Source: Coriobacteriales bacterium
GTDB taxonomy: Bacteria > Actinomycetota > Coriobacteriia > Coriobacteriales > UBA8131
Assembly (NCBI GenBank): GCA_031264075.1
Contig: JAISEO010000099.1
Location: 13,666-77,665 of the forward strand
Length of the DNA stretch: 64,000 nucleotides
Direction of reading: 5' to 3'
The notes below the pieces were generated by a model. It made no database searches and was not told where the DNA came from. It saw only the letters and a list, made by a program, of their open reading frames with translations. Positions within the stretch are counted from its first letter, which is position 1. Every line of letters starts with the position of its first letter. The translations under genes and the position numbers were made by a program. Positions 1 to 64,000 of this stretch are shown here, in pieces.

Positions 1-1
1 C

Positions 2-124
2 CTGGCCGAAGAAGCTATCCACGCCGCGCTCTGGGACTATGCCGAGAAGAACGGCATCGCCATCGAGGGCCTGGAGAAGCCCAAGAGCGACATCCATGAG
101 GGCGAGGAAGAAGAAGACTACTGA
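2..124 (+). CDS. 3' end of an unidentified CDS that continues upstream of the window; acidic C-terminus
   Basis: Open frame runs from the window edge to TGA at 122-124. It translates as ...LAEEAIHAALWDYAEKNGIAIEGLEKPKSDIHEGEEEEDY. No family recognised. Confidence 0.4.
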   Translation: MAEEAIHAALWDYAEKNGIAIEGLEKPKSDIHEGEEEEDY

Positions 125-166
125 TGAAGGCGAGCGCTCTGACAGACGAGAAGGCGGGAGGAGAGT

Positions 167-574
167 ATGAAGGCCAGCAGTAAGGTTCGTTACGCCCTCT
201 ATCTGATGATCGACATAGCCCGGCATGAAGTAGACGGGCCCGTACCGCTCCGGGAGGTCTCGCTGCGTCAGGATATATCCCTCAAGTACCTCGAACAGAT
301 TGCCAACCAGTTGAGCAAGCTGGGATATCTGGAGAGTGTGCGCGGCGCGCAGGGGGGCTACCGTCTGGCCAAGGATCCGGATGCCATCAGCGCCGGAGAC
401 ATCATGCGGGCCTCCGAGGGCGACTTTGTGTCTGTGGCCTGCCTGGAGCATGAGGCCCAGGAGTGTCCCCGTCAGTCCAACTGCTGCAACATCGCCGCCT
501 TCTGGCAGGGGCTGAGCAATTCGATATATGCCTACACCGACAAGGTATCCCTGACCGAACTCGCTGCCGATTGA
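167..574 (+). CDS. Rrf2 family transcriptional regulator (IscR/NsrR-like, probable Fe-S binding)
   Basis: 135-aa ORF. The N-terminus SKVRYALYLMIDIA... is typical of the Rrf2 winged HTH. A Cys group (C92, C100, C106, C107) sits where Fe-S ligands lie in this family. GGGAGGAG RBS lies upstream. Confidence 0.9.
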   Translation: MKASSKVRYALYLMIDIARHEVDGPVPLREVSLRQDISLKYLEQIANQLSKLGYLESVRGAQGGYRLAKDPDAISAGDIMRASEGDFVSVACLEHEAQECPRQSNCCNIAAFWQGLSNSIYAYTDKVSLTELAAD

Positions 575-639
575 GGGAGGTTTGCACGCTCCTGCCGATT
601 GAGGCAGAGGATGCCCTGCACACTCTCCCGCGTGCCCTC

Positions 640-3021
640 CTATTCGAAGCGCGTAACGGAGAGCGCGGTGGAGCGGCGGGCCGTAGGAAAGGTCGCCAGT
701 ATCGCCGCCGTGGCAAGGAGCAGGCTCAGCGCGAGCACCACAAAGTAGGTGGGGTCGAGCAGTGAGAAGATGACGGAGCGTCTGCCAGCGGTGAGCCCGC
801 TGAGCAAGAGCTGCGCCACGACGAAGCCCAGGCCAGCGCTGAGCAGGAAGACCACGAGCAGAGGCAGCAGGGTTTCGGCTGCTATCATGCGGCGCAGGGT
901 CGTATGGGGCATACCCGCGAGGCGCATCAGGGCCAGGGTGCGCCGTCGGTCGAGGATGCTGGAGACGGTGGAAACCGCCATCGAGATGCCCGAGACAGCC
1001 GTGGCAATGAGCACGCCCAGATTGGCGAGATAGGCATACTCCTGTACGAAGCTATCCGTTGCGCCATCGTCACGCATCTCGGCGATGGTCAGGGGCACCA
1101 TGGCGAGCCTGAGCGACGAGGTGAGGAGCACCGTGCGGATGCGCTCGCGCATGAGGGGGTCTCCGTCGTAGCCGACAAAGAGGTAGCTCGGCCTGAGTTC
1201 TGAGCTGTCCGCGAACTGAGCCGCCTGTATCGAAGCTTCCGGGTCTGCGTCCTCAGGCACCGAGGCACTGGGAAGATAGCGCGGCGGCAGCTCTATCCAC
1301 GGAGCATCCGGCACTTCGGCCTCAGGAATGCCGAGGACGGCGGCGTCCCTGGCTCTGAGCACTGCGATGCCTTCGCTCGGCCCTGCTTCCGCTCCGCCAG
1401 AGGCCTCCCCTTCCGTGTTACTGCCCTCCTCTGTTGCTGTGGGCCTCTCGTGATAATAGACAGGCGCGACACCTGTGACCCCATCGGCAGCCTTCAGCTG
1501 CTCCTGCACCGCGTCCATGTCCGCAACCGTATAGCCACCGGAGAGGCTCGCGTGGAGCAGATCGGGAGAGGCCCCGACAGCGGAACGCTCCGAAGCACCG
1601 GCGGTGTCACTCGAGGATTCGGCTCCGCCCTGTTGGCTGTCGCGCCCGTCTCCCTCCTCCTCAACATGGGCAATGGTTATGGCCGCAAAAAAGAAACTGG
1701 CCACAAACACCGCCACGACAAGCCCGCCAACGGCGCGAAAGGTCGCCTGGGGATGCTGACGGATCCGCGCAAAGGCTATGACGCCCGCGGCACCACGAGA
1801 GAAGCGTGCGGCAAAGCGGCTTGCCCACCAGGTCAGAAGCGGGCCTGCGAGTACCAGGCCAATCAGGATGGCGGCAAAGCCGGCAACAAAGAGAGCCCCG
1901 AACAGCAGCTCGCTTACACCCAGGTTCATGACGGGATTTGAAGAAAGCCAGCCTCCTCCCACCAGCGCCAGCATACCGAGAAGCACCGGCACAAGGCGCC
2001 AGAGACCCGGGCGCTTCTCCATCAGCTCCCGCGAGGCGCCGAGATCGGTGTTTTGGCTCCGCAGGGCGCGCACCCAGGCAACAAACGTGGTCGCCAGGGT
2101 AATGAGCAGCGCAACTCCTAAGGCAAACGGCAGGCTCGGCTGGATATCAGAGGCAAAGAAACGCTCATTGTCTATCTGGATCTGGGCAAAGAGTGGGCTT
2201 GCGGCCCAGGCAAGCACGGCTCCGAGCACTGCTCCCACCAGGCTGGTTACGCCGGTTTCGAGCACGGCGAGCCGGGCAATCTGCGCGGGCGTGGCACCTA
2301 TGAGCCGTAAGGTGGCAAAGGTCTCACTGCGCTGCGCTGCGCCAAGCCGTGTAATGATGGAGATGAGCAACAGCACCGGCAGGAGGATGGCGATGCTGCC
2401 GACGATGGCCGCTATCCTGAAGGTGCTGGTAGAAAATGCCTTGCCTGCCAGGCTCGAGACCACCGTCGCGTCCGGTTGCTCGCGGATCTCTTCAAGCGTC
2501 ATGCCGCGCAATATCAGAAGCGAGCCCGGGCTGCCGAGCGCTTCGTCTCCGAGGATGCCCGCGGGCTGGCCATAGCGCTCACCGAGGGCCTCAACCGGAT
2601 ACTCTGCAATGAGCGCGGCGGCAGCGGGAGAGGCAAGGTACTCGCCCGGCCCGGGCAGGGGGTGTGCGCCGGGCACGGCAACCGTGCTGTCCGCGGTGGC
2701 GGCTATGCTCACCACCCCGATGCGCTTATCCAGAAAATGGTCGGCGAGGGAGGAATACAGGACGGCCGAATTGCCCGAAATGACTATCTGGTCGCTGGAC
2801 AGCTCCCCCGTCAATTCGCCTGCGGGCATGCCTGCCGTGCCGTCGGTGGCGTAGTCGGGCCAGGTCGCACGCTCGGTACGCGTCGTGAGGCCCTGCGCAA
2901 AACCCCAGAGGGTGAGGAAGAGGGCCGTTCCTACTGCCACGCCGCAGACAATGCCGAGCAGACGCAGGAGGGACGTCCGATCATGAGCAAGCAGCAGACG
3001 GGCGCAGGCAAGCGTCTTCAT
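640..3021 (-). CDS. ABC transporter permease, FtsX-like (MacB/BceB-type) with large extracytoplasmic segment
   Basis: 793-aa ORF with hydrophobic FtsX-type helix bundles at both ends. Its start overlaps the stop of the upstream ATPase gene (3018-3021). Confidence 0.85.
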   Translation of the reverse strand: MKTLACARLLLAHDRTSLLRLLGIVCGVAVGTALFLTLWGFAQGLTTRTERATWPDYATDGTAGMPAGELTGELSSDQIVISGNSAVLYSSLADHFLDKRIGVVSIAATADSTVAVPGAHPLPGPGEYLASPAAAALIAEYPVEALGERYGQPAGILGDEALGSPGSLLILRGMTLEEIREQPDATVVSSLAGKAFSTSTFRIAAIVGSIAILLPVLLLISIITRLGAAQRSETFATLRLIGATPAQIARLAVLETGVTSLVGAVLGAVLAWAASPLFAQIQIDNERFFASDIQPSLPFALGVALLITLATTFVAWVRALRSQNTDLGASRELMEKRPGLWRLVPVLLGMLALVGGGWLSSNPVMNLGVSELLFGALFVAGFAAILIGLVLAGPLLTWWASRFAARFSRGAAGVIAFARIRQHPQATFRAVGGLVVAVFVASFFFAAITIAHVEEEGDGRDSQQGGAESSSDTAGASERSAVGASPDLLHASLSGGYTVADMDAVQEQLKAADGVTGVAPVYYHERPTATEEGSNTEGEASGGAEAGPSEGIAVLRARDAAVLGIPEAEVPDAPWIELPPRYLPSASVPEDADPEASIQAAQFADSSELRPSYLFVGYDGDPLMRERIRTVLLTSSLRLAMVPLTIAEMRDDGATDSFVQEYAYLANLGVLIATAVSGISMAVSTVSSILDRRRTLALMRLAGMPHTTLRRMIAAETLLPLLVVFLLSAGLGFVVAQLLLSGLTAGRRSVIFSLLDPTYFVVLALSLLLATAAILATFPTARRSTALSVTRFE

Positions 3022-3752
3022 AGCTCAAACCCGCTTCGTATCTGCCCGTCGCGCACGATGACCTCTCGGTCCGCATAGGCGGCGGTGCGCGCGTCGTGCG
3101 TCACCACCACCAAGGTCACACCAAAGCCGCGCACGGTGGCAGCGAGCATTTCCATGACCTGCTCGGAGCTCAGTGAGTCGAGTGAGCCCGTGGGTTCATC
3201 GGCAAACAGCACGCGCGGCCCGGCCACGAGCGCACGGGCAAGCGCTACTCGCTGGGCCTGGCCGCCGGAGAGTTGCGGAGGACGCTTATCCTTGCAGGAG
3301 CTAAGCCCAAAGGATCCGAGGAGTTCCTCAGAGCGTGCCAGGGCTTCTCTGCGGCTCATGCCGCCAAGCAGAAGCGGGATGCTCACGTTGTCAAGGGCGG
3401 ACAGATCGGGCAGGAGCTGGCCAAACTGAAAGACAAAGCCAAACTCAGCCAGACGCAGACGCGCGCGCTCGGCCTCATTCATCGTGGAAATGCGTTGCCC
3501 GTTGTAGACAACACTCCCCCGGTCAGGCACGAGCACGCCGGCAAGAATATGCAGAAGCGTGGATTTGCCGGAGCCGGAAGGCCCCATGATGGCAAGTATC
3601 TCGCCGGAACGGATGGTGAGGTCCACGCCTCGGAGTGCCTCGGTGAGCCCAAAGGCAAGGTGCAGATCGCGCGCCGTAATGAGTGGGGTGGCGCCCGGAG
3701 AAGTAGCAGGTGGAATGCCGGGGAGCGTGGAAGGGGGAGCACTGCTGTTCAT
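3018..3752 (-). CDS. ABC transporter ATP-binding protein (MacB/LolD-like)
   Basis: Walker A GPSGSGKST, signature LSGGQAQRVALARAL, Walker B LFADEPTGSLD. Overlaps both neighbouring genes by 4 nt. Confidence 0.92.
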   Translation of the reverse strand: MNSSAPPSTLPGIPPATSPGATPLITARDLHLAFGLTEALRGVDLTIRSGEILAIMGPSGSGKSTLLHILAGVLVPDRGSVVYNGQRISTMNEAERARLRLAEFGFVFQFGQLLPDLSALDNVSIPLLLGGMSRREALARSEELLGSFGLSSCKDKRPPQLSGGQAQRVALARALVAGPRVLFADEPTGSLDSLSSEQVMEMLAATVRGFGVTLVVVTHDARTAAYADREVIVRDGQIRSGFEL

Positions 3753-4273
3753 CGTTCTATGCTTTCTCGCAGGTCTCTGAGCCGGGCGCTTATCAGATCT
3801 ATCCAGCGCAGGTCGGCTTCGAGGTGGAACAGGGCATGGTCACAGAGGGCGGCGGTCGCAAAGTCAGCGCCTCGCTTTTCTGAGGTAAGCTGACGCATAC
3901 GCTCCAGATGCGCATGACGCTGCCCGTCCAGCAGCCTCTCGGCATCGTCGTCTATGAGAAGCGCTATCACCGTCTTGGCAAAGAGGTTGCTCTGGAGGTT
4001 CTCATGGGGTATGTCGGGTGTGAAAAGCCAGCTTTCAACGCGCCTGAGGCCCGTGTCCGTGATGTGGTAACGCCTGCGCTCGGGGCCGTGGCCAGCCTCT
4101 GCGGCAAGCTCCTCGATGCAGTTATCCCGCATCAGGCGCGCCAGCGTGGCGTATATCTGTCCAAAGGCCAACCGCTTGCGCAGGCCAAACAGACGATCGT
4201 AGCGATGCTTGAGATCATAGCCATAGGCCGAACCCGTCTCAAGCAGTCCCAGAAGTATCATCGAGCTATCCAT
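3749..4273 (-). CDS. PadR family transcriptional regulator
   Basis: 174-aa ORF. The N-terminus ILLGLLETGSAYGYDLKHRYDRLFG... is the PadR winged-HTH signature. First gene of the padR-ABC-FtsX operon. Confidence 0.85.
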   Translation of the reverse strand: MDSSMILLGLLETGSAYGYDLKHRYDRLFGLRKRLAFGQIYATLARLMRDNCIEELAAEAGHGPERRRYHITDTGLRRVESWLFTPDIPHENLQSNLFAKTVIALLIDDDAERLLDGQRHAHLERMRQLTSEKRGADFATAALCDHALFHLEADLRWIDLISARLRDLRESIER

Positions 4274-4276
4274 GCG

Positions 4277-4310
4277 AGCAACTATACACTGAGTGTATAG
4301 TTGCTGTCAA
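4277..4310 (-). promoter_or_regulatory. Predicted padR promoter with an embedded 29-bp perfect palindrome (operator candidate); leaderless configuration
   Basis: Minus strand reads gcTTGACAgcaactatacactcagtgTATAGTtgctcgcATG. That gives TTGACA (4305-4310), an 18-nt spacer, TATAGT (4281-4286), 7 nt, then ATG (4273-4271). The palindrome AGCAACTATACACT-g-AGTGTATAGTTGCT spans 4277-4305. No Shine-Dalgarno is present. Confidence 0.6.
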
Positions 4311-4510
4311 GCGTCATCTTTTTGGAGCCTGTCTTTCGCTTGCAACTCAAGGGTAGTCTCTTTAGTGTAACAATTGAATAACAGAGGAAGAATAGTAATG
4401 TTGTTCAGGCTATAGTACTGCTACATTATACTATGAAGCATATGTGTCGTATTAGGAGATCCTACTGTGCGGCTGCCTTGTCCACTATCCTGTAGAAACC
4501 GGAGGCCCCT

Positions 4511-5422
4511 ATGCCAAGACACCATTTACCCACCAACGATCTTCTCTTCAAGCGAAGCCTTGCCAATGCGAGCCACCCCGATGTCACAGCAGGGTTCATT
4601 CACGACCTGCTCGGGTTGGAGGTATCTGAGGTACACATAGAGAACCCCTATGACATACAGGTGTTCAGGGACTCTTACGGGAAGGGGGGCTTAAGGCCTA
4701 CGATAGTGGATGTGCGGGTCAGGCTCAAAGACAGAAGCCAGGTCATAGCAGAGATGCAGGTTGAGCGGCAGAGCATGTATCTGGAGCGTGGGCTTTACTA
4801 CCCGTGCAGTCGCTACATTGAGGACTACGGCAATCCAGGGCTCGATACCGCGGAGTCTAAGTACGACTCTTTGAACCCCATCTACAGCATCCATGTCCTT
4901 GATTTTCTTCAGTTCGACGGTGACTCTGACCCGTTGCGCAACTTCTCTCTCTATGATACGCTTCATAATGAGTTTTACGGCGACAGAGTTATCTCAGATA
5001 CTGTTGGTGGCCTGTTCAACCTGACCTTCCTGGAGCTTGGGAAGGACAGGCAGAGTGTACCGGAGCATGTCCGCCACTGGATGGACTTCTTCAAGGGAAG
5101 ACCCTTGCCTGAGAGTGTGCCTGATTACCTGAAGAAAGCACTCGAACTCTCTGAAGAACATAACCTTACTCATGAGGAGGCACAGATGATAAGTGATAAA
5201 GAACGTGCCGAACAGGACCGGATAGGACAGTTGGAATATGCGAGGGATGAAGGCCTCCGCAAAGGCCGCTGGGAGGGACGTCAGGAAGGACAACGGGAAA
5301 GTGCCCTGTCTAATGCTCAAAGGGCGCTCTCTGCGGGCCTCGCCGAAGAGCTCGTCCAACAGATCACCAATCTTGACCTCAAAACCATCCGTAAGCTCAA
5401 GGCAACAGGGTTCAGTAGCTGA
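4511..5422 (+). CDS. Rpn family recombination-promoting nuclease / putative transposase (PD-(D/E)XK, YhgA-like)
   Basis: 303-aa ORF. The N-terminus LPTNDLLFKRSLANASHPDVTAGFIHDLLGLEV... IVDVRVRLKD... and the C-terminal charged helical tail match the Rpn/YhgA-like architecture. GGAGG RBS. The surrounding region is visibly AT-richer. Confidence 0.8.
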   Translation: MPRHHLPTNDLLFKRSLANASHPDVTAGFIHDLLGLEVSEVHIENPYDIQVFRDSYGKGGLRPTIVDVRVRLKDRSQVIAEMQVERQSMYLERGLYYPCSRYIEDYGNPGLDTAESKYDSLNPIYSIHVLDFLQFDGDSDPLRNFSLYDTLHNEFYGDRVISDTVGGLFNLTFLELGKDRQSVPEHVRHWMDFFKGRPLPESVPDYLKKALELSEEHNLTHEEAQMISDKERAEQDRIGQLEYARDEGLRKGRWEGRQEGQRESALSNAQRALSAGLAEELVQQITNLDLKTIRKLKATGFSS

Positions 5423-5429
5423 CGCTCTC

Positions 5430-5533
5430 TGGGACAAGAGGGACGGGGCTGGTGTCCCACCGGTTTTACCCTGTAGACCTTCATCTTCTGCGACGGGGGA
5501 AGGTGGAACTCCAGCCCCGTCCCTCTTGTCCCA
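5430..5533. repeat. Long perfect inverted repeat (22-23 bp arms, 58-nt spacer)
   Basis: GGGACAAGAGGGACGGGGCTGG (5431-5452) is the exact reverse complement of CCAGCCCCGTCCCTCTTGTCCC (5511-5532), and a flanking T/A pair extends it. The loop contains a further CCACC/GGTGG pair. It begins 8 nt after the rpn stop. Confidence 0.85.
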
Positions 5534-5656
5534 CAAGGTGGTTGTCAATCATTATTTATACGGCAGACCTCCCGAGCTTCTGGAACGTTACTATTCAGAC
5601 CCTTTATGTCACTCTGAGCGAACCCTTCGGCTGTGTTCAGGGCAGGCTTCGCGAGT

Positions 5657-5736
5657 GCGGCAATCCAGTTCTTGAAACAAGGGAAATGGCGAAAATGAGA
5701 CTACCCAGAGACGTTCTATAAGGACTGGATTGCCGC
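5657..5736. repeat. Second inverted repeat (12-bp perfect core with imperfect extensions)
   Basis: GCGGCAATCCAG (5657-5668) pairs with CTGGATTGCCGC (5725-5736). The flanks continue imperfectly (CGCGAGTGCGGCAATCCAG vs CTGGATTGCCGCGTCGCG). Confidence 0.65.
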
Positions 5737-5899
5737 GTCGCGCAATGCGCTCCTCGCAATGACAGTGGGTGTGAACTGCAATCCTGGACTAGGCGAGGTA
5801 CGCGGCATGACGCAGCAGGGGGCGGCCGCGTGGGGCGGCCCCCCCCTGCACACATACTACTGGCTTGCGTTGCGCTTCCTGCTTGCTTGCTTGCGCTTC

Positions 5900-8176
5900 C
5901 TACTTCGACGCCGCCTCGAGCGATTTCATGAGAGCATCAGGGATGGCAGCGTCTCCGCCCAGCACGTAACCCAGGGTGATGCTTCCCCTCTGGGGCGTGA
6001 TTATCGAGTCGATGGCGGCTGTGCCGTCTTCAATCTCGTGGTGCACCAGCAGAAGCACGGTGCCTATCCTACCGGCAAAGGCACCGCCGGACAGCGCGTC
6101 GGGGAAGTTGTTCCCCACGGCCAGGGCCAGGTTATCATAGCCAAGCGGGGCGGAGTTCGCTACCGAGTGCTTCGCAATCTCTACAGAGGTGAGATAGCGG
6201 GTAGCTCCGAATAGACGGGTGATGAAGCTGTCGTCGTCCAGGTCATAGCCCAACTGGGTGCTGACGATTTCCGGCACCGCCGCGTCGCCACCCACGATGA
6301 TGATGTGCTCGATGGCGTTGCTGGCAATGGCGTCCTTTATCGTGCCCGCGGTAGCGTCGCTGAGCCCGGTCTTGGGATCGGAGAGGAATATGGGATAGTC
6401 TTCCGCATAGGCCAGCGGCGAGACCGACAGGGCGTCGGCAAAGTTGTAGCCGTTGGCTATGATGGCGGTATCTCCCCAGCCCGCTCCGTCCAGGCCCTTC
6501 TGATAGATATCCAGGGCGGTCTCCTCGCGACCCTCGCCGGCCGCACGGATGACGCGGGAGGCGTCGCCTCCCATGAGGGCCACGAGCTGCGCTTCCACGG
6601 CCACAGACAGCGCTGCGTCGCCGCCAGCCAGATAGATGGTCGTGGGCTTCAGCGTCTCTATGACCTCCTGTGCCTCTGCGGACAGGGTATCCGACGTGCT
6701 CAGCAAAACCGGAGCATCGGTGATGCCGGCCAGGCTCGTGGCTGCCAGAGCATCGGGGAACTCGTCGCCCCGGGCCACGATGACGGTGTCAACATCCGCT
6801 GCCGTGTAGGCGCCGGAATCGAGGATGATCTGCTTCATCGTGTCGTAGCGATCCTCACCGGGAAAACGCACCCAGTCCTCGTCGGGGAGCGGAGCGGTAA
6901 AGCTACCGGTGGCTTTGTCCCAGGTAATGTCGTAGAGATCGACCTGTCCGCTTTCGTCTTCCACCTTGATGGTGTGGGTCTGTTTGGAGAGGTAGAAGTA
7001 GAGGTCTGTGTCATCGGTCTCGCCCACCCAGTTTGCAGGGGTATAGGTTTTGTCTTCCTGATACTTACACTCATAGCTCGTACCGCTGTAGAACTCCTTG
7101 CCGTCGATGGTAACGGTGAGCGTCTCGCCCCGGTCAACATAGACAAGGGAATCGAGGGTAAAGAGGGTTGCCTCATTGCCGGCTCCATCCATCTTCTGCG
7201 CCGTGATAGCCACGTCGGTGATGAGGTCCTCTGTGCCGGTCAGGCCCCAGGAGGGCAGGCCATTAGAAGTGATGGCCGCCTTGATGGAACCTCCGCTCAC
7301 TTCAAGGGTACCCGCACTTGCAGGATTCGTACTTCTACCACCTCTTCCGATGGCCGATCCCTCCCAATTGGCCATGACATAAGTCTGGCCGCCGCTTACG
7401 ACGACGGGGCCGGAAATACCCAGACTGCTCGCGCCGATGGCAGCGCCTCGGGCATTGGCGTATACGTACAGCCTGCCTCCCTCAATATAAATGGGGCTGC
7501 CTGCATCGGTTTGGCTGTCGTTGCCGATGACTGCACCTACCTGTGAACCCTTGATAAAGTAGTTGCCACTCTGAAACCTCATGGTCCCACTCTGCTCATT
7601 TTCGTTGGAGCCGATGCCGGAGCCCGCCCTGTTCTTGTACAGGAAGAAGGCATCGTCGGCGTCACCCTGGAAGGTAGCAGACGCAGTACTGCCTACGTGG
7701 ATTACGGCCATGGAGCCACCAGCGTTATCGCCATCAATGAGGTTATTTCCCTTGCTGTACAGGGTGCCCGCTCCCTTGAAGTCGATGGCGTTGATATCGG
7801 TGGTACAGTCGAGCCACACCTCAGTAAGCGTGAGTTTGGAGCCCTCGCCCACAATAAAGGTGATGTTCTCATTGGGGATATCGCCCTGGCCCTTGTCGAT
7901 ACCGTTGCCGATGATCTCCACGCTGACACCGTCCGCGAGCGTGATGGTGCCGTTGTTGGCGTTAGAGGCCAGTTGATAGCTGCCGTTGGTGGTGAGTCGC
8001 TCACCTCCGCTCAGGGTGCCGTCGAGCATAGGCTCGACTGCTTCGTTGGTGGTGACCGCCCCCGCCCCTAGGCCCCATGCCGCGGGGGCAAGGGCCGGCA
8101 TCAGACCCAATGCCAGCGCGAGGGCGAGCAACACCATCGCCACCCTTTTACTCTGCTGTTGTACCTTCTGTCTCAT
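5900..8176 (-). CDS. Secreted surface protein with three C-terminal cell-wall-binding (CWB2) repeats and an N-terminal beta-helix-like domain
   Basis: Signal peptide MVLLALALALGLMPALAPAAWG. Three tandem units carry the pattern DRY.T...FPDAL(A/S)...GG(D)AA(I/V/L) (for example GEDRYDTMKQI...EFPDALAATSLAG...YLAGGDAALS). AAAGGAGGA RBS. Confidence 0.85.
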   Translation of the reverse strand: MRQKVQQQSKRVAMVLLALALALGLMPALAPAAWGLGAGAVTTNEAVEPMLDGTLSGGERLTTNGSYQLASNANNGTITLADGVSVEIIGNGIDKGQGDIPNENITFIVGEGSKLTLTEVWLDCTTDINAIDFKGAGTLYSKGNNLIDGDNAGGSMAVIHVGSTASATFQGDADDAFFLYKNRAGSGIGSNENEQSGTMRFQSGNYFIKGSQVGAVIGNDSQTDAGSPIYIEGGRLYVYANARGAAIGASSLGISGPVVVSGGQTYVMANWEGSAIGRGGRSTNPASAGTLEVSGGSIKAAITSNGLPSWGLTGTEDLITDVAITAQKMDGAGNEATLFTLDSLVYVDRGETLTVTIDGKEFYSGTSYECKYQEDKTYTPANWVGETDDTDLYFYLSKQTHTIKVEDESGQVDLYDITWDKATGSFTAPLPDEDWVRFPGEDRYDTMKQIILDSGAYTAADVDTVIVARGDEFPDALAATSLAGITDAPVLLSTSDTLSAEAQEVIETLKPTTIYLAGGDAALSVAVEAQLVALMGGDASRVIRAAGEGREETALDIYQKGLDGAGWGDTAIIANGYNFADALSVSPLAYAEDYPIFLSDPKTGLSDATAGTIKDAIASNAIEHIIIVGGDAAVPEIVSTQLGYDLDDDSFITRLFGATRYLTSVEIAKHSVANSAPLGYDNLALAVGNNFPDALSGGAFAGRIGTVLLLVHHEIEDGTAAIDSIITPQRGSITLGYVLGGDAAIPDALMKSLEAASK

Positions 8177-8272
8177 GAGCTTCCTCCTTTGTCTGTTTCA
8201 GGAATATCGTGGTTTTCTTCAAAATCCTCTGCACAGTATAGCCGCTTTGACATTTGTTTGCTGCCGAGGATA

Positions 8273-9100
8273 TCAATCCACCTCCATCAGCGGAATGCAG
8301 GTGCGCATACAGAGGCCCGGTTCCACCTCGACGTCGGCAACATAGACGCGGGCGTGGTAGATGCGTTGCAGCGACTCGGTGGTGATGACTTCTGCGGGCG
8401 GACCGCTCTGGATGATGAGGCCATCCTCCATTATCTGCACCTCGTCGGCGCAGAAGAGCGCGTGGTCGGGGTCGTGCGTGACCATGAGCACCGCCATGCC
8501 ACTGCGCGCGAGCCGGTGCATGCGCGTGAGCACCAGCTGCTGGTTGCCAAAGTCCAACGAGGCCGTGGGCTCGTCCATGATGAGTATGCTGGGCTGCTGG
8601 GCCAGCGCGCGGGCGATGAGCACCAGCTGCTGCTGCCCTCCCGAGAGTTGCGTGTACTCGCTGTCGGCCAGGTGCTCGATGGAGAGCTGCTGTATGGCCT
8701 GCCAGGCGATGGTCTTGTCGGTGCTTGAGGGATTGCCCGCCACCGAGGAAAGGTAGGGCGTCCTCCCCATCAACACCACGTCGGCGACCCGGAAGGGGAA
8801 GGGCGGGCGATGTACCTGGGGAATGTAGGCAAAATGCCGCGCCAGCTCTCTGGGAGACATGCGCCTGGTGGGCTTTCCGTTGATGCGCACCTCGCCGCCT
8901 GTCGCGGGGAGCAGGCCGAGGATGGCGCGCAGGGCCGTGGTCTTGCCGCAGCCGTTGGCGCCGATAATGCAGACAAAGGAGTTCTGCGCGACCTCAAACG
9001 AGATGCCGTGGACTATCTCCCCGGTGCTATAGCCGGTATGCAGGTCGCTCACACTGAGGAGGGCCGGTTGCTGAGATGCGGGGTCGCTCACGCTCACCAC
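8273..9100 (-). CDS. ABC transporter ATP-binding protein, iron-chelate/cobalamin (FepC/FecE/BtuD) type
   Basis: Walker A GANGCGKTT, signature LSGGQQQLVLIARAL, Walker B LIMDEPTASLD. Overlaps the permease gene by 7 nt. Confidence 0.9.
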   Translation of the reverse strand: MVSVSDPASQQPALLSVSDLHTGYSTGEIVHGISFEVAQNSFVCIIGANGCGKTTALRAILGLLPATGGEVRINGKPTRRMSPRELARHFAYIPQVHRPPFPFRVADVVLMGRTPYLSSVAGNPSSTDKTIAWQAIQQLSIEHLADSEYTQLSGGQQQLVLIARALAQQPSILIMDEPTASLDFGNQQLVLTRMHRLARSGMAVLMVTHDPDHALFCADEVQIMEDGLIIQSGPPAEVITTESLQRIYHARVYVADVEVEPGLCMRTCIPLMEVD

Positions 9101-10197
9101 CCCTTCATATTCTTGCGATAGATGAAGATGAAGAAGGGAACCCCCAGTATGGAGGTGAGCAGGCCGATGGGTATCTCGATCTCAAAGAGCAGGCGCGCGA
9201 AATTGTCCACAATCAACAGAAAGAGCCCTCCCACCAGCATGGTGGTTGGCAAGAGCACGCGGTAGTTGGGCCCCACGATGGCGCGCGTGAGATGGGGCAC
9301 CACGAGGCCAATCCAGCCAATCATGCCCGAGACAGCCACCGAACACGAGGTGAGCAGCGTCGCGGCCGCGATGACGATGAGGCGTGTGCGGCCGGTGTTG
9401 ATGCCGAGCGATTTGGCCTCGTCCTCACCAAAGGAGAGCACGTTGAGGTTCCAGCTCTGCGTGAGCAGGACCGCATAGCCCACGAGCATCACCGGAAGGA
9501 TCATGAGCAGATCCTTGAGTGAGATGGAGGCAAACGAGCCCATGAGCCAGAACGTGATGGAGGGGAGCTTGCCGTCGGCATCCGCTACGAGTTTGATGAT
9601 GGACGTACCGCTCTGAAACAGTGAGCCCACGAGGATTCCGCCGAGGATGAGCCCCAGTATGGCATCGGCCTTGACCACCCGGTTGATGAGCAGCACGAGG
9701 CTCACGGCCAGAATGCCCCCGATGAAGGCGAAGGCCTGGATGTAGATGTTGCTGAGGTTCCAGAGCAGGGCCAGACAGGCGCCGAGCGCGGCACCGGCAG
9801 ACGCACCGAGAAGGTCGGGAGAGACGAGGGGGTTCTTGAACATGCCCTGGTAGGCGGCCCCGGCCACGCTCAGCGCCATGCCCACGAGGATGACGACGAT
9901 GATGCGCGGCAGGCGGATGTTGAAGAGCGCGCGGTGCAGGGCAAGGTCGGCGTACTCCGATTCGGGTACCGTGAAGTACTCGACCACCGCCTGGTAGATC
10001 TGCGACGGCAGGGCGGTGTAGCGGCCCAACATCCACGAGATAAAGGCAACCGCTACGAGCGCCAGGCTCACCAGGATAATCCGTCGCACCAGATGACGTA
10101 CTGAGAATACCTCCAACGCCGTTTTTGTATCGGCGGGGATTTCTCTGTCCAACAGCTCGTGTCTCGCTTTTAGCATCTTGCGTCTAGTGTCCAACAT
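9094..10197 (-). CDS. FecCD-family iron-chelate/cobalamin ABC permease
   Basis: 367-aa polytopic protein. It has motifs typical of BtuC/FecCD (LSFGEDEAKSLGINTGRTRLI..., ...GLLTSILGVPFFIFIY). Confidence 0.9.
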   Translation of the reverse strand: MLDTRRKMLKARHELLDREIPADTKTALEVFSVRHLVRRIILVSLALVAVAFISWMLGRYTALPSQIYQAVVEYFTVPESEYADLALHRALFNIRLPRIIVVILVGMALSVAGAAYQGMFKNPLVSPDLLGASAGAALGACLALLWNLSNIYIQAFAFIGGILAVSLVLLINRVVKADAILGLILGGILVGSLFQSGTSIIKLVADADGKLPSITFWLMGSFASISLKDLLMILPVMLVGYAVLLTQSWNLNVLSFGEDEAKSLGINTGRTRLIVIAAATLLTSCSVAVSGMIGWIGLVVPHLTRAIVGPNYRVLLPTTMLVGGLFLLIVDNFARLLFEIEIPIGLLTSILGVPFFIFIYRKNMKGW

Positions 10198-10281
10198 CTG
10201 TGCCCGGAAGAGCTACAACCATGTGTTCTCCTTGTTACCGTCTCTTTCTGCCAGTGATTATATCAGAGTGGGTTTGAGGCG

Positions 10282-11478
10282 CTACTCTGGCTTCTCCTCA
10301 GCCTCCAACTCGGCGAACTTTGCCTTCATGGTTGTGTTGCCCCGCGTCAGACGCTTGACGGTGAGGCCGTCGGCCTTGTCGTTGGCCAGGCGCAGCTGGC
10401 GCTCCGACCCCAGCAGGTTCTCCTTGACCTTCTGCAGATGGTCTATCGTCTTGTCTATCTCGCCGATGGCAACCTGAAAGCGTTTGGAAGCACTCTCGAA
10501 GTTCTTGCTGAAGCCGTCCTTGAAGCTGGTGAGACTGTCTTCAAAGTTGGTGATGTCGATGTTCATATTTTTGGCAAGGGCCAGCTGCGAGCGGTATTCC
10601 AGGGTGGAGAGGGCGGCGTTTCTCAGCAGCGTTATCATCGGGATGAAGAACTGGGGGCGGATGACATACATCTTGGGGTAGTGGTGAGAAACGTCCACGA
10701 TGCCGCCGTTGAACAGCTCGCTCTCGGGCTCCAGCATCGTCACGAGCACGGCGTATTCGCAGCCCTTGCTGGTGCGGTCGCGGTCGAGCTTCTTGTAGAA
10801 GTCCTCATTTTTGTGCTTCCTGGAGTCGGAGTCGCTCTCGTTTTTCATCTCAAACATGATGGAGATGAACTCCGTGCCGTCGCCTGCGGCCTCTCTGAAG
10901 ATATAATCGCCCTTGCTGCCGGCGCTGGCATCGGAGTCCTTGGCAAAGCTCGCGTGTCTGAAGGCCGTGGCACGCAGGCGCTCGAACTCCACCTCGCAGT
11001 GCTGCTCCAGGGTCTCGCCGACCATCTTGGTTGACATCCTGGTCTTGAAGTCCTTGAGCCGCTCTATCATCTCGTCCTTGGCTTTGAGCTCGTTGTGATA
11101 CTTCTCGGTGACGGAGGCCTCAAGCAGGCGCCGCTCGTTGGCGGCGTTTTCCAGCTTGGAGGCCAGGATGTCGCGCTCGCGCCCTATGCTGTCCACTGCC
11201 CGGGCTACGGCCAGCTCCCGGTCAGTCTCAGACTGCGCGATGCGTGCCTCGAGCGCGGCCAGCTCACGCTCCTTCCCGGCCAGCAGGACGTTGAACTCGT
11301 TACGGGCGTGTGCCTGCGCCAGTTCTACCGCACCCGCCTGTTTCTCATTGATGAGCGTCTCGCGTGCCCTGAGTTCCTTCTCAAACTCCGCGGTGCGCAC
11401 CTGACTTACGATATTGGCATATCCGGCCTCATCCACGGTGAATACCTCACCGCAGTTAGGACATTTTATTTCGGCCAT
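10282..11478 (-). CDS. DUF2130 domain-containing protein (N-terminal zinc ribbon, coiled coil, C-terminal nuclease-like region)
   Basis: 398-aa ORF. It starts [36 protein letters not shown]..., matching my recollection of the DUF2130 family. Function unknown. Confidence 0.75.
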
Positions 11479-11552
11479 AGGGCAGATCCTCTCTGATGGG
11501 GATAAGCAAGGTTATTCTGGTTATGATACCCGATGCGCGGTATACTGGGGAC

Positions 11553-12197
11553 ATGCGTCTGTTTGTAGCGGTGACATTTTCTGATGAAGTAAAGGACAGT
11601 CTGGCCATTCTCGCCCGGGAGTTAGAGCGACAGGCCAGCGCCGGCCGTTTTGTGCCGCGCGAGAACTTTCACCTGACGCTGGCCTTTCTCGGCACAACCG
11701 AGCGCTTCGCTGAGCTAGAGGAGATGCTGCGTCACACCGCCCGCCTGGAGCTGGCCGAGCCGCTCGAGCTCTGTCTGGAAGGCATTGGCAGCTTTAAGGC
11801 CGGACGCAAGAGCAGCAGAGCGCGTGATGGCAGAGCAGCTGATGCCTCGGCAAGACGCGGCGGAATGACCGGTGGCAAGACAGGGGAAGGCAGGGCGGGG
11901 GAAGGCAAGGCGAGAGATTTTGCGAACGGAACCGGATACACCTGGTGGGTGGGTGTTGCCGAAAATCCCGGCTTGCTCCGCTTGGCAGGCGTCCTCAGCC
12001 GTGCCCTGCGCGAGGCGGGCTTTTCCCGGGAACGGCGTTCCTTCAAGCCGCATGTCACGCTGGGCAGGGCTGTTGTTACCCGGAAACCCGTCGAACTCAT
12101 CCTGCCGGAACTCTCCGTAGAGGTGCATTCCCTCTCCCTGATGAAGTCCGACCTGAGTGCTGCGCTCCCTGTGTACACTGAGATCTTCAGAACCTGA
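11553..12197 (+). CDS. thpR: RNA 2',3'-cyclic phosphodiesterase (2H phosphoesterase, ThpR/LigT)
   Basis: Two H-x-T-x motifs (FHLTLAFLG and PHVTLGRA). Start chosen at MRLFVAV (11553); the ORF is open from 11496. TATACT at 11541-11546 lies 6 nt before this ATG and there is no SD. An Arg/Gly-rich insert sits between the two lobes. Confidence 0.8.
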   Translation: MRLFVAVTFSDEVKDSLAILARELERQASAGRFVPRENFHLTLAFLGTTERFAELEEMLRHTARLELAEPLELCLEGIGSFKAGRKSSRARDGRAADASARRGGMTGGKTGEGRAGEGKARDFANGTGYTWWVGVAENPGLLRLAGVLSRALREAGFSRERRSFKPHVTLGRAVVTRKPVELILPELSVEVHSLSLMKSDLSAALPVYTEIFRT

Positions 12198-12249
12198 AGA
12201 GCGTATTTCCTGCTCTGTTCTCTCTGCTCGCGAAGCTTTGAATCCCCTC

Positions 12250-12277
12250 TTGACAGCACGCTATTCAGTGATACTAT
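12250..12277 (+). promoter_or_regulatory. Predicted promoter of the second padR operon
   Basis: TTGACA (12250-12255), a 16-nt spacer, then TACTAT (12272-12277). It overlaps the direct repeats AGTGATACT(A/G)TA at 12267-12278 and 12290-12301. Confidence 0.45.
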
Positions 12278-12348
12278 AGAGTGGTAGTAAGTGATACTGT
12301 ATACTGAAATACCCACTGGACAGGCAATAGCGTACAGGAGGAACCGCG

Positions 12349-12681
12349 TTGGAAGGCTTAACGGAAATGCTGAAGGGCGTGCTGGAAGGTTGCGTGCTGG
12401 AAATCATCAGCAGGGGCGCGACCTATGGCTATGAGATTACGCGACGGCTGAACGCGCTCGGTTTTACGGACGTGGTGGACGGCACGACCTATACCATCCT
12501 GTTGCGTCTGGAGAAGAACGGGCTCGTAGACACCTGCAAGCAGCCCTCAGAACTGGGGCCACCGAGGAAGTTCTTCACGCTCAACGACGCAGGGCGTGAG
12601 GAACTCTGCCGCTTCTGGGCCAGGTGGGAGTTTGTCGCATCGAAAATGAATCAACTCAGAGAGGAGCAACCGCATGTCTGA
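12349..12681 (+). CDS. PadR family transcriptional regulator
   Basis: MLKGVLEGCVLEIISRGATYGYEITRRLN... is the PadR signature. AGGAGGA lies 8 nt before the TTG at 12349; an alternative ATG is at 12367. Confidence 0.88.
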   Translation: MEGLTEMLKGVLEGCVLEIISRGATYGYEITRRLNALGFTDVVDGTTYTILLRLEKNGLVDTCKQPSELGPPRKFFTLNDAGREELCRFWARWEFVASKMNQLREEQPHV

Positions 12682-13072
12682 ATTCTTCGACAACTATCTC
12701 AATATCAGGAAGATACGTGCAAGCAAGCGTGAATACAAACAACACATGGCACGGGTGGAGGCGTTGCCGGAAGACTATCAGTATGTCTTCAAGAAGATCC
12801 AGCACCATATGTGGATGTTTGCGGCGGGTTCGGGCTACGACATGATGGAGATTCACTACAGCCTCATTGAACTCTTTGAGGAGGGCGCAGCCGAAGGCAG
12901 GCCCGTGCTGCAAATCACGGGCGAGGATGTGGCGGCATTCTGCGATGAACTGCTGCGTAATGCAAAGACCTACACCGCTGATTGGCGTGAAAAGCTCAAC
13001 CGCGACATCCTGAGCCACATCAGCACAGAAGACGGTCGCGCATCAGCAAGAAAGGAAGCACGCAATGACTGA
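12674..13072 (+). CDS. DUF1048 domain-containing protein
   Basis: ...KREYKQHMARVEALPEDYQYVFKKIQHHMW...LFEEGAAEGRPVLQITGEDVAAFCDELL matches the DUF1048 pattern that commonly follows PadR genes. Overlaps both neighbours. Confidence 0.8.
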   Translation: MSEFFDNYLNIRKIRASKREYKQHMARVEALPEDYQYVFKKIQHHMWMFAAGSGYDMMEIHYSLIELFEEGAAEGRPVLQITGEDVAAFCDELLRNAKTYTADWREKLNRDILSHISTEDGRASARKEARND

Positions 13073-14012
13073 TGCCGTGATCCAGGTAACCGACCTGCAA
13101 AAATCCTTCACCGGCAAAAAGGGTGCCAGGACAGCCGTCTTGAAAGGCGTGTACTTTGAGGTGCGGCGCGGCGAGATCTTTGCACTGCTCGGCTCAAACG
13201 GTGCGGGAAAGACCACGACGGTCAGGATCCTCTCAACGGTACTCAAAGCGGACGGAGGCAGCGCACAGGTCTGTGGCTATGATGTGGCGCGGCAGGCGGA
13301 CAAAGTGCGCGAGCGCATCAGCCTGACGGGACAGTTCGCCGCTGTTGACGGCATGCTCACGGGGCGGGAGAACCTCCTGCTCATCGCCAGGCTGCGCGGC
13401 GTGGCGGATCCTGCGAACCTCGCCGACGGCCTGCTTGAACGCTTTGGCCTCGCAGGCGCGGCACACCGGCGTGCAGACACGTATTCCGGCGGGATGACGC
13501 GGCGGCTCGACATAGCGATGAGCCTCGTGGGGAGCCCCACCGTCCTCTTCCTTGATGAACCAACAACCGGGCTTGACCCAGAGGCCCGGCTTGCAGTCTG
13601 GCAGACCGCGAGAGAGCTTGCAGACGGCGGTACAACCATCCTCCTCACCACGCAATATCTGGAGGAAGCGGAGCAACTCGCCCAGCGTATCGCCATCCTG
13701 CACGATGGAAGAATCATCGCTAACGGAACGCTGGGCGAACTCGAAGAGCTGCTCCCGCCCGCAAAAGAGGAATACGTGATACGGCGGCCGACCCTGGAGG
13801 AGGTATTCCTCGCAATCATTAACGCCCAGCAGGGCGGCGTGGCTGGGCAGGGTGGCACAGTGTGGCAGGGTGGCGCGGCTGAGCAGGGCGGCACAACCAG
13901 ACAGAGCGACGCAATCAGACAGGACGCTACAGCCAGACAGGATGGCGCGACCATGCAAAGCAGCGCAACCAGGCAAAATAGCGCGTATCCAGACAGGAGG
14001 GCAGTGCTATGA
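13065..14012 (+). CDS. ABC transporter ATP-binding protein (DrrA/ABC-2 type) with repetitive C-terminal tail
   Basis: Walker A GSNGAGKTT, signature YSGGMTRRLDIAMSL, Walker B LFLDEPTTGLD. The last ~60 aa are degenerate hexapeptide repeats. Confidence 0.9.
   Translation: MTDAVIQVTDLQKSFTGKKGARTAVLKGVYFEVRRGEIFALLGSNGAGKTTTVRILSTVLKADGGSAQVCGYDVARQADKVRERISLTGQFAAVDGMLTGRENLLLIARLRGVADPANLADGLLERFGLAGAAHRRADTYSGGMTRRLDIAMSLVGSPTVLFLDEPTTGLDPEARLAVWQTARELADGGTTILLTTQYLEEAEQLAQRIAILHDGRIIANGTLGELEELLPPAKEEYVIRRPTLEEVFLAIINAQQGGVAGQGGTVWQGGAAEQGGTTRQSDAIRQDATARQDGATMQSSATRQNSAYPDRRAVL
13830..13991 (+). repeat. In-frame degenerate 18-bp tandem repeat (about nine units) encoding the ATPase tail
   Basis: Units begin CAG/CAA every 18 nt (13830, 13848, 13866, 13884, 13902, 13920, 13938, 13956, 13974). 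They encode QGGVAG QGGTVW QGGAAE QGGTTR QSDAIR QDATAR QDGATM QSSATR QNSAYP. Confidence 0.8.
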
Positions 14013-14758
14013 AGACCCTGCACGACACCGGCGTATTGTTTGGCCGCCTGATGCGCCATATACTCCGCAGCCCCGACACGATTATCACCGTGGCGATTAC
14101 ACCCATCGCCATCATGCTGCTGTTCGTCTTTGTGTTGGGTGGAGCGATAGAGACTGAGGGCAGCTATGTGAACTACCTTGTGCCGGGCATACTCCTCATT
14201 GCCATTGCAAGCGGCATAGCCTACACCGCTCTGCGGCTCTTTGCCGACGTGAAGAACGGCCTGTTTGAGCGCTTCCAATCCATGCCCATTAAGCGAACCT
14301 CCCTGCTCTGGGCACACGTCCTGACCTCGCTGGTGTCTAACGCCGTCTCGATGGTTTTGATTATCCTGGTGGCGCTTGCCATTGGCTTTCGACCGAGCGC
14401 TGGTGTGCTGGCGTGGCTCGCCGTTGCGGGCATACTGGTTCTGTTTACGCTGGCGCTCACGTGGCTTGCGGTCATTGCTGGCCTGACGGCCAGGTCGGCT
14501 GAGGGCTCCAGCGCATTCTCGTATCCGCTTGTCTTTCTGCCATTCATCAGTTCGGCGTTCGTACCAACCACAACCATGCCCGCCGCAGTCCGTCTCTTTG
14601 CGGAGAATCAGCCGGTAACCTCCATCGTCAATACGCTCCGCTCCCTGCTGGGCTCACAGCCCGTTGGCAGCGACATAGCAATCGCGCTCGCCTGGTGTGT
14701 GGCCATCACGGTCGTGGCATACCTGTGCGCCATGAGGGCCTACCGGCGACTTGGGTAA
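14009..14758 (+). CDS. ABC-2 type transporter permease
   Basis: 249-aa six-helix hydrophobic protein. ATGA overlap with the ATPase gene. Typical DrrB/ABC-2 layout. Confidence 0.88.
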   Translation: MKTLHDTGVLFGRLMRHILRSPDTIITVAITPIAIMLLFVFVLGGAIETEGSYVNYLVPGILLIAIASGIAYTALRLFADVKNGLFERFQSMPIKRTSLLWAHVLTSLVSNAVSMVLIILVALAIGFRPSAGVLAWLAVAGILVLFTLALTWLAVIAGLTARSAEGSSAFSYPLVFLPFISSAFVPTTTMPAAVRLFAENQPVTSIVNTLRSLLGSQPVGSDIAIALAWCVAITVVAYLCAMRAYRRLG

Positions 14759-14853
14759 TGCCCACGTGCCACAACAGGGCTCCAGCCACGCTCTTTAGTG
14801 CTGTCTTGCCCGAATCTGATGGAGAGGCGGTAGTGAGAAGCGCCCCGAAAAAA

Positions 14854-15015
14854 TTATGGTTTCTTGAAAAGTAGGATTACGGTGTAATTGATCTGGTTGA
14901 CTATCATATCAACGTACTCGCTGCCCTGTTCCACTTCTTCGTTGATTCCTGTCTCGATTAACTCCGCAAGTTTTTTCTCCGTAAGCTTTGAACCGATATA
15001 CTTCGTGTAATACAT
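14854..15015 (-). CDS. Hypothetical 53-aa protein in an AT-rich islet (below the ORF-track cut-off)
   Basis: Hand translation gives MYYTKYIGSKLTEKKLAELIETGINEEVEQGSEYVDMIVNQINYTVILLFKKP. AAGGAAG lies upstream of the ATG (15015-15013). No family recognised. Confidence 0.25.
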   Translation of the reverse strand: MYYTKYIGSKLTEKKLAELIETGINEEVEQGSEYVDMIVNQINYTVILLFKKP

Positions 15016-15124
15016 GCTGCTTCCTTTCTCACACTACTCAGGGGAACTCCAACTACACACTGACGCAGTACTTACTGCATAGTACTCAGTATATTCCTGG
15101 CTCGCCCGCGGAGCAAGAGCCTAT

Positions 15125-15469
15125 TTGAACAAAATGCAACCCGATCCTGTGTTGCGTTGCGCATTCCCCTGTGTTTTCTACGCCGTCATGCAAACCTGGC
15201 CCGGAGCCGACCTCTTCTTCCAGGACATATTCTGGCCGGGTGTGGCGCTGACACTCGTCAACGGCATCCCCAACCTCGTCTGCGCCGTCCTGCTCCTGCG
15301 CCGTCAGAGATGGCAGTATGCGGTGGGCATTATCTGCGGAGTTCTGCTCCTACTCTGGACGGCATGGGAGTGCGTGTTCATGCCCAACCCGGTTACCACC
15401 GTCTATCTGGTCATAGGCATCGTGCAGACAGCGGTGGCTGTTTACTGCCTGAAAGCAGGAACGAGATAG
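15125..15469 (+). CDS. Hypothetical membrane protein; shortened paralogue of 21442-21882
   Basis: Shares ...MQTWPGADLFFQD.FWPGV.L.LVNGIPNL.CA.LLLRRQRWQY..GI.CGVLL.LWT.WECVFMPNPVTT.YLV.GIVQTA.AVYCL with the 146-aa paralogue. It lacks about 26 codons of the first hydrophobic segment. The ATG at 15134 (ATGCAAC) matches the paralogue's ATGCAAC. Confidence 0.6.
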   Translation: MNKMQPDPVLRCAFPCVFYAVMQTWPGADLFFQDIFWPGVALTLVNGIPNLVCAVLLLRRQRWQYAVGIICGVLLLLWTAWECVFMPNPVTTVYLVIGIVQTAVAVYCLKAGTR

Positions 15470-15701
15470 CAGAAGATATACCCCCTCAGCCTCGCAGCAA
15501 AGCAAAAGCCGTTTGATGCGCAAACTCTTCTAAAACTGCAGAAACATCTCAGTCGGAAGAGGATGTCAACCGCGTTCCCTGTGCTCCCTTCGATTATACT
15601 AATGGATCTCCAAAGGAGAATCGTTTTGGACGAACGGCTCTTGGGAGAAAGATTGGGAGCACGATTCCGGCGGAGAAGCAAGCTATCAAAGGAAGTGTGA
15701 G

Positions 15702-16274
15702 ATGCAGGCAGACAACGATGTGCAGCGGTGTGGTTGGTGCGGCAATGACCCGCTCTATGTACGTTACCACGACGAGGAGTGGGGTCGGGTGGTTGATGAT
15801 GATAGGGTGATGTTCGAGTTTCTTGTTCTCGAAGGTGCGCAGGCAGGACTGAGCTGGCTTACGATTTTGCGGAGGCGTGAGAACTATCGCAGGGCCTTTG
15901 CGGGCTTTGATGCCGAGAAGGTCGCGAGTTTCACGGCAGAGGATGTTGAGCGGTTGGTGCAGGATGCCGGTATTATCCGCAATCGCCTGAAAATCGAGGC
16001 CGCCATCTCAAATGCACGGCATTTCCTCGATGTCCAACAGGAATTCGGCAGTTTCTGTGCCTATCTGCGATCCTTCCTGCCCGATGGCAGGCCTATCGTC
16101 AACCAGTGGAGAAGCCTTGATGAGATTCCCGCCACGACCCCACTTGCCAAGACGATAAGCAAGGATATGAAGAAGCGCGGCTTTAAGTTCTTCGGCCCGA
16201 CTATCTGCTATGCGCATCTGCAGGCGGTCGGCTATGTCAATGACCATGTGCTCGATTGCAGCTTTCGTCCGTAA
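15702..16274 (+). CDS. tag: DNA-3-methyladenine glycosylase I
   Basis: CGWCGNDPLYVRYHDEEWGRVV...FEFLVLEGAQAGLSWLTILRRRENYRRAF is the Tag signature, including the zinc-snap Cys/His residues. Confidence 0.93.
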   Translation: MQADNDVQRCGWCGNDPLYVRYHDEEWGRVVDDDRVMFEFLVLEGAQAGLSWLTILRRRENYRRAFAGFDAEKVASFTAEDVERLVQDAGIIRNRLKIEAAISNARHFLDVQQEFGSFCAYLRSFLPDGRPIVNQWRSLDEIPATTPLAKTISKDMKKRGFKFFGPTICYAHLQAVGYVNDHVLDCSFRP

Positions 16275-16429
16275 ACAATTCAAAATCAAGAGGTTCAATC
16301 TTCTAAAGACAGCTTGCGGCAGCGTTTGAGTTTTGGGTGATGGTTTTGCTCCGTAAAGGACGCTCCCTCAGGTCGTCCCAGGATATGAGGCAGGCGCGCA
16401 ATAATGCAACCAGTGCTTGGGAGAGCAGT

Positions 16430-18022
16430 ATGCAGATCACCCTTACCAACATCACCTATACCTACGACGACGCGTCGGAGCGAGCGCTCACACCGGTTAC
16501 CGTGACCTTTCCGGAGGGATGGACGGGCATCGTCGGCAGCAACGGCAGTGGCAAGACCACCCTGCTGAGGCTCCTGAGCGGTGAGCTCGAGCTCAGCGAC
16601 GGACAGATAGCACCGCGTCTAACAGGCGTTTACTGCGCCCAGGAGACCGAGCGGCGGCCGGCGGGCATGGACGACTTTGCCGTGGACTTCAGCGGCGAAG
16701 CCCTGCGTGTACGCAGCGTGCTGGGCATTGAAGACGAGTGGCCCTGGCGCTACGACGAACTCTCAGAAGGGGAACGAAAGCGTCTGCAGGTGGCTGTGGC
16801 ACTCTGGCAGAACCCACAAGTACTCGCCCTTGACGAGCCCACAAACCATGTTGACGCCGCCTGTCGTGAGCGCCTGCTGGCAGCGCTTGCCGCCTACCAG
16901 GGCATCGGCCTGCTCGTGTCGCACGACCGCGAGCTGCTTGACGCCCTCACCTGCCAGTGCCTGTTCCTCGGTGCGGGACGCGCGACCATGCGCCCTGGGA
17001 ACTACTCCGAGGGCCGTAAACTGGAAGAGCAGACACGAAGTGCGCGCCTGCACGAGCGGCACGAGGCAAAGGCCTCCCTGGCACGGCTCAGGCAGGTCAA
17101 GGCAGATCGCGACCACGAAGCTGCCCGTGCCGACGCCCGTCGCTCCAAGCGCGCCATCCCCAAAGGGGATCGCGACGCCAAGGCGCGCATCGACCTTGCC
17201 ATCTATACTGGTCAGGACGGTAAAGCGGGCAGGCGCTCAGCACAGATGGATGCCCGCCTTGTGGCGGCAGAGCAGCGTCTGGAGCAGGCGCAGGTGGAGA
17301 AGGTCTACGCTGCCGATGTCTGGCTCGATGCGGAGCCCTCGCACCGCCGCCTGCTTGTGGATATGAGGGAAGGTTACCTGAGTTTTGGGACGGGAGAGCG
17401 GTTATCATCGTCGCCGCTGCAGCTGTCACTGCCACCGGAGCAGCCGTCCGCTGTGCCCTTGCCCGGGGCATCTGCGCCACCCACGCCTCCCTGCCTGCGC
17501 ATTCCCCAGCTGTCCGTCGCTCCAACCGATCACATCGCCCTAGCAGGCCCCAACGGAGCAGGCAAGTCCACGCTCATCGCCGCCCTGCTACGGGAGCTGA
17601 CGGCCGACCTGCGCCTACTGTACGTGCCCCAGGAGCTGGGTGCCGACGAACGCCGGAGACAGCTTGCCGCGCTCAAAGACCTCTCCACCGCACTCCGTGG
17701 CAGAGCGCTCTCCATAGTCGCGCAGCTCAACTCCGATCCTGAGCGCATCCTTTCCGGCTCTCAGGCCAGCCCCGGCGAGACGCGCAAGCTCATGCTGGCA
17801 CTCGGAATCCTCGACCGTCCGCAGCTCATCGTCATGGACGAGCCGACCAACCACCTCGACCTCGTCACAACCGAGGCCCTGGAAGCAATGCTTGCCTCCT
17901 GCCCCTGCGCCCTCGTGCTCGCCTCACACGACGCCCGCTTCCTGGAGGCCACCACCTCCATCCGCTGGCAGATACGCCCGAGCGAAGATACCGCAGGCTC
18001 CGTGCTGGAAGTTATCAGATAA
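16430..18022 (+). CDS. ABC-F family ATPase (two ABC domains, charged linker, no membrane domain)
   Basis: Two Walker A sites (GSNGSGKTT, GPNGAGKST), two signatures (LSEGERKRLQVAVAL, SPGETRKLMLAL), and an Arg/Ala-rich inter-domain linker. Start chosen at MQITLTNI (GGGAGAG RBS); the ORF is open from 16337. Confidence 0.85.
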   Translation: MQITLTNITYTYDDASERALTPVTVTFPEGWTGIVGSNGSGKTTLLRLLSGELELSDGQIAPRLTGVYCAQETERRPAGMDDFAVDFSGEALRVRSVLGIEDEWPWRYDELSEGERKRLQVAVALWQNPQVLALDEPTNHVDAACRERLLAALAAYQGIGLLVSHDRELLDALTCQCLFLGAGRATMRPGNYSEGRKLEEQTRSARLHERHEAKASLARLRQVKADRDHEAARADARRSKRAIPKGDRDAKARIDLAIYTGQDGKAGRRSAQMDARLVAAEQRLEQAQVEKVYAADVWLDAEPSHRRLLVDMREGYLSFGTGERLSSSPLQLSLPPEQPSAVPLPGASAPPTPPCLRIPQLSVAPTDHIALAGPNGAGKSTLIAALLRELTADLRLLYVPQELGADERRRQLAALKDLSTALRGRALSIVAQLNSDPERILSGSQASPGETRKLMLALGILDRPQLIVMDEPTNHLDLVTTEALEAMLASCPCALVLASHDARFLEATTSIRWQIRPSEDTAGSVLEVIR

Positions 18023-18037
18023 GGAATGGTGTTTGCG

Positions 18038-18313
18038 TCATGCGGCCTTTGACTCGGGTGTTTCCGCTCCGTTCAGATAGATCTCATCGCTTGCCAAGTC
18101 AAAATAATCGTCCCAGATTACCGCAAGGCCGCTTCTTTCAGGTCTTGACTTATAAAACAGATCCTGATTGGAGCAGAGTCTCTCGAAAGCAGGGATTTTG
18201 TCTACGAGCGCGCCGACGTCATATATCCTGGCCTTGCCATCTGTGAATGTTACAAAGATCTTTGACTTTGGCAGGGAAGAGACTGCCTCGACAAGGTGTT
18301 TATGAGAACTCAT
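18038..18313 (-). CDS. DUF2442 domain-containing protein
   Basis: 91-aa ORF; ...VTFTDGKARIYDVGALV... fits the DUF2442 pattern. Overlaps the upstream DUF4160 gene by 14 nt. AT-richer islet. Confidence 0.7.
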   Translation of the reverse strand: MSSHKHLVEAVSSLPKSKIFVTFTDGKARIYDVGALVDKIPAFERLCSNQDLFYKSRPERSGLAVIWDDYFDLASDEIYLNGAETPESKAA

Positions 18314-18548
18314 TGCTGTCGACCTCCTGGGTGTTCCAAACTCTGATCAACTGTTCGGAATGACCGAGTATCCATTCTTTTGCCTGTGATTGCAAAACGG
18401 CTGTCAAATCCCCCACAATCATCTCGCCGGTTCTTATGTCAAACTCTCCGTCCATATCGTCCTTTTGCGCGTGGACATGAGGAGGATTATGATCCATGAA
18501 ATAAAACTTGATGATCAGTCCATTCGCGAAACGTATGAGTTGAGGCAT
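18300..18548 (-). CDS. DUF4160 domain-containing protein
   Basis: 82-aa ORF; ...IIKFYFMDHNPPHVHAQKDD... is the conserved DUF4160 core. Confidence 0.8.
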   Translation of the reverse strand: MPQLIRFANGLIIKFYFMDHNPPHVHAQKDDMDGEFDIRTGEMIVGDLTAVLQSQAKEWILGHSEQLIRVWNTQEVDSNEFS

Positions 18549-18839
18549 AGAGACACTCCAGTTTTCTGTTTGCCGTTCTGTTTACTATACAGCAAAAGCA
18601 GCATAAGCACAATTTGCGTTCTGGGACAATACGTTGAATAGTATTACTGAATACGAAACACCGAGGACGGCACTGGCTTCCACCAGCGTTGGGGCAGAAA
18701 TAAAGAAAGCCTGCAAGGCCTGCAAGATGCACCGGCCTTTGAAAAATGCTTCAAGCTGGCGGGACAGTGCCCTCTATCCCTGTCCCCACCCCGTATCCCT
18801 ATAATAGAGAGAACGTGCCAGTGAGAGAGGGAAGGTGTT

Positions 18840-20030
18840 ATGACCAGTAAGAGCATTGACGGAGCATTCGGATTCTTGACCCGTGCCGTGCACGGCGGCA
18901 ATGAGGTGGACGCTGAGACGGGTGCAATCCGCCGTCCGATAACCATGGCCAACAGCTACGAGCTGCCCTACGACCCGTCAGACATCAACTGGAGCAGTTC
19001 GGAGGGCAGCATCTACACGCGCAACGGTGGCGCAAACCAGCGGTATCTGCAGGAGAAGCTCGCCCTGCTCCACGGCACACCAAGCTGCGTTGTGCTGGCA
19101 AGCGGCGTGGCGGCGCTGAGCGGCGTGTTCTTTACCTTCCTGAAGAGCGGCGACCATATCGTGATGTCGGACTCAACCTATATCGCGGCATATCGGCTCA
19201 TCAACGAGCTTTTGCCCGACAAGTTCGGCGTGGAGAAAACCCTGGTGGACAGTGCCAGCCTTGAGGCGGTGCAGGCGGCGGTCAGACCCAACACGAGGCT
19301 CATCCACATCGAAACACCCTCAAACCCCACCATCAAGATAAGCGACATCGAGGCAATCGCACGCATCGCCCACGAAGCCGGCGCGCTCCTCTCGGTTGAT
19401 AACACCTTTGCCTCGCCCTACAATCAACGGCCGTTTGAACTCGGGGCCGACTTGACGGTCGAGAGCCTGACAAAATACATCAACGGCCACGGCGACGCCA
19501 TGGGAGGCGCGGTGCTGGGCGAAGCGAGCCTGATTGACCAGATTCGCGCGCAGGCCATGGTAAACCTCGGCGGAGCGATAAGCCCGTTCAATGCCTGGCT
19601 CATCATGCGGGGTGCGATTACCTTGCCGCTACGTATGCGTCAACATAATGAGTCGGCGCAGAGCGTCGCGGAGTTCCTGCAGACACTCCCGCAGGTGCGG
19701 TTCGTTGCCTATCCGGGGCTTGCAGGCCACCGTAACCATGAGATTGCCAGGAGGCAGATGCCGGGCGGATATGGCGGTGTGCTGGCATTTGGCCTCAACA
19801 CCGACCACGATGGGCATAACCGCTTCGTCAGCAAACTCAGGCTCATCACCAACGCGGTGTCGCTCGGCCACGACGAGAGCCTCATCGTCTTTCTGGGTGA
19901 GAATGACGAGCGCCAGTATCTCTACGAGGAGGAATTCCACGGCGGGTTCTTCCGCCTGAGCGTAGGGCTTGAGGACACTGCCGACATACTGAGGGATATT
20001 GAGCAGGCGCTGGGAGCGGCGGAGATCTGA
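18840..20030 (+). CDS. PLP-dependent trans-sulfuration family enzyme (methionine gamma-lyase / cystathionine gamma-synthase / O-acetylhomoserine sulfhydrylase family)
   Basis: 396 aa. Cys/Met-metabolism PLP family pattern ...VDNTFASPYNQRPFELGADLTVESLTKYINGHGD... with the Schiff-base Lys in S-L-T-K. AGGGAAGG RBS. Confidence 0.88.
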   Translation: MTSKSIDGAFGFLTRAVHGGNEVDAETGAIRRPITMANSYELPYDPSDINWSSSEGSIYTRNGGANQRYLQEKLALLHGTPSCVVLASGVAALSGVFFTFLKSGDHIVMSDSTYIAAYRLINELLPDKFGVEKTLVDSASLEAVQAAVRPNTRLIHIETPSNPTIKISDIEAIARIAHEAGALLSVDNTFASPYNQRPFELGADLTVESLTKYINGHGDAMGGAVLGEASLIDQIRAQAMVNLGGAISPFNAWLIMRGAITLPLRMRQHNESAQSVAEFLQTLPQVRFVAYPGLAGHRNHEIARRQMPGGYGGVLAFGLNTDHDGHNRFVSKLRLITNAVSLGHDESLIVFLGENDERQYLYEEEFHGGFFRLSVGLEDTADILRDIEQALGAAEI

Positions 20031-20141
20031 GCGGAGGCGCGCCCACCACCTGACTGAGGCACGGGTCTGACAGTGATACGTGTTGGCACAAAAGGTTATA
20101 CTGAGCTAACTTATTGAATCAGCAGACGGAATGGCGAAGAC

Positions 20142-20957
20142 ATGACGGCAGAGACTCCAGCAGCGGCAGGCAGAACACCTTCACCAGACACGACAGCGGC
20201 GCTATACTTCTCAGGGATAGGCAACACCCGATATGCCGTTAACCGGCTTGCGCGGGGCCTGGGCGTGAAGGATGAGAACATCCTGAGCATCGAAGACGAC
20301 GAGGATCGGGTGCAAGAAACGCTTGCGCACGCGGACACCGCGATAGTCGCTCATCCCAATTACATGTGCCTCATGCCCAAGATAATGAGCGACTACCTCG
20401 CTCAGCATGGCACATGGCTGGCAAACAAGGACATCATCACACTCGTCACCTACGCCAACTTCTTCTTTGACGCCGATCTCCAGGTGGCAAGACTACTCCG
20501 TAAACAGGGCATCTCCTTCAGGGCACAGAGCAACATCAGCATCCAGATGCCGATGATCGTTTGCGATATGAAGCTGATGAAATCGACAGACACAGACATA
20601 CAAAGCACGCTTAAAGCGAAGGCCGACAGGAAGCTGGATGAGTGCGCACAGATCATCCTTGCAGGCGGCACCGTCCATGATGGCCAGGAGAGTGATCGCC
20701 TCAAGGCCTTCCTCAGGCAACGCATGTTCTATCAGGGCAGGATACAAAAGGATTTTGCGAGACTGCGCATCAGCGATGCCTGCACCCGCTGCGGTGCCTG
20801 TGTCAGGGCCTGTCCCAAGCAGAACCTGACAATACGTGAGGACCGCGTTGTGCAGTCCGGCCACTGCACCCAATGTTACCGCTGCGCCAACCTTTGCCCG
20901 CGCCAGGCCATAACCCTCTGGGGCAAAAAGATCCAGTGGCAGTATAAGGGGATATGA
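20142..20957 (+). CDS. EFR1-type ferredoxin (flavodoxin-like N-domain plus 2x[4Fe-4S] C-domain)
   Basis: ALYFSGIGNTRY flavodoxin-like start. C-terminal CTRCGACVRACP and CTQCYRCANLCP motifs. Confidence 0.75.
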   Translation: MTAETPAAAGRTPSPDTTAALYFSGIGNTRYAVNRLARGLGVKDENILSIEDDEDRVQETLAHADTAIVAHPNYMCLMPKIMSDYLAQHGTWLANKDIITLVTYANFFFDADLQVARLLRKQGISFRAQSNISIQMPMIVCDMKLMKSTDTDIQSTLKAKADRKLDECAQIILAGGTVHDGQESDRLKAFLRQRMFYQGRIQKDFARLRISDACTRCGACVRACPKQNLTIREDRVVQSGHCTQCYRCANLCPRQAITLWGKKIQWQYKGI

Positions 20958-21153
20958 GCCGGCCTCTGCCGTACCTCGTTATGGGACAAACGGCACAGAA
21001 CAAGCTCTTTTCCCCTTTTCAGAGGTCTCGATTCTCGATTCTTGCACTCCCAGTAAGTATACGAACCAGGCCGCATATGGCACACTAACTAGAACGCAAA
21101 TGGTATAGTAACTCTCCCGCATATGGTACAATAGAGGGGCCGTATACCGGGCT

Positions 21154-21432
21154 TTGAACGCGTGTATCATCGCAGGTGTCAGAGCAGAGTTGCGGCACTT
21201 TCGAGATCCGAAAAACGGAAGGGAGATAGACTTCATAGTCGAACGCGGCCTGGATATTGTGACCATTGAGGTGAAGATGGCGGCGGCGGACGATGATGCC
21301 AAAAGGATAAACTGGTTGAAGGAAAATCTCGCCGGGCAGTCAGTCAGCGGAGTGATTGTCAATACCGGCAGCATCGCCTACACGCGAAACGACGGCATCC
21401 ACGTTATTCCAGCGGCGCTGTTAGGCGCGTAA
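21154..21432 (+). pseudogene. C-terminal remnant of a DUF4143-type AAA ATPase gene
   Basis: ...LRHFRDPKNGREIDFIVERGLDIVTIEVKMAA...VIVNTGSIAYTRNDGIHVIPAALL matches only the last ~90 aa of the ~400-aa family. In-frame stops lie immediately upstream, in an AT-rich stretch. Confidence 0.65.
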
Positions 21433-21441
21433 GAGGGAAAG

Positions 21442-21882
21442 GTGAGAAATAGCATGCAACTCATCTCTCGTCGCATCCTGCTCGGCATCTGTCTGTTCAA
21501 CGGCATCGCCGCGTGTGTCTGTGGGCCTTTGATGTTCCTGGTGCCCGACGGCTCACTCATGGGAATGCAGTCCCTCATCCCTGCCATGCAAACCTGGCCC
21601 GCGGCTGACATCTTCTTCCAAGACGTGTTCTGGCCGGGTGTGACACTCATGCTCGTCAACGGCATCCCCAACCTCATCTGCGCCATTCTGCTCCTTCGCC
21701 GCCAGAGGTGGCAATACGTGGTAGGCATCGTCTGCGGAGTGCTGCTCATACTCTGGACGGTATGGGAGTGCGTGTTCATGCCTAACCCCGTTACCACCGC
21801 CTATCTTGTCATGGGAATCGTGCAGACGGCAGCGGCTGTGTACTGTCTGGCAAAGGCTGGGACGAGAGGACAGAAGATATGA
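21442..21882 (+). CDS. Hypothetical integral membrane protein (full-length paralogue of 15125-15469)
   Basis: 146-aa ORF with four hydrophobic segments. GTG at 21442 or ATG at 21454. Confidence 0.7.
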   Translation: MRNSMQLISRRILLGICLFNGIAACVCGPLMFLVPDGSLMGMQSLIPAMQTWPAADIFFQDVFWPGVTLMLVNGIPNLICAILLLRRQRWQYVVGIVCGVLLILWTVWECVFMPNPVTTAYLVMGIVQTAAAVYCLAKAGTRGQKI

Positions 21883-21891
21883 CCGATAACG

Positions 21892-22851
21892 ATGACAGGT
21901 AACAGGAAGTGCATAGTGTCAACTTCATCTACCGATAAACACAGTGGCCGAGGTGATAGTGCGGCGTTAGGGACATGCACATGGCCTGCTCTCATCATCA
22001 GTATCATCGCGCTGCTACTACTCCTGACTTCTTGCGGCACAGGTTCTGTATCCGACAGCACTCAATCCTCGGGCGTTGCTGAGACGTACCCGTCTACCGC
22101 TACTCAAGAGAACGGCGAGGCAAGCGCTCAGCAAGCAGAGGAAGTCCACTCTCTCATCAACGTGAGAAACGCCACTTATACAGAGCGTCTGCCTCATGTC
22201 GCAATGACACTCCTTCAGCAGAGTGGGTTCTCCTATGGCGAAGGCTATTCTTTCGACATAGAGGTTGCCTACGAAAGCGACAGCCCGATGCGGCTGGACG
22301 AGAGCTTTATCGTCATCAAGGAAAACCGTGAGGATCTGAAAGAGGCAGCAGAGGCCATACGGGGGATACTCGGTAGAGGCACGATTGTCGCAGAGGACAG
22401 CAATGTAGAGGGCTGGAGGTACGGCGGGGACATCCTGTTGGTGCTGGGCACCGACTGCCTTGATTCTCAAAGCGGCAGAGTATTGTTTTCCTCCGATGAT
22501 CCGGATTATCCTGAAACGCAACAGACGAAATACCTGGTCTCCATAAGAAACGCGACGGAGCAGCGCTTTTTGGCGGATTCGACCATGAAGAGGCTTGATG
22601 CTGCTGGACTGAGCTATGAGGAAGGATATATCTACACCATAGGCAATGCGTATCACCGCGATTATCCTATACGCTTGGCAGAAAGCTCTCTCATCATCAA
22701 AGAGAACCGTGAGGATCTGAGAGAAATGGCCGAAACCATGCGAGAGATACTTGGTACCGGGACGATTATCGAAGAGAACAGTGGGCGTAGTTGGGAGTAC
22801 GACGGGGATATCCTTATAGTGTTGGGCAGAGATTGTATTGTGAGCGATTAG
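21892..22851 (+). CDS. Lipoprotein with two tandem LytR_C-like domains
   Basis: Lipobox LLLTSCG. There is an internal duplication: INVRNATYTERL...SGFSYGEGY...VIKENREDLKEAAEAIRGILGRGTIV...GDILLVLGTDC vs SIRNATEQRFL...AGLSYEEGY...IIKENREDLREMAETMREILGTGTII...GDILIVLGRDC. Confidence 0.7.
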   Translation: MTGNRKCIVSTSSTDKHSGRGDSAALGTCTWPALIISIIALLLLLTSCGTGSVSDSTQSSGVAETYPSTATQENGEASAQQAEEVHSLINVRNATYTERLPHVAMTLLQQSGFSYGEGYSFDIEVAYESDSPMRLDESFIVIKENREDLKEAAEAIRGILGRGTIVAEDSNVEGWRYGGDILLVLGTDCLDSQSGRVLFSSDDPDYPETQQTKYLVSIRNATEQRFLADSTMKRLDAAGLSYEEGYIYTIGNAYHRDYPIRLAESSLIIKENREDLREMAETMREILGTGTIIEENSGRSWEYDGDILIVLGRDCIVSD

Positions 22852-22928
22852 GCGAGGTTCCGACGGACAGCCCTGGCAGCGCTGATTGCTATAATCGAGA
22901 GCCTGACACCTTTTTTGAAAGGCCACTG

Positions 22929-23078
22929 ATGCAAGAGAAACGGCAATCTATCACAGGCGCGCTCGTGGTGCTGGCCATCGCGGTGCTGCTCATTGTAGGC
23001 GGCATCGTGCAGGGCGACCCGCTCGCTACGCTGAGTAAGGCCATACGCGTGTGCCTTGAGTGCATTGGCATCGGCTGA
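22929..23078 (+). CDS. Small CXXC-motif membrane protein (CD1871A-like)
   Basis: Hand-trimmed 49-aa ORF MQEKRQSITGALVVLAIAVLLIVGGIVQGDPLATLSKAIRVCLECIGIG. It has one TM helix and a C-terminal C-L-E-C. Its stop overlaps the next start (TGATG). Confidence 0.6.
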   Translation: MQEKRQSITGALVVLAIAVLLIVGGIVQGDPLATLSKAIRVCLECIGIG

Positions 23079-23947
23079 TGTCCGTGCTTGCGGGCTTCAA
23101 ACGCCGAATAGTGCAGGTGCTGGCCATGCTGCTGTATAACCTCAACCTGCCGGGCTTTGCCGAGGGCAGCATCTGGCAGGGTGCCAGCAAGGCTGTCTGC
23201 GTACCGGGGCTGAATTGCTACTCCTGCCCGGGTGCTGTGGCATCCTGCCCTATCGGCTCACTCCAGGCAGCGCTTATCGCGAGCGACCACAGGCTTCCAC
23301 TCTATATGGTGGGAACCGTGCTTGCCTTTGGGGCGCTGTTCGGCCGCACGGTCTGCGGATGGCTCTGTCCCTTTGGGCTCATCCAGGAGCTGCTGTACAA
23401 GATACCGCTGCCAAAGATTGGCAAGGGAGCATGGAGCCGCGCCTTGAGTTACGGCAAATACGTCGTGCTGTTTGTCTGTGTAATAGCTATCCCTATGCTG
23501 CTCGCACGCTTTACCGAGGTCGGCTCACCGTTCTTCTGCGCGTGGCTGTGTCCTGCGGGCACCCTGGAGGCGGGGCTTCCACTCGTTGCGGCCAACACGG
23601 CACTGCGCGATCTCATAGGCTTCCAATTCTGGTGGAAACTGGGACTCCTCATAGCGGTGCTCGCGGCCTGTGTGTTCATCTATCGACCGTTTTGTCGCTT
23701 CCTTTGCCCGCTGGGGGCGTTATACTCATTCTTCAACCGTTTTGCGCTGTTACGCTACCGCGTTGACCCTGCGCGCTGTGCATCCTGCGGCACCTGCACC
23801 GCTACCTGCAAGGCTGACGTGCGCCAAGTCAGCGACCGCGAATGCGTGCAGTGCGGCGAATGCGCGAAACACTGCGAACACCAGGCCATCAGTTTTACGC
23901 TTGCCAGCCTGATGAGAAAACAGGAGACACATAATGTCGAAAGCTAA
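23078..23947 (+). CDS. NapH/MauN-like integral membrane 4Fe-4S binding protein
   Basis: CYSCPGAVASCP, three C..LCP.G motifs (CGWLCPFG, CAWLCPAG, CRFLCPLG), and C-terminal CASCGTCTATC and CVQCGECAKHC. An alternative GTG start is at 23060. Confidence 0.85.
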   Translation: MSVLAGFKRRIVQVLAMLLYNLNLPGFAEGSIWQGASKAVCVPGLNCYSCPGAVASCPIGSLQAALIASDHRLPLYMVGTVLAFGALFGRTVCGWLCPFGLIQELLYKIPLPKIGKGAWSRALSYGKYVVLFVCVIAIPMLLARFTEVGSPFFCAWLCPAGTLEAGLPLVAANTALRDLIGFQFWWKLGLLIAVLAACVFIYRPFCRFLCPLGALYSFFNRFALLRYRVDPARCASCGTCTATCKADVRQVSDRECVQCGECAKHCEHQAISFTLASLMRKQETHNVES

Positions 23948-24590
23948 GGTCAAACAGGCTTCCAGAGAAACCTCGCTGAATCCGCTCGCCACTCTGCTGG
24001 CAGGTGCGGTGGTTGTCCTGTTGTTTCTCTCCCTGAGCCTGTCTGCGGGTTGTACGACAAGCCAGTCGCCAGGCGGTGCGAACTCTGCCAGCCAGGGTTC
24101 ATCCCCCGCTACTGACAACAGCGCCGGGGATAACACGACCGACGTGGGCACCTCCGCGCCGGGAGAGCGGGTCAAGGAGGGCGATGCCGCTCCGGACTTC
24201 TTCTTTGCCACGCTCGATGGCGCAACGAGTAGCCTGGCGGAGCTTAAAGGCGAGGTCGTGCTGCTCAACTTCTGGGCATCGTGGTGCCCGCCCTGCGTGG
24301 CCGAAATGCCCGACATCGAGCGGCTGCGCGTAGCCTACCCCAACTTGAAGGTGCTCGCCGTCAGTCTGGACGTGGAAGAGGCAGAGATGCGGGCATTCAT
24401 TGAGGAGCGGGAGTACGGTTTTGCCTGGATTCACGACGTGGGCTATCGGATAGCCAACCTCTACCCCGAAAGCGCCATCCCCTATACCATCATCATCAAC
24501 CGCGAAGGCATCATCACCGCGACCTTCCTCGGGAGCCCACCCGACCCCTTCACTACCTATGAGAGTGCCATTCAGGCGGCTGGTATCTGA
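23934..24590 (+). CDS. TlpA/ResA-family thiol:disulfide oxidoreductase lipoprotein
   Basis: Lipobox LSLSAGC. Thioredoxin active site FWASWCPPCVAEMP. 14-nt overlap with the NapH-like gene. Confidence 0.88.
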   Translation: MSKAKVKQASRETSLNPLATLLAGAVVVLLFLSLSLSAGCTTSQSPGGANSASQGSSPATDNSAGDNTTDVGTSAPGERVKEGDAAPDFFFATLDGATSSLAELKGEVVLLNFWASWCPPCVAEMPDIERLRVAYPNLKVLAVSLDVEEAEMRAFIEEREYGFAWIHDVGYRIANLYPESAIPYTIIINREGIITATFLGSPPDPFTTYESAIQAAGI

Positions 24591-24696
24591 CACGCGCTAT
24601 TATCGTCTCATTATTGCCCGATCCGCTCTCACGAAGTCTGGAAAGGCCTGACTTTTTAAAGGCAGAGCATGGCTTTTCTCCTCTGAGCCCAGTATG

Positions 24697-25941
24697 TTAC
24701 GCCTGTAGCAACGCGTTCGCTTCCTTTATCAGCGAGAGGCTTTGCTCCAGATAGCGATACATCCGGGCAGAGGCATGGGCGACTTTGCCGCCGGGGATGT
24801 CCGCGCCCGCGTGCTGAAAGCTGTAGTAGTAGCTCGCGTCTGCGTAGTATTCCTTGGCCTGCCTGAGAGTGGCAGGATCGGTAGCACCACCTGCCTCTGC
24901 TTCTACGATACGTGCCTTGAGCCTGTCGAGCCCATCGAGCACCTCAGCTTCCTGAGCGCCCAAGGCAGACTGGCGTGCGCGGACGAACTGACGCATCTCA
25001 TTGGTGGAACCTACGCCCAGCGAAGCATGGCAGCTGAGGCAGTAACGCATGGCCTGCTCGTTGTTCAGGGGAGAGCCGGAGGCGTTGTGGGTTCGGTACT
25101 GCTCCCCCTGCTCGTTTGTCTCATAAGGCATATGACACGACACACAGGTGAGCCCCTGCTCCTGATGCTGGCTGCCTTGAAAGAGCTCTATGTCGGGATG
25201 ACCGAGGTAGTCAACGGTGATACCCAGTTCCTCGTCGGGATACATGGTCATGCCATCTTCTCGCACGGCACGCCGTAGTGCGTCGGCATCGGATCCGTAG
25301 CGATAGGGGTTGAAGTCCTCAAGTCGCGCGTTCTCCTGCAGGGGCAGGAGCTTACGCGGGTAATCACAGGTGGCATTGTGGCACTGTCCACAGGCGGCGG
25401 TCTGCGGATCTACGGTTGTGAGAAACTCGCTCGCATATGTCGTATAGGTGACGAGGGAGGCGTCCGCTCCCTCCGCCGGGATGCCGCTGGCATGGCAGGT
25501 CAGACACGAGAAATAGTCGCCCACCTCGCCCGTGACCTGTGCATAGGGCAGCGTAAAGACCTCCCTGCCATACGTTGCGTACAGCTCGTTGAACTCTGCT
25601 GTCTTGCACGAAAGACAGGGCGCTCCCACCTCCAGCAGCTGGGGATCCTGCTCTACCCGGTTTCTCAGGTTGGCGTGCGAGTGTGCCGTGCCGTCCTCTT
25701 CCATGAGCAGGGCACCTTCTATGAAACTGCGGTATTCATTGGGATACACATCCTTGAACTCGGCGTTGTAGCGCAGAGAAGCGGAAAGCCCACTCGATGC
25801 CGCCTCGCCTGCCTGCCCTGTCGTATCAGCCACGCGCTCTGCCGTATCCACCGAAAACGTGGCGCATCCTGTGAGAAAGACAAGGAATGCAACCGTGGCA
25901 ACGGCAACGGCCCTTTTCCTGCGCTTCATGCTCTGTTTCAT
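24697..25941 (-). CDS. nrfA: Pentahaem cytochrome c nitrite reductase-like protein (NrfA family), lipoprotein
   Basis: Five haem sites: CLSCK (codons at 25617-25603, verified on the DNA), CLTCH, CGQCH, CVSCHMP and CLSCH. Signal/lipobox FLTGC. GAGG RBS. Confidence 0.85.
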   Translation of the reverse strand: MKQSMKRRKRAVAVATVAFLVFLTGCATFSVDTAERVADTTGQAGEAASSGLSASLRYNAEFKDVYPNEYRSFIEGALLMEEDGTAHSHANLRNRVEQDPQLLEVGAPCLSCKTAEFNELYATYGREVFTLPYAQVTGEVGDYFSCLTCHASGIPAEGADASLVTYTTYASEFLTTVDPQTAACGQCHNATCDYPRKLLPLQENARLEDFNPYRYGSDADALRRAVREDGMTMYPDEELGITVDYLGHPDIELFQGSQHQEQGLTCVSCHMPYETNEQGEQYRTHNASGSPLNNEQAMRYCLSCHASLGVGSTNEMRQFVRARQSALGAQEAEVLDGLDRLKARIVEAEAGGATDPATLRQAKEYYADASYYYSFQHAGADIPGGKVAHASARMYRYLEQSLSLIKEANALLQA

Positions 25942-26006
25942 GGCAACCTCAGCCGCTGCAAAGATGCCGACACTTGCCTATCCTGTGTTCCGTTATATCC
26001 CTCATA

Positions 26007-26669
26007 TCAACCGCAACCTGCGGGAGTCGTCATTTCCGTTGCGTACCCCGCGGCCACCCAGCCCGCCAGATCGTCGCTCATGATCCGCAAGAGGGCGAGG
26101 TCATATCCCTGCTCAGCGAGCCTTGCCCAGGCCTCCGCTCCCTCCTGCGGACTGGCGCATACCAGCACCAGGTGCCGCTCTCGGGGTATCTGGTAGAGGC
26201 GGCTCGCAAGCTGGGCCAGCGGCACGGAGAGGGAACCGGGAATCCTGCTCACGTAGAACTGCGCATAGCTCCGCATGTCGATGACCAGGAGCGGTGTTCC
26301 GTCAGGTGCGCCGTCAGTGGCATCAGCGGTGGCAGCGTCTGGCGTGAGCAGTCCGTGCAGGTCCTCAGCGCTTATATTCGCATCCTCAGGATAGGACGCG
26401 TAGCCTGTATCCGTGCTTGGTGACGCTGATTCCAAGCCCGAAGATCCGGTATCTGCGCCATCGTACAAGGGGGCAGAAGGATGAGCAGAGGAGGCTCCGC
26501 TGCTTGCAACCCCCAGAGTTTGCTCACGCTCGTCTCCTTGCAGGGAACAGGCTGTCGCAAACAGTGTCAAGCTGCCGAGAAGGCAGAGCGCAACTGCCGG
26601 AGCTATCAGCAGATACGCAAACACCTGGGTCGTTGCCAGAATACGGAGACTCCTGGGAGCTTTCCACAT
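26007..26669 (-). CDS. Exported rhodanese-domain lipoprotein
   Basis: Lipobox LFATACS. Rhodanese pattern LLVIDMRSYAQFYVSRIPGSLSVP...HLVLVCASPQEG...LAGWVAAGY, with Cys in the active-site loop position. Confidence 0.78.
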   Translation of the reverse strand: MWKAPRSLRILATTQVFAYLLIAPAVALCLLGSLTLFATACSLQGDEREQTLGVASSGASSAHPSAPLYDGADTGSSGLESASPSTDTGYASYPEDANISAEDLHGLLTPDAATADATDGAPDGTPLLVIDMRSYAQFYVSRIPGSLSVPLAQLASRLYQIPRERHLVLVCASPQEGAEAWARLAEQGYDLALLRIMSDDLAGWVAAGYATEMTTPAGCG

Positions 26670-26686
26670 AGTGCATGCCGCATCTA

Positions 26687-27565
26687 CTACGGGCCCTCAA
26701 GCGGATGCATGAGGGCAAAATCGAGAACGGCCACGTCCATGCGCCAGGTCATCAGAATGGGACTGTTGGGGTCAGAGGCCGAAGGCGCGGTGAACACGAC
26801 GGCCCTGCTTCCTTCGTAGCCCCAGTTTGCCCCGATGTTATAGAGAAGACTCGCGTCCCACCCCAGCTCTATCAGGAGCAGCTTCGTAAACTCGGCGTAC
26901 TTGCCGCCTCCACACATGAGGAAGATGGCCCGGTCTTTGGGAAAGAGATCCTCCAGCACCGCGAGGGATTCCTCGTAGTTTGCGGTTGCGCTCAGCAGCG
27001 TCTCGCCCTCCCAGGCCACGGTAAAGAGTGTGTCTCCCGCATACATGCCGGCAATATCACTCTGAGGGAGCGTGCCGAGGTAGGGGTAGGACACAATCCT
27101 GAATCCCGGGAGCGATTGCGTCAGCGCGGGCTTTCCTCCCACTGAGGCAAAGTCTGCGGGATCGTAGAGCATCCGCATATCCCGATAGGCCACGTCCGCC
27201 CTGCCGAGCCACTGGTCTATGGTCTCCTGATTTATCGTGGCGTCCACCGTTGCTCCCTCAGAAGGAGGGGGCAGGGGAGCGAGTGCCTCCGTATCCGGTT
27301 CACTCCCTGTACCTGATTGCTGTTCACTGCCTGATACGCCCGAACTGAGTGAGGGTCCTGCCCCCGTCAGTTCGTTGGGAGAACAGGCCGAGAGAGCACC
27401 AGCTGAGAGAAGGCAGACTGAGAGGACTGCTGCCAGCAGTACGGCGGCAAGTAAGCTGCGTGAAGGCAAGAGATTCTTGATGAGCGATGACCCTCCGACA
27501 AACAATGGCTGAAGCGTGGATGACGACCTTCGCGAACTGCAGGCTGTGGCTTTCATCTTTTTCAT
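26687..27565 (-). CDS. Exported rhodanese-like lipoprotein
   Basis: Lipobox LSACS. The C-terminal domain VAYRDMRM...PGFRIVSYPYL...AIFLMCGGGKYAEF...NIGANWGY fits a rhodanese fold with a C-G-G-G-K loop. ATGA overlap with the psrC-like gene. Confidence 0.65.
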   Translation of the reverse strand: MKKMKATACSSRRSSSTLQPLFVGGSSLIKNLLPSRSLLAAVLLAAVLSVCLLSAGALSACSPNELTGAGPSLSSGVSGSEQQSGTGSEPDTEALAPLPPPSEGATVDATINQETIDQWLGRADVAYRDMRMLYDPADFASVGGKPALTQSLPGFRIVSYPYLGTLPQSDIAGMYAGDTLFTVAWEGETLLSATANYEESLAVLEDLFPKDRAIFLMCGGGKYAEFTKLLLIELGWDASLLYNIGANWGYEGSRAVVFTAPSASDPNSPILMTWRMDVAVLDFALMHPLEGP

Positions 27566-28725
27566 GCCAGCTCCTCGCTTACCAACACGCTCTCGTTCTG
27601 GGCCGCACGGTGAGCAACGATCTGCATACCCACAAGCACGATGAGCAGCACGAAGCCAACATAGCCCACACAGGCACCCAGCTCAAGGAGGCTGGGCATA
27701 TACGTGGAGAGGGTTCCGTCCGCCAGAACGGCCTGACCGGAGAGCAGCGTCATCAGCTTGCCGAGAAAGACACCCACGATGGCAAGCACAGCTGCACAGG
27801 AGATGCTGACACGCGTGCGCCTTATCGCTAACAGGATGAGAGGCACGAGCAACCCAAGTAGTATCTGTCCCCAGAAAAGCGGTGCCAGGCCGCCGACTAC
27901 CATAACGGCGATGGTCGTCGCTTCGATACCGCTCCCCAGATACGCCCCGACGAGCACGTCCACCGCGTTGACCACCAAGGCCGCGGCAAGGAGCGCAAGA
28001 AGCGCATTGACCAGCCGCTTTTCCTCTTGCGGCACGCGTGAGATAAGAAGAATCAGCGCCAGGGCCGCAATCATACCTTCCAGCACAAACAGGATAGGGA
28101 TGCCGATATTCAGGGACCAGTGAGGCGTGCCCACGCTTACCGCCAGCACGCAACCCTCGGTGATGGTGACCGCGAGCCCAAAGACAATTCCGAGACAACC
28201 CAAGGCCCTTTTAGGCTCACGCTTGAACAGGATTATGAGCGAAATAAGTGCTGCCAGCGCGATAAAATAGAAGTCCCATACAAAGAGCGAGTTGAACTGC
28301 GGACTGAAAATGATCGAGAACACGCGCAACGGCGTGCCGGCATCTACGAATACAATCCAGCTCGCCACAAACAGGCAGGCAAACGAGATGATCGAGAGGA
28401 ACTTTCTCTGCGCGTACACGCCCGGGAGTACACCGAAGAGCGAGAGGCCCGTGACTGCCAGCAGGCTGCTCCCAATACCGGCAGAGAGAAAGAACAGATC
28501 GATGTTGAGGCCCCAGGTCACCAGTCCTTCCCCAAATTGTACCGTGGTCATCTGTATGACCCAGGAAGGAATACCCACAATGAGGCACAGTAAGGCGATG
28601 ATGCCTGCCAGCAGCTGCGCGCGTGTGAATCGTGGTCTTTTTGCCTGAGTCACCGCGTCAAGCGGAGCTTTGGTATGTGTTGCCTGCGCTGTGTGAGCCG
28701 TTGCCTTTTCCTGTTGTGTTGTCAT
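27562..28725 (-). CDS. NrfD/PsrC-family polytopic membrane (quinol-interacting) subunit
   Basis: 387-aa highly hydrophobic protein, encoded 12 nt downstream of the Fe-S subunit gene. This is the usual position and size for PsrC/NrfD/DmsC-type anchors. Confidence 0.82.
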   Translation of the reverse strand: MTTQQEKATAHTAQATHTKAPLDAVTQAKRPRFTRAQLLAGIIALLCLIVGIPSWVIQMTTVQFGEGLVTWGLNIDLFFLSAGIGSSLLAVTGLSLFGVLPGVYAQRKFLSIISFACLFVASWIVFVDAGTPLRVFSIIFSPQFNSLFVWDFYFIALAALISLIILFKREPKRALGCLGIVFGLAVTITEGCVLAVSVGTPHWSLNIGIPILFVLEGMIAALALILLISRVPQEEKRLVNALLALLAAALVVNAVDVLVGAYLGSGIEATTIAVMVVGGLAPLFWGQILLGLLVPLILLAIRRTRVSISCAAVLAIVGVFLGKLMTLLSGQAVLADGTLSTYMPSLLELGACVGYVGFVLLIVLVGMQIVAHRAAQNESVLVSEELA

Positions 28726-28737
28726 GAGATCCTCCTT

Positions 28738-29343
28738 CTAGCTTATGTAGCGAACGCTTGGCCCGGTGCCCAGGTCTTCTTGCAGGCCATGCGCCTGATG
28801 TTGCAGTACGAGGTGTGCAATCGTGCTGGTGGGGTCGGCCAGGTCACCAAAAATGCGTGCGCGCGCCGGACAGGCCTTTGAACAGGCTGGTTCCTTGCCC
28901 TCGGCTATCCGATCGTTGCAGAGGATGCATTTCTCGACCGTGCCCGCTTCGTGCAGGAACTCCTTTGTTTCCTCAAAACCGGTCTTAATGCCCAGCTCGG
29001 GGTAATAGCCCTCGGTGGACATCAGGAAGGTTCTCGCATCATAAGGGCAGGCCGCCACGCAATAGCGACATCCCATGCACCGCTCCTTATCCACCGTTAC
29101 TATGCCGTTTTCGGCCACCACGGTAGCACCAACCGGACACACCTCCGCACACGGCGCGTTGGCACAGTGGTTACACATCACCGGCTGGTACTTCATCCTC
29201 GCGTTGGGATAGCTGCCTTCCTCCCAGCGCTCCACATGGTTCCAGAACACACCGGGCGCTGTTCCATGAATCTGTTTGCAGGCAACAGCGCAGGCATTGC
29301 ATCCCACGCATCTGCTCGTGTCTATGACCATTCCGTATCTCAT
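28738..29343 (-). CDS. 4Fe-4S ferredoxin-type electron-transfer subunit (PsrB/NrfC/DmsB family)
   Basis: MRYGMVIDTSRCVGCNACAVACK..., CNHCANAPCAEVCP, CMGCRYCVAACP, CILCNDRIAEGKEPACSKACP. That is four cluster motifs. Confidence 0.92.
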   Translation of the reverse strand: MRYGMVIDTSRCVGCNACAVACKQIHGTAPGVFWNHVERWEEGSYPNARMKYQPVMCNHCANAPCAEVCPVGATVVAENGIVTVDKERCMGCRYCVAACPYDARTFLMSTEGYYPELGIKTGFEETKEFLHEAGTVEKCILCNDRIAEGKEPACSKACPARARIFGDLADPTSTIAHLVLQHQAHGLQEDLGTGPSVRYIS

Positions 29344-29370
29344 GCTCTACCTCACTTTGCTCTTGGGTGT

Positions 29371-32067
29371 CTACGCCCTGGTTACTTTAAGCCGGGGGCT
29401 GGTATCGATGGCACCGGTGATGACATCCACCGCGTCCCAGCCTGTGGACAGAAGGTGGTTATAGGGTATGCTCCGTTTCATCCGGGGATTGATGCCGTGA
29501 CCCACATGCCCGTTGCCGCCGGCAATGCCGAGGCAATCAGGGTGAAGGAGCTCGGTCGTGTGTACGGGGTAGGGGCCAATCCTCACGCCGCCCCTGTTCT
29601 CCACATAGACCTCGTCACCCTCCGCAAGGCCCTTTTTCTCGGCGGTTTGGGTATTAAGACAGATCTTACCAAATTCGGGCCGGGTCTCCATCGCCTCCAC
29701 ACTCCAGGGGTTACCGCTTGGCCCACTCACATCAAAGATCATCTCAGGGGTCTTGTACAGCACCCCGAGCAGGTCGAATTCGCTGGAGGTTTCAACCGCA
29801 TGGGTCGGCCTCCACTGGGGAATGCCGCGGTAGTAGAAATCGATGAGTTCATTGTCCCAACCGGGATGCTCCACGCCTGCCTCTCTCATGCCGGCTCGCA
29901 GTTGGTCTCCGGCCCGCTTGAAGTAGATATTGAAGAGCGGATGCCTCGTCTGGCTGCCCGGCCAGTAGCTGTAATTGAATACCTTGTCGCCGGATACTTC
30001 CTCGTAGGCAAAACCGGTTTCCGCAAAGGTGTCGAGCGTCATCTCGTCGCCATAGCGCGTCCTGAGCCAGCGGTCTATGACTTCCTCCTGCGTGGGCTTG
30101 GTGCCCAGATCAAGCCAGAGATCCGGCCGTATCCCCAGGATGATATTGGTGAGAAAGACCAGCTGGCCGGGGCCGTAGAGCATCTCCATCCGCTCTGCCA
30201 CGTCCATCCACACCTCGTCGATCCAACGGTTATCAAACACCGGGTCGATGATGTGCTTATGACCAAAGGTGCTGTTGACCAGCTGCGGATGGCCGGGCCG
30301 GTACATGTCAAAGTTATAGACAGCCGCCTGTTCGATATAGGTGCTGTCAGGGATCACGAGGTCGGCGAACAGGGCGTGTTCATCGATGTGATAACTGAAG
30401 GTGGCGATGAACTGGTACTCTCGTAGCGCCGCGGACGTGCGCTCGGGGTCGCCAGCCTTGTTGAAGTAGTTTGCCCCCACGCTGATGAACATCTCCGGCT
30501 TGTAATCCGCCTGATACCGCTCAGGCTCAAGCAGGGCATCGTTGACCCTGAAGGCGTTGTCAAAGCCATAGGGCACAAACTCCTGCGCCTGAAACATCTC
30601 ATGAGGAAACTGCCACGGCCACATCCTCGTATGAAAGTTCTCCGGTATAACGACGCCGTCCGCGTCGGGTGTGAGGGCGCCCGGGTCAGAGGCAACCACA
30701 TTACCGCCCGGCACCGCCACGGCCCCTATGAGCTGGTTGACGAGCATGGCCGTCCAGAAGGCCACGTGACCATCGCGGTGATTGGTCATGCCGCGGCTGA
30801 GAAACACGCAGGCCGGCCTGAGTGGCAGCTCATTGCCATTGATGACAACCGTTGAGCCAATGAGCGCATTGTCGAGCAGATCGCGCGCCTGGGTGCGGAT
30901 GTTGGCCGCGGGAACCGTGGTAATCTCCTCTGCCCACTCGGGCGTATAGTCCGTTGTACCCTGCTTGAGCAGATGGAAGCTGGGCGAAACCTTCTCGCCC
31001 TGCACCGTGTAGACACCCTCAAGGGCAAAGTCATTGATCGTGGGATCGTCGAAGGCCTTGGGCGCAGCGTCAACGGAGTCCCAGATGAGCGGCTTGCCCG
31101 CTTCGTTTCTCAGATAGTCGCTCTGCGCCTCATTGATGAGGTAGGAGCCCGTTGTGCGGTTCTTGAGAAACCACGCGTCGTAACGGTCTTCCTCATGCAG
31201 GATAACGTTGATGAGGGCAAGCAGATAGGCCAGGTCGGTTCCCGGTCTGATGGGCTGCCATTCGCCCAGCTCAGCCTCAGGCGAACAGCGCGGATCCACC
31301 ACCACCATGCGGGTGCCATTCTTCAGGGCATCTACGATATAGCTTGTAGCTCCGTCGCCCGGGGCAATGTTGGGAGCGGAGGTTCCTCCCACGGCAAGGA
31401 TGTACTTTCCGTAGGCAAAGTCGGGATACTGAGCAAAACCGCCCTGCACCAGAGAGTTGCTCAGATGCACCGAGCACAGAGCGCCCGTGATCATGCCGGT
31501 ATTGGGGGTGCCAAAGGTGGCCGGCACGATGCCGTACATGCCCGTGATGAGATTGTAAAACACGGGAAATCCATGCATCCACACGAGCTTGCGGGAATCG
31601 TCCGCACGCAGCGCCGCCATCTTTTCCGCGAGCATCCCAATGGCCTCATCCCAGCCTATCTCCACCCAGCCGGGGTCAACGTCTAGCCCCTTCTCTGGGT
31701 TTGTGCGAATCATCGGTGTCTTGACCCTATAAGGGTTGTAGACAAAGGCCGGGGCCGCCTGTCCTCGCACACAGCACTTGCCCTCGTTCCACGGGCCGTT
31801 GGGATTACCCTCTACCTCGGTAAGCACGCCGTCCTCAACGGTATAGTTGAGGCTGCACCGGGCAAAGTGACACGAGTGGCACAGTCCCGGCGTCACTGTT
31901 TTGGTGGGGGCCTCGGCGGCAAGCGCCTCCCTGAACATGCCTTCTGTTGCCTGAAGCAAGGGGAGAAAGCCAGCTTCTGTTGCTGCTCCCGCTACTCCCG
32001 CTGCTACGGCTGTTCCGGCAAGCACGCCCGCAGTCGTCTTAACAAAACTCCTTCTGCTGATGTCCAT
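29371..32067 (-). CDS. Tat-exported molybdopterin (Mo/W-bisPGD) oxidoreductase catalytic subunit, Psr/Phs/Ttr-like
   Basis: Twin-arginine leader MDISRRSFVKTTAGVLAG.... N-terminal Fe-S Cys group CHSCHFARC...KCC. 898 aa, with the domain order expected for the DMSO reductase superfamily. Confidence 0.9.
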   Translation of the reverse strand: MDISRRSFVKTTAGVLAGTAVAAGVAGAATEAGFLPLLQATEGMFREALAAEAPTKTVTPGLCHSCHFARCSLNYTVEDGVLTEVEGNPNGPWNEGKCCVRGQAAPAFVYNPYRVKTPMIRTNPEKGLDVDPGWVEIGWDEAIGMLAEKMAALRADDSRKLVWMHGFPVFYNLITGMYGIVPATFGTPNTGMITGALCSVHLSNSLVQGGFAQYPDFAYGKYILAVGGTSAPNIAPGDGATSYIVDALKNGTRMVVVDPRCSPEAELGEWQPIRPGTDLAYLLALINVILHEEDRYDAWFLKNRTTGSYLINEAQSDYLRNEAGKPLIWDSVDAAPKAFDDPTINDFALEGVYTVQGEKVSPSFHLLKQGTTDYTPEWAEEITTVPAANIRTQARDLLDNALIGSTVVINGNELPLRPACVFLSRGMTNHRDGHVAFWTAMLVNQLIGAVAVPGGNVVASDPGALTPDADGVVIPENFHTRMWPWQFPHEMFQAQEFVPYGFDNAFRVNDALLEPERYQADYKPEMFISVGANYFNKAGDPERTSAALREYQFIATFSYHIDEHALFADLVIPDSTYIEQAAVYNFDMYRPGHPQLVNSTFGHKHIIDPVFDNRWIDEVWMDVAERMEMLYGPGQLVFLTNIILGIRPDLWLDLGTKPTQEEVIDRWLRTRYGDEMTLDTFAETGFAYEEVSGDKVFNYSYWPGSQTRHPLFNIYFKRAGDQLRAGMREAGVEHPGWDNELIDFYYRGIPQWRPTHAVETSSEFDLLGVLYKTPEMIFDVSGPSGNPWSVEAMETRPEFGKICLNTQTAEKKGLAEGDEVYVENRGGVRIGPYPVHTTELLHPDCLGIAGGNGHVGHGINPRMKRSIPYNHLLSTGWDAVDVITGAIDTSPRLKVTRA

Positions 32068-32176
32068 ACTTCCTTCTCCTTATCCTTCGATCTTGTCTTT
32101 TGGTCTTGGCTCTCTGGTGTAGTTCACTCACATCCTTCGCTTGCACGCACAGCCAATCGAGTGCGCGGGCATAGCT

Positions 32177-33154
32177 TCAGTCAGGTCCCTTGTTACCCGC
32201 CCTGGTAGTTTCTTGAACGGGTTCGTGTGTGGATTCGTGTGTGGATTCGCATACAGCCTCGTGGGAAAGTGCCTGGGCAGATTCCCGTATTGATTCGCAT
32301 GCGATTTCGTGGGAGAGTAGCCGTGCAATCTCCTGCGCGACACAGCCCCGTACGAGCAGCAAGTGTCCTCGGAAGAAATCTGACTGGATCAAGGGGAGGG
32401 TCACTTCAACATAGGACGGTACCCACCTGCCGATATGCTCCGATACAAACTCCCTCTGCAAAGTGAGCAGCATGTGTCTGTCTGGCTCGTCGTCTGCCTC
32501 CTGCGTTATGAGCCTTTGGTAGTACCCAAGCTCTATGCCCACGTAATCTGGCCGCTCCCCCGCGGCAACCGCGAGTCCTGAACTCTGGTAGGCTCGGGTG
32601 AGCGACAGGAGTACGGCTGGCGCGGGCTGCCCGGAGAGCCATTCTGCCTCGTAGGGAGGGGTCGGGCCGGTTGCGCTCACACCACGGTAAAGCCGGGTGC
32701 GTTCAACGGCAAGCTGTGTGAGGGCGGTCTGGTGCTCTGCCTCAGCGGGCAAGCAATCTGTCGGCGACTCCTGAGAGCCCTCCCGCCTGCAGTGCTCGAC
32801 GATGTCGGTGAGAACGTCTGTCATGAGCGCAAGCCCGCGGCTGCAACTGTGCGAGTTGCCCAGGCATTCCTGTGTCTGCCGTAGAAGCTCCCGGTAGGCG
32901 CTGAGCTGATCCTCCTGCAGGCAGCTCTGTGTGGGAGCGTGCATGAAGGGCCAGACGGCGCAGCCGAGAAGCAAGGCCCTCAAGGAGCAAGGCATACGAG
33001 TAACAGGTACGCCGGTTACACTGGCCTTTGAGGATGCCGCATTGTGGGCGAGCAGGTCGCCAGACGCCGAAGCACCAGCTAGATGAGAGTTGGCGATGTG
33101 AGTGTTGGCCATTGTCTTATGTTTGGTAGGCTTTGCGGGTTTTGCAGGTTTCAT
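32177..33154 (-). CDS. TorD/DmsD-family redox-enzyme maturation chaperone-like protein with repetitive Cys/His tail
   Basis: Core ...RLYRGVSATGPTPPYEAEW...ERPDYVGIELGYYQRL...FFRGHLLL resembles TorD-family chaperones. The position upstream of the Tat molybdoenzyme fits. The tail is LSHEIACESIRES...LSHEAVCESTHESTHE. Confidence 0.6.
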   Translation of the reverse strand: MKPAKPAKPTKHKTMANTHIANSHLAGASASGDLLAHNAASSKASVTGVPVTRMPCSLRALLLGCAVWPFMHAPTQSCLQEDQLSAYRELLRQTQECLGNSHSCSRGLALMTDVLTDIVEHCRREGSQESPTDCLPAEAEHQTALTQLAVERTRLYRGVSATGPTPPYEAEWLSGQPAPAVLLSLTRAYQSSGLAVAAGERPDYVGIELGYYQRLITQEADDEPDRHMLLTLQREFVSEHIGRWVPSYVEVTLPLIQSDFFRGHLLLVRGCVAQEIARLLSHEIACESIRESAQALSHEAVCESTHESTHEPVQETTRAGNKGPD

Positions 33155-33236
33155 TAGCTTTTCCTTCTATTTTATGTAGACCAGTCACTATATTAAGGGC
33201 AACAAGGCTGCGCCTGTGGTTCGCGATAGCATCTTA

Positions 33237-33818
33237 TCAGTTGACCGCCAGCATCCCGGCTACCGCGGTTCTGGCCCTTTCCAAATACTTGGGATCCTCG
33301 AAGATAATGGCCATGTTAATGCTCCCGTCAATGAGTGTTTCAATGGCTATGGCCAGTTGGCGCGCTTGCGCCCGGTCATACCCTCCCTCAAGCAGCTTCT
33401 GCTCATAGAGCGAGATCCACATTTCAAGTGCCTGGACAGACGCCTGTCTGAGTTCCTCGCTTACCTGTACTGTTTCAAGCGCTAACAGCGTCACCGAAAA
33501 ATGCCCCTGCTCGCTGAATATGCTTTTCTTGAGCTTGCGGAGATGATTATCGAAGGCTTCAGCAGCGTTTTTGTGCTGCGCCATGCTTATCCTAATGTTT
33601 TCGGTGACGAGCAGCTCTGCCCTTCGCAGTACTTCCAGAGCAATCTCTTCCTTGCCTCCGGGAAAGTGATAGTAGAGTGACCCCTTGGGAGTGTGACTGT
33701 CTTCAATGATCTGATTGACACCGACCGCGTGATAGCCATATTTTTGAAACAGCACGAATGCCGTATCAACGATTCGACTCTTTGTCTCTGCTCCATTGCT
33801 CATTACGTCCTCCTGCAA
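33237..33818 (-). CDS. TetR/AcrR family transcriptional regulator
   Basis: TKSRIVDTAFVLFQKYGYHAVGVNQIIEDSHTPKGSLYYHFPGGKEEI is the TetR HTH signature. Confidence 0.9.
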   Translation of the reverse strand: MQEDVMSNGAETKSRIVDTAFVLFQKYGYHAVGVNQIIEDSHTPKGSLYYHFPGGKEEIALEVLRRAELLVTENIRISMAQHKNAAEAFDNHLRKLKKSIFSEQGHFSVTLLALETVQVSEELRQASVQALEMWISLYEQKLLEGGYDRAQARQLAIAIETLIDGSINMAIIFEDPKYLERARTAVAGMLAVN

Positions 33819-33924
33819 TAGATTATACAGAACGGTCTAGCGATTGCAAGTCTTTTTTTTGAGAAAGTTTGATACAATTCTCCGCAGCTGTAGCGCTCAG
33901 ATCCTATCCCACAAGAGGAAGCTG

Positions 33925-34944
33925 TCAACCCAGCAGATTTTCTCGTAACAGGCGCTTGAACCGCTCGGGCTCGTCGCCGAGCGGGCTGTGTGCGCTCTCC
34001 TCAAACCAGAGCAGCTCCTTGACGGGCGCATCGATAACGGCAAAGTATTCCTCCACCAACGCAGCCGGGGTATTACGGTCGGCGCGCCCCTGAAAGATGA
34101 AATAGGGCATGACAAACCGGCGGGCCTCCCTGCGGAAGTCATAGTTGACCAGCTCAGGCCACATGGTCGCGAGCACCAGCGTGCTGCCCCTGAGATAGCC
34201 CCAGACATCCTCCACGCTATATTCTTTTGAAAGCAGGACGGGCTTAATATAGGAGTTAAAGAAGCCCTCTCCCTTGCGTGTGCTGCCGCCGTATGTGGAA
34301 AGGATCCGGCGCTGTGCGAGAAGGCCTTTGAGCCCGCCGCGGTACTGTCCCCGCTCAGGCGGCCCTATGCGTTCCAGCGTATCGAGACTCCGCTGGTCTG
34401 CGGCTTTGCGCGCCTCCTGCACCGTGAACTCCCAACTGAGTTGCTCATTCTGTACACCATCGACCACCTGGCCACAGCCCACGTAGGCGGCGATGTGCTC
34501 CGGGTAGCGGTACGCCAGCAGGGTGCCCAACTGACTGCCCCAGCTGCCGCCCAAGATGTTGATTTTAGCAGCCCCAAACTGCTCGCACAGCCACTCCACC
34601 AGCTCATGGGCGTCCTCCACGAGGCGGTCAACCGTCAGCGTGACAGGGTCAACTCCCTTATACGATCCGGCGCAGCCGCGTTGATCCCAGGCCACCACAA
34701 CAAAGTCGCGCGCAAGATCGCCGTGTTGGGTCATGATACTGTGACGGTTGCTCATACCGGGGCCGCCGTGCAACACCAAAAGGATAGGAGCGTCAGGATC
34801 GGTAAAACGGATATGGAGTTTCTGGGGAAAGCCGCCCAAAACTACCTTCTGGATATGGTCGGTTTGACAAACAGGCAGGCGCGAAGCCTGGTTGGCTGGC
34901 TGGTAAGCCCCCGAAGGACTCTTCTGATTCTGGCAAGCAGTCAT
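33925..34944 (-). CDS. Alpha/beta hydrolase (proline iminopeptidase-like)
   Basis: LVLHGGPGMS oxyanion region and nucleophile elbow GGSWGS. 339 aa. Confidence 0.82.
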   Translation of the reverse strand: MTACQNQKSPSGAYQPANQASRLPVCQTDHIQKVVLGGFPQKLHIRFTDPDAPILLVLHGGPGMSNRHSIMTQHGDLARDFVVVAWDQRGCAGSYKGVDPVTLTVDRLVEDAHELVEWLCEQFGAAKINILGGSWGSQLGTLLAYRYPEHIAAYVGCGQVVDGVQNEQLSWEFTVQEARKAADQRSLDTLERIGPPERGQYRGGLKGLLAQRRILSTYGGSTRKGEGFFNSYIKPVLLSKEYSVEDVWGYLRGSTLVLATMWPELVNYDFRREARRFVMPYFIFQGRADRNTPAALVEEYFAVIDAPVKELLWFEESAHSPLGDEPERFKRLLRENLLG

Positions 34945-35148
34945 GATGCTCCTTTCCCATAAGAATGCAGGCTAAGGTTCGCTCTCCCTACAGTCATTGC
35001 GAGCAAGGTTGACCTGTAGAGTGAATCTCGTATTGTACATGTTATTTCACTTATAAGTGTGGTATTGTAACAGAAGGCAATTCATCCGCAAACCTTTTTG
35101 CTTTGAGAAAGATCTCGGATGCAGAGAACGGAACCTTTGGAGGAAAGC

Positions 35149-35703
35149 ATGAACCACCTGCCCCTGACCACCTATGAGAATGCCAGCCCCGAGGTCAAAA
35201 AGGAATACGACTACTGGACACAGCGCTCGGGCCGCATCACCAATATGAAGCGCCTGATGCTGCAGGATCCTCCCACCTATAAGGTCTTCATGACCTGGTA
35301 CGACCTGTATGAACGGCTCGTCGAGCTCGTCGGCGAGCGTGCGGCCAATCTGTACTGCTACGCCATCTCCACCGCTAACCACTGCCTGCTCTGCTCGACG
35401 TTCTTCCGGCAGATATTCGTTGACGCCGGGGAGAGCCCCGAGGCGTTTACCCTCGATGAGACTGAGCAGCTTCTCTACGACCTGGGCAGCGCCATAGCAA
35501 CGGATCCCAACCATATCCCCACGGATGTCTACGAGCGCTTGGAGTTGCGGTTCAACACCCAGGAGCTTGTCCTCATCTATGGCTTTGGCGCACAGATGGT
35601 GGCCACCAATTACTTCAACATGATAAGTAGGGTAGCGGTTGACGATGTGCTGGAGCCCTATATGACACCCGAGTTCCTCGCACAGGTCGTTTCAGAAGGG
35701 TAG
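35149..35703 (+). CDS. Carboxymuconolactone decarboxylase / AhpD-like family protein
   Basis: Helical protein with the ...AISTANHCLLCSTFF... C-x-x-C motif. Start chosen at MNHLPL (TGGAGGAA RBS); the ORF is open from 35119. Confidence 0.6.
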   Translation: MNHLPLTTYENASPEVKKEYDYWTQRSGRITNMKRLMLQDPPTYKVFMTWYDLYERLVELVGERAANLYCYAISTANHCLLCSTFFRQIFVDAGESPEAFTLDETEQLLYDLGSAIATDPNHIPTDVYERLELRFNTQELVLIYGFGAQMVATNYFNMISRVAVDDVLEPYMTPEFLAQVVSEG

Positions 35704-35710
35704 GATACGG

Positions 35711-36562
35711 ATGGCTGAGAAGATTGGCAACACGCCACCTCTGGGAGCGGCCTCGGCGGCACTCGACTTTACGGGCAAGGTGGCCTTTATTACGGGTGCC
35801 GCCTCCGGACAGGGGCGCGAGGTAGCCCTGGAGTTTGCCCGCGCGGGAGCCGATATCGTAGCCCTGGATCTTGGCAGGGCGCCGGAATACCCTCATATCG
35901 TCAACGTACCCGATGACGCACTCACGAGCCTCGGGCACCAGATAGAGGCCCTGGGGCGCAGGATGGTGCTCGGCGTGGCAGACGTGCGCGACAGTGCGGG
36001 CGTGCAGGGGGTGGTCGATACTGCTCTGACCACACTGGGCGGCATAGACATCCTCTTCAACAACGCCGGGGTGCTGGGCTACGCGGAGGTGGACAGCATG
36101 TCAGATGAAGCCCTCAACGCCACCATCGACATCAACCTCAAGGGCCCGATGATCGTCACCCGCGCCGTGGTGCCCGCCCTCAAGGCGGCTGGCAGAGGGG
36201 TCATCATCAACAACTCCTCCATCATGGGGCTCAGAGGGGGGCGTCGTCTCTCACACTATGTGGCGTCCAAATGGGGGCTCGTGGGGCTCACCAAGAGCTG
36301 GGCGCTTGAGTTGGCACCGTTCAATATCCGCGTGGTGAGCATCCACCCGACAGGTGTCAACACCCAGATGAACGATAGCCTTGCCGCAATGGAGGGCAGC
36401 ACGGCTGAGGAGATAGCCGAGCGCAGTGCGGGCAACCTCATTGCGGTGCCCTGGGTGGAAACCGAGGACGTGGCGGCGCTCGTGCTCTGGCTGGCCAGCA
36501 GCAAGGCCCGCTACATAACCGGAGGCCAGTATGTGCTTGACGCCGGCCTGCTCAGCGTCTAG
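35711..36562 (+). CDS. SDR family oxidoreductase
   Basis: GKVAFITGAASGQGRE cofactor motif, NNAG, and catalytic YVASK. Confidence 0.92.
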   Translation: MAEKIGNTPPLGAASAALDFTGKVAFITGAASGQGREVALEFARAGADIVALDLGRAPEYPHIVNVPDDALTSLGHQIEALGRRMVLGVADVRDSAGVQGVVDTALTTLGGIDILFNNAGVLGYAEVDSMSDEALNATIDINLKGPMIVTRAVVPALKAAGRGVIINNSSIMGLRGGRRLSHYVASKWGLVGLTKSWALELAPFNIRVVSIHPTGVNTQMNDSLAAMEGSTAEEIAERSAGNLIAVPWVETEDVAALVLWLASSKARYITGGQYVLDAGLLSV

Positions 36563-36575
36563 AAAGGGAGGGGAC

Positions 36576-38015
36576 ATGCCTGCAAGCACACCCAAACACG
36601 ATCAGAATCAGGATAGACAACCCGACCGTCTGCGACTCAGAGAGAAGATAGGTTATCTCTGCCAGGACGGTTCCATGGAGCTGTATCTGCAGTTCATGGG
36701 CCTCTACCTGCTGGTCTTCTATACCGATGTCTGCGGCATCCCCCCTTCCCTGGCAGGCACCCTCGTACTCGTCTGTACCATCTGGAACGCCGTTAACGAC
36801 CCACTGGTGGGTTGGCTGGTGGATAACCTGCGTTTCAAGGGAGGGGAGAAGATTCGCCCCATCCTCAAATACATGACGCTCCCCTCGGCGCTGTTTGTCA
36901 TCCTGCTGTTTTGGATGCCCGCACTGGAGCCTGCTCAGGCCTTTGCCTATGGCCTCGTGATGTATTGTGTCATGGACTCCTTCATGACCTTTCTGGGCAT
37001 CCCCTATGTCTCGCTTCCTTCGGTGCTTACCGATAAGGCCGACGAGCGGGTGTCGCTCGGCACCTTTGCGAGCCTGGGAGCGAGCTTGGGTGCCATCATC
37101 GCCTCTGCCTGCGCGGTACTCCTGATGCGCGCCTTTGGTGGGGTGGACGCTGCTGGCAATATCTTGAACCAACAGGCGGGCTTTCGTGGCGCGGCCATCG
37201 TCTTGATGGTGATATTCGCACTCTGCCAGTTCTTCATGTACGTGGTTGGTCGGGAACGGGTACGCCCGCAGCACACCGGCAAGCAGCGCGTCGGTTTCTT
37301 CAAGGCATTTGGTATTCTGCTGACTGAACGCAACTTCATGATGATCGTGGGCTATAACATCTTCTGGACCTTCTCACTCTCCGCCTCACTCAATACGGTG
37401 GCCTACTATGGCAAGTATGTGCTGTACACACCCGGCGCCGAAGGCATCCTCGCGCCCATACTCATAGGGATGGCCGTGTTGGTACTGCCCTTTGTGCGCC
37501 TCATCAACCGCAAGGCGCGCCGGCGAGGGTTGTTGGTAACCGCGGCCACGGCGATGCTTGTTTCGCGCGTGCCCTTGCTCATCGCGCCCACCAGCTTCGT
37601 GGCCGCAGCCGTGGCCGCTGGCCTCATGGGCATTGCCATGGGATGCTCGGTCGTGGCCATCAACACCAACCTCAATGAGGCTATAGAGATAACCGAATGG
37701 CGCCGGGGCCTCAGGCTGGAGGGTACCGTCAACGCGCTCCGCGGGCTGTTCCTCAAGCTCGTCACCGCCGTTATCGGTTTTGCCCTGGGACAGGCCATGG
37801 CCTGGGGCGGCTACATCGCTCCCACCGAGACGGTTCTGGCACCGACACAGAATGAGACGACCCAGTTTGTCTTCACCTTCTTCTTTGCGTACTTTCCCCT
37901 GATAACAGCCGTGGGCATGTTGATCTTCGCGCTCCTCAACCCCACCGACCGTGATGCCGCCGCCATGCGCGCCGCCAAGGCCGAGGCTTCATGTGAGAAC
38001 GAGGGGATGAAATGA
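36576..38015 (+). CDS. MFS transporter of the glycoside-pentoside-hexuronide (GPH):cation symporter type
   Basis: LREKIGYLCQDGSMELYLQFMGLYLLVFYTDVCGIPPSLAGTLVLVCTIWNAVNDPLVGWLVDN is the GPH N-terminal signature. GGGAGGGG RBS before the ATG at 36576. Confidence 0.86.
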   Translation: MPASTPKHDQNQDRQPDRLRLREKIGYLCQDGSMELYLQFMGLYLLVFYTDVCGIPPSLAGTLVLVCTIWNAVNDPLVGWLVDNLRFKGGEKIRPILKYMTLPSALFVILLFWMPALEPAQAFAYGLVMYCVMDSFMTFLGIPYVSLPSVLTDKADERVSLGTFASLGASLGAIIASACAVLLMRAFGGVDAAGNILNQQAGFRGAAIVLMVIFALCQFFMYVVGRERVRPQHTGKQRVGFFKAFGILLTERNFMMIVGYNIFWTFSLSASLNTVAYYGKYVLYTPGAEGILAPILIGMAVLVLPFVRLINRKARRRGLLVTAATAMLVSRVPLLIAPTSFVAAAVAAGLMGIAMGCSVVAINTNLNEAIEITEWRRGLRLEGTVNALRGLFLKLVTAVIGFALGQAMAWGGYIAPTETVLAPTQNETTQFVFTFFFAYFPLITAVGMLIFALLNPTDRDAAAMRAAKAEASCENEGMK

Positions 38016-38017
38016 CC

Positions 38018-38069
38018 AATCGCCGTATGCGACCCCCCCCCCCCCCCGAGACAAGTCGCATACGGCGAT
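38018..38069. terminator. Perfect 15-bp hairpin with a C16 homopolymer, between convergent genes (possible bidirectional terminator)
   Basis: ATCGCCGTATGCGAC (38018-38032) pairs with GTCGCATACGGCGAT (38055-38069). An uninterrupted C run spans 38032-38047. There is no U-tract on either strand. Confidence 0.5.
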
Positions 38070-38086
38070 GAAACCTTACTACTCCC

Positions 38087-39781
38087 CTACTTGCCCTGTG
38101 CCTCGGCGACGTGCTTGGCCACCATGCGGCCGGAGTTCAAGGCCCAGGAACTCTGCTCGCCGGGAGCCGAGGTAAAGTCGTAGATATCGCCGCAGAGCGC
38201 TCCCGTGTCGCAGCCGGCAACGTACAACCCCTCGATAACGTCTCCGTTGTCGTCCACGGCCAGGATGTCCTCGTTGATGCGCATGCCGCCCACCGTTGTG
38301 TAGAAGCCATCGTCGCACTCAAAGGCGTAGAAGGGGCCCTCGGTCAACGCTTTCATAAAGCTTGCGTTCTTCTGAAAGTCCGCATCCGCGCCGGCAGAGC
38401 ACAGCTGGTTGTAGCGCTCGACCGTCGCCTTGAGGTTGACCGCGCCGGTAGCGCTTGCCAGCTCGTCCAGGGTCTCAGCAACGTGGACGCGTTCGTTACC
38501 GGCAGCTATCTGCGCCTCCAGCATTGCCTTGAACTCTCCCAGCGGGCCGGAGCCGCCCGCGCCGTTGTCATTGCCCTGATAGCCGCCTTCAGCCGTGAGC
38601 CGGTCTATCTCGGACTGATTGCTCAGCACAAACATCCGCGGAATATCGCGAATGGCGCTGCCAACCTCCATCTGATTGGCGCCGCCCTCATTCATGAAGC
38701 GGTTGCCGTTCTGGTCGACCCAGAGCACCGGCTGGTAGACACCGTTATAGAGGTTGTCGCCCCAGGTGGCACCCGGCAGATGCGGGCCGTAGAACATGAT
38801 GGTGCCGTCGCCACGGGCCCAGGCCGCTCCGGCCTTGCGCGCCATGTAGACCCCATCGCCGTCGCGTCCGTCATAACCGGAGGAGATGACGCGGTCTGGG
38901 TTCACCTTGCCCAGCTCTCGCAGGAAGTCCGGATTACTGCCCCAACCACCGGTACACAGCAGCACGGCGGGAGCCTCAAACTTGATGACCTTGCCCGAAT
39001 CGTCCGTGGCCAGCACACCCGCGACCCTGCCGTTTTCCACCACCAACTCCTGTGCGGGAGTGCTGTAGCGGATGTCCAGACCGCGCTTCTCCACCTCAGC
39101 GACGAAGGCCTCGATGACGGTCTTGCCGCCCAGGGTGCCATCCTCACTGCCCATACTCATGCCCTCCGCGCCATAGGCCAGAGCCATGCTGAAGGGCATC
39201 TCCACACCATACGGGGCATCTCCAAAGAAGCCACCCATGTCCATGAACTCGACGCCGACGCTCTCGCACCACGTCACGGTCTCGGGTATTTCCTCAAGGT
39301 AATTCTTCAACAGCAACGTCGAGGGAATGTAGTGGTTATAGACCTGGATGGACTTGATGACATCGTTGAGGTCCACATGCTTGCCGGCATCGGTGGCAAA
39401 GTGGCTGTTGGGAGCAAAGGAAACCCCCGCAAAGGCAAAGGTGCCGCCGGCGACCTGTTTCTTCTCCAACAGGATGGTATTGAGTCCGAGGTCGTCGGCC
39501 TGTAGTAGTGCTGCCATGCCACAGCCACCGGCACCGCAGACGATGAAGTCGGCCTGGACGGTCTCTTCCGGTTCGCCGACCGCTGGGCGGTTCATGTAGC
39601 TGGGCTGGGAGGCATCGGTGCCCGTGGTAGCCGCTTCTCCGCTGCTGCCTGTGGCCGCCGGCTCGTTTGCGCTCTGCGGTGAGCAGCCCGCAAGCGCGCC
39701 CGCGCCGCTCGCACCAATGACAAGCGCGCCCGCGCCGATGCCGGCTCCCTTTAGAAAGTTCCTTCTCGATAGTTCGCTCAT
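38087..39781 (-). CDS. Tat-exported FAD-dependent flavoprotein reductase (fumarate reductase / urocanate reductase / KstD-like), lipoprotein-type leader
   Basis: MSELSRRNFLKGAGIGAGALVIGASGAGALAGCS leader. FAD site VCGAGGCGMAAL. C-terminal ...GLYVAGCDTG.... Start chosen at 39781 (GAGAGGA RBS); the ORF is open to 39814. Confidence 0.88.
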   Translation of the reverse strand: MSELSRRNFLKGAGIGAGALVIGASGAGALAGCSPQSANEPAATGSSGEAATTGTDASQPSYMNRPAVGEPEETVQADFIVCGAGGCGMAALLQADDLGLNTILLEKKQVAGGTFAFAGVSFAPNSHFATDAGKHVDLNDVIKSIQVYNHYIPSTLLLKNYLEEIPETVTWCESVGVEFMDMGGFFGDAPYGVEMPFSMALAYGAEGMSMGSEDGTLGGKTVIEAFVAEVEKRGLDIRYSTPAQELVVENGRVAGVLATDDSGKVIKFEAPAVLLCTGGWGSNPDFLRELGKVNPDRVISSGYDGRDGDGVYMARKAGAAWARGDGTIMFYGPHLPGATWGDNLYNGVYQPVLWVDQNGNRFMNEGGANQMEVGSAIRDIPRMFVLSNQSEIDRLTAEGGYQGNDNGAGGSGPLGEFKAMLEAQIAAGNERVHVAETLDELASATGAVNLKATVERYNQLCSAGADADFQKNASFMKALTEGPFYAFECDDGFYTTVGGMRINEDILAVDDNGDVIEGLYVAGCDTGALCGDIYDFTSAPGEQSSWALNSGRMVAKHVAEAQGK

Positions 39782-40007
39782 GCTAATTCCTCTCTGTGTT
39801 GTTTTCCCTTTCATGGTGTTAGCTTGTAATCCCTACTCCTCTCGGTTCCTCGTGTCCTGCCTGTGTTTAGGATTGAGGGCAGGTTCAGGGCAAAGAAGCA
39901 TGACTCTTTCCGTCATGCTCTCTCCGTCCTTCAACGATACGTGCAACACGGCATTCTGTCTGTCATCGAAAGGCCTCATTCCTTCAATGCCCTGTCGTCC
40001 AAAGGTA

Positions 40008-40028
40008 TGATTTCCGGGTGATTTCCGG
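40008..40028 (+). promoter_or_regulatory. Tandem direct repeat in the divergent flavoprotein/LuxR intergenic region (candidate regulator site)
   Basis: TGATTTCCGG occurs at 40008-40017 and again at 40019-40028 (11-bp period). This is about 40-90 nt upstream of the candidate LuxR starts. Confidence 0.35.
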
Positions 40029-40064
40029 ATAATCAGCCAAAACCGACAGTACGGGAAGAGGGGC

Positions 40065-41432
40065 GTGCAGCTGTTATGTTATAAAGAGACGGAGAAGAGA
40101 GAAGGAGCGGTTGCTTTGAGACGGAGAGCCTTTGTACCAATCAGCGGCCTGGCTGCCAGCCTGTTCGTTATCTTGGGCGGGGCTCCGCTTCTCGTGCCCG
40201 CGCTTGGGGAGCTTGGCCTGTTAGGTTGGCCTGCACTGGTCGCGGGTATCGTCTTTATACTGATAGCGTCGGCGGTCGGGAGCAGGTGGATAAGCTCACT
40301 CGGTTCGCTGAACGAACGAGACACCTTGACAGTCCTCTCCCTCTCATGTTTGATTGCAGCCTGCCTGAGCCTCGTTTTTGTGCTGCTTCCCTCCCCTTTC
40401 TCACTGATTTTTCTCGTGCTGTTGCTGGCATTCTCGCTGCTTGTTCCGAGGAATGCCCCGGCTGTTCATAACGCCGAAGCATCCCCCATAGGCGCCCCAG
40501 CACCCCCTACAGATACTCCCGCTACTGAGAAGCATGAGGCCGTAGTGGGAGAGACTCCTGCCAAGGAGAGCCTGGGAGCCCAACTCCGTGGAATGCTGGG
40601 CCGAAACTGGGTGGTCTTCGGGGGGCTTTTGCTCTGCGTGACGATACAGGCAGGTGTCTGGAGCGACTACCTCATAACCAATCCCGGTGTCGGCGACCTG
40701 GCACCGCAGGATTTTTTCTACAGCGCGCTTGGCTTGCTGCTCGGAGCCTGTGCCACGCTGGTAGCAGCACGCCTGCTCAAAGACGCTGCGCTTCCGCTTC
40801 TCTATCTCATTGCCCCGCTCATCTGTGTGGCCTTCCTGGTCATCATCTGGTTCTTTGGCGACTGGATAATCGACATTGGGCTGTTCTCATTCTTCCCCTT
40901 TGGCTTCTCACTGGCTGTCTGCGGCATCCTGCATGTCACACGCCTCAGCCGCGAAGTGCGCAGGGGGCTCAGGGCTGTGCTGGTAGGAGGGGTATTCATC
41001 GTCATCACCTTGCTGGTGTTTGTAGCCTGGTTTGCAATCTTTCCGTTGATAGGCTGGACAGCAGGCAGTGTCGTCGATCTGATAGTGAAGATCAGCTTTC
41101 TGGTGGCGGTATCCGTGCAGACCATCGTAGTGGGGCAACGTCGTCCAACCGTCTCCTCACAGGCTAACAACCGACAGCCCAACAGCACTCGCGTTGAAAT
41201 CAGCGGAACGCTGCTCACCGACATCTGCACGGAAATCAGCGGCCGCTTTGCCCTCTCGCCCCGCGAGAGCGAGATTCTCCTGTATCTGATCCAGGGGCGT
41301 AGCGCCAGCTATATCGCCGAGCGACAATTCGTCACCACCAGTACCATCAAAACCCATACGCAGCGTATCTTCAAAAAGACCGGCGTCCACTCCAAGCAGG
41401 AGCTGCTCGACCTGGTATATCAACGGGAATAA
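40065..41432 (+). CDS. LuxR-family transcriptional regulator with large polytopic membrane N-domain
   Basis: C-terminal HTH LSPRESEILLYLIQGRSASYIAERQFVTTSTIKTHTQRIFKKTGVHSKQEL. The preceding ~380 aa are mostly hydrophobic helices. The TTG at 40116 has the better RBS (GAAGGAG, 8-nt spacing). Confidence 0.85.
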   Translation: MQLLCYKETEKREGAVALRRRAFVPISGLAASLFVILGGAPLLVPALGELGLLGWPALVAGIVFILIASAVGSRWISSLGSLNERDTLTVLSLSCLIAACLSLVFVLLPSPFSLIFLVLLLAFSLLVPRNAPAVHNAEASPIGAPAPPTDTPATEKHEAVVGETPAKESLGAQLRGMLGRNWVVFGGLLLCVTIQAGVWSDYLITNPGVGDLAPQDFFYSALGLLLGACATLVAARLLKDAALPLLYLIAPLICVAFLVIIWFFGDWIIDIGLFSFFPFGFSLAVCGILHVTRLSREVRRGLRAVLVGGVFIVITLLVFVAWFAIFPLIGWTAGSVVDLIVKISFLVAVSVQTIVVGQRRPTVSSQANNRQPNSTRVEISGTLLTDICTEISGRFALSPRESEILLYLIQGRSASYIAERQFVTTSTIKTHTQRIFKKTGVHSKQELLDLVYQRE

Positions 41433-41433
41433 G

Positions 41434-41580
41434 CAGCCCATCGAGGGGCTTTACGCTGTGGGCAACTGCTCCGGCAGCAGGTACGCCGCGACCTACCCCG
41501 AACTGTTCATCGGCAACGCCAATGGCTGTACCATTGCCCAGGCGCATCACGCGGTATTGCATATGCTTGGCGAGGTGTAG
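41434..41580 (+). pseudogene. 3'-terminal remnant of a second flavoprotein reductase gene
   Basis: Hand translation gives QPIEGLYAVGNCSGSRYAATYPELFIGNANGCTIAQAHHAVLHMLGEV*. It parallels the C-terminus of the 38087-39781 protein (VIEGLYVAGCDTGALCG...GRMVAKHVAEA). It begins 2 nt after the LuxR stop and has no start codon. Confidence 0.55.
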
Positions 41581-41601
41581 CCATGCCATTCACTATTGAG
41601 C

Positions 41602-41662
41602 GAACGCACTCACCAAAAGTGTTGGAATCTGGTGAGTGCGTTCACGCAAAAAGGCTTTTGCG
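41602..41662 (+). terminator. Two adjacent hairpins downstream of the flavoprotein remnant
   Basis: GAACGCACTCACC (41602-41614) pairs with GGTGAGTGCGTTC (41631-41643). This is followed by CGCAAAA-aggc-TTTTGCG (41645-41662). Confidence 0.45.
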
Positions 41663-41881
41663 AATGACTCCCCTCCCACCACAAAACCATCTGTGGCTTG
41701 TCTTTGCAGTTGTCATAGAACTGCGTGCTTTATACTTACGAATACGGTTATCAATATCTGTAGACGCACAATGAGGAAGCTGCCGACGCCAGACACTGAG
41801 AGATTGCATCCTCACAATCGATGTCCGCGCAACCAGCACCCGATTGTCTGCCGACTCGACATACATCTGATAGGAACAGGA

Positions 41882-42478
41882 ATGAACCGCAAGGGAACAG
41901 TTACACTCGAAACCAAGCGGCTGCTGCTCAGGCAGTTTGCGCTCGAAGACGCGGCGGCTGTCTTTCGCAACTATGCGTGCGACCCGGAGGTTACGAAGTA
42001 CCTGATATGGCCACCGCACAAAAGCGTCAGGATGTCGGAGGCATGGTGTGCGCTGAACGTCAACAGCTATACCGACGCTACCTACTACAGCTGGACCATC
42101 GTGTTGAAGGAGCTTGGCGAGCCCATCGGAGGCATCAGCGTTGTTGAGCAGGATGCCAGGGCACAGGTGGCCCGGATCGGCTACTGCATCGGCAGGGCCT
42201 GGTGGCATCAAGGCTACACTACTGAGGCCCTCAAGACCGTTGTGGCCTTCCTCTTTGATGAGGTGGGTTTCAACCGCATCGAATCCGACCATGACCCGCG
42301 CAATCCCAATTCCGGCAAAGTGATGGAGGGGGCCGGGCTCACCTACGAGGGAACCCACCGCCAGGCCGATTGGAGCAATCAGGGCATCTGCGACAGCATG
42401 GTGTACGCGCTTCTCAAAGAGGATTATCACAGCAGCGGTAACAGTTTGGAGCATGGGGTAAGGGTTCAGGATACTTAA
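41882..42478 (+). CDS. GNAT family N-acetyltransferase (RimJ/RimL-like)
   Basis: TLETKRLLLRQFALEDAAAVFRNYACDPEVTKYL...IGYCIGRAWWHQGYTTEALKTVVAFLFDEVGFNRIESDHDPRNPNSGKVMEGAGLTYEG. Start chosen at 41882; the upstream ORF extension has no homology-like features. Confidence 0.88.
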   Translation: MNRKGTVTLETKRLLLRQFALEDAAAVFRNYACDPEVTKYLIWPPHKSVRMSEAWCALNVNSYTDATYYSWTIVLKELGEPIGGISVVEQDARAQVARIGYCIGRAWWHQGYTTEALKTVVAFLFDEVGFNRIESDHDPRNPNSGKVMEGAGLTYEGTHRQADWSNQGICDSMVYALLKEDYHSSGNSLEHGVRVQDT

Positions 42479-42753
42479 AGAAGGTCGTCGTGTTTACCTG
42501 TTCTGACGAGCGTTAAAACTATATTTTGCCTGTCTGTTCGGTAGATGACGAGCCAATCCTTTTCTACATGAATCTCTCGATAACCTTTCCAATTGCCCTT
42601 CAGAGCATGATCTTTGTATTTTCTGAGCAAGCTTTCTTTGTCCTGTGCAGCAAGCGTTCTGATAGCCTCATCCAGCTTGGTCATGGCGAAGTGCTTTTTC
42701 TTCAGCTGCTTGTAGTCGCTTTCAAATGCAGGAGTATATGCTATTTCAAGCAT
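42475..42753 (-). CDS. yafQ: Type II toxin, YafQ/RelE-family mRNA interferase
   Basis: 92 aa; ...FESDYKQLKKKH...KYKDHALKGNWKGYREIHVEKDWLVIYR...LVRTGKH... is the YafQ pattern. 8-nt overlap with dinJ. Confidence 0.88.
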   Translation of the reverse strand: MLEIAYTPAFESDYKQLKKKHFAMTKLDEAIRTLAAQDKESLLRKYKDHALKGNWKGYREIHVEKDWLVIYRTDRQNIVLTLVRTGKHDDLL

Positions 42754-43018
42754 TGAGGCTCACCAATAACTCTTCAACATTACTGAACCGCTTGACATTG
42801 CCCTCTTCCACATCCCTTCGCGCCTGAGCGTTGATAGGATTCTCAAGTCTTGGTCTGAATGGGAGGCCTCTGTCTCTCACGCTCTGCTCAAGAAAAACGG
42901 TAACAGCGGTAGTGAGACTCATTCCCAAACTACCAAAGAGCTGGCCTGCCTCCGCTTTCAGCGATTCATCAACACGTATATTCAATCTGGTATCACTCAT
43001 AATAATCTCCTTTACCAC
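42746..43018 (-). CDS. dinJ: Type II antitoxin, DinJ/RelB family
   Basis: ...TRLNIRVDESLKAEAGQLFGSLGMSLTTAVTVFLEQSVRDRGLPF is the DinJ ribbon-helix-helix signature. Confidence 0.88.
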   Translation of the reverse strand: MVKEIIMSDTRLNIRVDESLKAEAGQLFGSLGMSLTTAVTVFLEQSVRDRGLPFRPRLENPINAQARRDVEEGNVKRFSNVEELLVSLNA

Positions 43019-43047
43019 GTTCGTATCTCGTTTGTCATAGTAGCTAA

Positions 43048-43081
43048 AATTTATCCCAATGTCAATCCATTGGGATAAATT
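43048..43081 (-). promoter_or_regulatory. Candidate dinJ-yafQ operator: 14-bp arms, 6-nt spacer
   Basis: AATTTATCCCAATG-tcaatc-CATTGGGATAAATT lies 30-63 nt upstream of the dinJ ATG. The RhuM-like ORF terminates inside it. Confidence 0.55.
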
Positions 43082-43442
43082 CCTTCAATGTCTGCGTCGC
43101 CCACTGCCTGAACCGCGTCGCTTTCTTTGAGTTGACGCGATAGCCTACTGCGATAATCATATCAAGGCTGTAAAACTCCGGGGTGCGGTTGACCTCGCGC
43201 TCGCCTTCTTTTTGAACCAGTGCAATTTTTGCACTTGTTGCCTCTCGATCAAGTTCTTCCTCATCATAGACATTGTTGATATGTTTCGTGACCACGCTTC
43301 GCTCTGCGCTAAAGAGCTCAGCAATGGCCTTTTGCGTCATCCAAAACGTCTCATCCCTGAAAACGACATCGACATAAACGTTGGCGTCGCCGATGGCGTA
43401 GAGTGCGATTCTTCCTTCACTTACGCTAACAATATTGTTCAA
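43062..43442 (-). pseudogene. Truncated RhuM-family gene (N-terminal ~125 codons only)
   Basis: ...VVFRDETFWMTQKAIAELFSAERSVVTKHINNVYDEEEL...VNRTPEFYSLDMIIAVGYRVNSKKATRFRQWATQTLKEF matches the N-terminal third of RhuM proteins, which are about 330 aa as I recall. It ends abruptly in the dinJ operator and has a TTG start. Confidence 0.65.
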
Positions 43443-43449
43443 GGTTACC

Positions 43450-43503
43450 TCCCTGCGCTTTCAGCGCTTCATCAACGCGTAGAGTACATCTGGTATCACT
43501 CAT
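43450..43503 (-). pseudogene. Remnant of a second dinJ-like antitoxin gene (first ~17 codons)
   Basis: MSDTRCTLRVDEALKAQGG... vs DinJ MSDTRLNIRVDESLKAEAG. The frame then runs into the RhuM-like start and stops at 43426. Confidence 0.55.
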
Positions 43504-43552
43504 GGCAAACTTCCTTACAGCATTCGTATCTCTCCTGCTATAGTGGGTAAAG

Positions 43553-43587
43553 TATATCCCATTGCCAGTTCTTTGGGATATATCCCA
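43553..43587 (-). promoter_or_regulatory. Second copy of the dinJ-type operator
   Basis: TATATCCCA (43553-43561) pairs with TGGGATATA (43574-43582), and TGGGATATATCCCA (43574-43587) is itself a palindrome. The half-sites are related to those at 43048-43081. Confidence 0.45.
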
Positions 43588-43627
43588 AACTATGCCCATC
43601 TTTGAAAAACGAGGAGCGAGATTCACC

Positions 43628-43879
43628 ATGAAATCTGAGCTTGAACAGATCCCCGGCATTGGACCTAATATGGCAGAACATCTGATTGCCGCCGGCTTTC
43701 CTACGGTTGAATCCCTCAAGGGGCAGGACCCTGAGGAGGTCTACCTGCGCGACTGTGCGACTCAAGGGTGCGAGGTTGATCGCTGCGCCCTCTACGCCTA
43801 TCGCCTCGCCGTCTGCTATGCGGAGAGCGGCGGCAAGCTGCCGCCGGACAAGGCAAACTGGTGGGACTGGAAGGACTGA
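43628..43879 (+). CDS. Small helix-hairpin-helix protein ('pathogenicity locus'/Cdd1-like)
   Basis: MKSELEQIPGIGPNMAEHLIAAGFPTVESLKGQDPEEVY... contains an HhH motif. GAGGAG lies upstream. The ORF is open from 43562. Confidence 0.55.
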   Translation: MKSELEQIPGIGPNMAEHLIAAGFPTVESLKGQDPEEVYLRDCATQGCEVDRCALYAYRLAVCYAESGGKLPPDKANWWDWKD

Positions 43880-44018
43880 GCCCATGCTAAATGAGAGAAG
43901 TGCTGGAGAAATACTGGCGGCGGGTTGAGGCGTAACGCTTGTATCACGCAGACATTTTGCTCGCAATGTACACAGCCAGGCGCGGTATACTATACATAAC
44001 AGAAAGGCAGGTGGTTCC

Positions 44019-44210
44019 ATGACCACGCAGGACATAGAGCAGCGCATCAATGAAGTTAACGGCACGATGGCCATTGAGGGTATGCCCCTGGACAAGACCG
44101 ATGAGGAAAACTTGCGCTCCATCCTGCGCGGCGAGATAAGCTATCAGGAGATGAAGCAGCGTATTCTAGACGAATACCGCCGCGAAGACGTTGCCCATGG
44201 ATACGTATAA
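44019..44210 (+). CDS. VbhA-family antitoxin (Fic inhibitor)
   Basis: 63 aa with the inhibitory motif T-M-A-I-E-G, which fits [S/T]xxxE[G/N]. It overlaps the downstream Fic-like gene. Confidence 0.8.
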   Translation: MTTQDIEQRINEVNGTMAIEGMPLDKTDEENLRSILRGEISYQEMKQRILDEYRREDVAHGYV

Positions 44211-44697
44211 CTATGAATATGAGGGCGACAGCAGGTACTGCTATTCCGGCTCCAACACCCTCATCAATCTGCTCAACATCACCGACCCCAGCTTTGTTGA
44301 GGCCGAACGCAGATATACTGCCGTCACCACAATGGAGGTCAGCGAAAGTCCGGTTCGCGGTAGCTTTGATCTCGCCCATTTGATGGCAATCCACAAGGCC
44401 ATCTTCTTAGATATCTTCGCCTGGGCAGGCAAACTCCGCGATGTGAACATTGCAAAAGGCAATCAGTTCTGCCAGAGCGCATACCTGGTGGATTACGCTA
44501 CCGAGCTGTTCGATAGGTTGAAGGCCGAGAACTATCTTGCCGAAACTGACCCAAGTAAGCTTCCCGTGCGCCTCGCATACGGCTACCATCTCGACTTTTC
44601 TACCGTGACAGACATCGAGATGGTTGAGGCCAGTGTCATGGCGTTCGACCTGGATTACACCAAACTGAATAAGCTGATAGCCCCATCATCACAGTAA
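44191..44697 (+). CDS. Fic-family protein lacking the catalytic HxFx(D/E)GNGRxxR motif (probably inactive)
   Basis: ...YCYSGSNTLINLLNITD...FDLAHLMAIHKAIFLDIFAWAGKLRDVNIAKG...RLAY|GYHLDFSTV.... The flanks match VbhT-type Fic domains, but the ~30 aa carrying HPFxEGNGR are absent and the frame is preserved. Confidence 0.72.
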   Translation: MPMDTYNYEYEGDSRYCYSGSNTLINLLNITDPSFVEAERRYTAVTTMEVSESPVRGSFDLAHLMAIHKAIFLDIFAWAGKLRDVNIAKGNQFCQSAYLVDYATELFDRLKAENYLAETDPSKLPVRLAYGYHLDFSTVTDIEMVEASVMAFDLDYTKLNKLIAPSSQ

Positions 44698-44801
44698 CTT
44701 CCAAAGAGGATAAGCTGGCGTTCAGAAAGGCTGTTCAGCCTAAGAAGAAATGAAACGCAATGAGGGAAAGCCTTGAACGGCGCTTTGCCTGTCAAGGGCT
44801 C

Positions 44802-45380
44802 TCAGCGGAAGAGTTGAAAGAAGAAGGTCTTGCCGCTGGTATCGCCCTTCAGATCCATGATGCAGAGCAGGGTACTCTCGTCAATACGGCGGAAGTAATC
44901 CATGACGGCCAGGCGGTCGTAAACCATGCAGGCGGAGGAGAGGCCGCGGAACTCCATCATACGCAGACGCGCCCCGCTTTTGCGGGTTGCAACATAGGGA
45001 TACGCGCATCTGAACAGCAGGCGAACCAGCGGCCTGGGCAGGCTGTTGAGCCCTACGCTGAGGGGCATCCGCGCGGGATTGGCGCAGAAGGTTGAGCCGC
45101 CTGGCCTCGCAAAGACCATCGGGAAGACGTTCTCGCTGTCGTCGAAACGCTTGCCGTACCAGCCACAGGTAGTCAGCAGCCCTTCCAGGGGATGCCCGGT
45201 GTACACCTCGCGTCCTCGCCAGAGCCCGCAGAGTTCCCCAGCCTCTACGGGTATGAGGCTGTCGAAGAGCTCAAGGGCCTGCCGTTGGGTAAGTCGCGGA
45301 GGCGACTGGGTATCAGCGATGGCATAAGAGCTACCTTCTCCGTTTTGGGTGAGGCTTAGAGGCTGTTGCGTGTCAGGCAT
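44802..45380 (-). CDS. GXWXG / DUF4334 domain protein
   Basis: ...LCGLWRGREVYTGHPLEGLL...WYGKRFDDSENVFPMVF...ARLRMMEFRGLSSACMVYDRLAVMDYFRRID. Start set at the ATG 45380-45378, just downstream of the bioY stop (45375-45373). The upstream part of the 321-aa ORF overlaps bioY and is rejected. Confidence 0.8.
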   Translation of the reverse strand: MPDTQQPLSLTQNGEGSSYAIADTQSPPRLTQRQALELFDSLIPVEAGELCGLWRGREVYTGHPLEGLLTTCGWYGKRFDDSENVFPMVFARPGGSTFCANPARMPLSVGLNSLPRPLVRLLFRCAYPYVATRKSGARLRMMEFRGLSSACMVYDRLAVMDYFRRIDESTLLCIMDLKGDTSGKTFFFQLFR

Positions 45381-46056
45381 GGAGCTGCACCCCCAGGGCG
45401 GCACGCACGGGCTGTACGCAGACGAAGGCGGCGACAGACTTGAGGAGGTCGGGGATGACAAAGGGCAGAACACAGGCGGCCAGAGCCGCTTCGAGGGTGG
45501 CGCCGGTCGACACCATGAACCAGAGGCAGCCGAGGGTGTAGTAGAGAAGCGAAAACACGAGCAGCGACAAAAGGTCCAGCAGCGGCAGGATCCGGGAAGA
45601 GCGACGTGTGCCTCGTGCCGTGGCTTCTTTGGCCGTTGGCGCTGTCTTGGCTGCCTGGGCCGCGTTGTCAGTGGCAAGGAGCAGCGAACTCCGCAGCACG
45701 GCAATGACAACGGCGGCGAGCAGAAATCCCGCCAGAAATCCACCGGTAGGGCCGGCCAGTACGCCAATGCCTCCGCGCAGGCCGGAAAACACCGGCAGAC
45801 CGAGGCAACCCAGGGCCAGGTATCCGCCTACCGCGGCAACCGAATAGGCGGGAGGCAACAGGCAGACCACAATACCCACCATCAGCGTTTGCAGCGTAAA
45901 GGGCACCGGTCCGAGAGGCACGGTGATACAGGCCCCCACGGTAATGAGCGCAATACTCAGCCCCGTGAGAACAAGCCCACGGGTACGTGACCTCCGCGGC
46001 CCCTGCGACCCGCGTAAGCTCCAAATACCTTCCCCATTCGCATGCTTCATCATCAC
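45373..46056 (-). CDS. bioY: Biotin transporter BioY (ECF S-component)
   Basis: ...VPFTLQTLMVGIVVCLLPP...GGYLALGCLGLPVFSGLRGGIGVLAGPTGGFLAGFLLAA is the BioY signature. ATGA overlap with the ftsQ stop. Confidence 0.9.
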   Translation of the reverse strand: MMMKHANGEGIWSLRGSQGPRRSRTRGLVLTGLSIALITVGACITVPLGPVPFTLQTLMVGIVVCLLPPAYSVAAVGGYLALGCLGLPVFSGLRGGIGVLAGPTGGFLAGFLLAAVVIAVLRSSLLLATDNAAQAAKTAPTAKEATARGTRRSSRILPLLDLLSLLVFSLLYYTLGCLWFMVSTGATLEAALAACVLPFVIPDLLKSVAAFVCVQPVRAALGVQLHA

Positions 46057-47126
46057 TCCGCAGCCCTGTAGGTGGCCCGGTTGGCCACACGCACATTGAT
46101 GTAGGTGATCTTCCCCTCGTGTTCTGCGAGAAGGGTGGCTATGGCCTGTTCCTTGGCCTCAATATCCTCCGCGGCACCAAAGGCCACACCCACATTATTG
46201 TACAGCGTCAGCGTCGTCTTAACCGCGTCCGGCGCAGAGATCGAGGCCACCATCTCACGCATTTCCGGTGAGAAGCCCCTGAGCAATGCCAGGGCATTGG
46301 TGACGCCTTCATCGCTTTCCACAGCACCGGACTCAGGCCGCACGGCGGCAGAGACATCCCTGATTTTGGGGAGGGCTACAAAGTCTTCCGCATCTATCTG
46401 CACCCCTTCGTTGCTCGTACTGTTGACCTCCGAAATCCACGTGCCGTTTTCTGTGATAATCCATTGCTTCGTGGTGTCGTTGGCTGTCTCCGGCACGATG
46501 TCCACGACGGCTGCCACCGGCTGCTCTGTTATATGCAGGATAAGCGTGTCGGGAAACACCCGCTCCAGCTCCACCTGCTCTACCCAGGGCTCGGCCACAA
46601 GGCGCCCGGTAATGCCCTGGACATCCGTGCGCAGAAGCGTGGAGTCCTCGGGCACGGCAGCAAGTCCGAGCACATAGCTGCTCTGCAACTTCTCATTGCC
46701 TGCGACCTCCACCCGGGTGATGGCAAAGAGATCGGAGAAGTACAGCGCCAGAAAGCCGCCCACCACTACGACAAGCACCACGAGCACCACGGCGAGCACA
46801 AAGCCTGGGCCACGCCCCTGCGACACGGCAGACCTTCTCTTGGAAGACGACGATGCCGGGCGGCTTGCGGCCTGCGCAGCATTGCGTGAACTCCTGGCGC
46901 CAGGGCGTCTTGCCCGCCGATCTGAGGACCTGCGGCCTGCAGGCGCGTTGTCCGAGTGGCGGCCGGATGAGCTGCCTGGGTCAGATGGGTCCGATCCATC
47001 CAGGACACGAGGCGTGCCCGTGCGCACCTGGCGAGTGGACCTCGCGTGGTCGGGCTCGGCGGGATGGGCCCTTTTATTCGAAGCCGATGAAACGGATCTC
47101 GGTCTGTAGCTCTGTGCCATACTCAT
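46053..47126 (-). CDS. ftsQ: Cell division protein FtsQ/DivIB
   Basis: Arg/Ser-rich cytoplasmic N-terminus, one TM helix, then POTRA ...FAITRVEVAGNEKL...LVAEPWVEQVELERVFPDTLILHITEQ. The annotated start overlaps murB by 53 nt, so the true start may be further downstream. Confidence 0.85.
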   Translation of the reverse strand: MSMAQSYRPRSVSSASNKRAHPAEPDHARSTRQVRTGTPRVLDGSDPSDPGSSSGRHSDNAPAGRRSSDRRARRPGARSSRNAAQAASRPASSSSKRRSAVSQGRGPGFVLAVVLVVLVVVVGGFLALYFSDLFAITRVEVAGNEKLQSSYVLGLAAVPEDSTLLRTDVQGITGRLVAEPWVEQVELERVFPDTLILHITEQPVAAVVDIVPETANDTTKQWIITENGTWISEVNSTSNEGVQIDAEDFVALPKIRDVSAAVRPESGAVESDEGVTNALALLRGFSPEMREMVASISAPDAVKTTLTLYNNVGVAFGAAEDIEAKEQAIATLLAEHEGKITYINVRVANRATYRAAE

Positions 47127-48042
47127 CTTTCACCCGGCGGCGTACTTCCATGATTATAGCAAGCACATCGCCAGCGGTTGCTGAGCCGTTATTAACGATG
47201 AAGTTGGCATGGACCGGCGACACCTCTGCGCCTCCCCTGCGATAGCCCTTGAGGCCCAGATCCTCAATCATCTTGCCAACAGAAGCACCGGGTGGGTTGC
47301 GGAAGACCGAACCGGCAGACGGTTTGGTGAGCGGCTGTGTTGCCTTGCGGCGATTGAGCGACGCCTCCATCTTGGCCCGTATCTGCACGGTATGTCCCGG
47401 CTCGGTTGTAAGCTCGCTCTCGACGATGATGTCGCCCGGCGCAATCCCGCTGGTGCGATAGTTCCATGCCAGTTCACTCTGTGGTATCCGCAGGAGCCCC
47501 ACGCCCGGGCGATAGACGGTGAGCTTGGAGACGATAGTGCCGATGCCCTCGCTCGCCGTGCCGGCGTTCATGGCCAAGGCCCCACCCAAGGTCCCCGGAA
47601 TGCCCACGGCAAACTCAAAACCGCTGTAGCCGTGCTTGAAGGCGGTCTGCACCAGGGTATTGAGGATAACGCCGGCGCCTGCCACAATACTCTGTTGGCC
47701 TGGGGCCTGGGCCGCGCCTGGGCCGTCCTGCTCCAAAGCGTGTTCTGCGGGCAGGGGCGGAGCGACAATCTCCTTGAACTGGCCGATGAGTGTCAGCACG
47801 GCTCCGTGCCATCCCGCATCGCTCACCAGCAGATTGCTGCCTTTGCCCACGATTGCCCAGGGCAGCTGCTCGGCGGACAGCACCTCAAAGCACACGCCCA
47901 GGTCGTGCACGCTCGCACACTCCACATACAGTGCTACCGGCCCTCCGAGATGATAGCTGGTGTGGCGGTTCATCGGCTCGTCCAGATAGACCGTGCCATC
48001 CAGGCGACCTTTGAGTTCGCGGTAGGCGTCAAGCGCGCCCAT
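47074..48042 (-). CDS. murB: UDP-N-acetylenolpyruvoylglucosamine reductase
   Basis: 322 aa; ...YHLGGPVALYVE...VGKGSNLLVSD...AGSVFRNPPG...GGAEVSPVHANFIVN... are MurB hallmarks. Confidence 0.93.
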   Translation of the reverse strand: MGALDAYRELKGRLDGTVYLDEPMNRHTSYHLGGPVALYVECASVHDLGVCFEVLSAEQLPWAIVGKGSNLLVSDAGWHGAVLTLIGQFKEIVAPPLPAEHALEQDGPGAAQAPGQQSIVAGAGVILNTLVQTAFKHGYSGFEFAVGIPGTLGGALAMNAGTASEGIGTIVSKLTVYRPGVGLLRIPQSELAWNYRTSGIAPGDIIVESELTTEPGHTVQIRAKMEASLNRRKATQPLTKPSAGSVFRNPPGASVGKMIEDLGLKGYRRGGAEVSPVHANFIVNNGSATAGDVLAIIMEVRRRVKDEYGTELQTEIRFIGFE

Positions 48043-49484
48043 CAGCAGGCTTCCAGCTCTGCGAGTATTTCCGCCGCCAGATAGGTCACGTCGCCGGCTC
48101 CCATGGTAATGATGAGGCTCCCCGGTTCTGCCAGCCTTGCCATGGCACGAGCCACCAGTTCACGTTGTTCTATCAACCTGAGACGCGCCTGTGGCTTATG
48201 CTGTTTGATGGCGCGGAGCATGCGGTGGGAGTTTATCCCGGGTATCGGGGCCTCTCCTGCGGCATAGACGGGCAGGAGCGTTACCGTCGTGGCGTCGTCA
48301 AAGGCCGTGGCGAACTCGGTGAGGAAGGCCTGGGTGCGCGTGAACCGATGCGGCTGGAACAGCAGGTGCACCGAGGCATAGCCGAGGCCTGCAGCCGCCT
48401 TGAGCGTCGCGTCTATCTCGGTGGGATGATGAGCATAATCGTCTACGACAACCACGCCGGCTGCCTCGCCGATGCGGTCAAAGCGCCGATGCGCCCCCTC
48501 ATAGCTGGACAGCGCGCGGGCGGACTGTCTGCGGTCGAAGCCCAGCCAGTCCAGGGCGGCGAGTGCCGCGGTGGCGTTGAGGAGGTTATGGACGCCGGGC
48601 GATTTCTCGAGCACGAGAGGCACCCGCTCTCCGTCGGCAAAGCAGGCGTCAGAGGTCTTGGTGTCGAGACGCACGTGAGCCGCATCGTCGGTACCATAAC
48701 TCAGAAAGGGCTTGCCACTCTGCTCTGTCAATTCCCTGAGGCCGGGACTGTCAGCACAGACGATGGCAATGCCCTCGTCATCAAGCTTGTCCAGAAAGGC
48801 CAGGAAGGATTGCTTGATCTGTTCGAGGCTCTCGAAGTGATCCATGTGGTCTGCCTCTATATTGGTGATGATGGCGAGGCGGGGATTCAGCTCCACAAAG
48901 GAGGCGTCGGACTCATCGGCTTCCACGACCATGAGGCCACGTTCAGCGCTGCCCCGGATGCCGCCGCCCGCTGAGCCGCCAGGAGAGCCACCTGCAGAGC
49001 TGCGCTCAGAAACATGGGCGCTGGTGTCGTAGGCATTGAGAACCCCGCCGATAAGAAAACTGGGATCCGCCCCCAGCTCTATCAGGGCCGTGGCGAGCAG
49101 GGAGGAAGTCGTCGTCTTTCCGTGGGTGCCGGCCACGGCCAGTATCTCATGGCCCTGACCAAGCCAGGCCAGCATGCGGGCGCGCGGCCACACGGGAATG
49201 CCCCGTTCACGCGCAGCGATAAGCTCCGGATTCGTGGAAGGAATGGCCGTGGAGGCCACCACCAACTCTATCGCAGGGTCAGCCACGTTGGCCGCCTTAT
49301 GCTCAAGGATCAGCTCCACGCCCTCACGGAGCAGGGCCTGCACGTAGCTACTCTCCCGGAGATCGGAACCGGAGACACACAGGCCGCTCTTGTGGGCCAC
49401 ATAGGCAAGCCCGGCCATGCCGGATCCGGCCATGCCCACGAAGTGGACACGATGATAGCGTGTATCTGCAGAATCCTTACTCAA
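48042..49484 (-). CDS. murC: UDP-N-acetylmuramate--L-alanine ligase
   Basis: HFVGMAGSGMAGLA, AVAGTHGKTTTSSL, and the Mur ligase C-domain. ATGA overlap with murB. Confidence 0.93.
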   Translation of the reverse strand: MSKDSADTRYHRVHFVGMAGSGMAGLAYVAHKSGLCVSGSDLRESSYVQALLREGVELILEHKAANVADPAIELVVASTAIPSTNPELIAARERGIPVWPRARMLAWLGQGHEILAVAGTHGKTTTSSLLATALIELGADPSFLIGGVLNAYDTSAHVSERSSAGGSPGGSAGGGIRGSAERGLMVVEADESDASFVELNPRLAIITNIEADHMDHFESLEQIKQSFLAFLDKLDDEGIAIVCADSPGLRELTEQSGKPFLSYGTDDAAHVRLDTKTSDACFADGERVPLVLEKSPGVHNLLNATAALAALDWLGFDRRQSARALSSYEGAHRRFDRIGEAAGVVVVDDYAHHPTEIDATLKAAAGLGYASVHLLFQPHRFTRTQAFLTEFATAFDDATTVTLLPVYAAGEAPIPGINSHRMLRAIKQHKPQARLRLIEQRELVARAMARLAEPGSLIITMGAGDVTYLAAEILAELEAC

Positions 49485-49754
49485 TGCGCTCCTTGCAACT
49501 CCTCAGACAGGGGTATCGTGGCTCAGCTTGTGTTGGGTGATTTTCAGGGAAGCGAGGATTAATGCTTGTATACCAGATTTCGAGTCAGTTTGCCTCAGGT
49601 CTGTTTGTGCGTGTGATGCCACTACTTGCGGTAATGGCGTCATGCGTACGGGCAGAGCTTAAGGCACACTGGCCGAAAGATGGTGTGCAATGATTAATCA
49701 TCGCTTCCCTCGATGGATAGTACCATAAAAACACCCCTGTGGTATGCTACAGCA

Positions 49755-51350
49755 ATGAAACGTAACGAACCTACGGTTGCTCGTTCTGCTGCCCTCATGT
49801 CTGTGGCGACCCTCTGCTCGCGCGTCACGGGACTGGCCCGTACGTGGGCAATGGCCTTTGCCCTGGGCAATACGCTCGTTTCCTCGGCCTATCAGCTTGC
49901 CAACACCATGCCTAACATGATTTACGAGCTGGTAGCCGGTGGCCTGCTCAACGCGGCCTTTGTACCGCTGTACCTCCTGCAGACCGAGAAGTTCGGGAGG
50001 GAGGGAGGCAACCGCTACGCCTCCAACCTCCTCAACATCGTGGTGCTTGTCATGGGTATACTCGCTGTGCTCGCCACGGTGTTTGCCCCTCAGGTCATCG
50101 CTACCCAGACCTTTACCCAGCAACTCGACGGTGAGGTCGCGGCGGTCGCGGTAGACTTCTTCCGTATCTTCGCCTTCCAGCTGCTTTTCTACGGCATCGG
50201 CGGTGTGGTGACGGCCCTGCTCAACGCCAACCGCGTCTATTTTCTGCCCTCTGTTGCCCCCGCCCTCAACAATGCCGTCGTGATAGTGAGCTTTATCGCC
50301 TACACCTTCCTGCTCCCCGCAGACTCCGGGCTCGCCCTCATCGTGCTCGCGGTGGGTACCACGCTGGGCGTAGTCGTGCAGATGGCTGTGCAGATACCCG
50401 CCCTCGCCAGACAGGGATTCAAGTGGACGCTGCGCATGGACTTCAGAGATCCGGGCCTTATCGACACCCTCAAGACCGGCGTGCCGATGATCATCTATCT
50501 CGTGGGAATGTTTGCCGCCTTTACGTTCCGGAATGCCTTCAGTCTGGTGAGCGGTGACGACGGGCCCTCAACGCTTGCCTATGCCTGGGTCTGGTTTCAA
50601 CTGCCGCACGGCATTATCGCCGTCTCGCTCTCGCGCGCGCTCTTTACCGAGATGTCCCGGGCGGCCGCCGCCGAGGACATGCCTGCCTTCCGGCGCTATA
50701 TGCGCAGCGGCATCACGGGCACGCTTCTCATCGTCATCCCCCTGGCCGGACTGATGTGTGTGCTCTCCGAGCCGCTCATGCAGATCTTCCGGGCGGGTGC
50801 CTTCAATGCCGATGACGTGGCCTATGTGGGTTCTGTGCTGAGCGCGTGGGTCATCGCCCTGCCCTTCTATTCGCTCCAACTCTATCTCTTCAACGTGTTT
50901 GCCTCGCTTCGCCGCTTCATGACCTTCTCACTCATCTGCACCGGCTTCTGTGCCCTGCAATGCGCGCTCTACGCACTGCTCTCCTCGCCCGAACTGCTGG
51001 GGCTTATCGGTATCTGCGTGTCGGACAGCATCTATTACGCGGTAACGGTTGTCATACTGTTGGCGGTGCTGCATCGCGCCGTGGGAGAAGTGGGCCTTAA
51101 GCGAGCGCTTATGAGCGCCGGCAAGGCCCTCGCGGCCACCCTCATAGGCATGGGCGTCGTAGCGCTGGCCCTGGCATTCCTCCCCCATTGGAGCGGGCCT
51201 GCAGGCGGTTTTGTCATGGTGCTGCTCTACGGCGGCGTGGCGCTCGTGGGCATCCTCGGGCTGTATCGATTCATGCGGGTGCAGGAGATGGAGCAGTTTA
51301 CCGGCGCCGCGAAACGCCTGTTCAAGCGGCTGTTTTCGAGGGAACACTGA
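49755..51350 (+). CDS. murJ: Lipid II flippase MurJ
   Basis: ...RSAALMSVATLCSRVTGLARTWAMAFALGNTLVSSAYQLANTMPNMIYELVAGGLLNAAFVPLY. Start chosen at MKRNE; TATGCT (49743-49748) lies 6 nt upstream and there is no SD. The ORF is open from 49713. Confidence 0.9.
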   Translation: MKRNEPTVARSAALMSVATLCSRVTGLARTWAMAFALGNTLVSSAYQLANTMPNMIYELVAGGLLNAAFVPLYLLQTEKFGREGGNRYASNLLNIVVLVMGILAVLATVFAPQVIATQTFTQQLDGEVAAVAVDFFRIFAFQLLFYGIGGVVTALLNANRVYFLPSVAPALNNAVVIVSFIAYTFLLPADSGLALIVLAVGTTLGVVVQMAVQIPALARQGFKWTLRMDFRDPGLIDTLKTGVPMIIYLVGMFAAFTFRNAFSLVSGDDGPSTLAYAWVWFQLPHGIIAVSLSRALFTEMSRAAAAEDMPAFRRYMRSGITGTLLIVIPLAGLMCVLSEPLMQIFRAGAFNADDVAYVGSVLSAWVIALPFYSLQLYLFNVFASLRRFMTFSLICTGFCALQCALYALLSSPELLGLIGICVSDSIYYAVTVVILLAVLHRAVGEVGLKRALMSAGKALAATLIGMGVVALALAFLPHWSGPAGGFVMVLLYGGVALVGILGLYRFMRVQEMEQFTGAAKRLFKRLFSREH

Positions 51351-51441
51351 GCGGAGCATCCGTGAGTCTCGCTGGCAGAGTCGCGGCAAAACTCCCCGGC
51401 CCAGGCTCCCCTGCTCAGCTTACATCCGCCTTGCTGCGCGC

Positions 51442-53253
51442 TCAGGAGCCTTCAGATAGCAGGTAGCAGCCCAGCAGATCCAGGAGCCTTGCCAGATCGA
51501 TGGGCTTACCGATGTGCGCGTTCATGCCGGCATCGAGCGCCTGCTCGATGTCCTCACGAAACACATTCGCCGTCATCGCGATAACCGGAACCGCCTGTGC
51601 TTCGGGCGTCTCGAGCGCGCGTATCTTCCGCGTAGCCGTGTAGCCGTCCATCTCCGGCATCTGCACATCCATGAGTATGAGATCGTAGCGCACGGGGTCG
51701 TCCTCAAACATCGCGAGGGCCTCCACGCCGTTTTGCGCCTCATCGATGCGTACGCCGGTAGGCTCAAGCAGTGCGTTGACTATCGTGCGGTTGACCTCGA
51801 TGTCCTCTACCAGGAGGATGCAGTAGGCCGAAAGATCGATGTCGAAATCAGCCTCGCTCAGCTCCTCTGCCCTCTCACCTTGCTGCTGTTCTTCTCCCGT
51901 GCTGTCGTCGGCTATGGGCAGGCTGACCGTAAAGGAAAAGGTTGAGCCCCGGCCCAGCTCTGACTCCAGCCAGATGCTGCCGCCCATGGCCTCGACAATG
52001 CGCTTGGAGATGGCGAGCCCAAGCCCGGTGCCTCCGTAGGCGCGTGAGATGCCGGCCTCTGCCTGCTCAAAGGACTTGAACAGGCGCGATTTCTGCTCGT
52101 CGCTGATGCCGATGCCGTGGTCTTCCACGTCAACGCGCAGGGTACAGACTCCGTCCGCCTCGTCAAGCAGGACGACATCGAGGAGGATGGTGGCACCTTC
52201 AGGCGAGAACTTGACGGCGTTGGCCAGCAGATTGGTGATGACCTGTGCCAGGCGCTGGTCGTCGCCAATGAGCAGGGATGGGAGACGCTCATCCACCTTG
52301 ACCTCGATGTTCTGGCCGACATCCGCAGCGCGGAACCCAGTGACGTTGCTCACCATTGAGATGACCTTGCGCAGGTCAAACGGGAGCTCGGACAATACCA
52401 GCTTGTTGGCCTCTATTTTGGACATATCAAGAATGTCGTTGATGATGCCCAGCAGGTGATTGGATGCGTCGTTAATCTGTTCAAAATAGTGGTCCTTCTC
52501 CGAGGGACCGCTGACTCGCTTGCCTATGGTCGTCATGCCGATGATGGCGTTCATGGGAGTGCGTATCTCATGGCTCATGTTCGAGAGAAAATCGCCCTTG
52601 GCGCGCGATGCCTCCTCCGCCCGTAACAACTCGTTTTCTGCCTCGCGCCGTGCGCGCGTGGTCTCGCGGTCCTGATACTTGAGAACCAGCGAGATGAGGA
52701 CAGCCGCGCCGACGAATGAGGTGCAGATATCGACGTAGACCAGAAAATCACTCGCGATGGGCGTGACCAATCCGTGATAGAAATGATCGAGCGTGTAGCA
52801 GACGAGACAGGTGATGATATAGAGCACGAGCGCGATATAATAACTCCTGCCGTCGAGCATGACGGCGATCATCACCACGCCGAGGATGAAATAGGCCACC
52901 ATGCCGCTGTTCATGCCGCCGCCCGAGAAGAAGATGAAGGGGAAGACGATGAAGCAGGTAGTGCCCACGACGATGAGTCCGCCCACGTCGTAGGCCCGCT
53001 TCCAATTGCATAAAACGAGCAGGGCAACAAGCAGCGCGACCAGTACGGCGGTTGATACCACGGAGATGACGGAGGACGCCTGAATCATCGTAGAGACGAG
53101 TCCAAACACCGAGCCCCCAAGGCACAGGATTATCGTCATATTGAACAGCCTGCCCCTGAGGGGCATATCGGTACTCAGGACATAGGCATTGAACAGATGT
53201 CGGATTTTCTTGAACACGCAACCATCCTTGTATACAGCGACAATACAACCCAC
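51442..53253 (-). CDS. Hybrid sensor histidine kinase / response regulator
   Basis: Polytopic N-domain, HisKA FLSNMSHEIRTPMNAIIGM, HATPase (GTGLGLAISKRIVE), and a receiver domain ILLVEDIEVNR...DLILMDVQMPEMDG. No cognate regulator is adjacent. Confidence 0.9.
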   Translation of the reverse strand: MGCIVAVYKDGCVFKKIRHLFNAYVLSTDMPLRGRLFNMTIILCLGGSVFGLVSTMIQASSVISVVSTAVLVALLVALLVLCNWKRAYDVGGLIVVGTTCFIVFPFIFFSGGGMNSGMVAYFILGVVMIAVMLDGRSYYIALVLYIITCLVCYTLDHFYHGLVTPIASDFLVYVDICTSFVGAAVLISLVLKYQDRETTRARREAENELLRAEEASRAKGDFLSNMSHEIRTPMNAIIGMTTIGKRVSGPSEKDHYFEQINDASNHLLGIINDILDMSKIEANKLVLSELPFDLRKVISMVSNVTGFRAADVGQNIEVKVDERLPSLLIGDDQRLAQVITNLLANAVKFSPEGATILLDVVLLDEADGVCTLRVDVEDHGIGISDEQKSRLFKSFEQAEAGISRAYGGTGLGLAISKRIVEAMGGSIWLESELGRGSTFSFTVSLPIADDSTGEEQQQGERAEELSEADFDIDLSAYCILLVEDIEVNRTIVNALLEPTGVRIDEAQNGVEALAMFEDDPVRYDLILMDVQMPEMDGYTATRKIRALETPEAQAVPVIAMTANVFREDIEQALDAGMNAHIGKPIDLARLLDLLGCYLLSEGS

Positions 53254-53385
53254 GGAAGTGCCCCGTAAGTGCTCGGGCTCCCATTATCCCAGATTGACTG
53301 AATCGAGGCAATGCACTCCACCACTAATCCGGCAAATCTTGGAATCCGGGTCTTCACTTTGCGTTTTACGTGTATACTTAGGAGC

Positions 53386-54993
53386 ATGTGCGCACACGAC
53401 GATTCAAACAATGCACGCGCTACAAAGAAGCATTCCTCCTTTGGCGATGTCTGTCTGCTGGGCCTCGGGGTCACCGGCAGGGCTGTTGCTGACTTCTTTA
53501 TCGAGAATCCCGCCTGGCTGAGCTCCCTCACCATCTATTCCGGCGAGCCCCATCGGGAGCTCAGGGCCTACCTCCGTTCGCTACCGGAAAGCGTTATTGT
53601 GCGCGAGGCCGACGAACTGGTTTCCGGCTCTTTTGATACGGCGGTAGTGAGTCCGGGTATTCCGCCGCACAGCGCACTGTATCTGAGCGCCGCGGGTGCC
53701 TCGCAGGAGATAATCAGCGAACCGGAGCTGGCGTGGCGCATCTCGCCCGAGCGATGGGTGGCTGTTACCGGCACCAACGGCAAGACGACCGTCACCGAGC
53801 TTATTACCGCACTACTCCAAACGGCCGGCAAGACCGCCTGGGCAGCGGGAAACATCGGCACGCCCTGCATTGAGATAGTGGGCTCGCGTGCGCCGGAAGA
53901 CTGGATAGTCGCCGAACTCTCCTCGTATCAGCTGCACTCGGCCCGGATTTTTGCTCCGGACTGCGCGGTGCTCCTGAATATCACGCCCGACCATTTGAGC
54001 TGGCACGGGAGCTATGAGAGCTATGACGCGGACAAGCAGCGCATTGTGGCCAATCTGGCAGAGGGCAATCCGGCGATCATCGACGTGAGCCTGCCCAATA
54101 CGCGGGCTCTTGCGGAGAGCCTGGCACTTGAGGGGCGACGGGTCATCCGCATCAGCGCTGAATATCCCCTGTGCGATGAAGCCGTCGAGCACACGCGCAG
54201 AGACCTGTGCGAGCAGTCTGTTGAGAGCGCGGGCTCGGATAGCTACGGAAAGTCCGCTGCACAGAGCGCCGAGAACACCTTTGAGAGAGGCTACGTCAAC
54301 GCCCGGACCGGCGCGCTCACACTGGAGCTTGCAAGCGGACGCTACGAACTCCTGCCGGGGCGTGAGCTGCGTATAAAAGGACAGCACAACCTCTCCAACG
54401 CACTGGCAGCGGCAGCGGCGGCAGCGGCGGCAGTGGATGCCAGAACAGACGAGCTCAACGCTGCACTCGCAAGCTTTGCTCCCCTGCCTCATCGTTTTGA
54501 GCCCTGTGGCGAGGTGGCAGGGGTCTCCTTTGTCAATGACTCCAAGGCCACCAATACCGATGCCGCCATCAAGGCTCTCTCCGCCTTCGCCGATGACAAC
54601 CAGGAAGGTCGTGTCGTGGCGATGTTTGGCGGGCTGGACAAAGGCACCGATCTCGCTGCCCTGGTTGCCACCTGCGTACAGACCTGCAAGTACGCGGTCT
54701 GCTATGGCGAGGCCGGACCGCGCTTCTACCATGCCATGGCCGCGCGGCTCCCCGCTGTTCACGTGGCTGGCTTCAGCGAGGCGTTTGTTCGCGCCTTTGC
54801 CCTGTCTGAGCCAGGCGACACCGTCCTGCTCTCCCCTGCCTGTGCTTCCTTTGACGTGTTTGACTCCTTCGAGGCACGCGGCAGAAGGTTCAAGGAGCAG
54901 GTCGCTTTACTGCGAAAACGCGAAGAGCCAGAAGCGCTGCAATCCTCCCTTGAGTGGGAAGTTCTCGGTGAAGAGCGAGGTGTGCGCTCATGA
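53386..54993 (+). CDS. murD: UDP-N-acetylmuramoylalanine--D-glutamate ligase
   Basis: ...LLGLGVTGRAVADF..., VTGTNGKTTVTELI, and the Mur ligase C-domain. The ORF is open from 53311 and the start is uncertain. Confidence 0.9.
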   Translation: MCAHDDSNNARATKKHSSFGDVCLLGLGVTGRAVADFFIENPAWLSSLTIYSGEPHRELRAYLRSLPESVIVREADELVSGSFDTAVVSPGIPPHSALYLSAAGASQEIISEPELAWRISPERWVAVTGTNGKTTVTELITALLQTAGKTAWAAGNIGTPCIEIVGSRAPEDWIVAELSSYQLHSARIFAPDCAVLLNITPDHLSWHGSYESYDADKQRIVANLAEGNPAIIDVSLPNTRALAESLALEGRRVIRISAEYPLCDEAVEHTRRDLCEQSVESAGSDSYGKSAAQSAENTFERGYVNARTGALTLELASGRYELLPGRELRIKGQHNLSNALAAAAAAAAAVDARTDELNAALASFAPLPHRFEPCGEVAGVSFVNDSKATNTDAAIKALSAFADDNQEGRVVAMFGGLDKGTDLAALVATCVQTCKYAVCYGEAGPRFYHAMAARLPAVHVAGFSEAFVRAFALSEPGDTVLLSPACASFDVFDSFEARGRRFKEQVALLRKREEPEALQSSLEWEVLGEERGVRS

Positions 54994-56576
54994 GCAGGAT
55001 GCGCGGCGCCTCAAAACCTGTGGGCCCGAGATCCGGCAACCCGCGCGGGTCAGTCGCCCGGCACGGACCTGTCAGCTCGCGTGGCTCAGGCAGGGCGCTG
55101 CCCCAAGCCGACAAGAAGGCAGGTGCATCCGTTCTGGCGACGCGTACGGGCTTTCTCGTTATCGTGGCCTGCCTGCTCATCTTTGGCCTGGTCATGCTGT
55201 ACAGCGCCTCCAGCATCTATAGCTACAATCTGAACGGCGACTACACGGCTATTTTCTTCAAGCAGATGTTCCTGGTGGCAATAGGCCTCATTGTTGCCCT
55301 CGCCGTAGCGCTTATCCCCTACCAGAAGTACCGGCTCCCGCTCTGCGTTGTCGCACTCCTGGTTACCATTGCGCTCCTTATCATCGTCCTTTTTCAAGGC
55401 GATGACGCTCTGGGCGCACGACGTCAGATGGATATTATCCTTACAACCCTGCAGCCGAGCGAGTTTGCCAAGATCGCCGTGATGCTCGTGCTCGCACACC
55501 TGGTAGACCGCTGCCGGACCGACGGGTACAGCCCTCGGCTTATCCTGCTCATGATAATCGCCTGTGCTGTTCCGCTGGGCCTTATCATCATCGAGCCCGA
55601 TCTCGGCACCACCATCATCGCCATGACCGGCATACTGGCCGTGCTCTGGTTCGGAGGCGTACCCAAACGCATCGTAGGATTGCTGGCCCTGGGCACGGTG
55701 GCGCTGGGCATCATCGCCATCGCCGGCACGGGATTCCGCCAGACCCGCATCAGCTCGTGGCTTGACCCCTGGTCGGACCCTCAGGTGAGCGGATACCAGC
55801 TTCTCAGCTCCTACTATGCCTTTGGCGGAGGCGGCGTTACCGGCGTGGGGCTCGGCCTCTCCAAACAGAAGTTCAACTGGCTGCCTCAAGGCGAGAACGA
55901 CTTCCTCTTTGCCATTGTCGGCGAGGAGCTGGGCCTGATAGGTGCCCTCGTGGTGATGCTCCTCTTTGTGGGGCTCGTCGTTATGGCGCTGAGAATTGCC
56001 GCGGGCGCCCCTGATGCGCGCGGTGCCATGCTGGCCGGTGCCTCAGGGGTCGTCATCGGGGGCCAGGCCTTTCTCAATATGCTCTGCGTCGTGGGGGCCT
56101 TTCCCACCACGGGCAAACCACTCCCCTTCTTCAGCGCCGGCGGCTCGTCTATCATCTCCACGATGCTCCTGGTGGGGCTCATACTCTCAGTCTCACTGCA
56201 ATCTTCCGATGCCACGGTCTACGACTTCCGGCGAGAACAGTTTACCGTGGTGCAGGGAGGCAACCGGCGTGGGACTCGGGCGGGCACCGCTGGCTCAGTG
56301 CTGTCCCGGCTTCCCAATCCTGCCGCGGCGGTGAGTGCCCTGCTGCCGAGGACAGCCGCAACAGACCGAAAAAGGGCTGTTCCGGGCAGGGTCGCGTCGG
56401 GTAGGCCTGCTCCCGGGAGGATGCCTCCGGGCAAGGTGGTACCGATTTCAAGGGGAAGGGCACAGAGAAGCCTGCGTGAGCGTGAGAGACGCGTACGTGC
56501 AGAGGCCCCGCTCTCCATGGCCAGCCTGCGTCGCAACCGGGTGCGCAAGACGGGAACCGGGGGCGGGTCGGCGTGA
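54990..56576 (+). CDS. ftsW: FtsW (SEDS family peptidoglycan polymerase / cell division protein)
   Basis: SEDS pattern ...LQPSEFAKIAVMLVLA..., ...ENDFLFAIVGEELGLIGA..., ...PTTGKPLPFFSAGGSS. Long Arg-rich C-terminal tail. ATGA overlap with murD. Confidence 0.9.
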   Translation: MSRMRGASKPVGPRSGNPRGSVARHGPVSSRGSGRALPQADKKAGASVLATRTGFLVIVACLLIFGLVMLYSASSIYSYNLNGDYTAIFFKQMFLVAIGLIVALAVALIPYQKYRLPLCVVALLVTIALLIIVLFQGDDALGARRQMDIILTTLQPSEFAKIAVMLVLAHLVDRCRTDGYSPRLILLMIIACAVPLGLIIIEPDLGTTIIAMTGILAVLWFGGVPKRIVGLLALGTVALGIIAIAGTGFRQTRISSWLDPWSDPQVSGYQLLSSYYAFGGGGVTGVGLGLSKQKFNWLPQGENDFLFAIVGEELGLIGALVVMLLFVGLVVMALRIAAGAPDARGAMLAGASGVVIGGQAFLNMLCVVGAFPTTGKPLPFFSAGGSSIISTMLLVGLILSVSLQSSDATVYDFRREQFTVVQGGNRRGTRAGTAGSVLSRLPNPAAAVSALLPRTAATDRKRAVPGRVASGRPAPGRMPPGKVVPISRGRAQRSLRERERRVRAEAPLSMASLRRNRVRKTGTGGGSA

Positions 56577-57703
56577 GTTACGTGATAACCGCCGGTGGAA
56601 CGGGAGGCCACGTCTCCCCCGCTCTGGCAGTTGCCGCAGAGCTGCAAAAGCTCGACAAACACGTCGTCTTTGCAGGCAGCACCGGCGGCATGGAAGAAGC
56701 CCTGGTGCGCGAGGCGGGTCTGGAATATCGGGCCTTTGCCGCCAAGGGCTTCAACCGTCAACGCCCCTGGACCCTGCTCAGCTCGGGAGTTGTGCTGGCC
56801 CAATCCACGGGCAGGGCACGCAGATGGCTGCAGGAGCTACACGCCAGCGTGGTGGGGGCCTTTGGAGGCTATGTCTCCGTGCCGGTAGGACGAGCTGCCG
56901 TGCGGGAAGGCATACCCCTGCTCATCCACGAACAGAACTCCCATATGGGCTGGGCCAATAAGCACCTGAGTACGCACGCCGAGGTCATCGCCCTCACCTA
57001 TGAGGCAGCAGCCGACGCACTGGATGCCAGCGCCCGAGCACACGTACAGCTCACCGGCAATCCCGTGCGCCCGGAGTTTGCCCTGCTGGCCGATGAAGAG
57101 CACGTAACCCGGCTGCGCCGGGGATTCAGGCAGGAGCTTGGCATTGCACAGGATGCTGTGCTGCTCCTGGTGTTTGGGGGCTCGCAGGGTGCCCGGCATA
57201 TCAACGAAGCCGTGGTGCGGCATGCCCCCCAACTGATGAGGCTGCCGGGCCTGACCGTACTGCAGCTGACCGGGCCCAGAGAATTCGCGCGCGTTGAGGC
57301 CGCGCTGGCCCAGGAGTTCGGCGGGAGTATTCCCGAAGCGTGGCAGCTCATGGATTACTGCAACAGAATGCCGGAGGCCCTTGCCGCCGCAGACCTTGTG
57401 CTGTGCCGGGCCGGTGCGTCCTCATTGGCAGAGGTATCGGCTGCCGGGAGGCCGGCACTGCTCGTTCCCTATCCCTATGCCACGGCAGACCATCAACGCA
57501 AGAACGCCGAGTCGCTCGTGGCGGCCGGTGCTGCCCATATGCTGCTGGATGCGGAGCTGGACAGCCCGCAACTCCTGGAAACCCTGCTCACCCTCATAGA
57601 CGACGGTGAGGCACGCAGCCGCATGCTCGAGGCAGCCACACAGCAGCGGAACGCAGGCGCAGCCAGGCGCGTGGCCGAATTGCTTGTGGGTATTGCCGGA
57701 TAG
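56573..57703 (+). CDS. murG: Undecaprenyldiphospho-muramoylpentapeptide beta-N-acetylglucosaminyltransferase
   Basis: ITAGGTGGHVSPALAVAAEL..., ...CRAGASSLAEVSAAGRPALLVPYPYATADHQRKNA. GTGA overlap with ftsW. Confidence 0.93.
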   Translation: MSYVITAGGTGGHVSPALAVAAELQKLDKHVVFAGSTGGMEEALVREAGLEYRAFAAKGFNRQRPWTLLSSGVVLAQSTGRARRWLQELHASVVGAFGGYVSVPVGRAAVREGIPLLIHEQNSHMGWANKHLSTHAEVIALTYEAAADALDASARAHVQLTGNPVRPEFALLADEEHVTRLRRGFRQELGIAQDAVLLLVFGGSQGARHINEAVVRHAPQLMRLPGLTVLQLTGPREFARVEAALAQEFGGSIPEAWQLMDYCNRMPEALAAADLVLCRAGASSLAEVSAAGRPALLVPYPYATADHQRKNAESLVAAGAAHMLLDAELDSPQLLETLLTLIDDGEARSRMLEAATQQRNAGAARRVAELLVGIAG

Positions 57704-57724
57704 GAGCGATTGGCCCCGTCTGTC

Positions 57725-58084
57725 TCAGCCCTGCGGCGGCACCCAGAGGTATTGCCAGGGCTTCTGCTCCAGCACTTTGGCCAGCTCCTCTACGGGGCCG
57801 TAGCGCATGATGTCGGCCTGGCAGTGGTGGACGCAGGAAGGCTTCTTGCCCTTGGCCGTGCGCTCAGGGCAGAGATTGCATTGCAGGGTGAACGAGGGAA
57901 TGAAGTCGTAGACGTATTTGTCGGTCTCGTTGCCTTCGGCGTCCTTAAGCGGCCAGGGGCCGTTCTGCAGCACCTTGACGCCCCATTGTCCGAGGTAGAG
58001 GTCCTGCTCGGACTGACAGGCAATCTCGCACGAATAACAACCCGTGCAGTACTGGTAGTCAACCAGGATTCCGTTGCGGGCCAT
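57725..58084 (-). CDS. Small 2x[4Fe-4S] ferredoxin-like subunit of the adjacent molybdoenzyme
   Basis: 119 aa with CTGCYSCEIAC (CxxCxxCxxxC) and CNLC-x11-C-x3-C. It begins 1 nt after the large-subunit stop. Confidence 0.75.
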   Translation of the reverse strand: MARNGILVDYQYCTGCYSCEIACQSEQDLYLGQWGVKVLQNGPWPLKDAEGNETDKYVYDFIPSFTLQCNLCPERTAKGKKPSCVHHCQADIMRYGPVEELAKVLEQKPWQYLWVPPQG

Positions 58085-58085
58085 G

Positions 58086-60743
58086 TCAGGCCTCCTTTCC
58101 GGTTAACGAGGCGTGTTCGACAGCAGGTGATGAGCCAGCAGTGCCAACGCCCTGGGCCACAGGCTCTGCGCTCACGCCTTGAGGCACGTAGGCTCCCGTT
58201 ACCGGATCCACGCCACGTGCCAGCTCGCGCCGGTCGAACTTGCGCCAGTGGTGCTTGGGCAGAGCGGCTACCTCTTCAGGCGTGCAGGGATACACCTTAC
58301 AGAGCGTACACTTGAGGTCGGCGCCAAAACCGGTGCGGCCGGGCTTGTTGCGCAGCAGCTGGTTGACGAAGGACTGCGTGCGGCCAAAGAGGCTCGGCTC
58401 GCTCGGATCCTGCTCAGGGAACCACCAGCCGTGCTGGGCAGCCACCTCGTACTCGGCCACCTCGTAGGTGATGCGGGCACGCTGGCGACAGCGACGCACC
58501 TGCCACTCGCCCCCGTCGTTCAGATCCTCGGGATGCGGGTTGTTGGTGCTCTCGGTGATGCTGCGGTCGGGTGTGCGCACCTTGTTCTCCAGCCAGACCC
58601 AGTCGCCCTCGGAGATGCCGTACTGCTCGGCCGTACGCGGGTGTATCTGCACCCAGGGATCGGGGGTGAGCTGGCGCAGCCACGGTATCTGGCGGTGCTC
58701 GGAGTGGAAGAAACTGGTCGTGCGTGCGCCGGTAATCATGATCAGCGGGTACTCTTTGGCCAGCTCGGGCGTGGTGTTGGGGCCAACGCCCGGCTCCTCT
58801 ATGTAGGGCAGCGGATCGTAGCCGAAGTTCTCGAACAACGACGCGTACAGTTCCACGCGGCCCGTGGGAGTGTTGAAGCCCACACCGCCGTCGGGGCGCA
58901 GGTCGCCGGTGGTGTACTTGTAGTATCGATAGACCGGATAGGCCGGGCCTCGGTCGCGCAGCTCGGCCCAGCTGTAGCCCGTCATGTTGATCATCTCGTC
59001 GAAGCATTCCTCGTCGCTCGCCCACTGGGCCCAGGCCGGCTCGGAGTTGCGGGCATGGCTGATGGTGTCGAGATACTCCTGGTCGTTATCAAAGCGACTG
59101 CCCAGGCGACGGTTGATCTCCGCGTCGCTCAAGACCTCGCCTTCCGGCGTACAGGTGGGATTGATGGTAGAGAGGAAGTAATAGTGTGCGCGAATGCCCT
59201 TCTTCTCGGCCCAGGTGGCCACCGGCAAAACGATGTCGGCATAGGCCAGGAGCGTGGGCGTAAAGAAGATGTCAACGCCGGCGCAGAACTCCACCTTCTT
59301 GAGCGCCTGGTACCAGCGCTCGGATTCACAGCTCATGCAGTTGATGCCGTTGGAGGTCTGAAGCCACAGGCCCTTGACGCGACCGGCCTCACACTCCTCC
59401 AGGCACATATCGGGCATGGACTGCGTGAGACCGTAGCGATACATGGGGTAGTCTGCCCAGCCGATGCGCTTCTTCTGCTGTTCGGCGGTGAGGATGTCGT
59501 AGTAGCCCCAGGCACCGGCCGAGGGCGGGTCAACGCCCATGGGCGCGGTGGTGTAGACCATGCCGCCGGGGCGGTCGAGATTACCGGTGATAGTCCAGAG
59601 GGCCGCGATGGCCTGCGCGCACGGCGTGCCCTGGCTCTGCATGTCCACGGCCAGGCCCCAGACCACGCTGGCAGGCTTGGAGGTGGCAAACAGTCGCGCG
59701 GCAGCCACGAGCTTCTCCCGGGGAACCCAGCATATCTGGGCGAGCTTATCGAGGTCGAGTGACGCACAGCGCTCGGCCAGAGCCTCGAAGCCGTAGGTCC
59801 AATACTCCACAAACTCGTGGTCGTAGAGATCCTCTTCGATGATGACTTTGAGCATGGCCATGGCCACAGCGGTGTCGGTGCCGGGGCGGCTCTGGATGTG
59901 GATGTCGGCACGCGCCGCCCACCAGGTAACGCGTGGCTCCACGGAGATGAGCTTGCAACCGCGCTTCATGACATCGGTGACCCAGTGGCCCATGTAGAAG
60001 TCGGGGTTGGAGATATGCGGGTTGCAGCCCCAGATTATCGTGCACTCGGGGCATTCCCAGGCGGGGTCGTCGTAGCGACGGGCCATGAACTGGCTCATGT
60101 CGGCTATCATGAAGCCGCCGTAGGTCATGATCATGAGCGAGATGCGGGGGAGGTAGCAGGCCGTGCCGCTCAGGAAGCCGTACTCATTGGGACTGCCGAT
60201 GGCGTAGCCCAGACGCCCTACCTGCCACTGGTTGTCGCGGGCCGTGCCGCGCAGGAGGTGGATGGTCTCGGGCCCGTAGCTGACGGCGATACGCTTGAAC
60301 TCACGCTCCACGGTGTCAAGCGCCTCGTCCCAGCTGATGCGCTCCCAGTTATCCTCGCCCCGCTTACCGGCACGCTTCATGGGATAGAGGATGCGATTGG
60401 GGTGCTGGATTACCTGCTTGAAGGCGAGACAGCGCGGACAGAGACGGCCCTGGTTATAGGGGTCTTCCGGGTCGCCCTCCAATTTGACGAAGGCACCGGT
60501 GTCCTTATCGCTGTACACCAGTACGCCACAGCCCTCGTGACAGCCCGGCGCACTCCACACCGACGTGCGCGTGACAATGTAGCCGTCCTCCTCATACTGC
60601 CAGGGCCTACTCGGCGCCCAATCCTGCACCTCATGGTGCTTACCGGCGCCAATCTGAAACTGGTTCTCCGTTTTGGAGGTGCCTATCTCGTCGCGGTCCT
60701 TATCGGTGTCGATGGCGCCTTGTATCTCTAACTCGTCAGCCAT
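58086..60743 (-). CDS. Cytoplasmic molybdopterin (Mo/W-bisPGD) oxidoreductase large subunit, substrate unknown
   Basis: 885 aa with DMSO-reductase-superfamily organisation. N-terminal Cys group ...WSAPGCHEGCG...GRLCPRC.... There is no twin-arginine leader (N-terminus MADELEIQGAIDTDKDRDE). Strong RBS AAGGAAGGAG. Confidence 0.88.
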   Translation of the reverse strand: MADELEIQGAIDTDKDRDEIGTSKTENQFQIGAGKHHEVQDWAPSRPWQYEEDGYIVTRTSVWSAPGCHEGCGVLVYSDKDTGAFVKLEGDPEDPYNQGRLCPRCLAFKQVIQHPNRILYPMKRAGKRGEDNWERISWDEALDTVEREFKRIAVSYGPETIHLLRGTARDNQWQVGRLGYAIGSPNEYGFLSGTACYLPRISLMIMTYGGFMIADMSQFMARRYDDPAWECPECTIIWGCNPHISNPDFYMGHWVTDVMKRGCKLISVEPRVTWWAARADIHIQSRPGTDTAVAMAMLKVIIEEDLYDHEFVEYWTYGFEALAERCASLDLDKLAQICWVPREKLVAAARLFATSKPASVVWGLAVDMQSQGTPCAQAIAALWTITGNLDRPGGMVYTTAPMGVDPPSAGAWGYYDILTAEQQKKRIGWADYPMYRYGLTQSMPDMCLEECEAGRVKGLWLQTSNGINCMSCESERWYQALKKVEFCAGVDIFFTPTLLAYADIVLPVATWAEKKGIRAHYYFLSTINPTCTPEGEVLSDAEINRRLGSRFDNDQEYLDTISHARNSEPAWAQWASDEECFDEMINMTGYSWAELRDRGPAYPVYRYYKYTTGDLRPDGGVGFNTPTGRVELYASLFENFGYDPLPYIEEPGVGPNTTPELAKEYPLIMITGARTTSFFHSEHRQIPWLRQLTPDPWVQIHPRTAEQYGISEGDWVWLENKVRTPDRSITESTNNPHPEDLNDGGEWQVRRCRQRARITYEVAEYEVAAQHGWWFPEQDPSEPSLFGRTQSFVNQLLRNKPGRTGFGADLKCTLCKVYPCTPEEVAALPKHHWRKFDRRELARGVDPVTGAYVPQGVSAEPVAQGVGTAGSSPAVEHASLTGKEA

Positions 60744-60851
60744 ATCTCGCTCCTTCCTTCGGTGACTCTATGGAGACAAGTATGAGTGCTGAGGGAGTGT
60801 GTCGAGTGGCATCATGGGTATGCCCTGGCGCAAATCACACGGAGAGTATGA

Positions 60852-62360
60852 CTAATGAAGCATCTGGTCTGTGTCCTGCTCCACAGAGAACTCCTCCACC
60901 AGATCCATGAGCTTCTGCTGAGAATGGACGTCGGTTTTGAGGTAGATGCTGTAGATGTGGCTCTTGACCGTGTGCTCCGAGATAACCAGCTTCTCACAGA
61001 TGTATTTGGCGTTGCGGCCGCGTATCAGGTAGGTGAGGATGTCGGCCTCGCGCGGACTGAGCCGGTAGAGCCGGGCCAGAGCCTCGCATTTGGCGTTGAG
61101 GACGCTGTCCTCGGAGGCCGTGGACTCCAGTTTGAGGATGAAATCGCTTGAGTGGATGGCGTTATCGTCGTGGTGCTTCTTCTCCGGATAGAAGACCATG
61201 GCCACCACTACCAGCAAAAAGGCGGCGACAAGCAGCAGATAGCTGACCTTCTCGTCAATGACGCCGCTATAAAGCACCGCCAGAGCCGCACACCAGCCCA
61301 CCACAAAGCCCGCGGATTTGGGCAGGGTGCCCGAAGAGACGTGATAGAGAATCGGCAGGTTCTTCTCCACGATGAGCTTGACGAGGTTGGCGTAGTTGGC
61401 AGCCGAGAAGACGGCCCAGACAGCGGCGCCAATACAGCCGAGGAGCATCCAAAATGGCTCGGGAGGCAACGCGGAGAGCGCGAGCAGCGTGCCAACGGTG
61501 ATGACTATGAGGACGCGCAGCAGCAAGACCACGGAGATCTTCAGCCTGAGGGCCGCGAGCGCGAGCATGAGCAGGCTCGCGAGCAGGATTGCCACCATCG
61601 CGCCCACGATGGCGAGAGGGCCTTTGGCAATCAGCAGGGCAAACACGATGCCGGCGGCGGCACCGAGCATGAGGAACACCGGCTCGACCTCCCTCGGCGA
61701 GGTGAGGAAGCTGTCACGTTTCTCGACACGGAGTTCCGCCGGTGCCTCGGATCGGCTTCCCATATAAAACAGCAATGCGAGGGAGGCCAGCAGAAAGAAG
61801 GCGCTGACAGGCGGTTGTGCCAAGGCGGGCAACAGCACACAGAGGACATACCACAGCGCGCCTCCGGAAAATGACGCCGTGGTGCAGACGAGGACGTTGC
61901 GGATGCGCGTCCTGCCACAGATGTCCAGCCAACCGGCAAGCAGGACGGCTGAGGCCATGCCCGTAAGCAGGCTGAGGACGGCAATAAGTGTGTCGGGAAC
62001 CGGGATGCCAAGGGATACGAGTGTGAGTGTCCCGGACAGCAGCAGGGCGACGACGGTGCTGAGTACCAGGAGCAGGCGAGCATTGAGCCTCTCGCGCAGC
62101 CGAAGCGCTGCGAAGCGCATCGCCACGTCGCCGAGTGGAATGCCGATGAACAGCAGGGTGAGTGCGAGGCTGCATACCGATGTGCTCAGCGTTGACGGCG
62201 AGGGAAGCAGTGCCGCGTCCGACGCATCGCCCGTTGAAACGAAGAACCAGAAGAACGTGACGAAGAACCAGCCAAACATCAGCGAGAAGCCAAAGACGCT
62301 GAGCAGCTCCATCGCGCCTATATGATGCCCTGCGGCCTTTTTTGCGGTGCCTTGTGCCAA
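60852..62360 (-). CDS. LuxR-family transcriptional regulator with large polytopic membrane N-domain
   Basis: C-terminal HTH LSPREADILTYLIRGRNAKYICEKLVISEHTVKSHIYSIYLKTDVHSQQKL. The N-terminal ~420 aa are hydrophobic helices. TTG start at 62360 or ATG at 62312. Confidence 0.85.
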   Translation of the reverse strand: MAQGTAKKAAGHHIGAMELLSVFGFSLMFGWFFVTFFWFFVSTGDASDAALLPSPSTLSTSVCSLALTLLFIGIPLGDVAMRFAALRLRERLNARLLLVLSTVVALLLSGTLTLVSLGIPVPDTLIAVLSLLTGMASAVLLAGWLDICGRTRIRNVLVCTTASFSGGALWYVLCVLLPALAQPPVSAFFLLASLALLFYMGSRSEAPAELRVEKRDSFLTSPREVEPVFLMLGAAAGIVFALLIAKGPLAIVGAMVAILLASLLMLALAALRLKISVVLLLRVLIVITVGTLLALSALPPEPFWMLLGCIGAAVWAVFSAANYANLVKLIVEKNLPILYHVSSGTLPKSAGFVVGWCAALAVLYSGVIDEKVSYLLLVAAFLLVVVAMVFYPEKKHHDDNAIHSSDFILKLESTASEDSVLNAKCEALARLYRLSPREADILTYLIRGRNAKYICEKLVISEHTVKSHIYSIYLKTDVHSQQKLMDLVEEFSVEQDTDQMLH

Positions 62361-62472
62361 GAAGTCCGTCCCTGCTATAAAGGATATAACGAGCCCTACA
62401 CAGGAGACTATAGCCCTTTTGGGATTTCTATGTAAGCAAATTTTTTTTGCGTGCTGCCTTCACGTCTTTGCG

Positions 62473-62508
62473 TTACATGTTTTCTCCGATGTCGGAGAAA
62501 ACGTGTAG
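62473..62508. other. Stem-loop in the LuxR / MNT intergenic region
   Basis: GTTTTCTCCG-atgt-CGGAGAAAAC (62479-62502) is a perfect 10-bp stem. It extends to about 16 bp if G-U pairs are allowed. Confidence 0.4.
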
Positions 62509-62665
62509 GGTCCAAAATTGATGAGATGCTCAGCTTCAGTATGGCTGGCAGGCAATTCAACTGTACTTTTTGGACTGATAGAGTTTAGAAAAATCCCATA
62601 CGGAGCCCTGACGGTAGCTATGATAGAATTGTTGAGTAGAGATAGGTGTTTGCAGCAGAGATAAG

Positions 62666-62968
62666 GTGGCCATGCAGTACACGCTTGAACAAATCAAAGC
62701 CGTTGTTGCCAAATTCGCACCAGACAATGGCATAAAAAGCGTGCAGGTTTTTGGCTCGTACGCCGACGGGCGTGCCACAAACGAGAGCGATATCGATCTG
62801 TTGGTTGAGTATTTCGAGATGCCGTCGCTGCTTAACTATCTGGGGTTTCAGGAGCAGGTTCAAAGTGAGCTGGGTATTCAGGTTGACGTACTGCGTTATC
62901 CCCTTAGCCGCGAGCGGCTTATCGATCCGAACTTTGATTCAGGAAAAACAGTGATCATATATGGCTGA
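62666..62968 (+). CDS. Nucleotidyltransferase (MNT) antitoxin of a type VII HepT/MNT pair
   Basis: ...VFGSYADGRATNESDIDLLVEY... is the minimal NTase G-S-x(n)-D-x-D motif. TAAGGTGG RBS. 8-nt overlap with the HepT gene. Confidence 0.85.
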   Translation: MAMQYTLEQIKAVVAKFAPDNGIKSVQVFGSYADGRATNESDIDLLVEYFEMPSLLNYLGFQEQVQSELGIQVDVLRYPLSRERLIDPNFDSGKTVIIYG

Positions 62969-63287
62969 CAAGAATGAATTGTTGATTGGACGGATTGTCA
63001 CCGAAATTGACTTCGTGCTTGATGCCTCGCGGCATATGACCGAAAGCGACTTCGCAAGCGATGCCTACGCGCAGCACGCATTGACAATGGCAGTACTCAA
63101 TATAGGCGAGTTGACAGCACATACAAGCGATGATTATCGCGCAAGCCATGCAGAGATTCCCTGGCGTCAGATGATTGGCTTCAGAAACGCCGCCGCGCAT
63201 AGCTACGATGGCCTCGATATGCAGATTGTCTGGAAAACGATTCGAGAGGATCTTCCAGAACTGAAAACCCTACTGCTGAGTCTCTGA
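62961..63287 (+). CDS. HepT-like (DUF86/HEPN) ribonuclease toxin
   Basis: R-x4-H-x-Y HEPN motif in ...IGFRNAAAHSYDGLD... Confidence 0.88.
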   Translation: MADKNELLIGRIVTEIDFVLDASRHMTESDFASDAYAQHALTMAVLNIGELTAHTSDDYRASHAEIPWRQMIGFRNAAAHSYDGLDMQIVWKTIREDLPELKTLLLSL

Positions 63288-63317
63288 GGTTGTGCATTCG
63301 TTTTTCTGCCTGAACCG

Positions 63318-63536
63318 TCAGGTTGCTACAATTATTGAATCCCTTACCTGTGAGGTTCCTCGGTCGTTGGGCCTGGCTCCGAGCCCTGCTCCCGGCGTCT
63401 GATTCCAGCCACATTCGGGGCACACGTTTGTACCGCTCGGCATCCGAGTACCGCAGGCGAGACAGGTGACATCACCGAGGAACATCTCCGACTTGGGTCT
63501 GCCGCAGCCGCCGCAGCCCAAACATACATAGCACAT
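63318..63536 (-). CDS. Small Cys-rich zinc-ribbon protein
   Basis: MCYVCLGCGGCG...CLACGTRMPSGTNVCPECG contains multiple CxxC pairs. AAGGAG RBS lies 6 nt upstream. Confidence 0.55.
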   Translation of the reverse strand: MCYVCLGCGGCGRPKSEMFLGDVTCLACGTRMPSGTNVCPECGWNQTPGAGLGARPNDRGTSQVRDSIIVAT

Positions 63537-63568
63537 ACGGTTCTCCTTACACGCAATCGAACAGGGCC

Positions 63569-64000
63569 CTACTCACCAAAGCCCTCTCTCTCAGCACTCA
63601 GGGCCGCTGCCACCTGCTCCGGCATCTCATCCTCCTCATAGACGGGCGCCTTGCTCACCCCGTAGATTATCCAGCAGATAAGCCCGGCAATGACGGTGCC
63701 CACGAGCAGGGGGCTCACATTCTGCCAGGCTGGGGCGGCCAGGTTGCCCACGACGTAGCCCACGACCGGCGTGCACAGCAGATTGGAGACGCCCTGAAAG
63801 AAGATGATGATGGCCATACCAATGGGCATGGTGATCTTCTTGGGCATGGTCATGGGCACCATCGCCCACACCACGCCAGAAGTATAGCCGCTCTCCAGCC
63901 CCAAAAGCACCAGATACGCGGGCAGATACTCGTAGGGAATGAGGAAGGCTCCCGCGTACAGAAAGGCGATACAGCCGGCGATGATACACATTACCTTACG
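63569..64000 (-). CDS. MFS-type transporter, C-terminal part (gene continues beyond the window)
   Basis: Hydrophobic helices run to the window edge, followed by an acidic cytoplasmic tail ...YEEDEMPEQVAAALSAEREGFGE. The N-terminus is not in the window. Confidence 0.65.
   Translation of the reverse strand, partial: RKVMCIIAGCIAFLYAGAFLIPYEYLPAYLVLLGLESGYTSGVVWAMVPMTMPKKITMPIGMAIIIFFQGVSNLLCTPVVGYVVGNLAAPAWQNVSPLLVGTVIAGLICWIIYGVSKAPVYEEDEMPEQVAAALSAEREGFGE

What the first reader, a model, noticed from the sequence alone, without database searches (positions are those of the whole stretch)
24697..33154. Seven-gene operon joining a Tat Psr/Phs-type molybdoenzyme, two exported rhodaneses and a CxxCK pentahaem NrfA, with no NrfH
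Seen in sequence: seven co-directional minus-strand genes lie close together, with gaps of 109, 27, 12, -4 (ATGA overlap), 17 and 65 nt. In order they are:
- a TorD-like chaperone;
- an 898-aa Mo-bisPGD subunit with an RRSFVK Tat leader;
- a four-cluster Fe-S subunit;
- an NrfD/PsrC membrane subunit;
- a lipoprotein rhodanese;
- a second lipoprotein rhodanese;
- a lipoprotein NrfA with CLSCK plus four CxxCH sites.
No NapC/NrfH-type tetrahaem or NrfB gene is in the window.

Established knowledge:
- NrfA receives electrons either from NrfH or from NrfB-NrfCD.
- NrfC and NrfD are homologues of PsrB and PsrC.
- Wolinella polysulfide reductase works with the periplasmic rhodanese Sud.
- Thiosulfate reductase releases sulfite.
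- NrfA enzymes can reduce sulfite as well as nitrite.

Inference: one quinol-oxidising PsrBC/NrfCD-type module may serve two terminal reductases. The operon could then encode a complete exported pathway from thiosulfate or polysulfide through sulfite to sulfide. Alternatively it could be a combined sulfur/nitrite respiratory unit. I do not know of a described operon with this composition.
Basis: partly seen in the sequence, partly recalled or inferred. Interest (0 to 1): 0.7.

Follow-up and report, generated by a model that had tools for sequence, protein, structure and literature searches.

The report
Molybdoenzyme operon with rhodanese-linked NrfA-like cytochrome
An uncultured gut-type actinobacterium has joined a membrane-anchored molybdenum reductase to two sulfur-carrier-like proteins and an unusual five-haem relative of nitrite reductase that lacks its normal electron donor, which suggests an undescribed way of respiring a sulfur compound but is so far supported only by sequence comparison.

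Summary
Seven minus-strand genes (33154..24697) have exactly the stated gaps, and no NrfH/NrfB-type cytochrome lies in the 64 kb window. The source is a Coriobacteriales MAG.

The operon joins two units that also occur apart:
- **Mo cassette:** TetR-TorD-MoA-FeS-NrfD. Its closest homologues (47-65% id) lack rhodanese and NrfA. MoA is Psr/Arr-like, not a PhsA/PsrA equivalog, and not acetylene-hydratase/dehydroxylase-like.
- **Rhodanese plus NrfA-fold cytochrome module:** it is restricted to one small clade of uncultured Coriobacteriales.

In that clade the cytochrome keeps CxxCK, the catalytic His and probably the Arg. It replaces the Glu-Tyr/Ca2+ motif with a loop carrying an invariant Cys. 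A rhodanese-like lipoprotein with an invariant C-terminal Cys accompanies it in 6 of 7 contexts, against 0 of 10 other Coriobacteriia-type NrfA loci. FeS/NrfD modules lie nearby in 4 of 7 contexts, against 0 of 10. Some sister-clade loci carry an NrfH-like cytochrome instead.

Best reading (inferred): the cytochrome draws menaquinol electrons through the operon's FeS/NrfD pair and reduces a sulfur species rather than acting as a standard nitrite ammonifier. The thiosulfate-sulfite-sulfide pathway is not. This is a new variant of known kinds.

The parts
33237..33818 (-). TetR-family regulator (LmrA/YxaF-like C-terminal domain), 82 nt upstream of the operon. It is probably the regulator of the Mo cassette.
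   Evidence: Pfam TetR_N + TetR_C_13_2. A 45%-identical TetR sits in the same position upstream of the orthologous Mo cassette in L093.
33169..33196 (-). Promoter-like site (TTAATA-16-TAAAAT) just upstream of the first gene.
   Evidence: Consensus scan. It is the only minus-strand hit between the TetR gene and the end of the operon. This is weak evidence.
32177..33154 (-). TorD/NarJ-type chaperone for the Tat-exported Mo subunit (325 aa with an N-terminal extension; JGI aa).
   Evidence: PF02613, E 1.8e-16. Start-codon variants.
29371..32067 (-). Catalytic Mo-bisPGD subunit, 898 aa. It has a Tat leader RRSFVK, an FS0 Cys motif and a Cys Mo ligand. It belongs to the Psr/Phs/Arr-like branch. Substrate unknown.
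   Evidence: Pfam and NCBIfam scans. Best PDB matches are Thermus PsrA 2vpw (2.6e-40), ArrA (3e-31) and Ahy (only 3e-13). Closest homologues carry only generic names.
28738..29343 (-). Four-[4Fe-4S] electron-transfer subunit (PsrB/NrfC/DsrO type). It has no signal peptide of its own, so it is presumably co-exported with MoA.
   Evidence: Fer4_11. NCBIfam scores: DsrO 187, ArrB 186, NrfC 151 bits. The N-terminus MRYGMVIDTSRCVGCNAC is visible.
27562..28725 (-). NrfD/PsrC-type integral membrane quinol-interacting subunit.
   Evidence: PF03916, E 3.9e-12. It is 57% identical to the NrfD of the L093 cassette.
26687..27565 (-). ORF5: exported lipoprotein with a divergent rhodanese fold, two insertions and an invariant Cys in the loop MCGGGKY. 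Its start overlaps the nrfD stop (ATGA).
   Evidence: No Pfam hit. The family alignment shows the invariant Cys and lipoboxes, and some members have Tat RR motifs. AF2 plus Foldseek hits are all rhodaneses. hhalign to the ORF6 family gives 92%. SD GAGGAG.
26007..26669 (-). ORF6: rhodanese-like lipoprotein of a subfamily defined by an invariant Cys at or next to the C-terminus. The classical active-site Cys is present here but is not conserved in the subfamily.
   Evidence: PF00581, E 2.4e-8. Alignment of the NrfA-linked homologues. HMM found in 6 of 7 clade contexts and in none of 13 control loci.
24697..25941 (-). NrfA-fold pentahaem lipoprotein (CLSCK + 4 CxxCH). R93 and H248 align with the catalytic Arg and His. 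The Glu-Tyr/Ca2+ motif is replaced by CHNAT-C192-DY.
   Evidence: AF2 pLDDT 87, and the best folds are NrfA from G. lovleyi and E. coli with TM 0.65-0.70.

Best explanation
**What it is.** The seven genes are one operon built from two modules that also exist separately.

**Module 1.** This is an ordinary TetR-regulated, Tat-exported, menaquinol-linked Mo-bisPGD reductase: chaperone, A, B and C subunits. It belongs to the Psr/Phs/Arr-like branch, and its substrate cannot be named.

**Module 2.** This is specific to a small clade of uncultured Coriobacteriales. It consists of one or two rhodanese-fold lipoproteins plus a lipoprotein pentahaem cytochrome with the NrfA fold.

**How it probably works (inferred).**
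- The cytochrome has no NrfH or NrfB. It most likely receives menaquinol electrons through the co-encoded FeS/NrfD pair on the outer face of the membrane. NrfA does this through NrfCD (via NrfB), and MccA does it through MccCD.
- It is strictly coupled to a rhodanese-like protein that carries an invariant C-terminal Cys. It has exchanged the Glu-Tyr/Ca2+ element of the distal pocket for a loop with an invariant Cys. For these reasons it most likely reduces a sulfur species to sulfide: either sulfite or a protein-bound or free persulfide/polysulfide handed over by the rhodaneses. It is less likely to work as a standard nitrite ammonifier.

**Shown versus inferred.** Gene content, modularity, motif changes and co-occurrence are shown. 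Co-transcription, the electron path and the substrate are inferred.
For: **Operon structure.** Gaps of -4 to 109 nt, an SD before ORF5, and no internal promoter-like or terminator-like sites.

**Modularity.**
- The Mo cassette with the same TetR occurs in L093 (MoA 65%, FeS 66%, NrfD 57% id) and in L094/L095, without rhodanese or NrfA.
- The rhodanese-NrfA pair occurs in L001, L002, L088 and L090 without a Mo-bisPGD enzyme.

**Electron path.**
- No second multihaem ORF lies in the window, and the only other ones in the clade's loci are the tri-haem SUOX-domain lipoproteins of L002 and L088; none is NrfH/NrfB-like.
- NrfD genes are found in 4 of 7 clade contexts against 0 of 10 other Coriobacteriia-type NrfA loci (about 150 kb).
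- There are two independent fusions behind different Mo cassettes, in the window and in L007.
- L090 has a Tat-signal FeS + NrfD pair, and its homologues in L088 head an operon whose next gene is a haem-c/SUOX lipoprotein.
- The sister clade has an NrfH-like tetrahaem gene directly after nrfA (L005, L009).
- The FeS/NrfD dimeric module is known to feed separate periplasmic proteins (PMC6303296).

**Sulfur link.**
- The ORF6-type rhodanese is present in 6 of 7 clade contexts against 0 of 10 (Fisher p = 5.7e-4).
- Its C-terminal Cys is invariant, while the classical active-site Cys is not.
- C192 is one of only five residues that are invariant in the clade and rare outside it.
- The clade is monophyletic.
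- The Ca2+/Tyr motif is absent.
- In L002 and L088 the neighbours are SUOX-family Mo enzymes.
- Precedent: the pentahaem polysulfide reductase MccSep (ExtKL) uses Cys/Sec at a haem and is encoded with the rhodanese-like lipoprotein ExtH (PMC13510729; PMC6148476).
Against: - There are no expression or activity data.
- The operon's FeS subunit has no Tat signal of its own, so it should be locked to MoA. Whether it can also dock a cytochrome is unknown.
- Three clade contexts (L001, L002, L092) show no NrfD within the sequence available. The contexts are few and phylogenetically non-independent.
- An nrfH could lie elsewhere in the genome; only 64 kb of a 97 kb contig was visible.
- The catalytic His and probably the Arg are retained, and a Tyr/Trp lies two residues after the Cys. 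Nitrite reduction therefore remains chemically plausible.
- The whole Coriobacteriia-type NrfA group, including the NrfH-linked members, lacks the canonical VEYY motif. That loss is not specific to the rhodanese-linked clade.
- The position of C192 relative to haem 1 could not be measured, because no model coordinates were available.
Confidence: 0.45

Rival explanations
1. Ordinary nitrite ammonification or detoxification. The cytochrome is a functional NrfA nitrite reductase of a divergent Gram-positive type. It merely sits behind a Mo-enzyme operon and takes electrons from the FeS/NrfD pair or from an NrfH encoded elsewhere. The rhodaneses are accessory or unrelated.
For: - Pfam Cytochrom_C552, E 3.5e-36, and a CxxCK first haem site.
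- NrfA fold with TM 0.65-0.70.
- His264 and Arg106 equivalents are retained.
- It meets the loose published criteria of five haem sites plus a His between sites 3 and 4, and Coriobacteriia appear in the published NrfA phylogeny (PMC10716430).
- NCBI annotates it as NrfA.
Against: - It scores 71.6 bits against the 595-bit cut-off of the NrfA equivalog model.
- It has neither the Lys-x-Gln-His Ca2+ motif nor the x-x-Arg-His variant; the sequence is YLGH.
- The canonical Glu-Tyr is replaced.
- This reading does not explain the near-obligate pairing with a Cys-tailed rhodanese-like lipoprotein or the clade-specific Cys.
Confidence: 0.2
2. The Mo enzyme is a Phs/Psr-type thiosulfate or polysulfide reductase working with Sud-like rhodaneses. 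The sulfite it releases is reduced to sulfide by the NrfA-like cytochrome, so the operon encodes a complete exported route.
For: - ABC architecture with a Cys-ligated Mo, and best matches to Thermus PsrA and the PhsA model.
- Two exported rhodanese-fold proteins.
- From my own knowledge: NrfA enzymes bind and slowly reduce sulfite, and a W. succinogenes Y218F variant was crystallised (PDB 3bng is listed).
Against: - MoA is far below the PhsA equivalog threshold (165 against 694 bits), and the match covers mainly the N-terminal third.
- Its closest homologues function without rhodanese or NrfA.
- The rhodanese-cytochrome pair occurs with SUOX-type and AOR-type enzymes or alone. The link is therefore not to a particular Mo enzyme or product.
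Confidence: 0.12
3. An Srr/Psr-like six-gene unit. The rhodaneses serve the Mo enzyme by delivering polysulfide or selenite, as Sud does for Psr or SrrE/F for Srr. The cytochrome is then a later add-on with a separate role, such as detoxification or acting as an electron sink.
For: - Genes 1-6 have the same composition as the selenite reductase operon srrABCDEF of Bacillus selenitireducens: A, B, C, a chaperone and two rhodanese-domain proteins (PMC12481199).
- ORF5 directly follows and overlaps nrfD.
- An ORF5-type gene closes the SUOX operon in L088.
Against: - The ORF6-type rhodanese tracks the cytochrome, not the Mo cassette: 6 of 7 against 0 of 3 cassette homologues.
- In L007 the rhodanese sits between the chaperone and the cytochrome, and in L088 and L090 it immediately precedes the cytochrome gene.
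Confidence: 0.13
4. Fortuitous juxtaposition. Two unrelated units lie head to tail. The cytochrome module has its own weak promoter and draws electrons from a donor encoded elsewhere.
For: - Both modules are found separately.
- A 65-nt gap precedes the cytochrome gene.
- The promoter scan uses a sigma-70 consensus that may not fit this phylum.
Against: - ATGA overlap between nrfD and ORF5, with a strong SD.
- An independent second fusion in L007.
- Enrichment of NrfD modules near the clade.
- No terminator between the modules.
Confidence: 0.1

Closest known systems
NrfA with NrfBCD (E. coli) or NrfHA (Wolinella, Desulfovibrio)
   Same: - NrfA fold.
- Five haem sites with a Lys-ligating CxxCK first site.
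- Arg and His equivalents retained.
- An NrfC/NrfD-type FeS + membrane pair encoded beside it.
   Different: - No NrfB and no NrfH.
- Lipoprotein anchoring.
- The Glu-Tyr/Ca2+ element is replaced by a loop with an invariant Cys.
- The FeS protein lacks its own Tat signal and belongs to a Mo enzyme.
- It is obligately paired with a rhodanese-like protein.
- It scores far below the NrfA equivalog cut-off.
MccABCD sulfite reductase of Wolinella succinogenes (and SirACD of Shewanella)
   Same: A catalytic multihaem cytochrome fed by an FeS (NrfC/PsrB-type) + NrfD/PsrC-type quinol dehydrogenase without a NapC/NrfH cytochrome. Its substrate is a sulfur compound.
   Different: - MccA is an octahaem Cu-containing enzyme of a different fold subgroup (Foldseek TM about 0.3).
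- There is no Mo enzyme and no rhodanese in that system.
- MccC has its own Tat signal (own knowledge).
SrrABCDEF respiratory selenite reductase operon of Bacillus selenitireducens MLS10
   Same: - A Gram-positive operon with a Tat Mo-bisPGD A subunit, a 4-cluster B subunit, a membrane C subunit, a chaperone and two rhodanese-domain proteins. This is the same composition as genes 1-6 here.
   Different: - No multihaem cytochrome.
- SrrA is about 80 kDa against 898 aa here, and SrrE/F are larger rhodanese proteins.
- Orthology was not tested.
- Here the ORF6-type rhodanese tracks the cytochrome rather than the Mo enzyme.
PsrABC polysulfide reductase with the periplasmic sulfurtransferase Sud (Wolinella)
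   Same: ABC architecture, a Cys-ligated Mo, and an exported rhodanese-type sulfur carrier.
   Different: - MoA is only distantly related to solved PsrA, with partial matches only.
- Sud uses the classical active-site Cys, which is not conserved in the ORF6 subfamily.
MccSep (ExtKL) pentahaem polysulfide reductase with rhodanese-like lipoprotein ExtH of Geobacter sulfurreducens
   Same: - A five-haem cytochrome that reduces a sulfur substrate by thiol/selenol chemistry at a haem.
- It is encoded with a rhodanese-like lipoprotein.
- Its electron donor is not identified.
   Different: - It is unrelated in sequence and fold: five CxxCH sites, His/Cys-ligated haem 2, Sec325 and an Ig-like C-terminal domain.
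- It is an analogy only, not homology.

Membership tests
NrfA (ammonia-forming cytochrome c nitrite reductase) | Five haem c sites, the first usually CxxCK | tested here: met
   CLSCK plus CLTCH, CGQCH, CVSCH and CLSCH.
NrfA (ammonia-forming cytochrome c nitrite reductase) | Catalytic His between haem sites 3 and 4 (E. coli His264) | tested here: met
   H248 in YLGHPD aligns with KAQHPE in both MAFFT and hhalign. This is the criterion stated in PMC10716430.
NrfA (ammonia-forming cytochrome c nitrite reductase) | Catalytic Arg (E. coli Arg106) | tested here: met
   hhalign aligns the invariant NLR93 with TLR106, and both lie 16 residues before the CxxCK. MAFFT alone had placed a gap there, so this rests on the profile alignment.
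NrfA (ammonia-forming cytochrome c nitrite reductase) | Glu215-Tyr216 motif after haem 3 (CHVEY), and either the Lys-x-Gln-His Ca2+ site or its x-x-Arg-His substitute | tested here: not met
   The sequence is CHNAT followed by a 6-residue insertion CDYPRK, and YLGH replaces LKAQH/YIRH. A Tyr/Trp two residues after the Cys might substitute. This could not be tested without coordinates.
NrfA (ammonia-forming cytochrome c nitrite reductase) | Score at or above the curated equivalog cut-off | tested here: not met
   NF008339 scores 71.6 bits against a 595 cut-off. TIGR03152 scores 46.6 against 692.5.
NrfA (ammonia-forming cytochrome c nitrite reductase) | NrfA three-dimensional fold | tested here: met
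   AF2 model with pLDDT 87.1. The Foldseek top hits are 6v0a, 1gu6, 8bcx and 1fs7, with TM 0.65-0.70.
NrfA (ammonia-forming cytochrome c nitrite reductase) | Dedicated redox partner NrfH, or NrfB with NrfCD | tested here: not met
   There is no other multihaem ORF in the 64 kb window, and none that is NrfH/NrfB-like in the clade's other loci, whose only other multihaem ORFs are the tri-haem SUOX-domain lipoproteins of L002 and L088. An FeS + NrfD pair is present, but it belongs to the Mo enzyme. The rest of the genome was not visible.
NrfA (ammonia-forming cytochrome c nitrite reductase) | Nitrite to ammonium activity | not testable with these tools
   This needs the purified protein or physiology.
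Psr/Phs-type polysulfide/thiosulfate reductase | Tat-exported Mo-bisPGD A subunit with FS0 and a Cys Mo ligand, a four-cluster B subunit, and an NrfD/PsrC membrane subunit | tested here: met
   Pfam and NCBIfam scans. The Cys in GALCSV aligns with the Mo-ligand Cys region of Thermus PsrA.
Psr/Phs-type polysulfide/thiosulfate reductase | Equivalog-level similarity of the A subunit to PhsA/PsrA | tested here: not met
   The PhsA model scores 165.5 bits against a 694 cut-off, and its best stretch covers residues 1-309 only. The PsrA 2vpw match comes in three partial stretches.
Acetylene-hydratase-like Mo enzymes (the branch that, from my knowledge, holds the Eggerthellaceae catechol dehydroxylases) | Closest solved relative is acetylene hydratase | tested here: not met
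   MoA scores 3.2e-13 against Ahy and 2.6e-40 against PsrA. The window's other Mo enzyme (58086-60743) scores 2.2e-79 against Ahy.
Srr-type selenite reductase operon | A, B, C, chaperone and two rhodanese-domain genes in one operon | tested here: met
   The composition matches the description in PMC12481199. Sequence orthology to SrrA-F was not tested because no reference sequences were held.
Rhodanese / sulfurtransferase | Rhodanese fold | tested here: met
   ORF6: PF00581, E 2.4e-8. ORF5: the Foldseek top 50 are all rhodaneses, and hhalign gives 92%.
Rhodanese / sulfurtransferase | Conserved catalytic Cys in the active-site loop (CX5R-type) | tested here: inconclusive
   ORF5 family: the Cys at that position is invariant, but the loop is CGGGGYA with no Arg. 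ORF6 subfamily: a Cys is present in the window copy but is replaced by S/F/T/A in most homologues, while a C-terminal Cys is invariant instead.
MccSep (ExtKL) polysulfide reductase | Five CxxCH sites, a His/Cys-ligated haem, a Sec/Cys site and an Ig-like C-terminal domain | tested here: not met
   The protein has CxxCK and an all-helical NrfA fold with no Ig-like domain. MccSep features are taken from PMC13510729.

The most novel reading that the evidence does not exclude
The clade may represent a new extracytoplasmic sulfur reductase that evolved from NrfA. A rhodanese-like lipoprotein would carry the substrate as a persulfide or polysulfide on its invariant C-terminal Cys, acting as a swinging arm in the manner of SoxY. 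It would insert that arm into the distal pocket of the Lys-ligated haem, where the clade-specific Cys192 performs thiol-persulfide exchange and the haem chain delivers electrons. The enzyme has dispensed with NrfH and instead plugs into whichever FeS/NrfD quinol dehydrogenase is co-encoded, sharing it with a Mo-bisPGD, SUOX-type or AOR-type enzyme. This would be convergent with the MccSep/ExtH polysulfide reductase of Geobacter, and it would be a case of one quinol module serving two terminal reductases.
Probability: 0.2. Interest if true: 0.8.

Novelty: new variant of a known kind. Interest (0 to 1): 0.6.

Why it matters
**If the inference holds, three things follow.**
- 'nrfA' hits in Coriobacteriia-type genomes from metagenomes would be mis-scored as nitrate-ammonification potential. 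A subset would instead belong to sulfur metabolism.
- It would add a second, independently evolved example of a five-haem cytochrome using thiol chemistry with a rhodanese partner to reduce sulfur, after MccSep/ExtH.
- It would give a concrete, testable case of a PsrBC/NrfCD-type quinol module shared between a molybdoenzyme and a multihaem reductase. That bears on how modular anaerobic respiratory chains are assembled in Gram-positive bacteria, which lack a periplasm.

**If it does not hold,** the locus is still a useful warning. Operon adjacency to a Psr-like enzyme does not define a pathway, because both modules are mobile.

Tried and rejected
- **Arg loss (rejected).** A plain MAFFT alignment suggested that the catalytic Arg was lost. 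Profile-profile alignment showed that the invariant R93 matches Arg106 with identical spacing. I withdrew that claim.
- **ORF5 not a rhodanese (rejected).** Pfam and NCBIfam found nothing, but the fold search and hhalign show a divergent rhodanese.
- **Homology to MccSep (rejected).** It has a different fold and different haem motifs. I kept it only as an analogy.
- **Mo subunit as a catechol-dehydroxylase/Ahy-type enzyme (rejected).**
- **Genome collection scan.** The scan of species-representative genomes returned no member of the Cys clade; the best hit was 39% identical. The clade is so far seen only in metagenome assemblies.
- **ORF6 representative search.** A search of 1.8 billion representatives with ORF6 returned mostly generic multi-rhodanese proteins and added little.
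- **ORF5-family context elsewhere.** The context in other bacteria (P0199) showed no respiratory genes.
- **RNA features.** Rfam and tRNA scans of the window were empty.
- **Literature.** Searches found no description of this gene combination. The library is incomplete, so this is not proof of absence.

Full report
**Observation**

Pfam and NCBIfam give the following calls:
- a TorD/NarJ-type chaperone;
- an 898-aa Mo-bisPGD subunit with MDISRRSFVK and an FS0 motif;
- a four-cluster Fer4_11 protein;
- an NrfD protein;
- a protein with no hit (ORF5);
- a rhodanese (ORF6);
- a Cytochrom_C552 protein with CLSCK and four CxxCH.

A six-frame scan shows this is the only multihaem ORF in 64 kb. No NrfH, NapC or NrfB is in the window.

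Exact-sequence look-up places the locus on a 97-kb contig of a Coriobacteriales MAG, with proteins MDR1089239-45. Public gene calls shorten ORF5 and ORF6 and so delete their lipoprotein signals. Conserved lipoboxes in both families and a GAGGAG Shine-Dalgarno before the ATG at 27565 favour the long forms, and hence the ATGA overlap with nrfD.

On the minus strand, promoter-like sites occur only upstream of the TorD and TetR genes. No convincing internal terminator was found. That scan is a weak sigma-70 consensus test.

**ORF5**

ORF5 belongs to a widespread, well-conserved family of about 225-aa lipoproteins. Members are 50-57% identical in Treponema, Clostridia and Spirochaetales. Some have Tat RR motifs, and none has a Pfam domain.
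- An AlphaFold model (pLDDT 81.8) matches only rhodaneses among its 50 best PDB hits, with weak E-values.
- A profile-profile comparison with the ORF6 family gives 92% probability and aligns the invariant Cys of MCGGGGYAG with the classical rhodanese active-site position.

**The cytochrome**

It has the NrfA fold. The AF2 model has pLDDT 87, and the best matches are G. lovleyi and E. coli NrfA at TM 0.65-0.70. MccA reaches only about 0.3.

I verified my recalled E. coli NrfA sequence against PDB 1gu6; it is 100% identical over residues 27-478. I then aligned it, canonical NrfAs taken from fetched loci, and the 39 database relatives.

MAFFT suggested the catalytic Arg was missing. hhalign (100% probability) instead aligns the clade-invariant NLR93 with TLR106, and both lie 16 residues before the CxxCK. 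I take the Arg as retained.
- His264 is retained, as H248.
- The canonical CHVEY (Glu215 Ca2+ ligand, Tyr216) is replaced by CHNAT followed by a six-residue insertion. The insertion begins with an invariant Cys (C192) and carries a Tyr/Trp two residues later.
- The Lys-x-Gln-His Ca2+ motif is YLGH. It matches neither the Ca2+-dependent form nor the Arg-containing Ca2+-independent form described in PMC10716430.
- The protein scores 71.6 bits against the 595-bit NrfA equivalog cut-off.

A neighbour-joining tree puts the window protein with 17 relatives (45-83% id) in one clade that always has the Cys. The wider Coriobacteriia-type group also lacks VEYY but has Gly or Ser at that position. C192 is one of only five residues invariant in the clade and rare outside it.

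**Comparative contexts**

Seven independent contexts of the Cys clade were read:

| Context | Gene arrangement |
|---|---|
| Window | TorD-Mo-FeS-NrfD-ORF5-Rhd-NrfA |
| L007 | Mo-FeS-NrfD-TorD-Rhd-NrfA; MoA only 34% identical to the window's |
| L088 | Rhd-NrfA, 3.5 kb from an operon of FeS-NrfD, a trihaem-SUOX lipoprotein, a second SUOX protein, a Mo-co dimer fragment and an ORF5-type gene |
| L090 | Rhd-NrfA, convergent on Tat-FeS, NrfD, Tat-FeS and an AOR-family enzyme |
| L001 | Rhd, ORF5-type, NrfA, convergent on FeS, AOR and FdhD |
| L002 | NrfA divergent from Rhd, trihaem-SUOX and SUOX |
| L092 | NrfA alone on a 5.5-kb contig |

HMM scans give these counts:
- The ORF6-type rhodanese is found in 6 of 7 clade contexts. 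It is found in 0 of 10 other Coriobacteriia-type NrfA loci and 0 of 3 Mo-cassette homologue loci (Fisher p = 5.7e-4).
- NrfD genes are found in 4 of 7 clade contexts against 0 of 10, which gives p of about 0.015 by my own hand calculation (counts).

These samples are small and not phylogenetically independent.

In the sister group, L005/L006 and L009 have an NrfH-like tetrahaem gene directly after nrfA and no rhodanese.

The NrfA-linked rhodaneses share an invariant lipobox Cys and an invariant Cys at or next to the C-terminus. The classical active-site Cys is not conserved.

**The Mo cassette**

The best solved relatives of MoA are Thermus PsrA (2.6e-40, partial stretches) and ArrA (3e-31). 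Acetylene hydratase scores only 3e-13. The window's other Mo enzyme at 58086-60743 is strongly Ahy-like, at 2.2e-79. L007's Mo subunit is likewise Arr/Psr-like.

No curated family threshold is approached; PhsA scores 165 against 694 bits. Several hundred database relatives carry only generic names.

The closest homologues sit in TorD-Mo-FeS-NrfD cassettes with no rhodanese or cytochrome:

| Homologue | Identity to MoA | Locus |
|---|---|---|
| P0056 | 65% | L093 |
| P0059 | 55% | L094 |
| P0072 | 47% | L095 |

L093 even has a 45%-identical TetR in the same upstream position. The Mo cassette and the rhodanese-cytochrome pair are therefore separable modules that are joined here.

**Interpretation**

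The recurrent proximity to FeS/NrfD modules, the two independent in-operon fusions and the absence of NrfH support one reading. The cytochrome probably takes menaquinol electrons through a co-encoded FeS/NrfD pair. This role is known for that dimeric module in the NrfCD and MccCD systems (PMC6303296).

A caveat applies. The FeS subunits in the window and in L007 have no Tat signal of their own and should be bound to MoA. The L090 module does have its own Tat signal.

Several lines point to sulfur rather than nitrogen chemistry:
- the tight pairing with a Cys-tailed rhodanese-like lipoprotein;
- the clade-specific pocket Cys;
- SUOX-family neighbours;
- the precedent of the pentahaem polysulfide reductase MccSep (ExtKL), which uses Cys/Sec at a haem and is encoded with the rhodanese-like lipoprotein ExtH (PMC13510729; PMC6148476).

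The retained His and Arg mean nitrite or sulfite reduction cannot be excluded.

Genes 1-6 have the same composition as the srrABCDEF selenite reductase operon (PMC12481199). That is the closest described arrangement. Adding an NrfA-fold cytochrome is what is new.

I found no description of this combination in the searchable literature.

**Verdict**

- The shared-quinol-module inference is plausible and partly supported.
- The specific thiosulfate-sulfite-sulfide pathway is not supported.
- The locus is best filed as a new variant: an NrfA-derived, rhodanese-coupled cytochrome plugged into a Psr-like cassette.
- The substrate is unknown, and the locus is of moderate to high interest.

Noticed in passing
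window 23060-24590 (+): A NapH/MauN-type membrane polyferredoxin (two Fer4_5 domains plus Fer4) overlaps by 14 nt a ResA-like lipoprotein thiol:disulfide oxidoreductase (WCPPC). The pair converges on the end of the nrfA-like gene. NapH-like homologues also lie within a few kb of nrfA in five unrelated loci (L037, L050, L061, L035, L009). It may be a reductant route for cytochrome c maturation, or an alternative electron entry.
   Followed up: partly
window 58086-62360 (-): A second Mo-bisPGD enzyme (885 aa) is strongly acetylene-hydratase-like (2e7z, 2.2e-79) and has a LuxR-type regulator upstream. From my knowledge this is the type associated with Eggerthellaceae catechol dehydroxylases. No FeS or NrfD partner was seen beside it.
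   Followed up: partly
L088 1148-6515 (-) and L002 5859-9366 (-): A lipoprotein fuses a tri-haem c domain to a sulfite-oxidase-family Mo domain. In L088 it sits in an operon with FeS, NrfD, a second SUOX-like protein, a Mo-co dimerisation fragment and an ORF5-type rhodanese. A quinol-linked, haem-containing SUOX complex of this kind is not one I know to be described.
   Followed up: partly
L090 2525-7331 (-) and L001 12155-15047 (-): An aldehyde:ferredoxin-oxidoreductase-family enzyme has no signal peptide but is preceded by an FeS protein with a Tat signal (RRNFLKG). In L090 a further Tat-FeS + NrfD pair also precedes it. This suggests an exported, quinol-linked AOR-type enzyme.
   Followed up: no
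window 26687-27565 (-) and its family (P0175-P0293): The ORF5 family is a widespread, highly conserved set of about 225-aa lipoproteins (50-57% id across Coriobacteriales, Treponema and Clostridia). It has an invariant MCGGGGYAG loop and no Pfam model. In P0199 contexts it is followed by a 177-193-aa protein with no Pfam hit, and there are no respiratory genes nearby.
   Followed up: partly
window 26007-27565 (-): Public annotations (NCBI, JGI) start ORF5 at an internal GTG (186 aa) and shorten ORF6 to 142 aa. This removes both lipoprotein signal peptides, so the proteins would be mis-predicted as cytoplasmic.
   Followed up: yes
window 38087-41432: A Tat-signal FAD_binding_2 flavoprotein (575 aa, minus strand) lies next to a LuxR-type regulator (40065-41432, plus strand). 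This looks like another exported reductase unit typical of this bacterial group.
   Followed up: no
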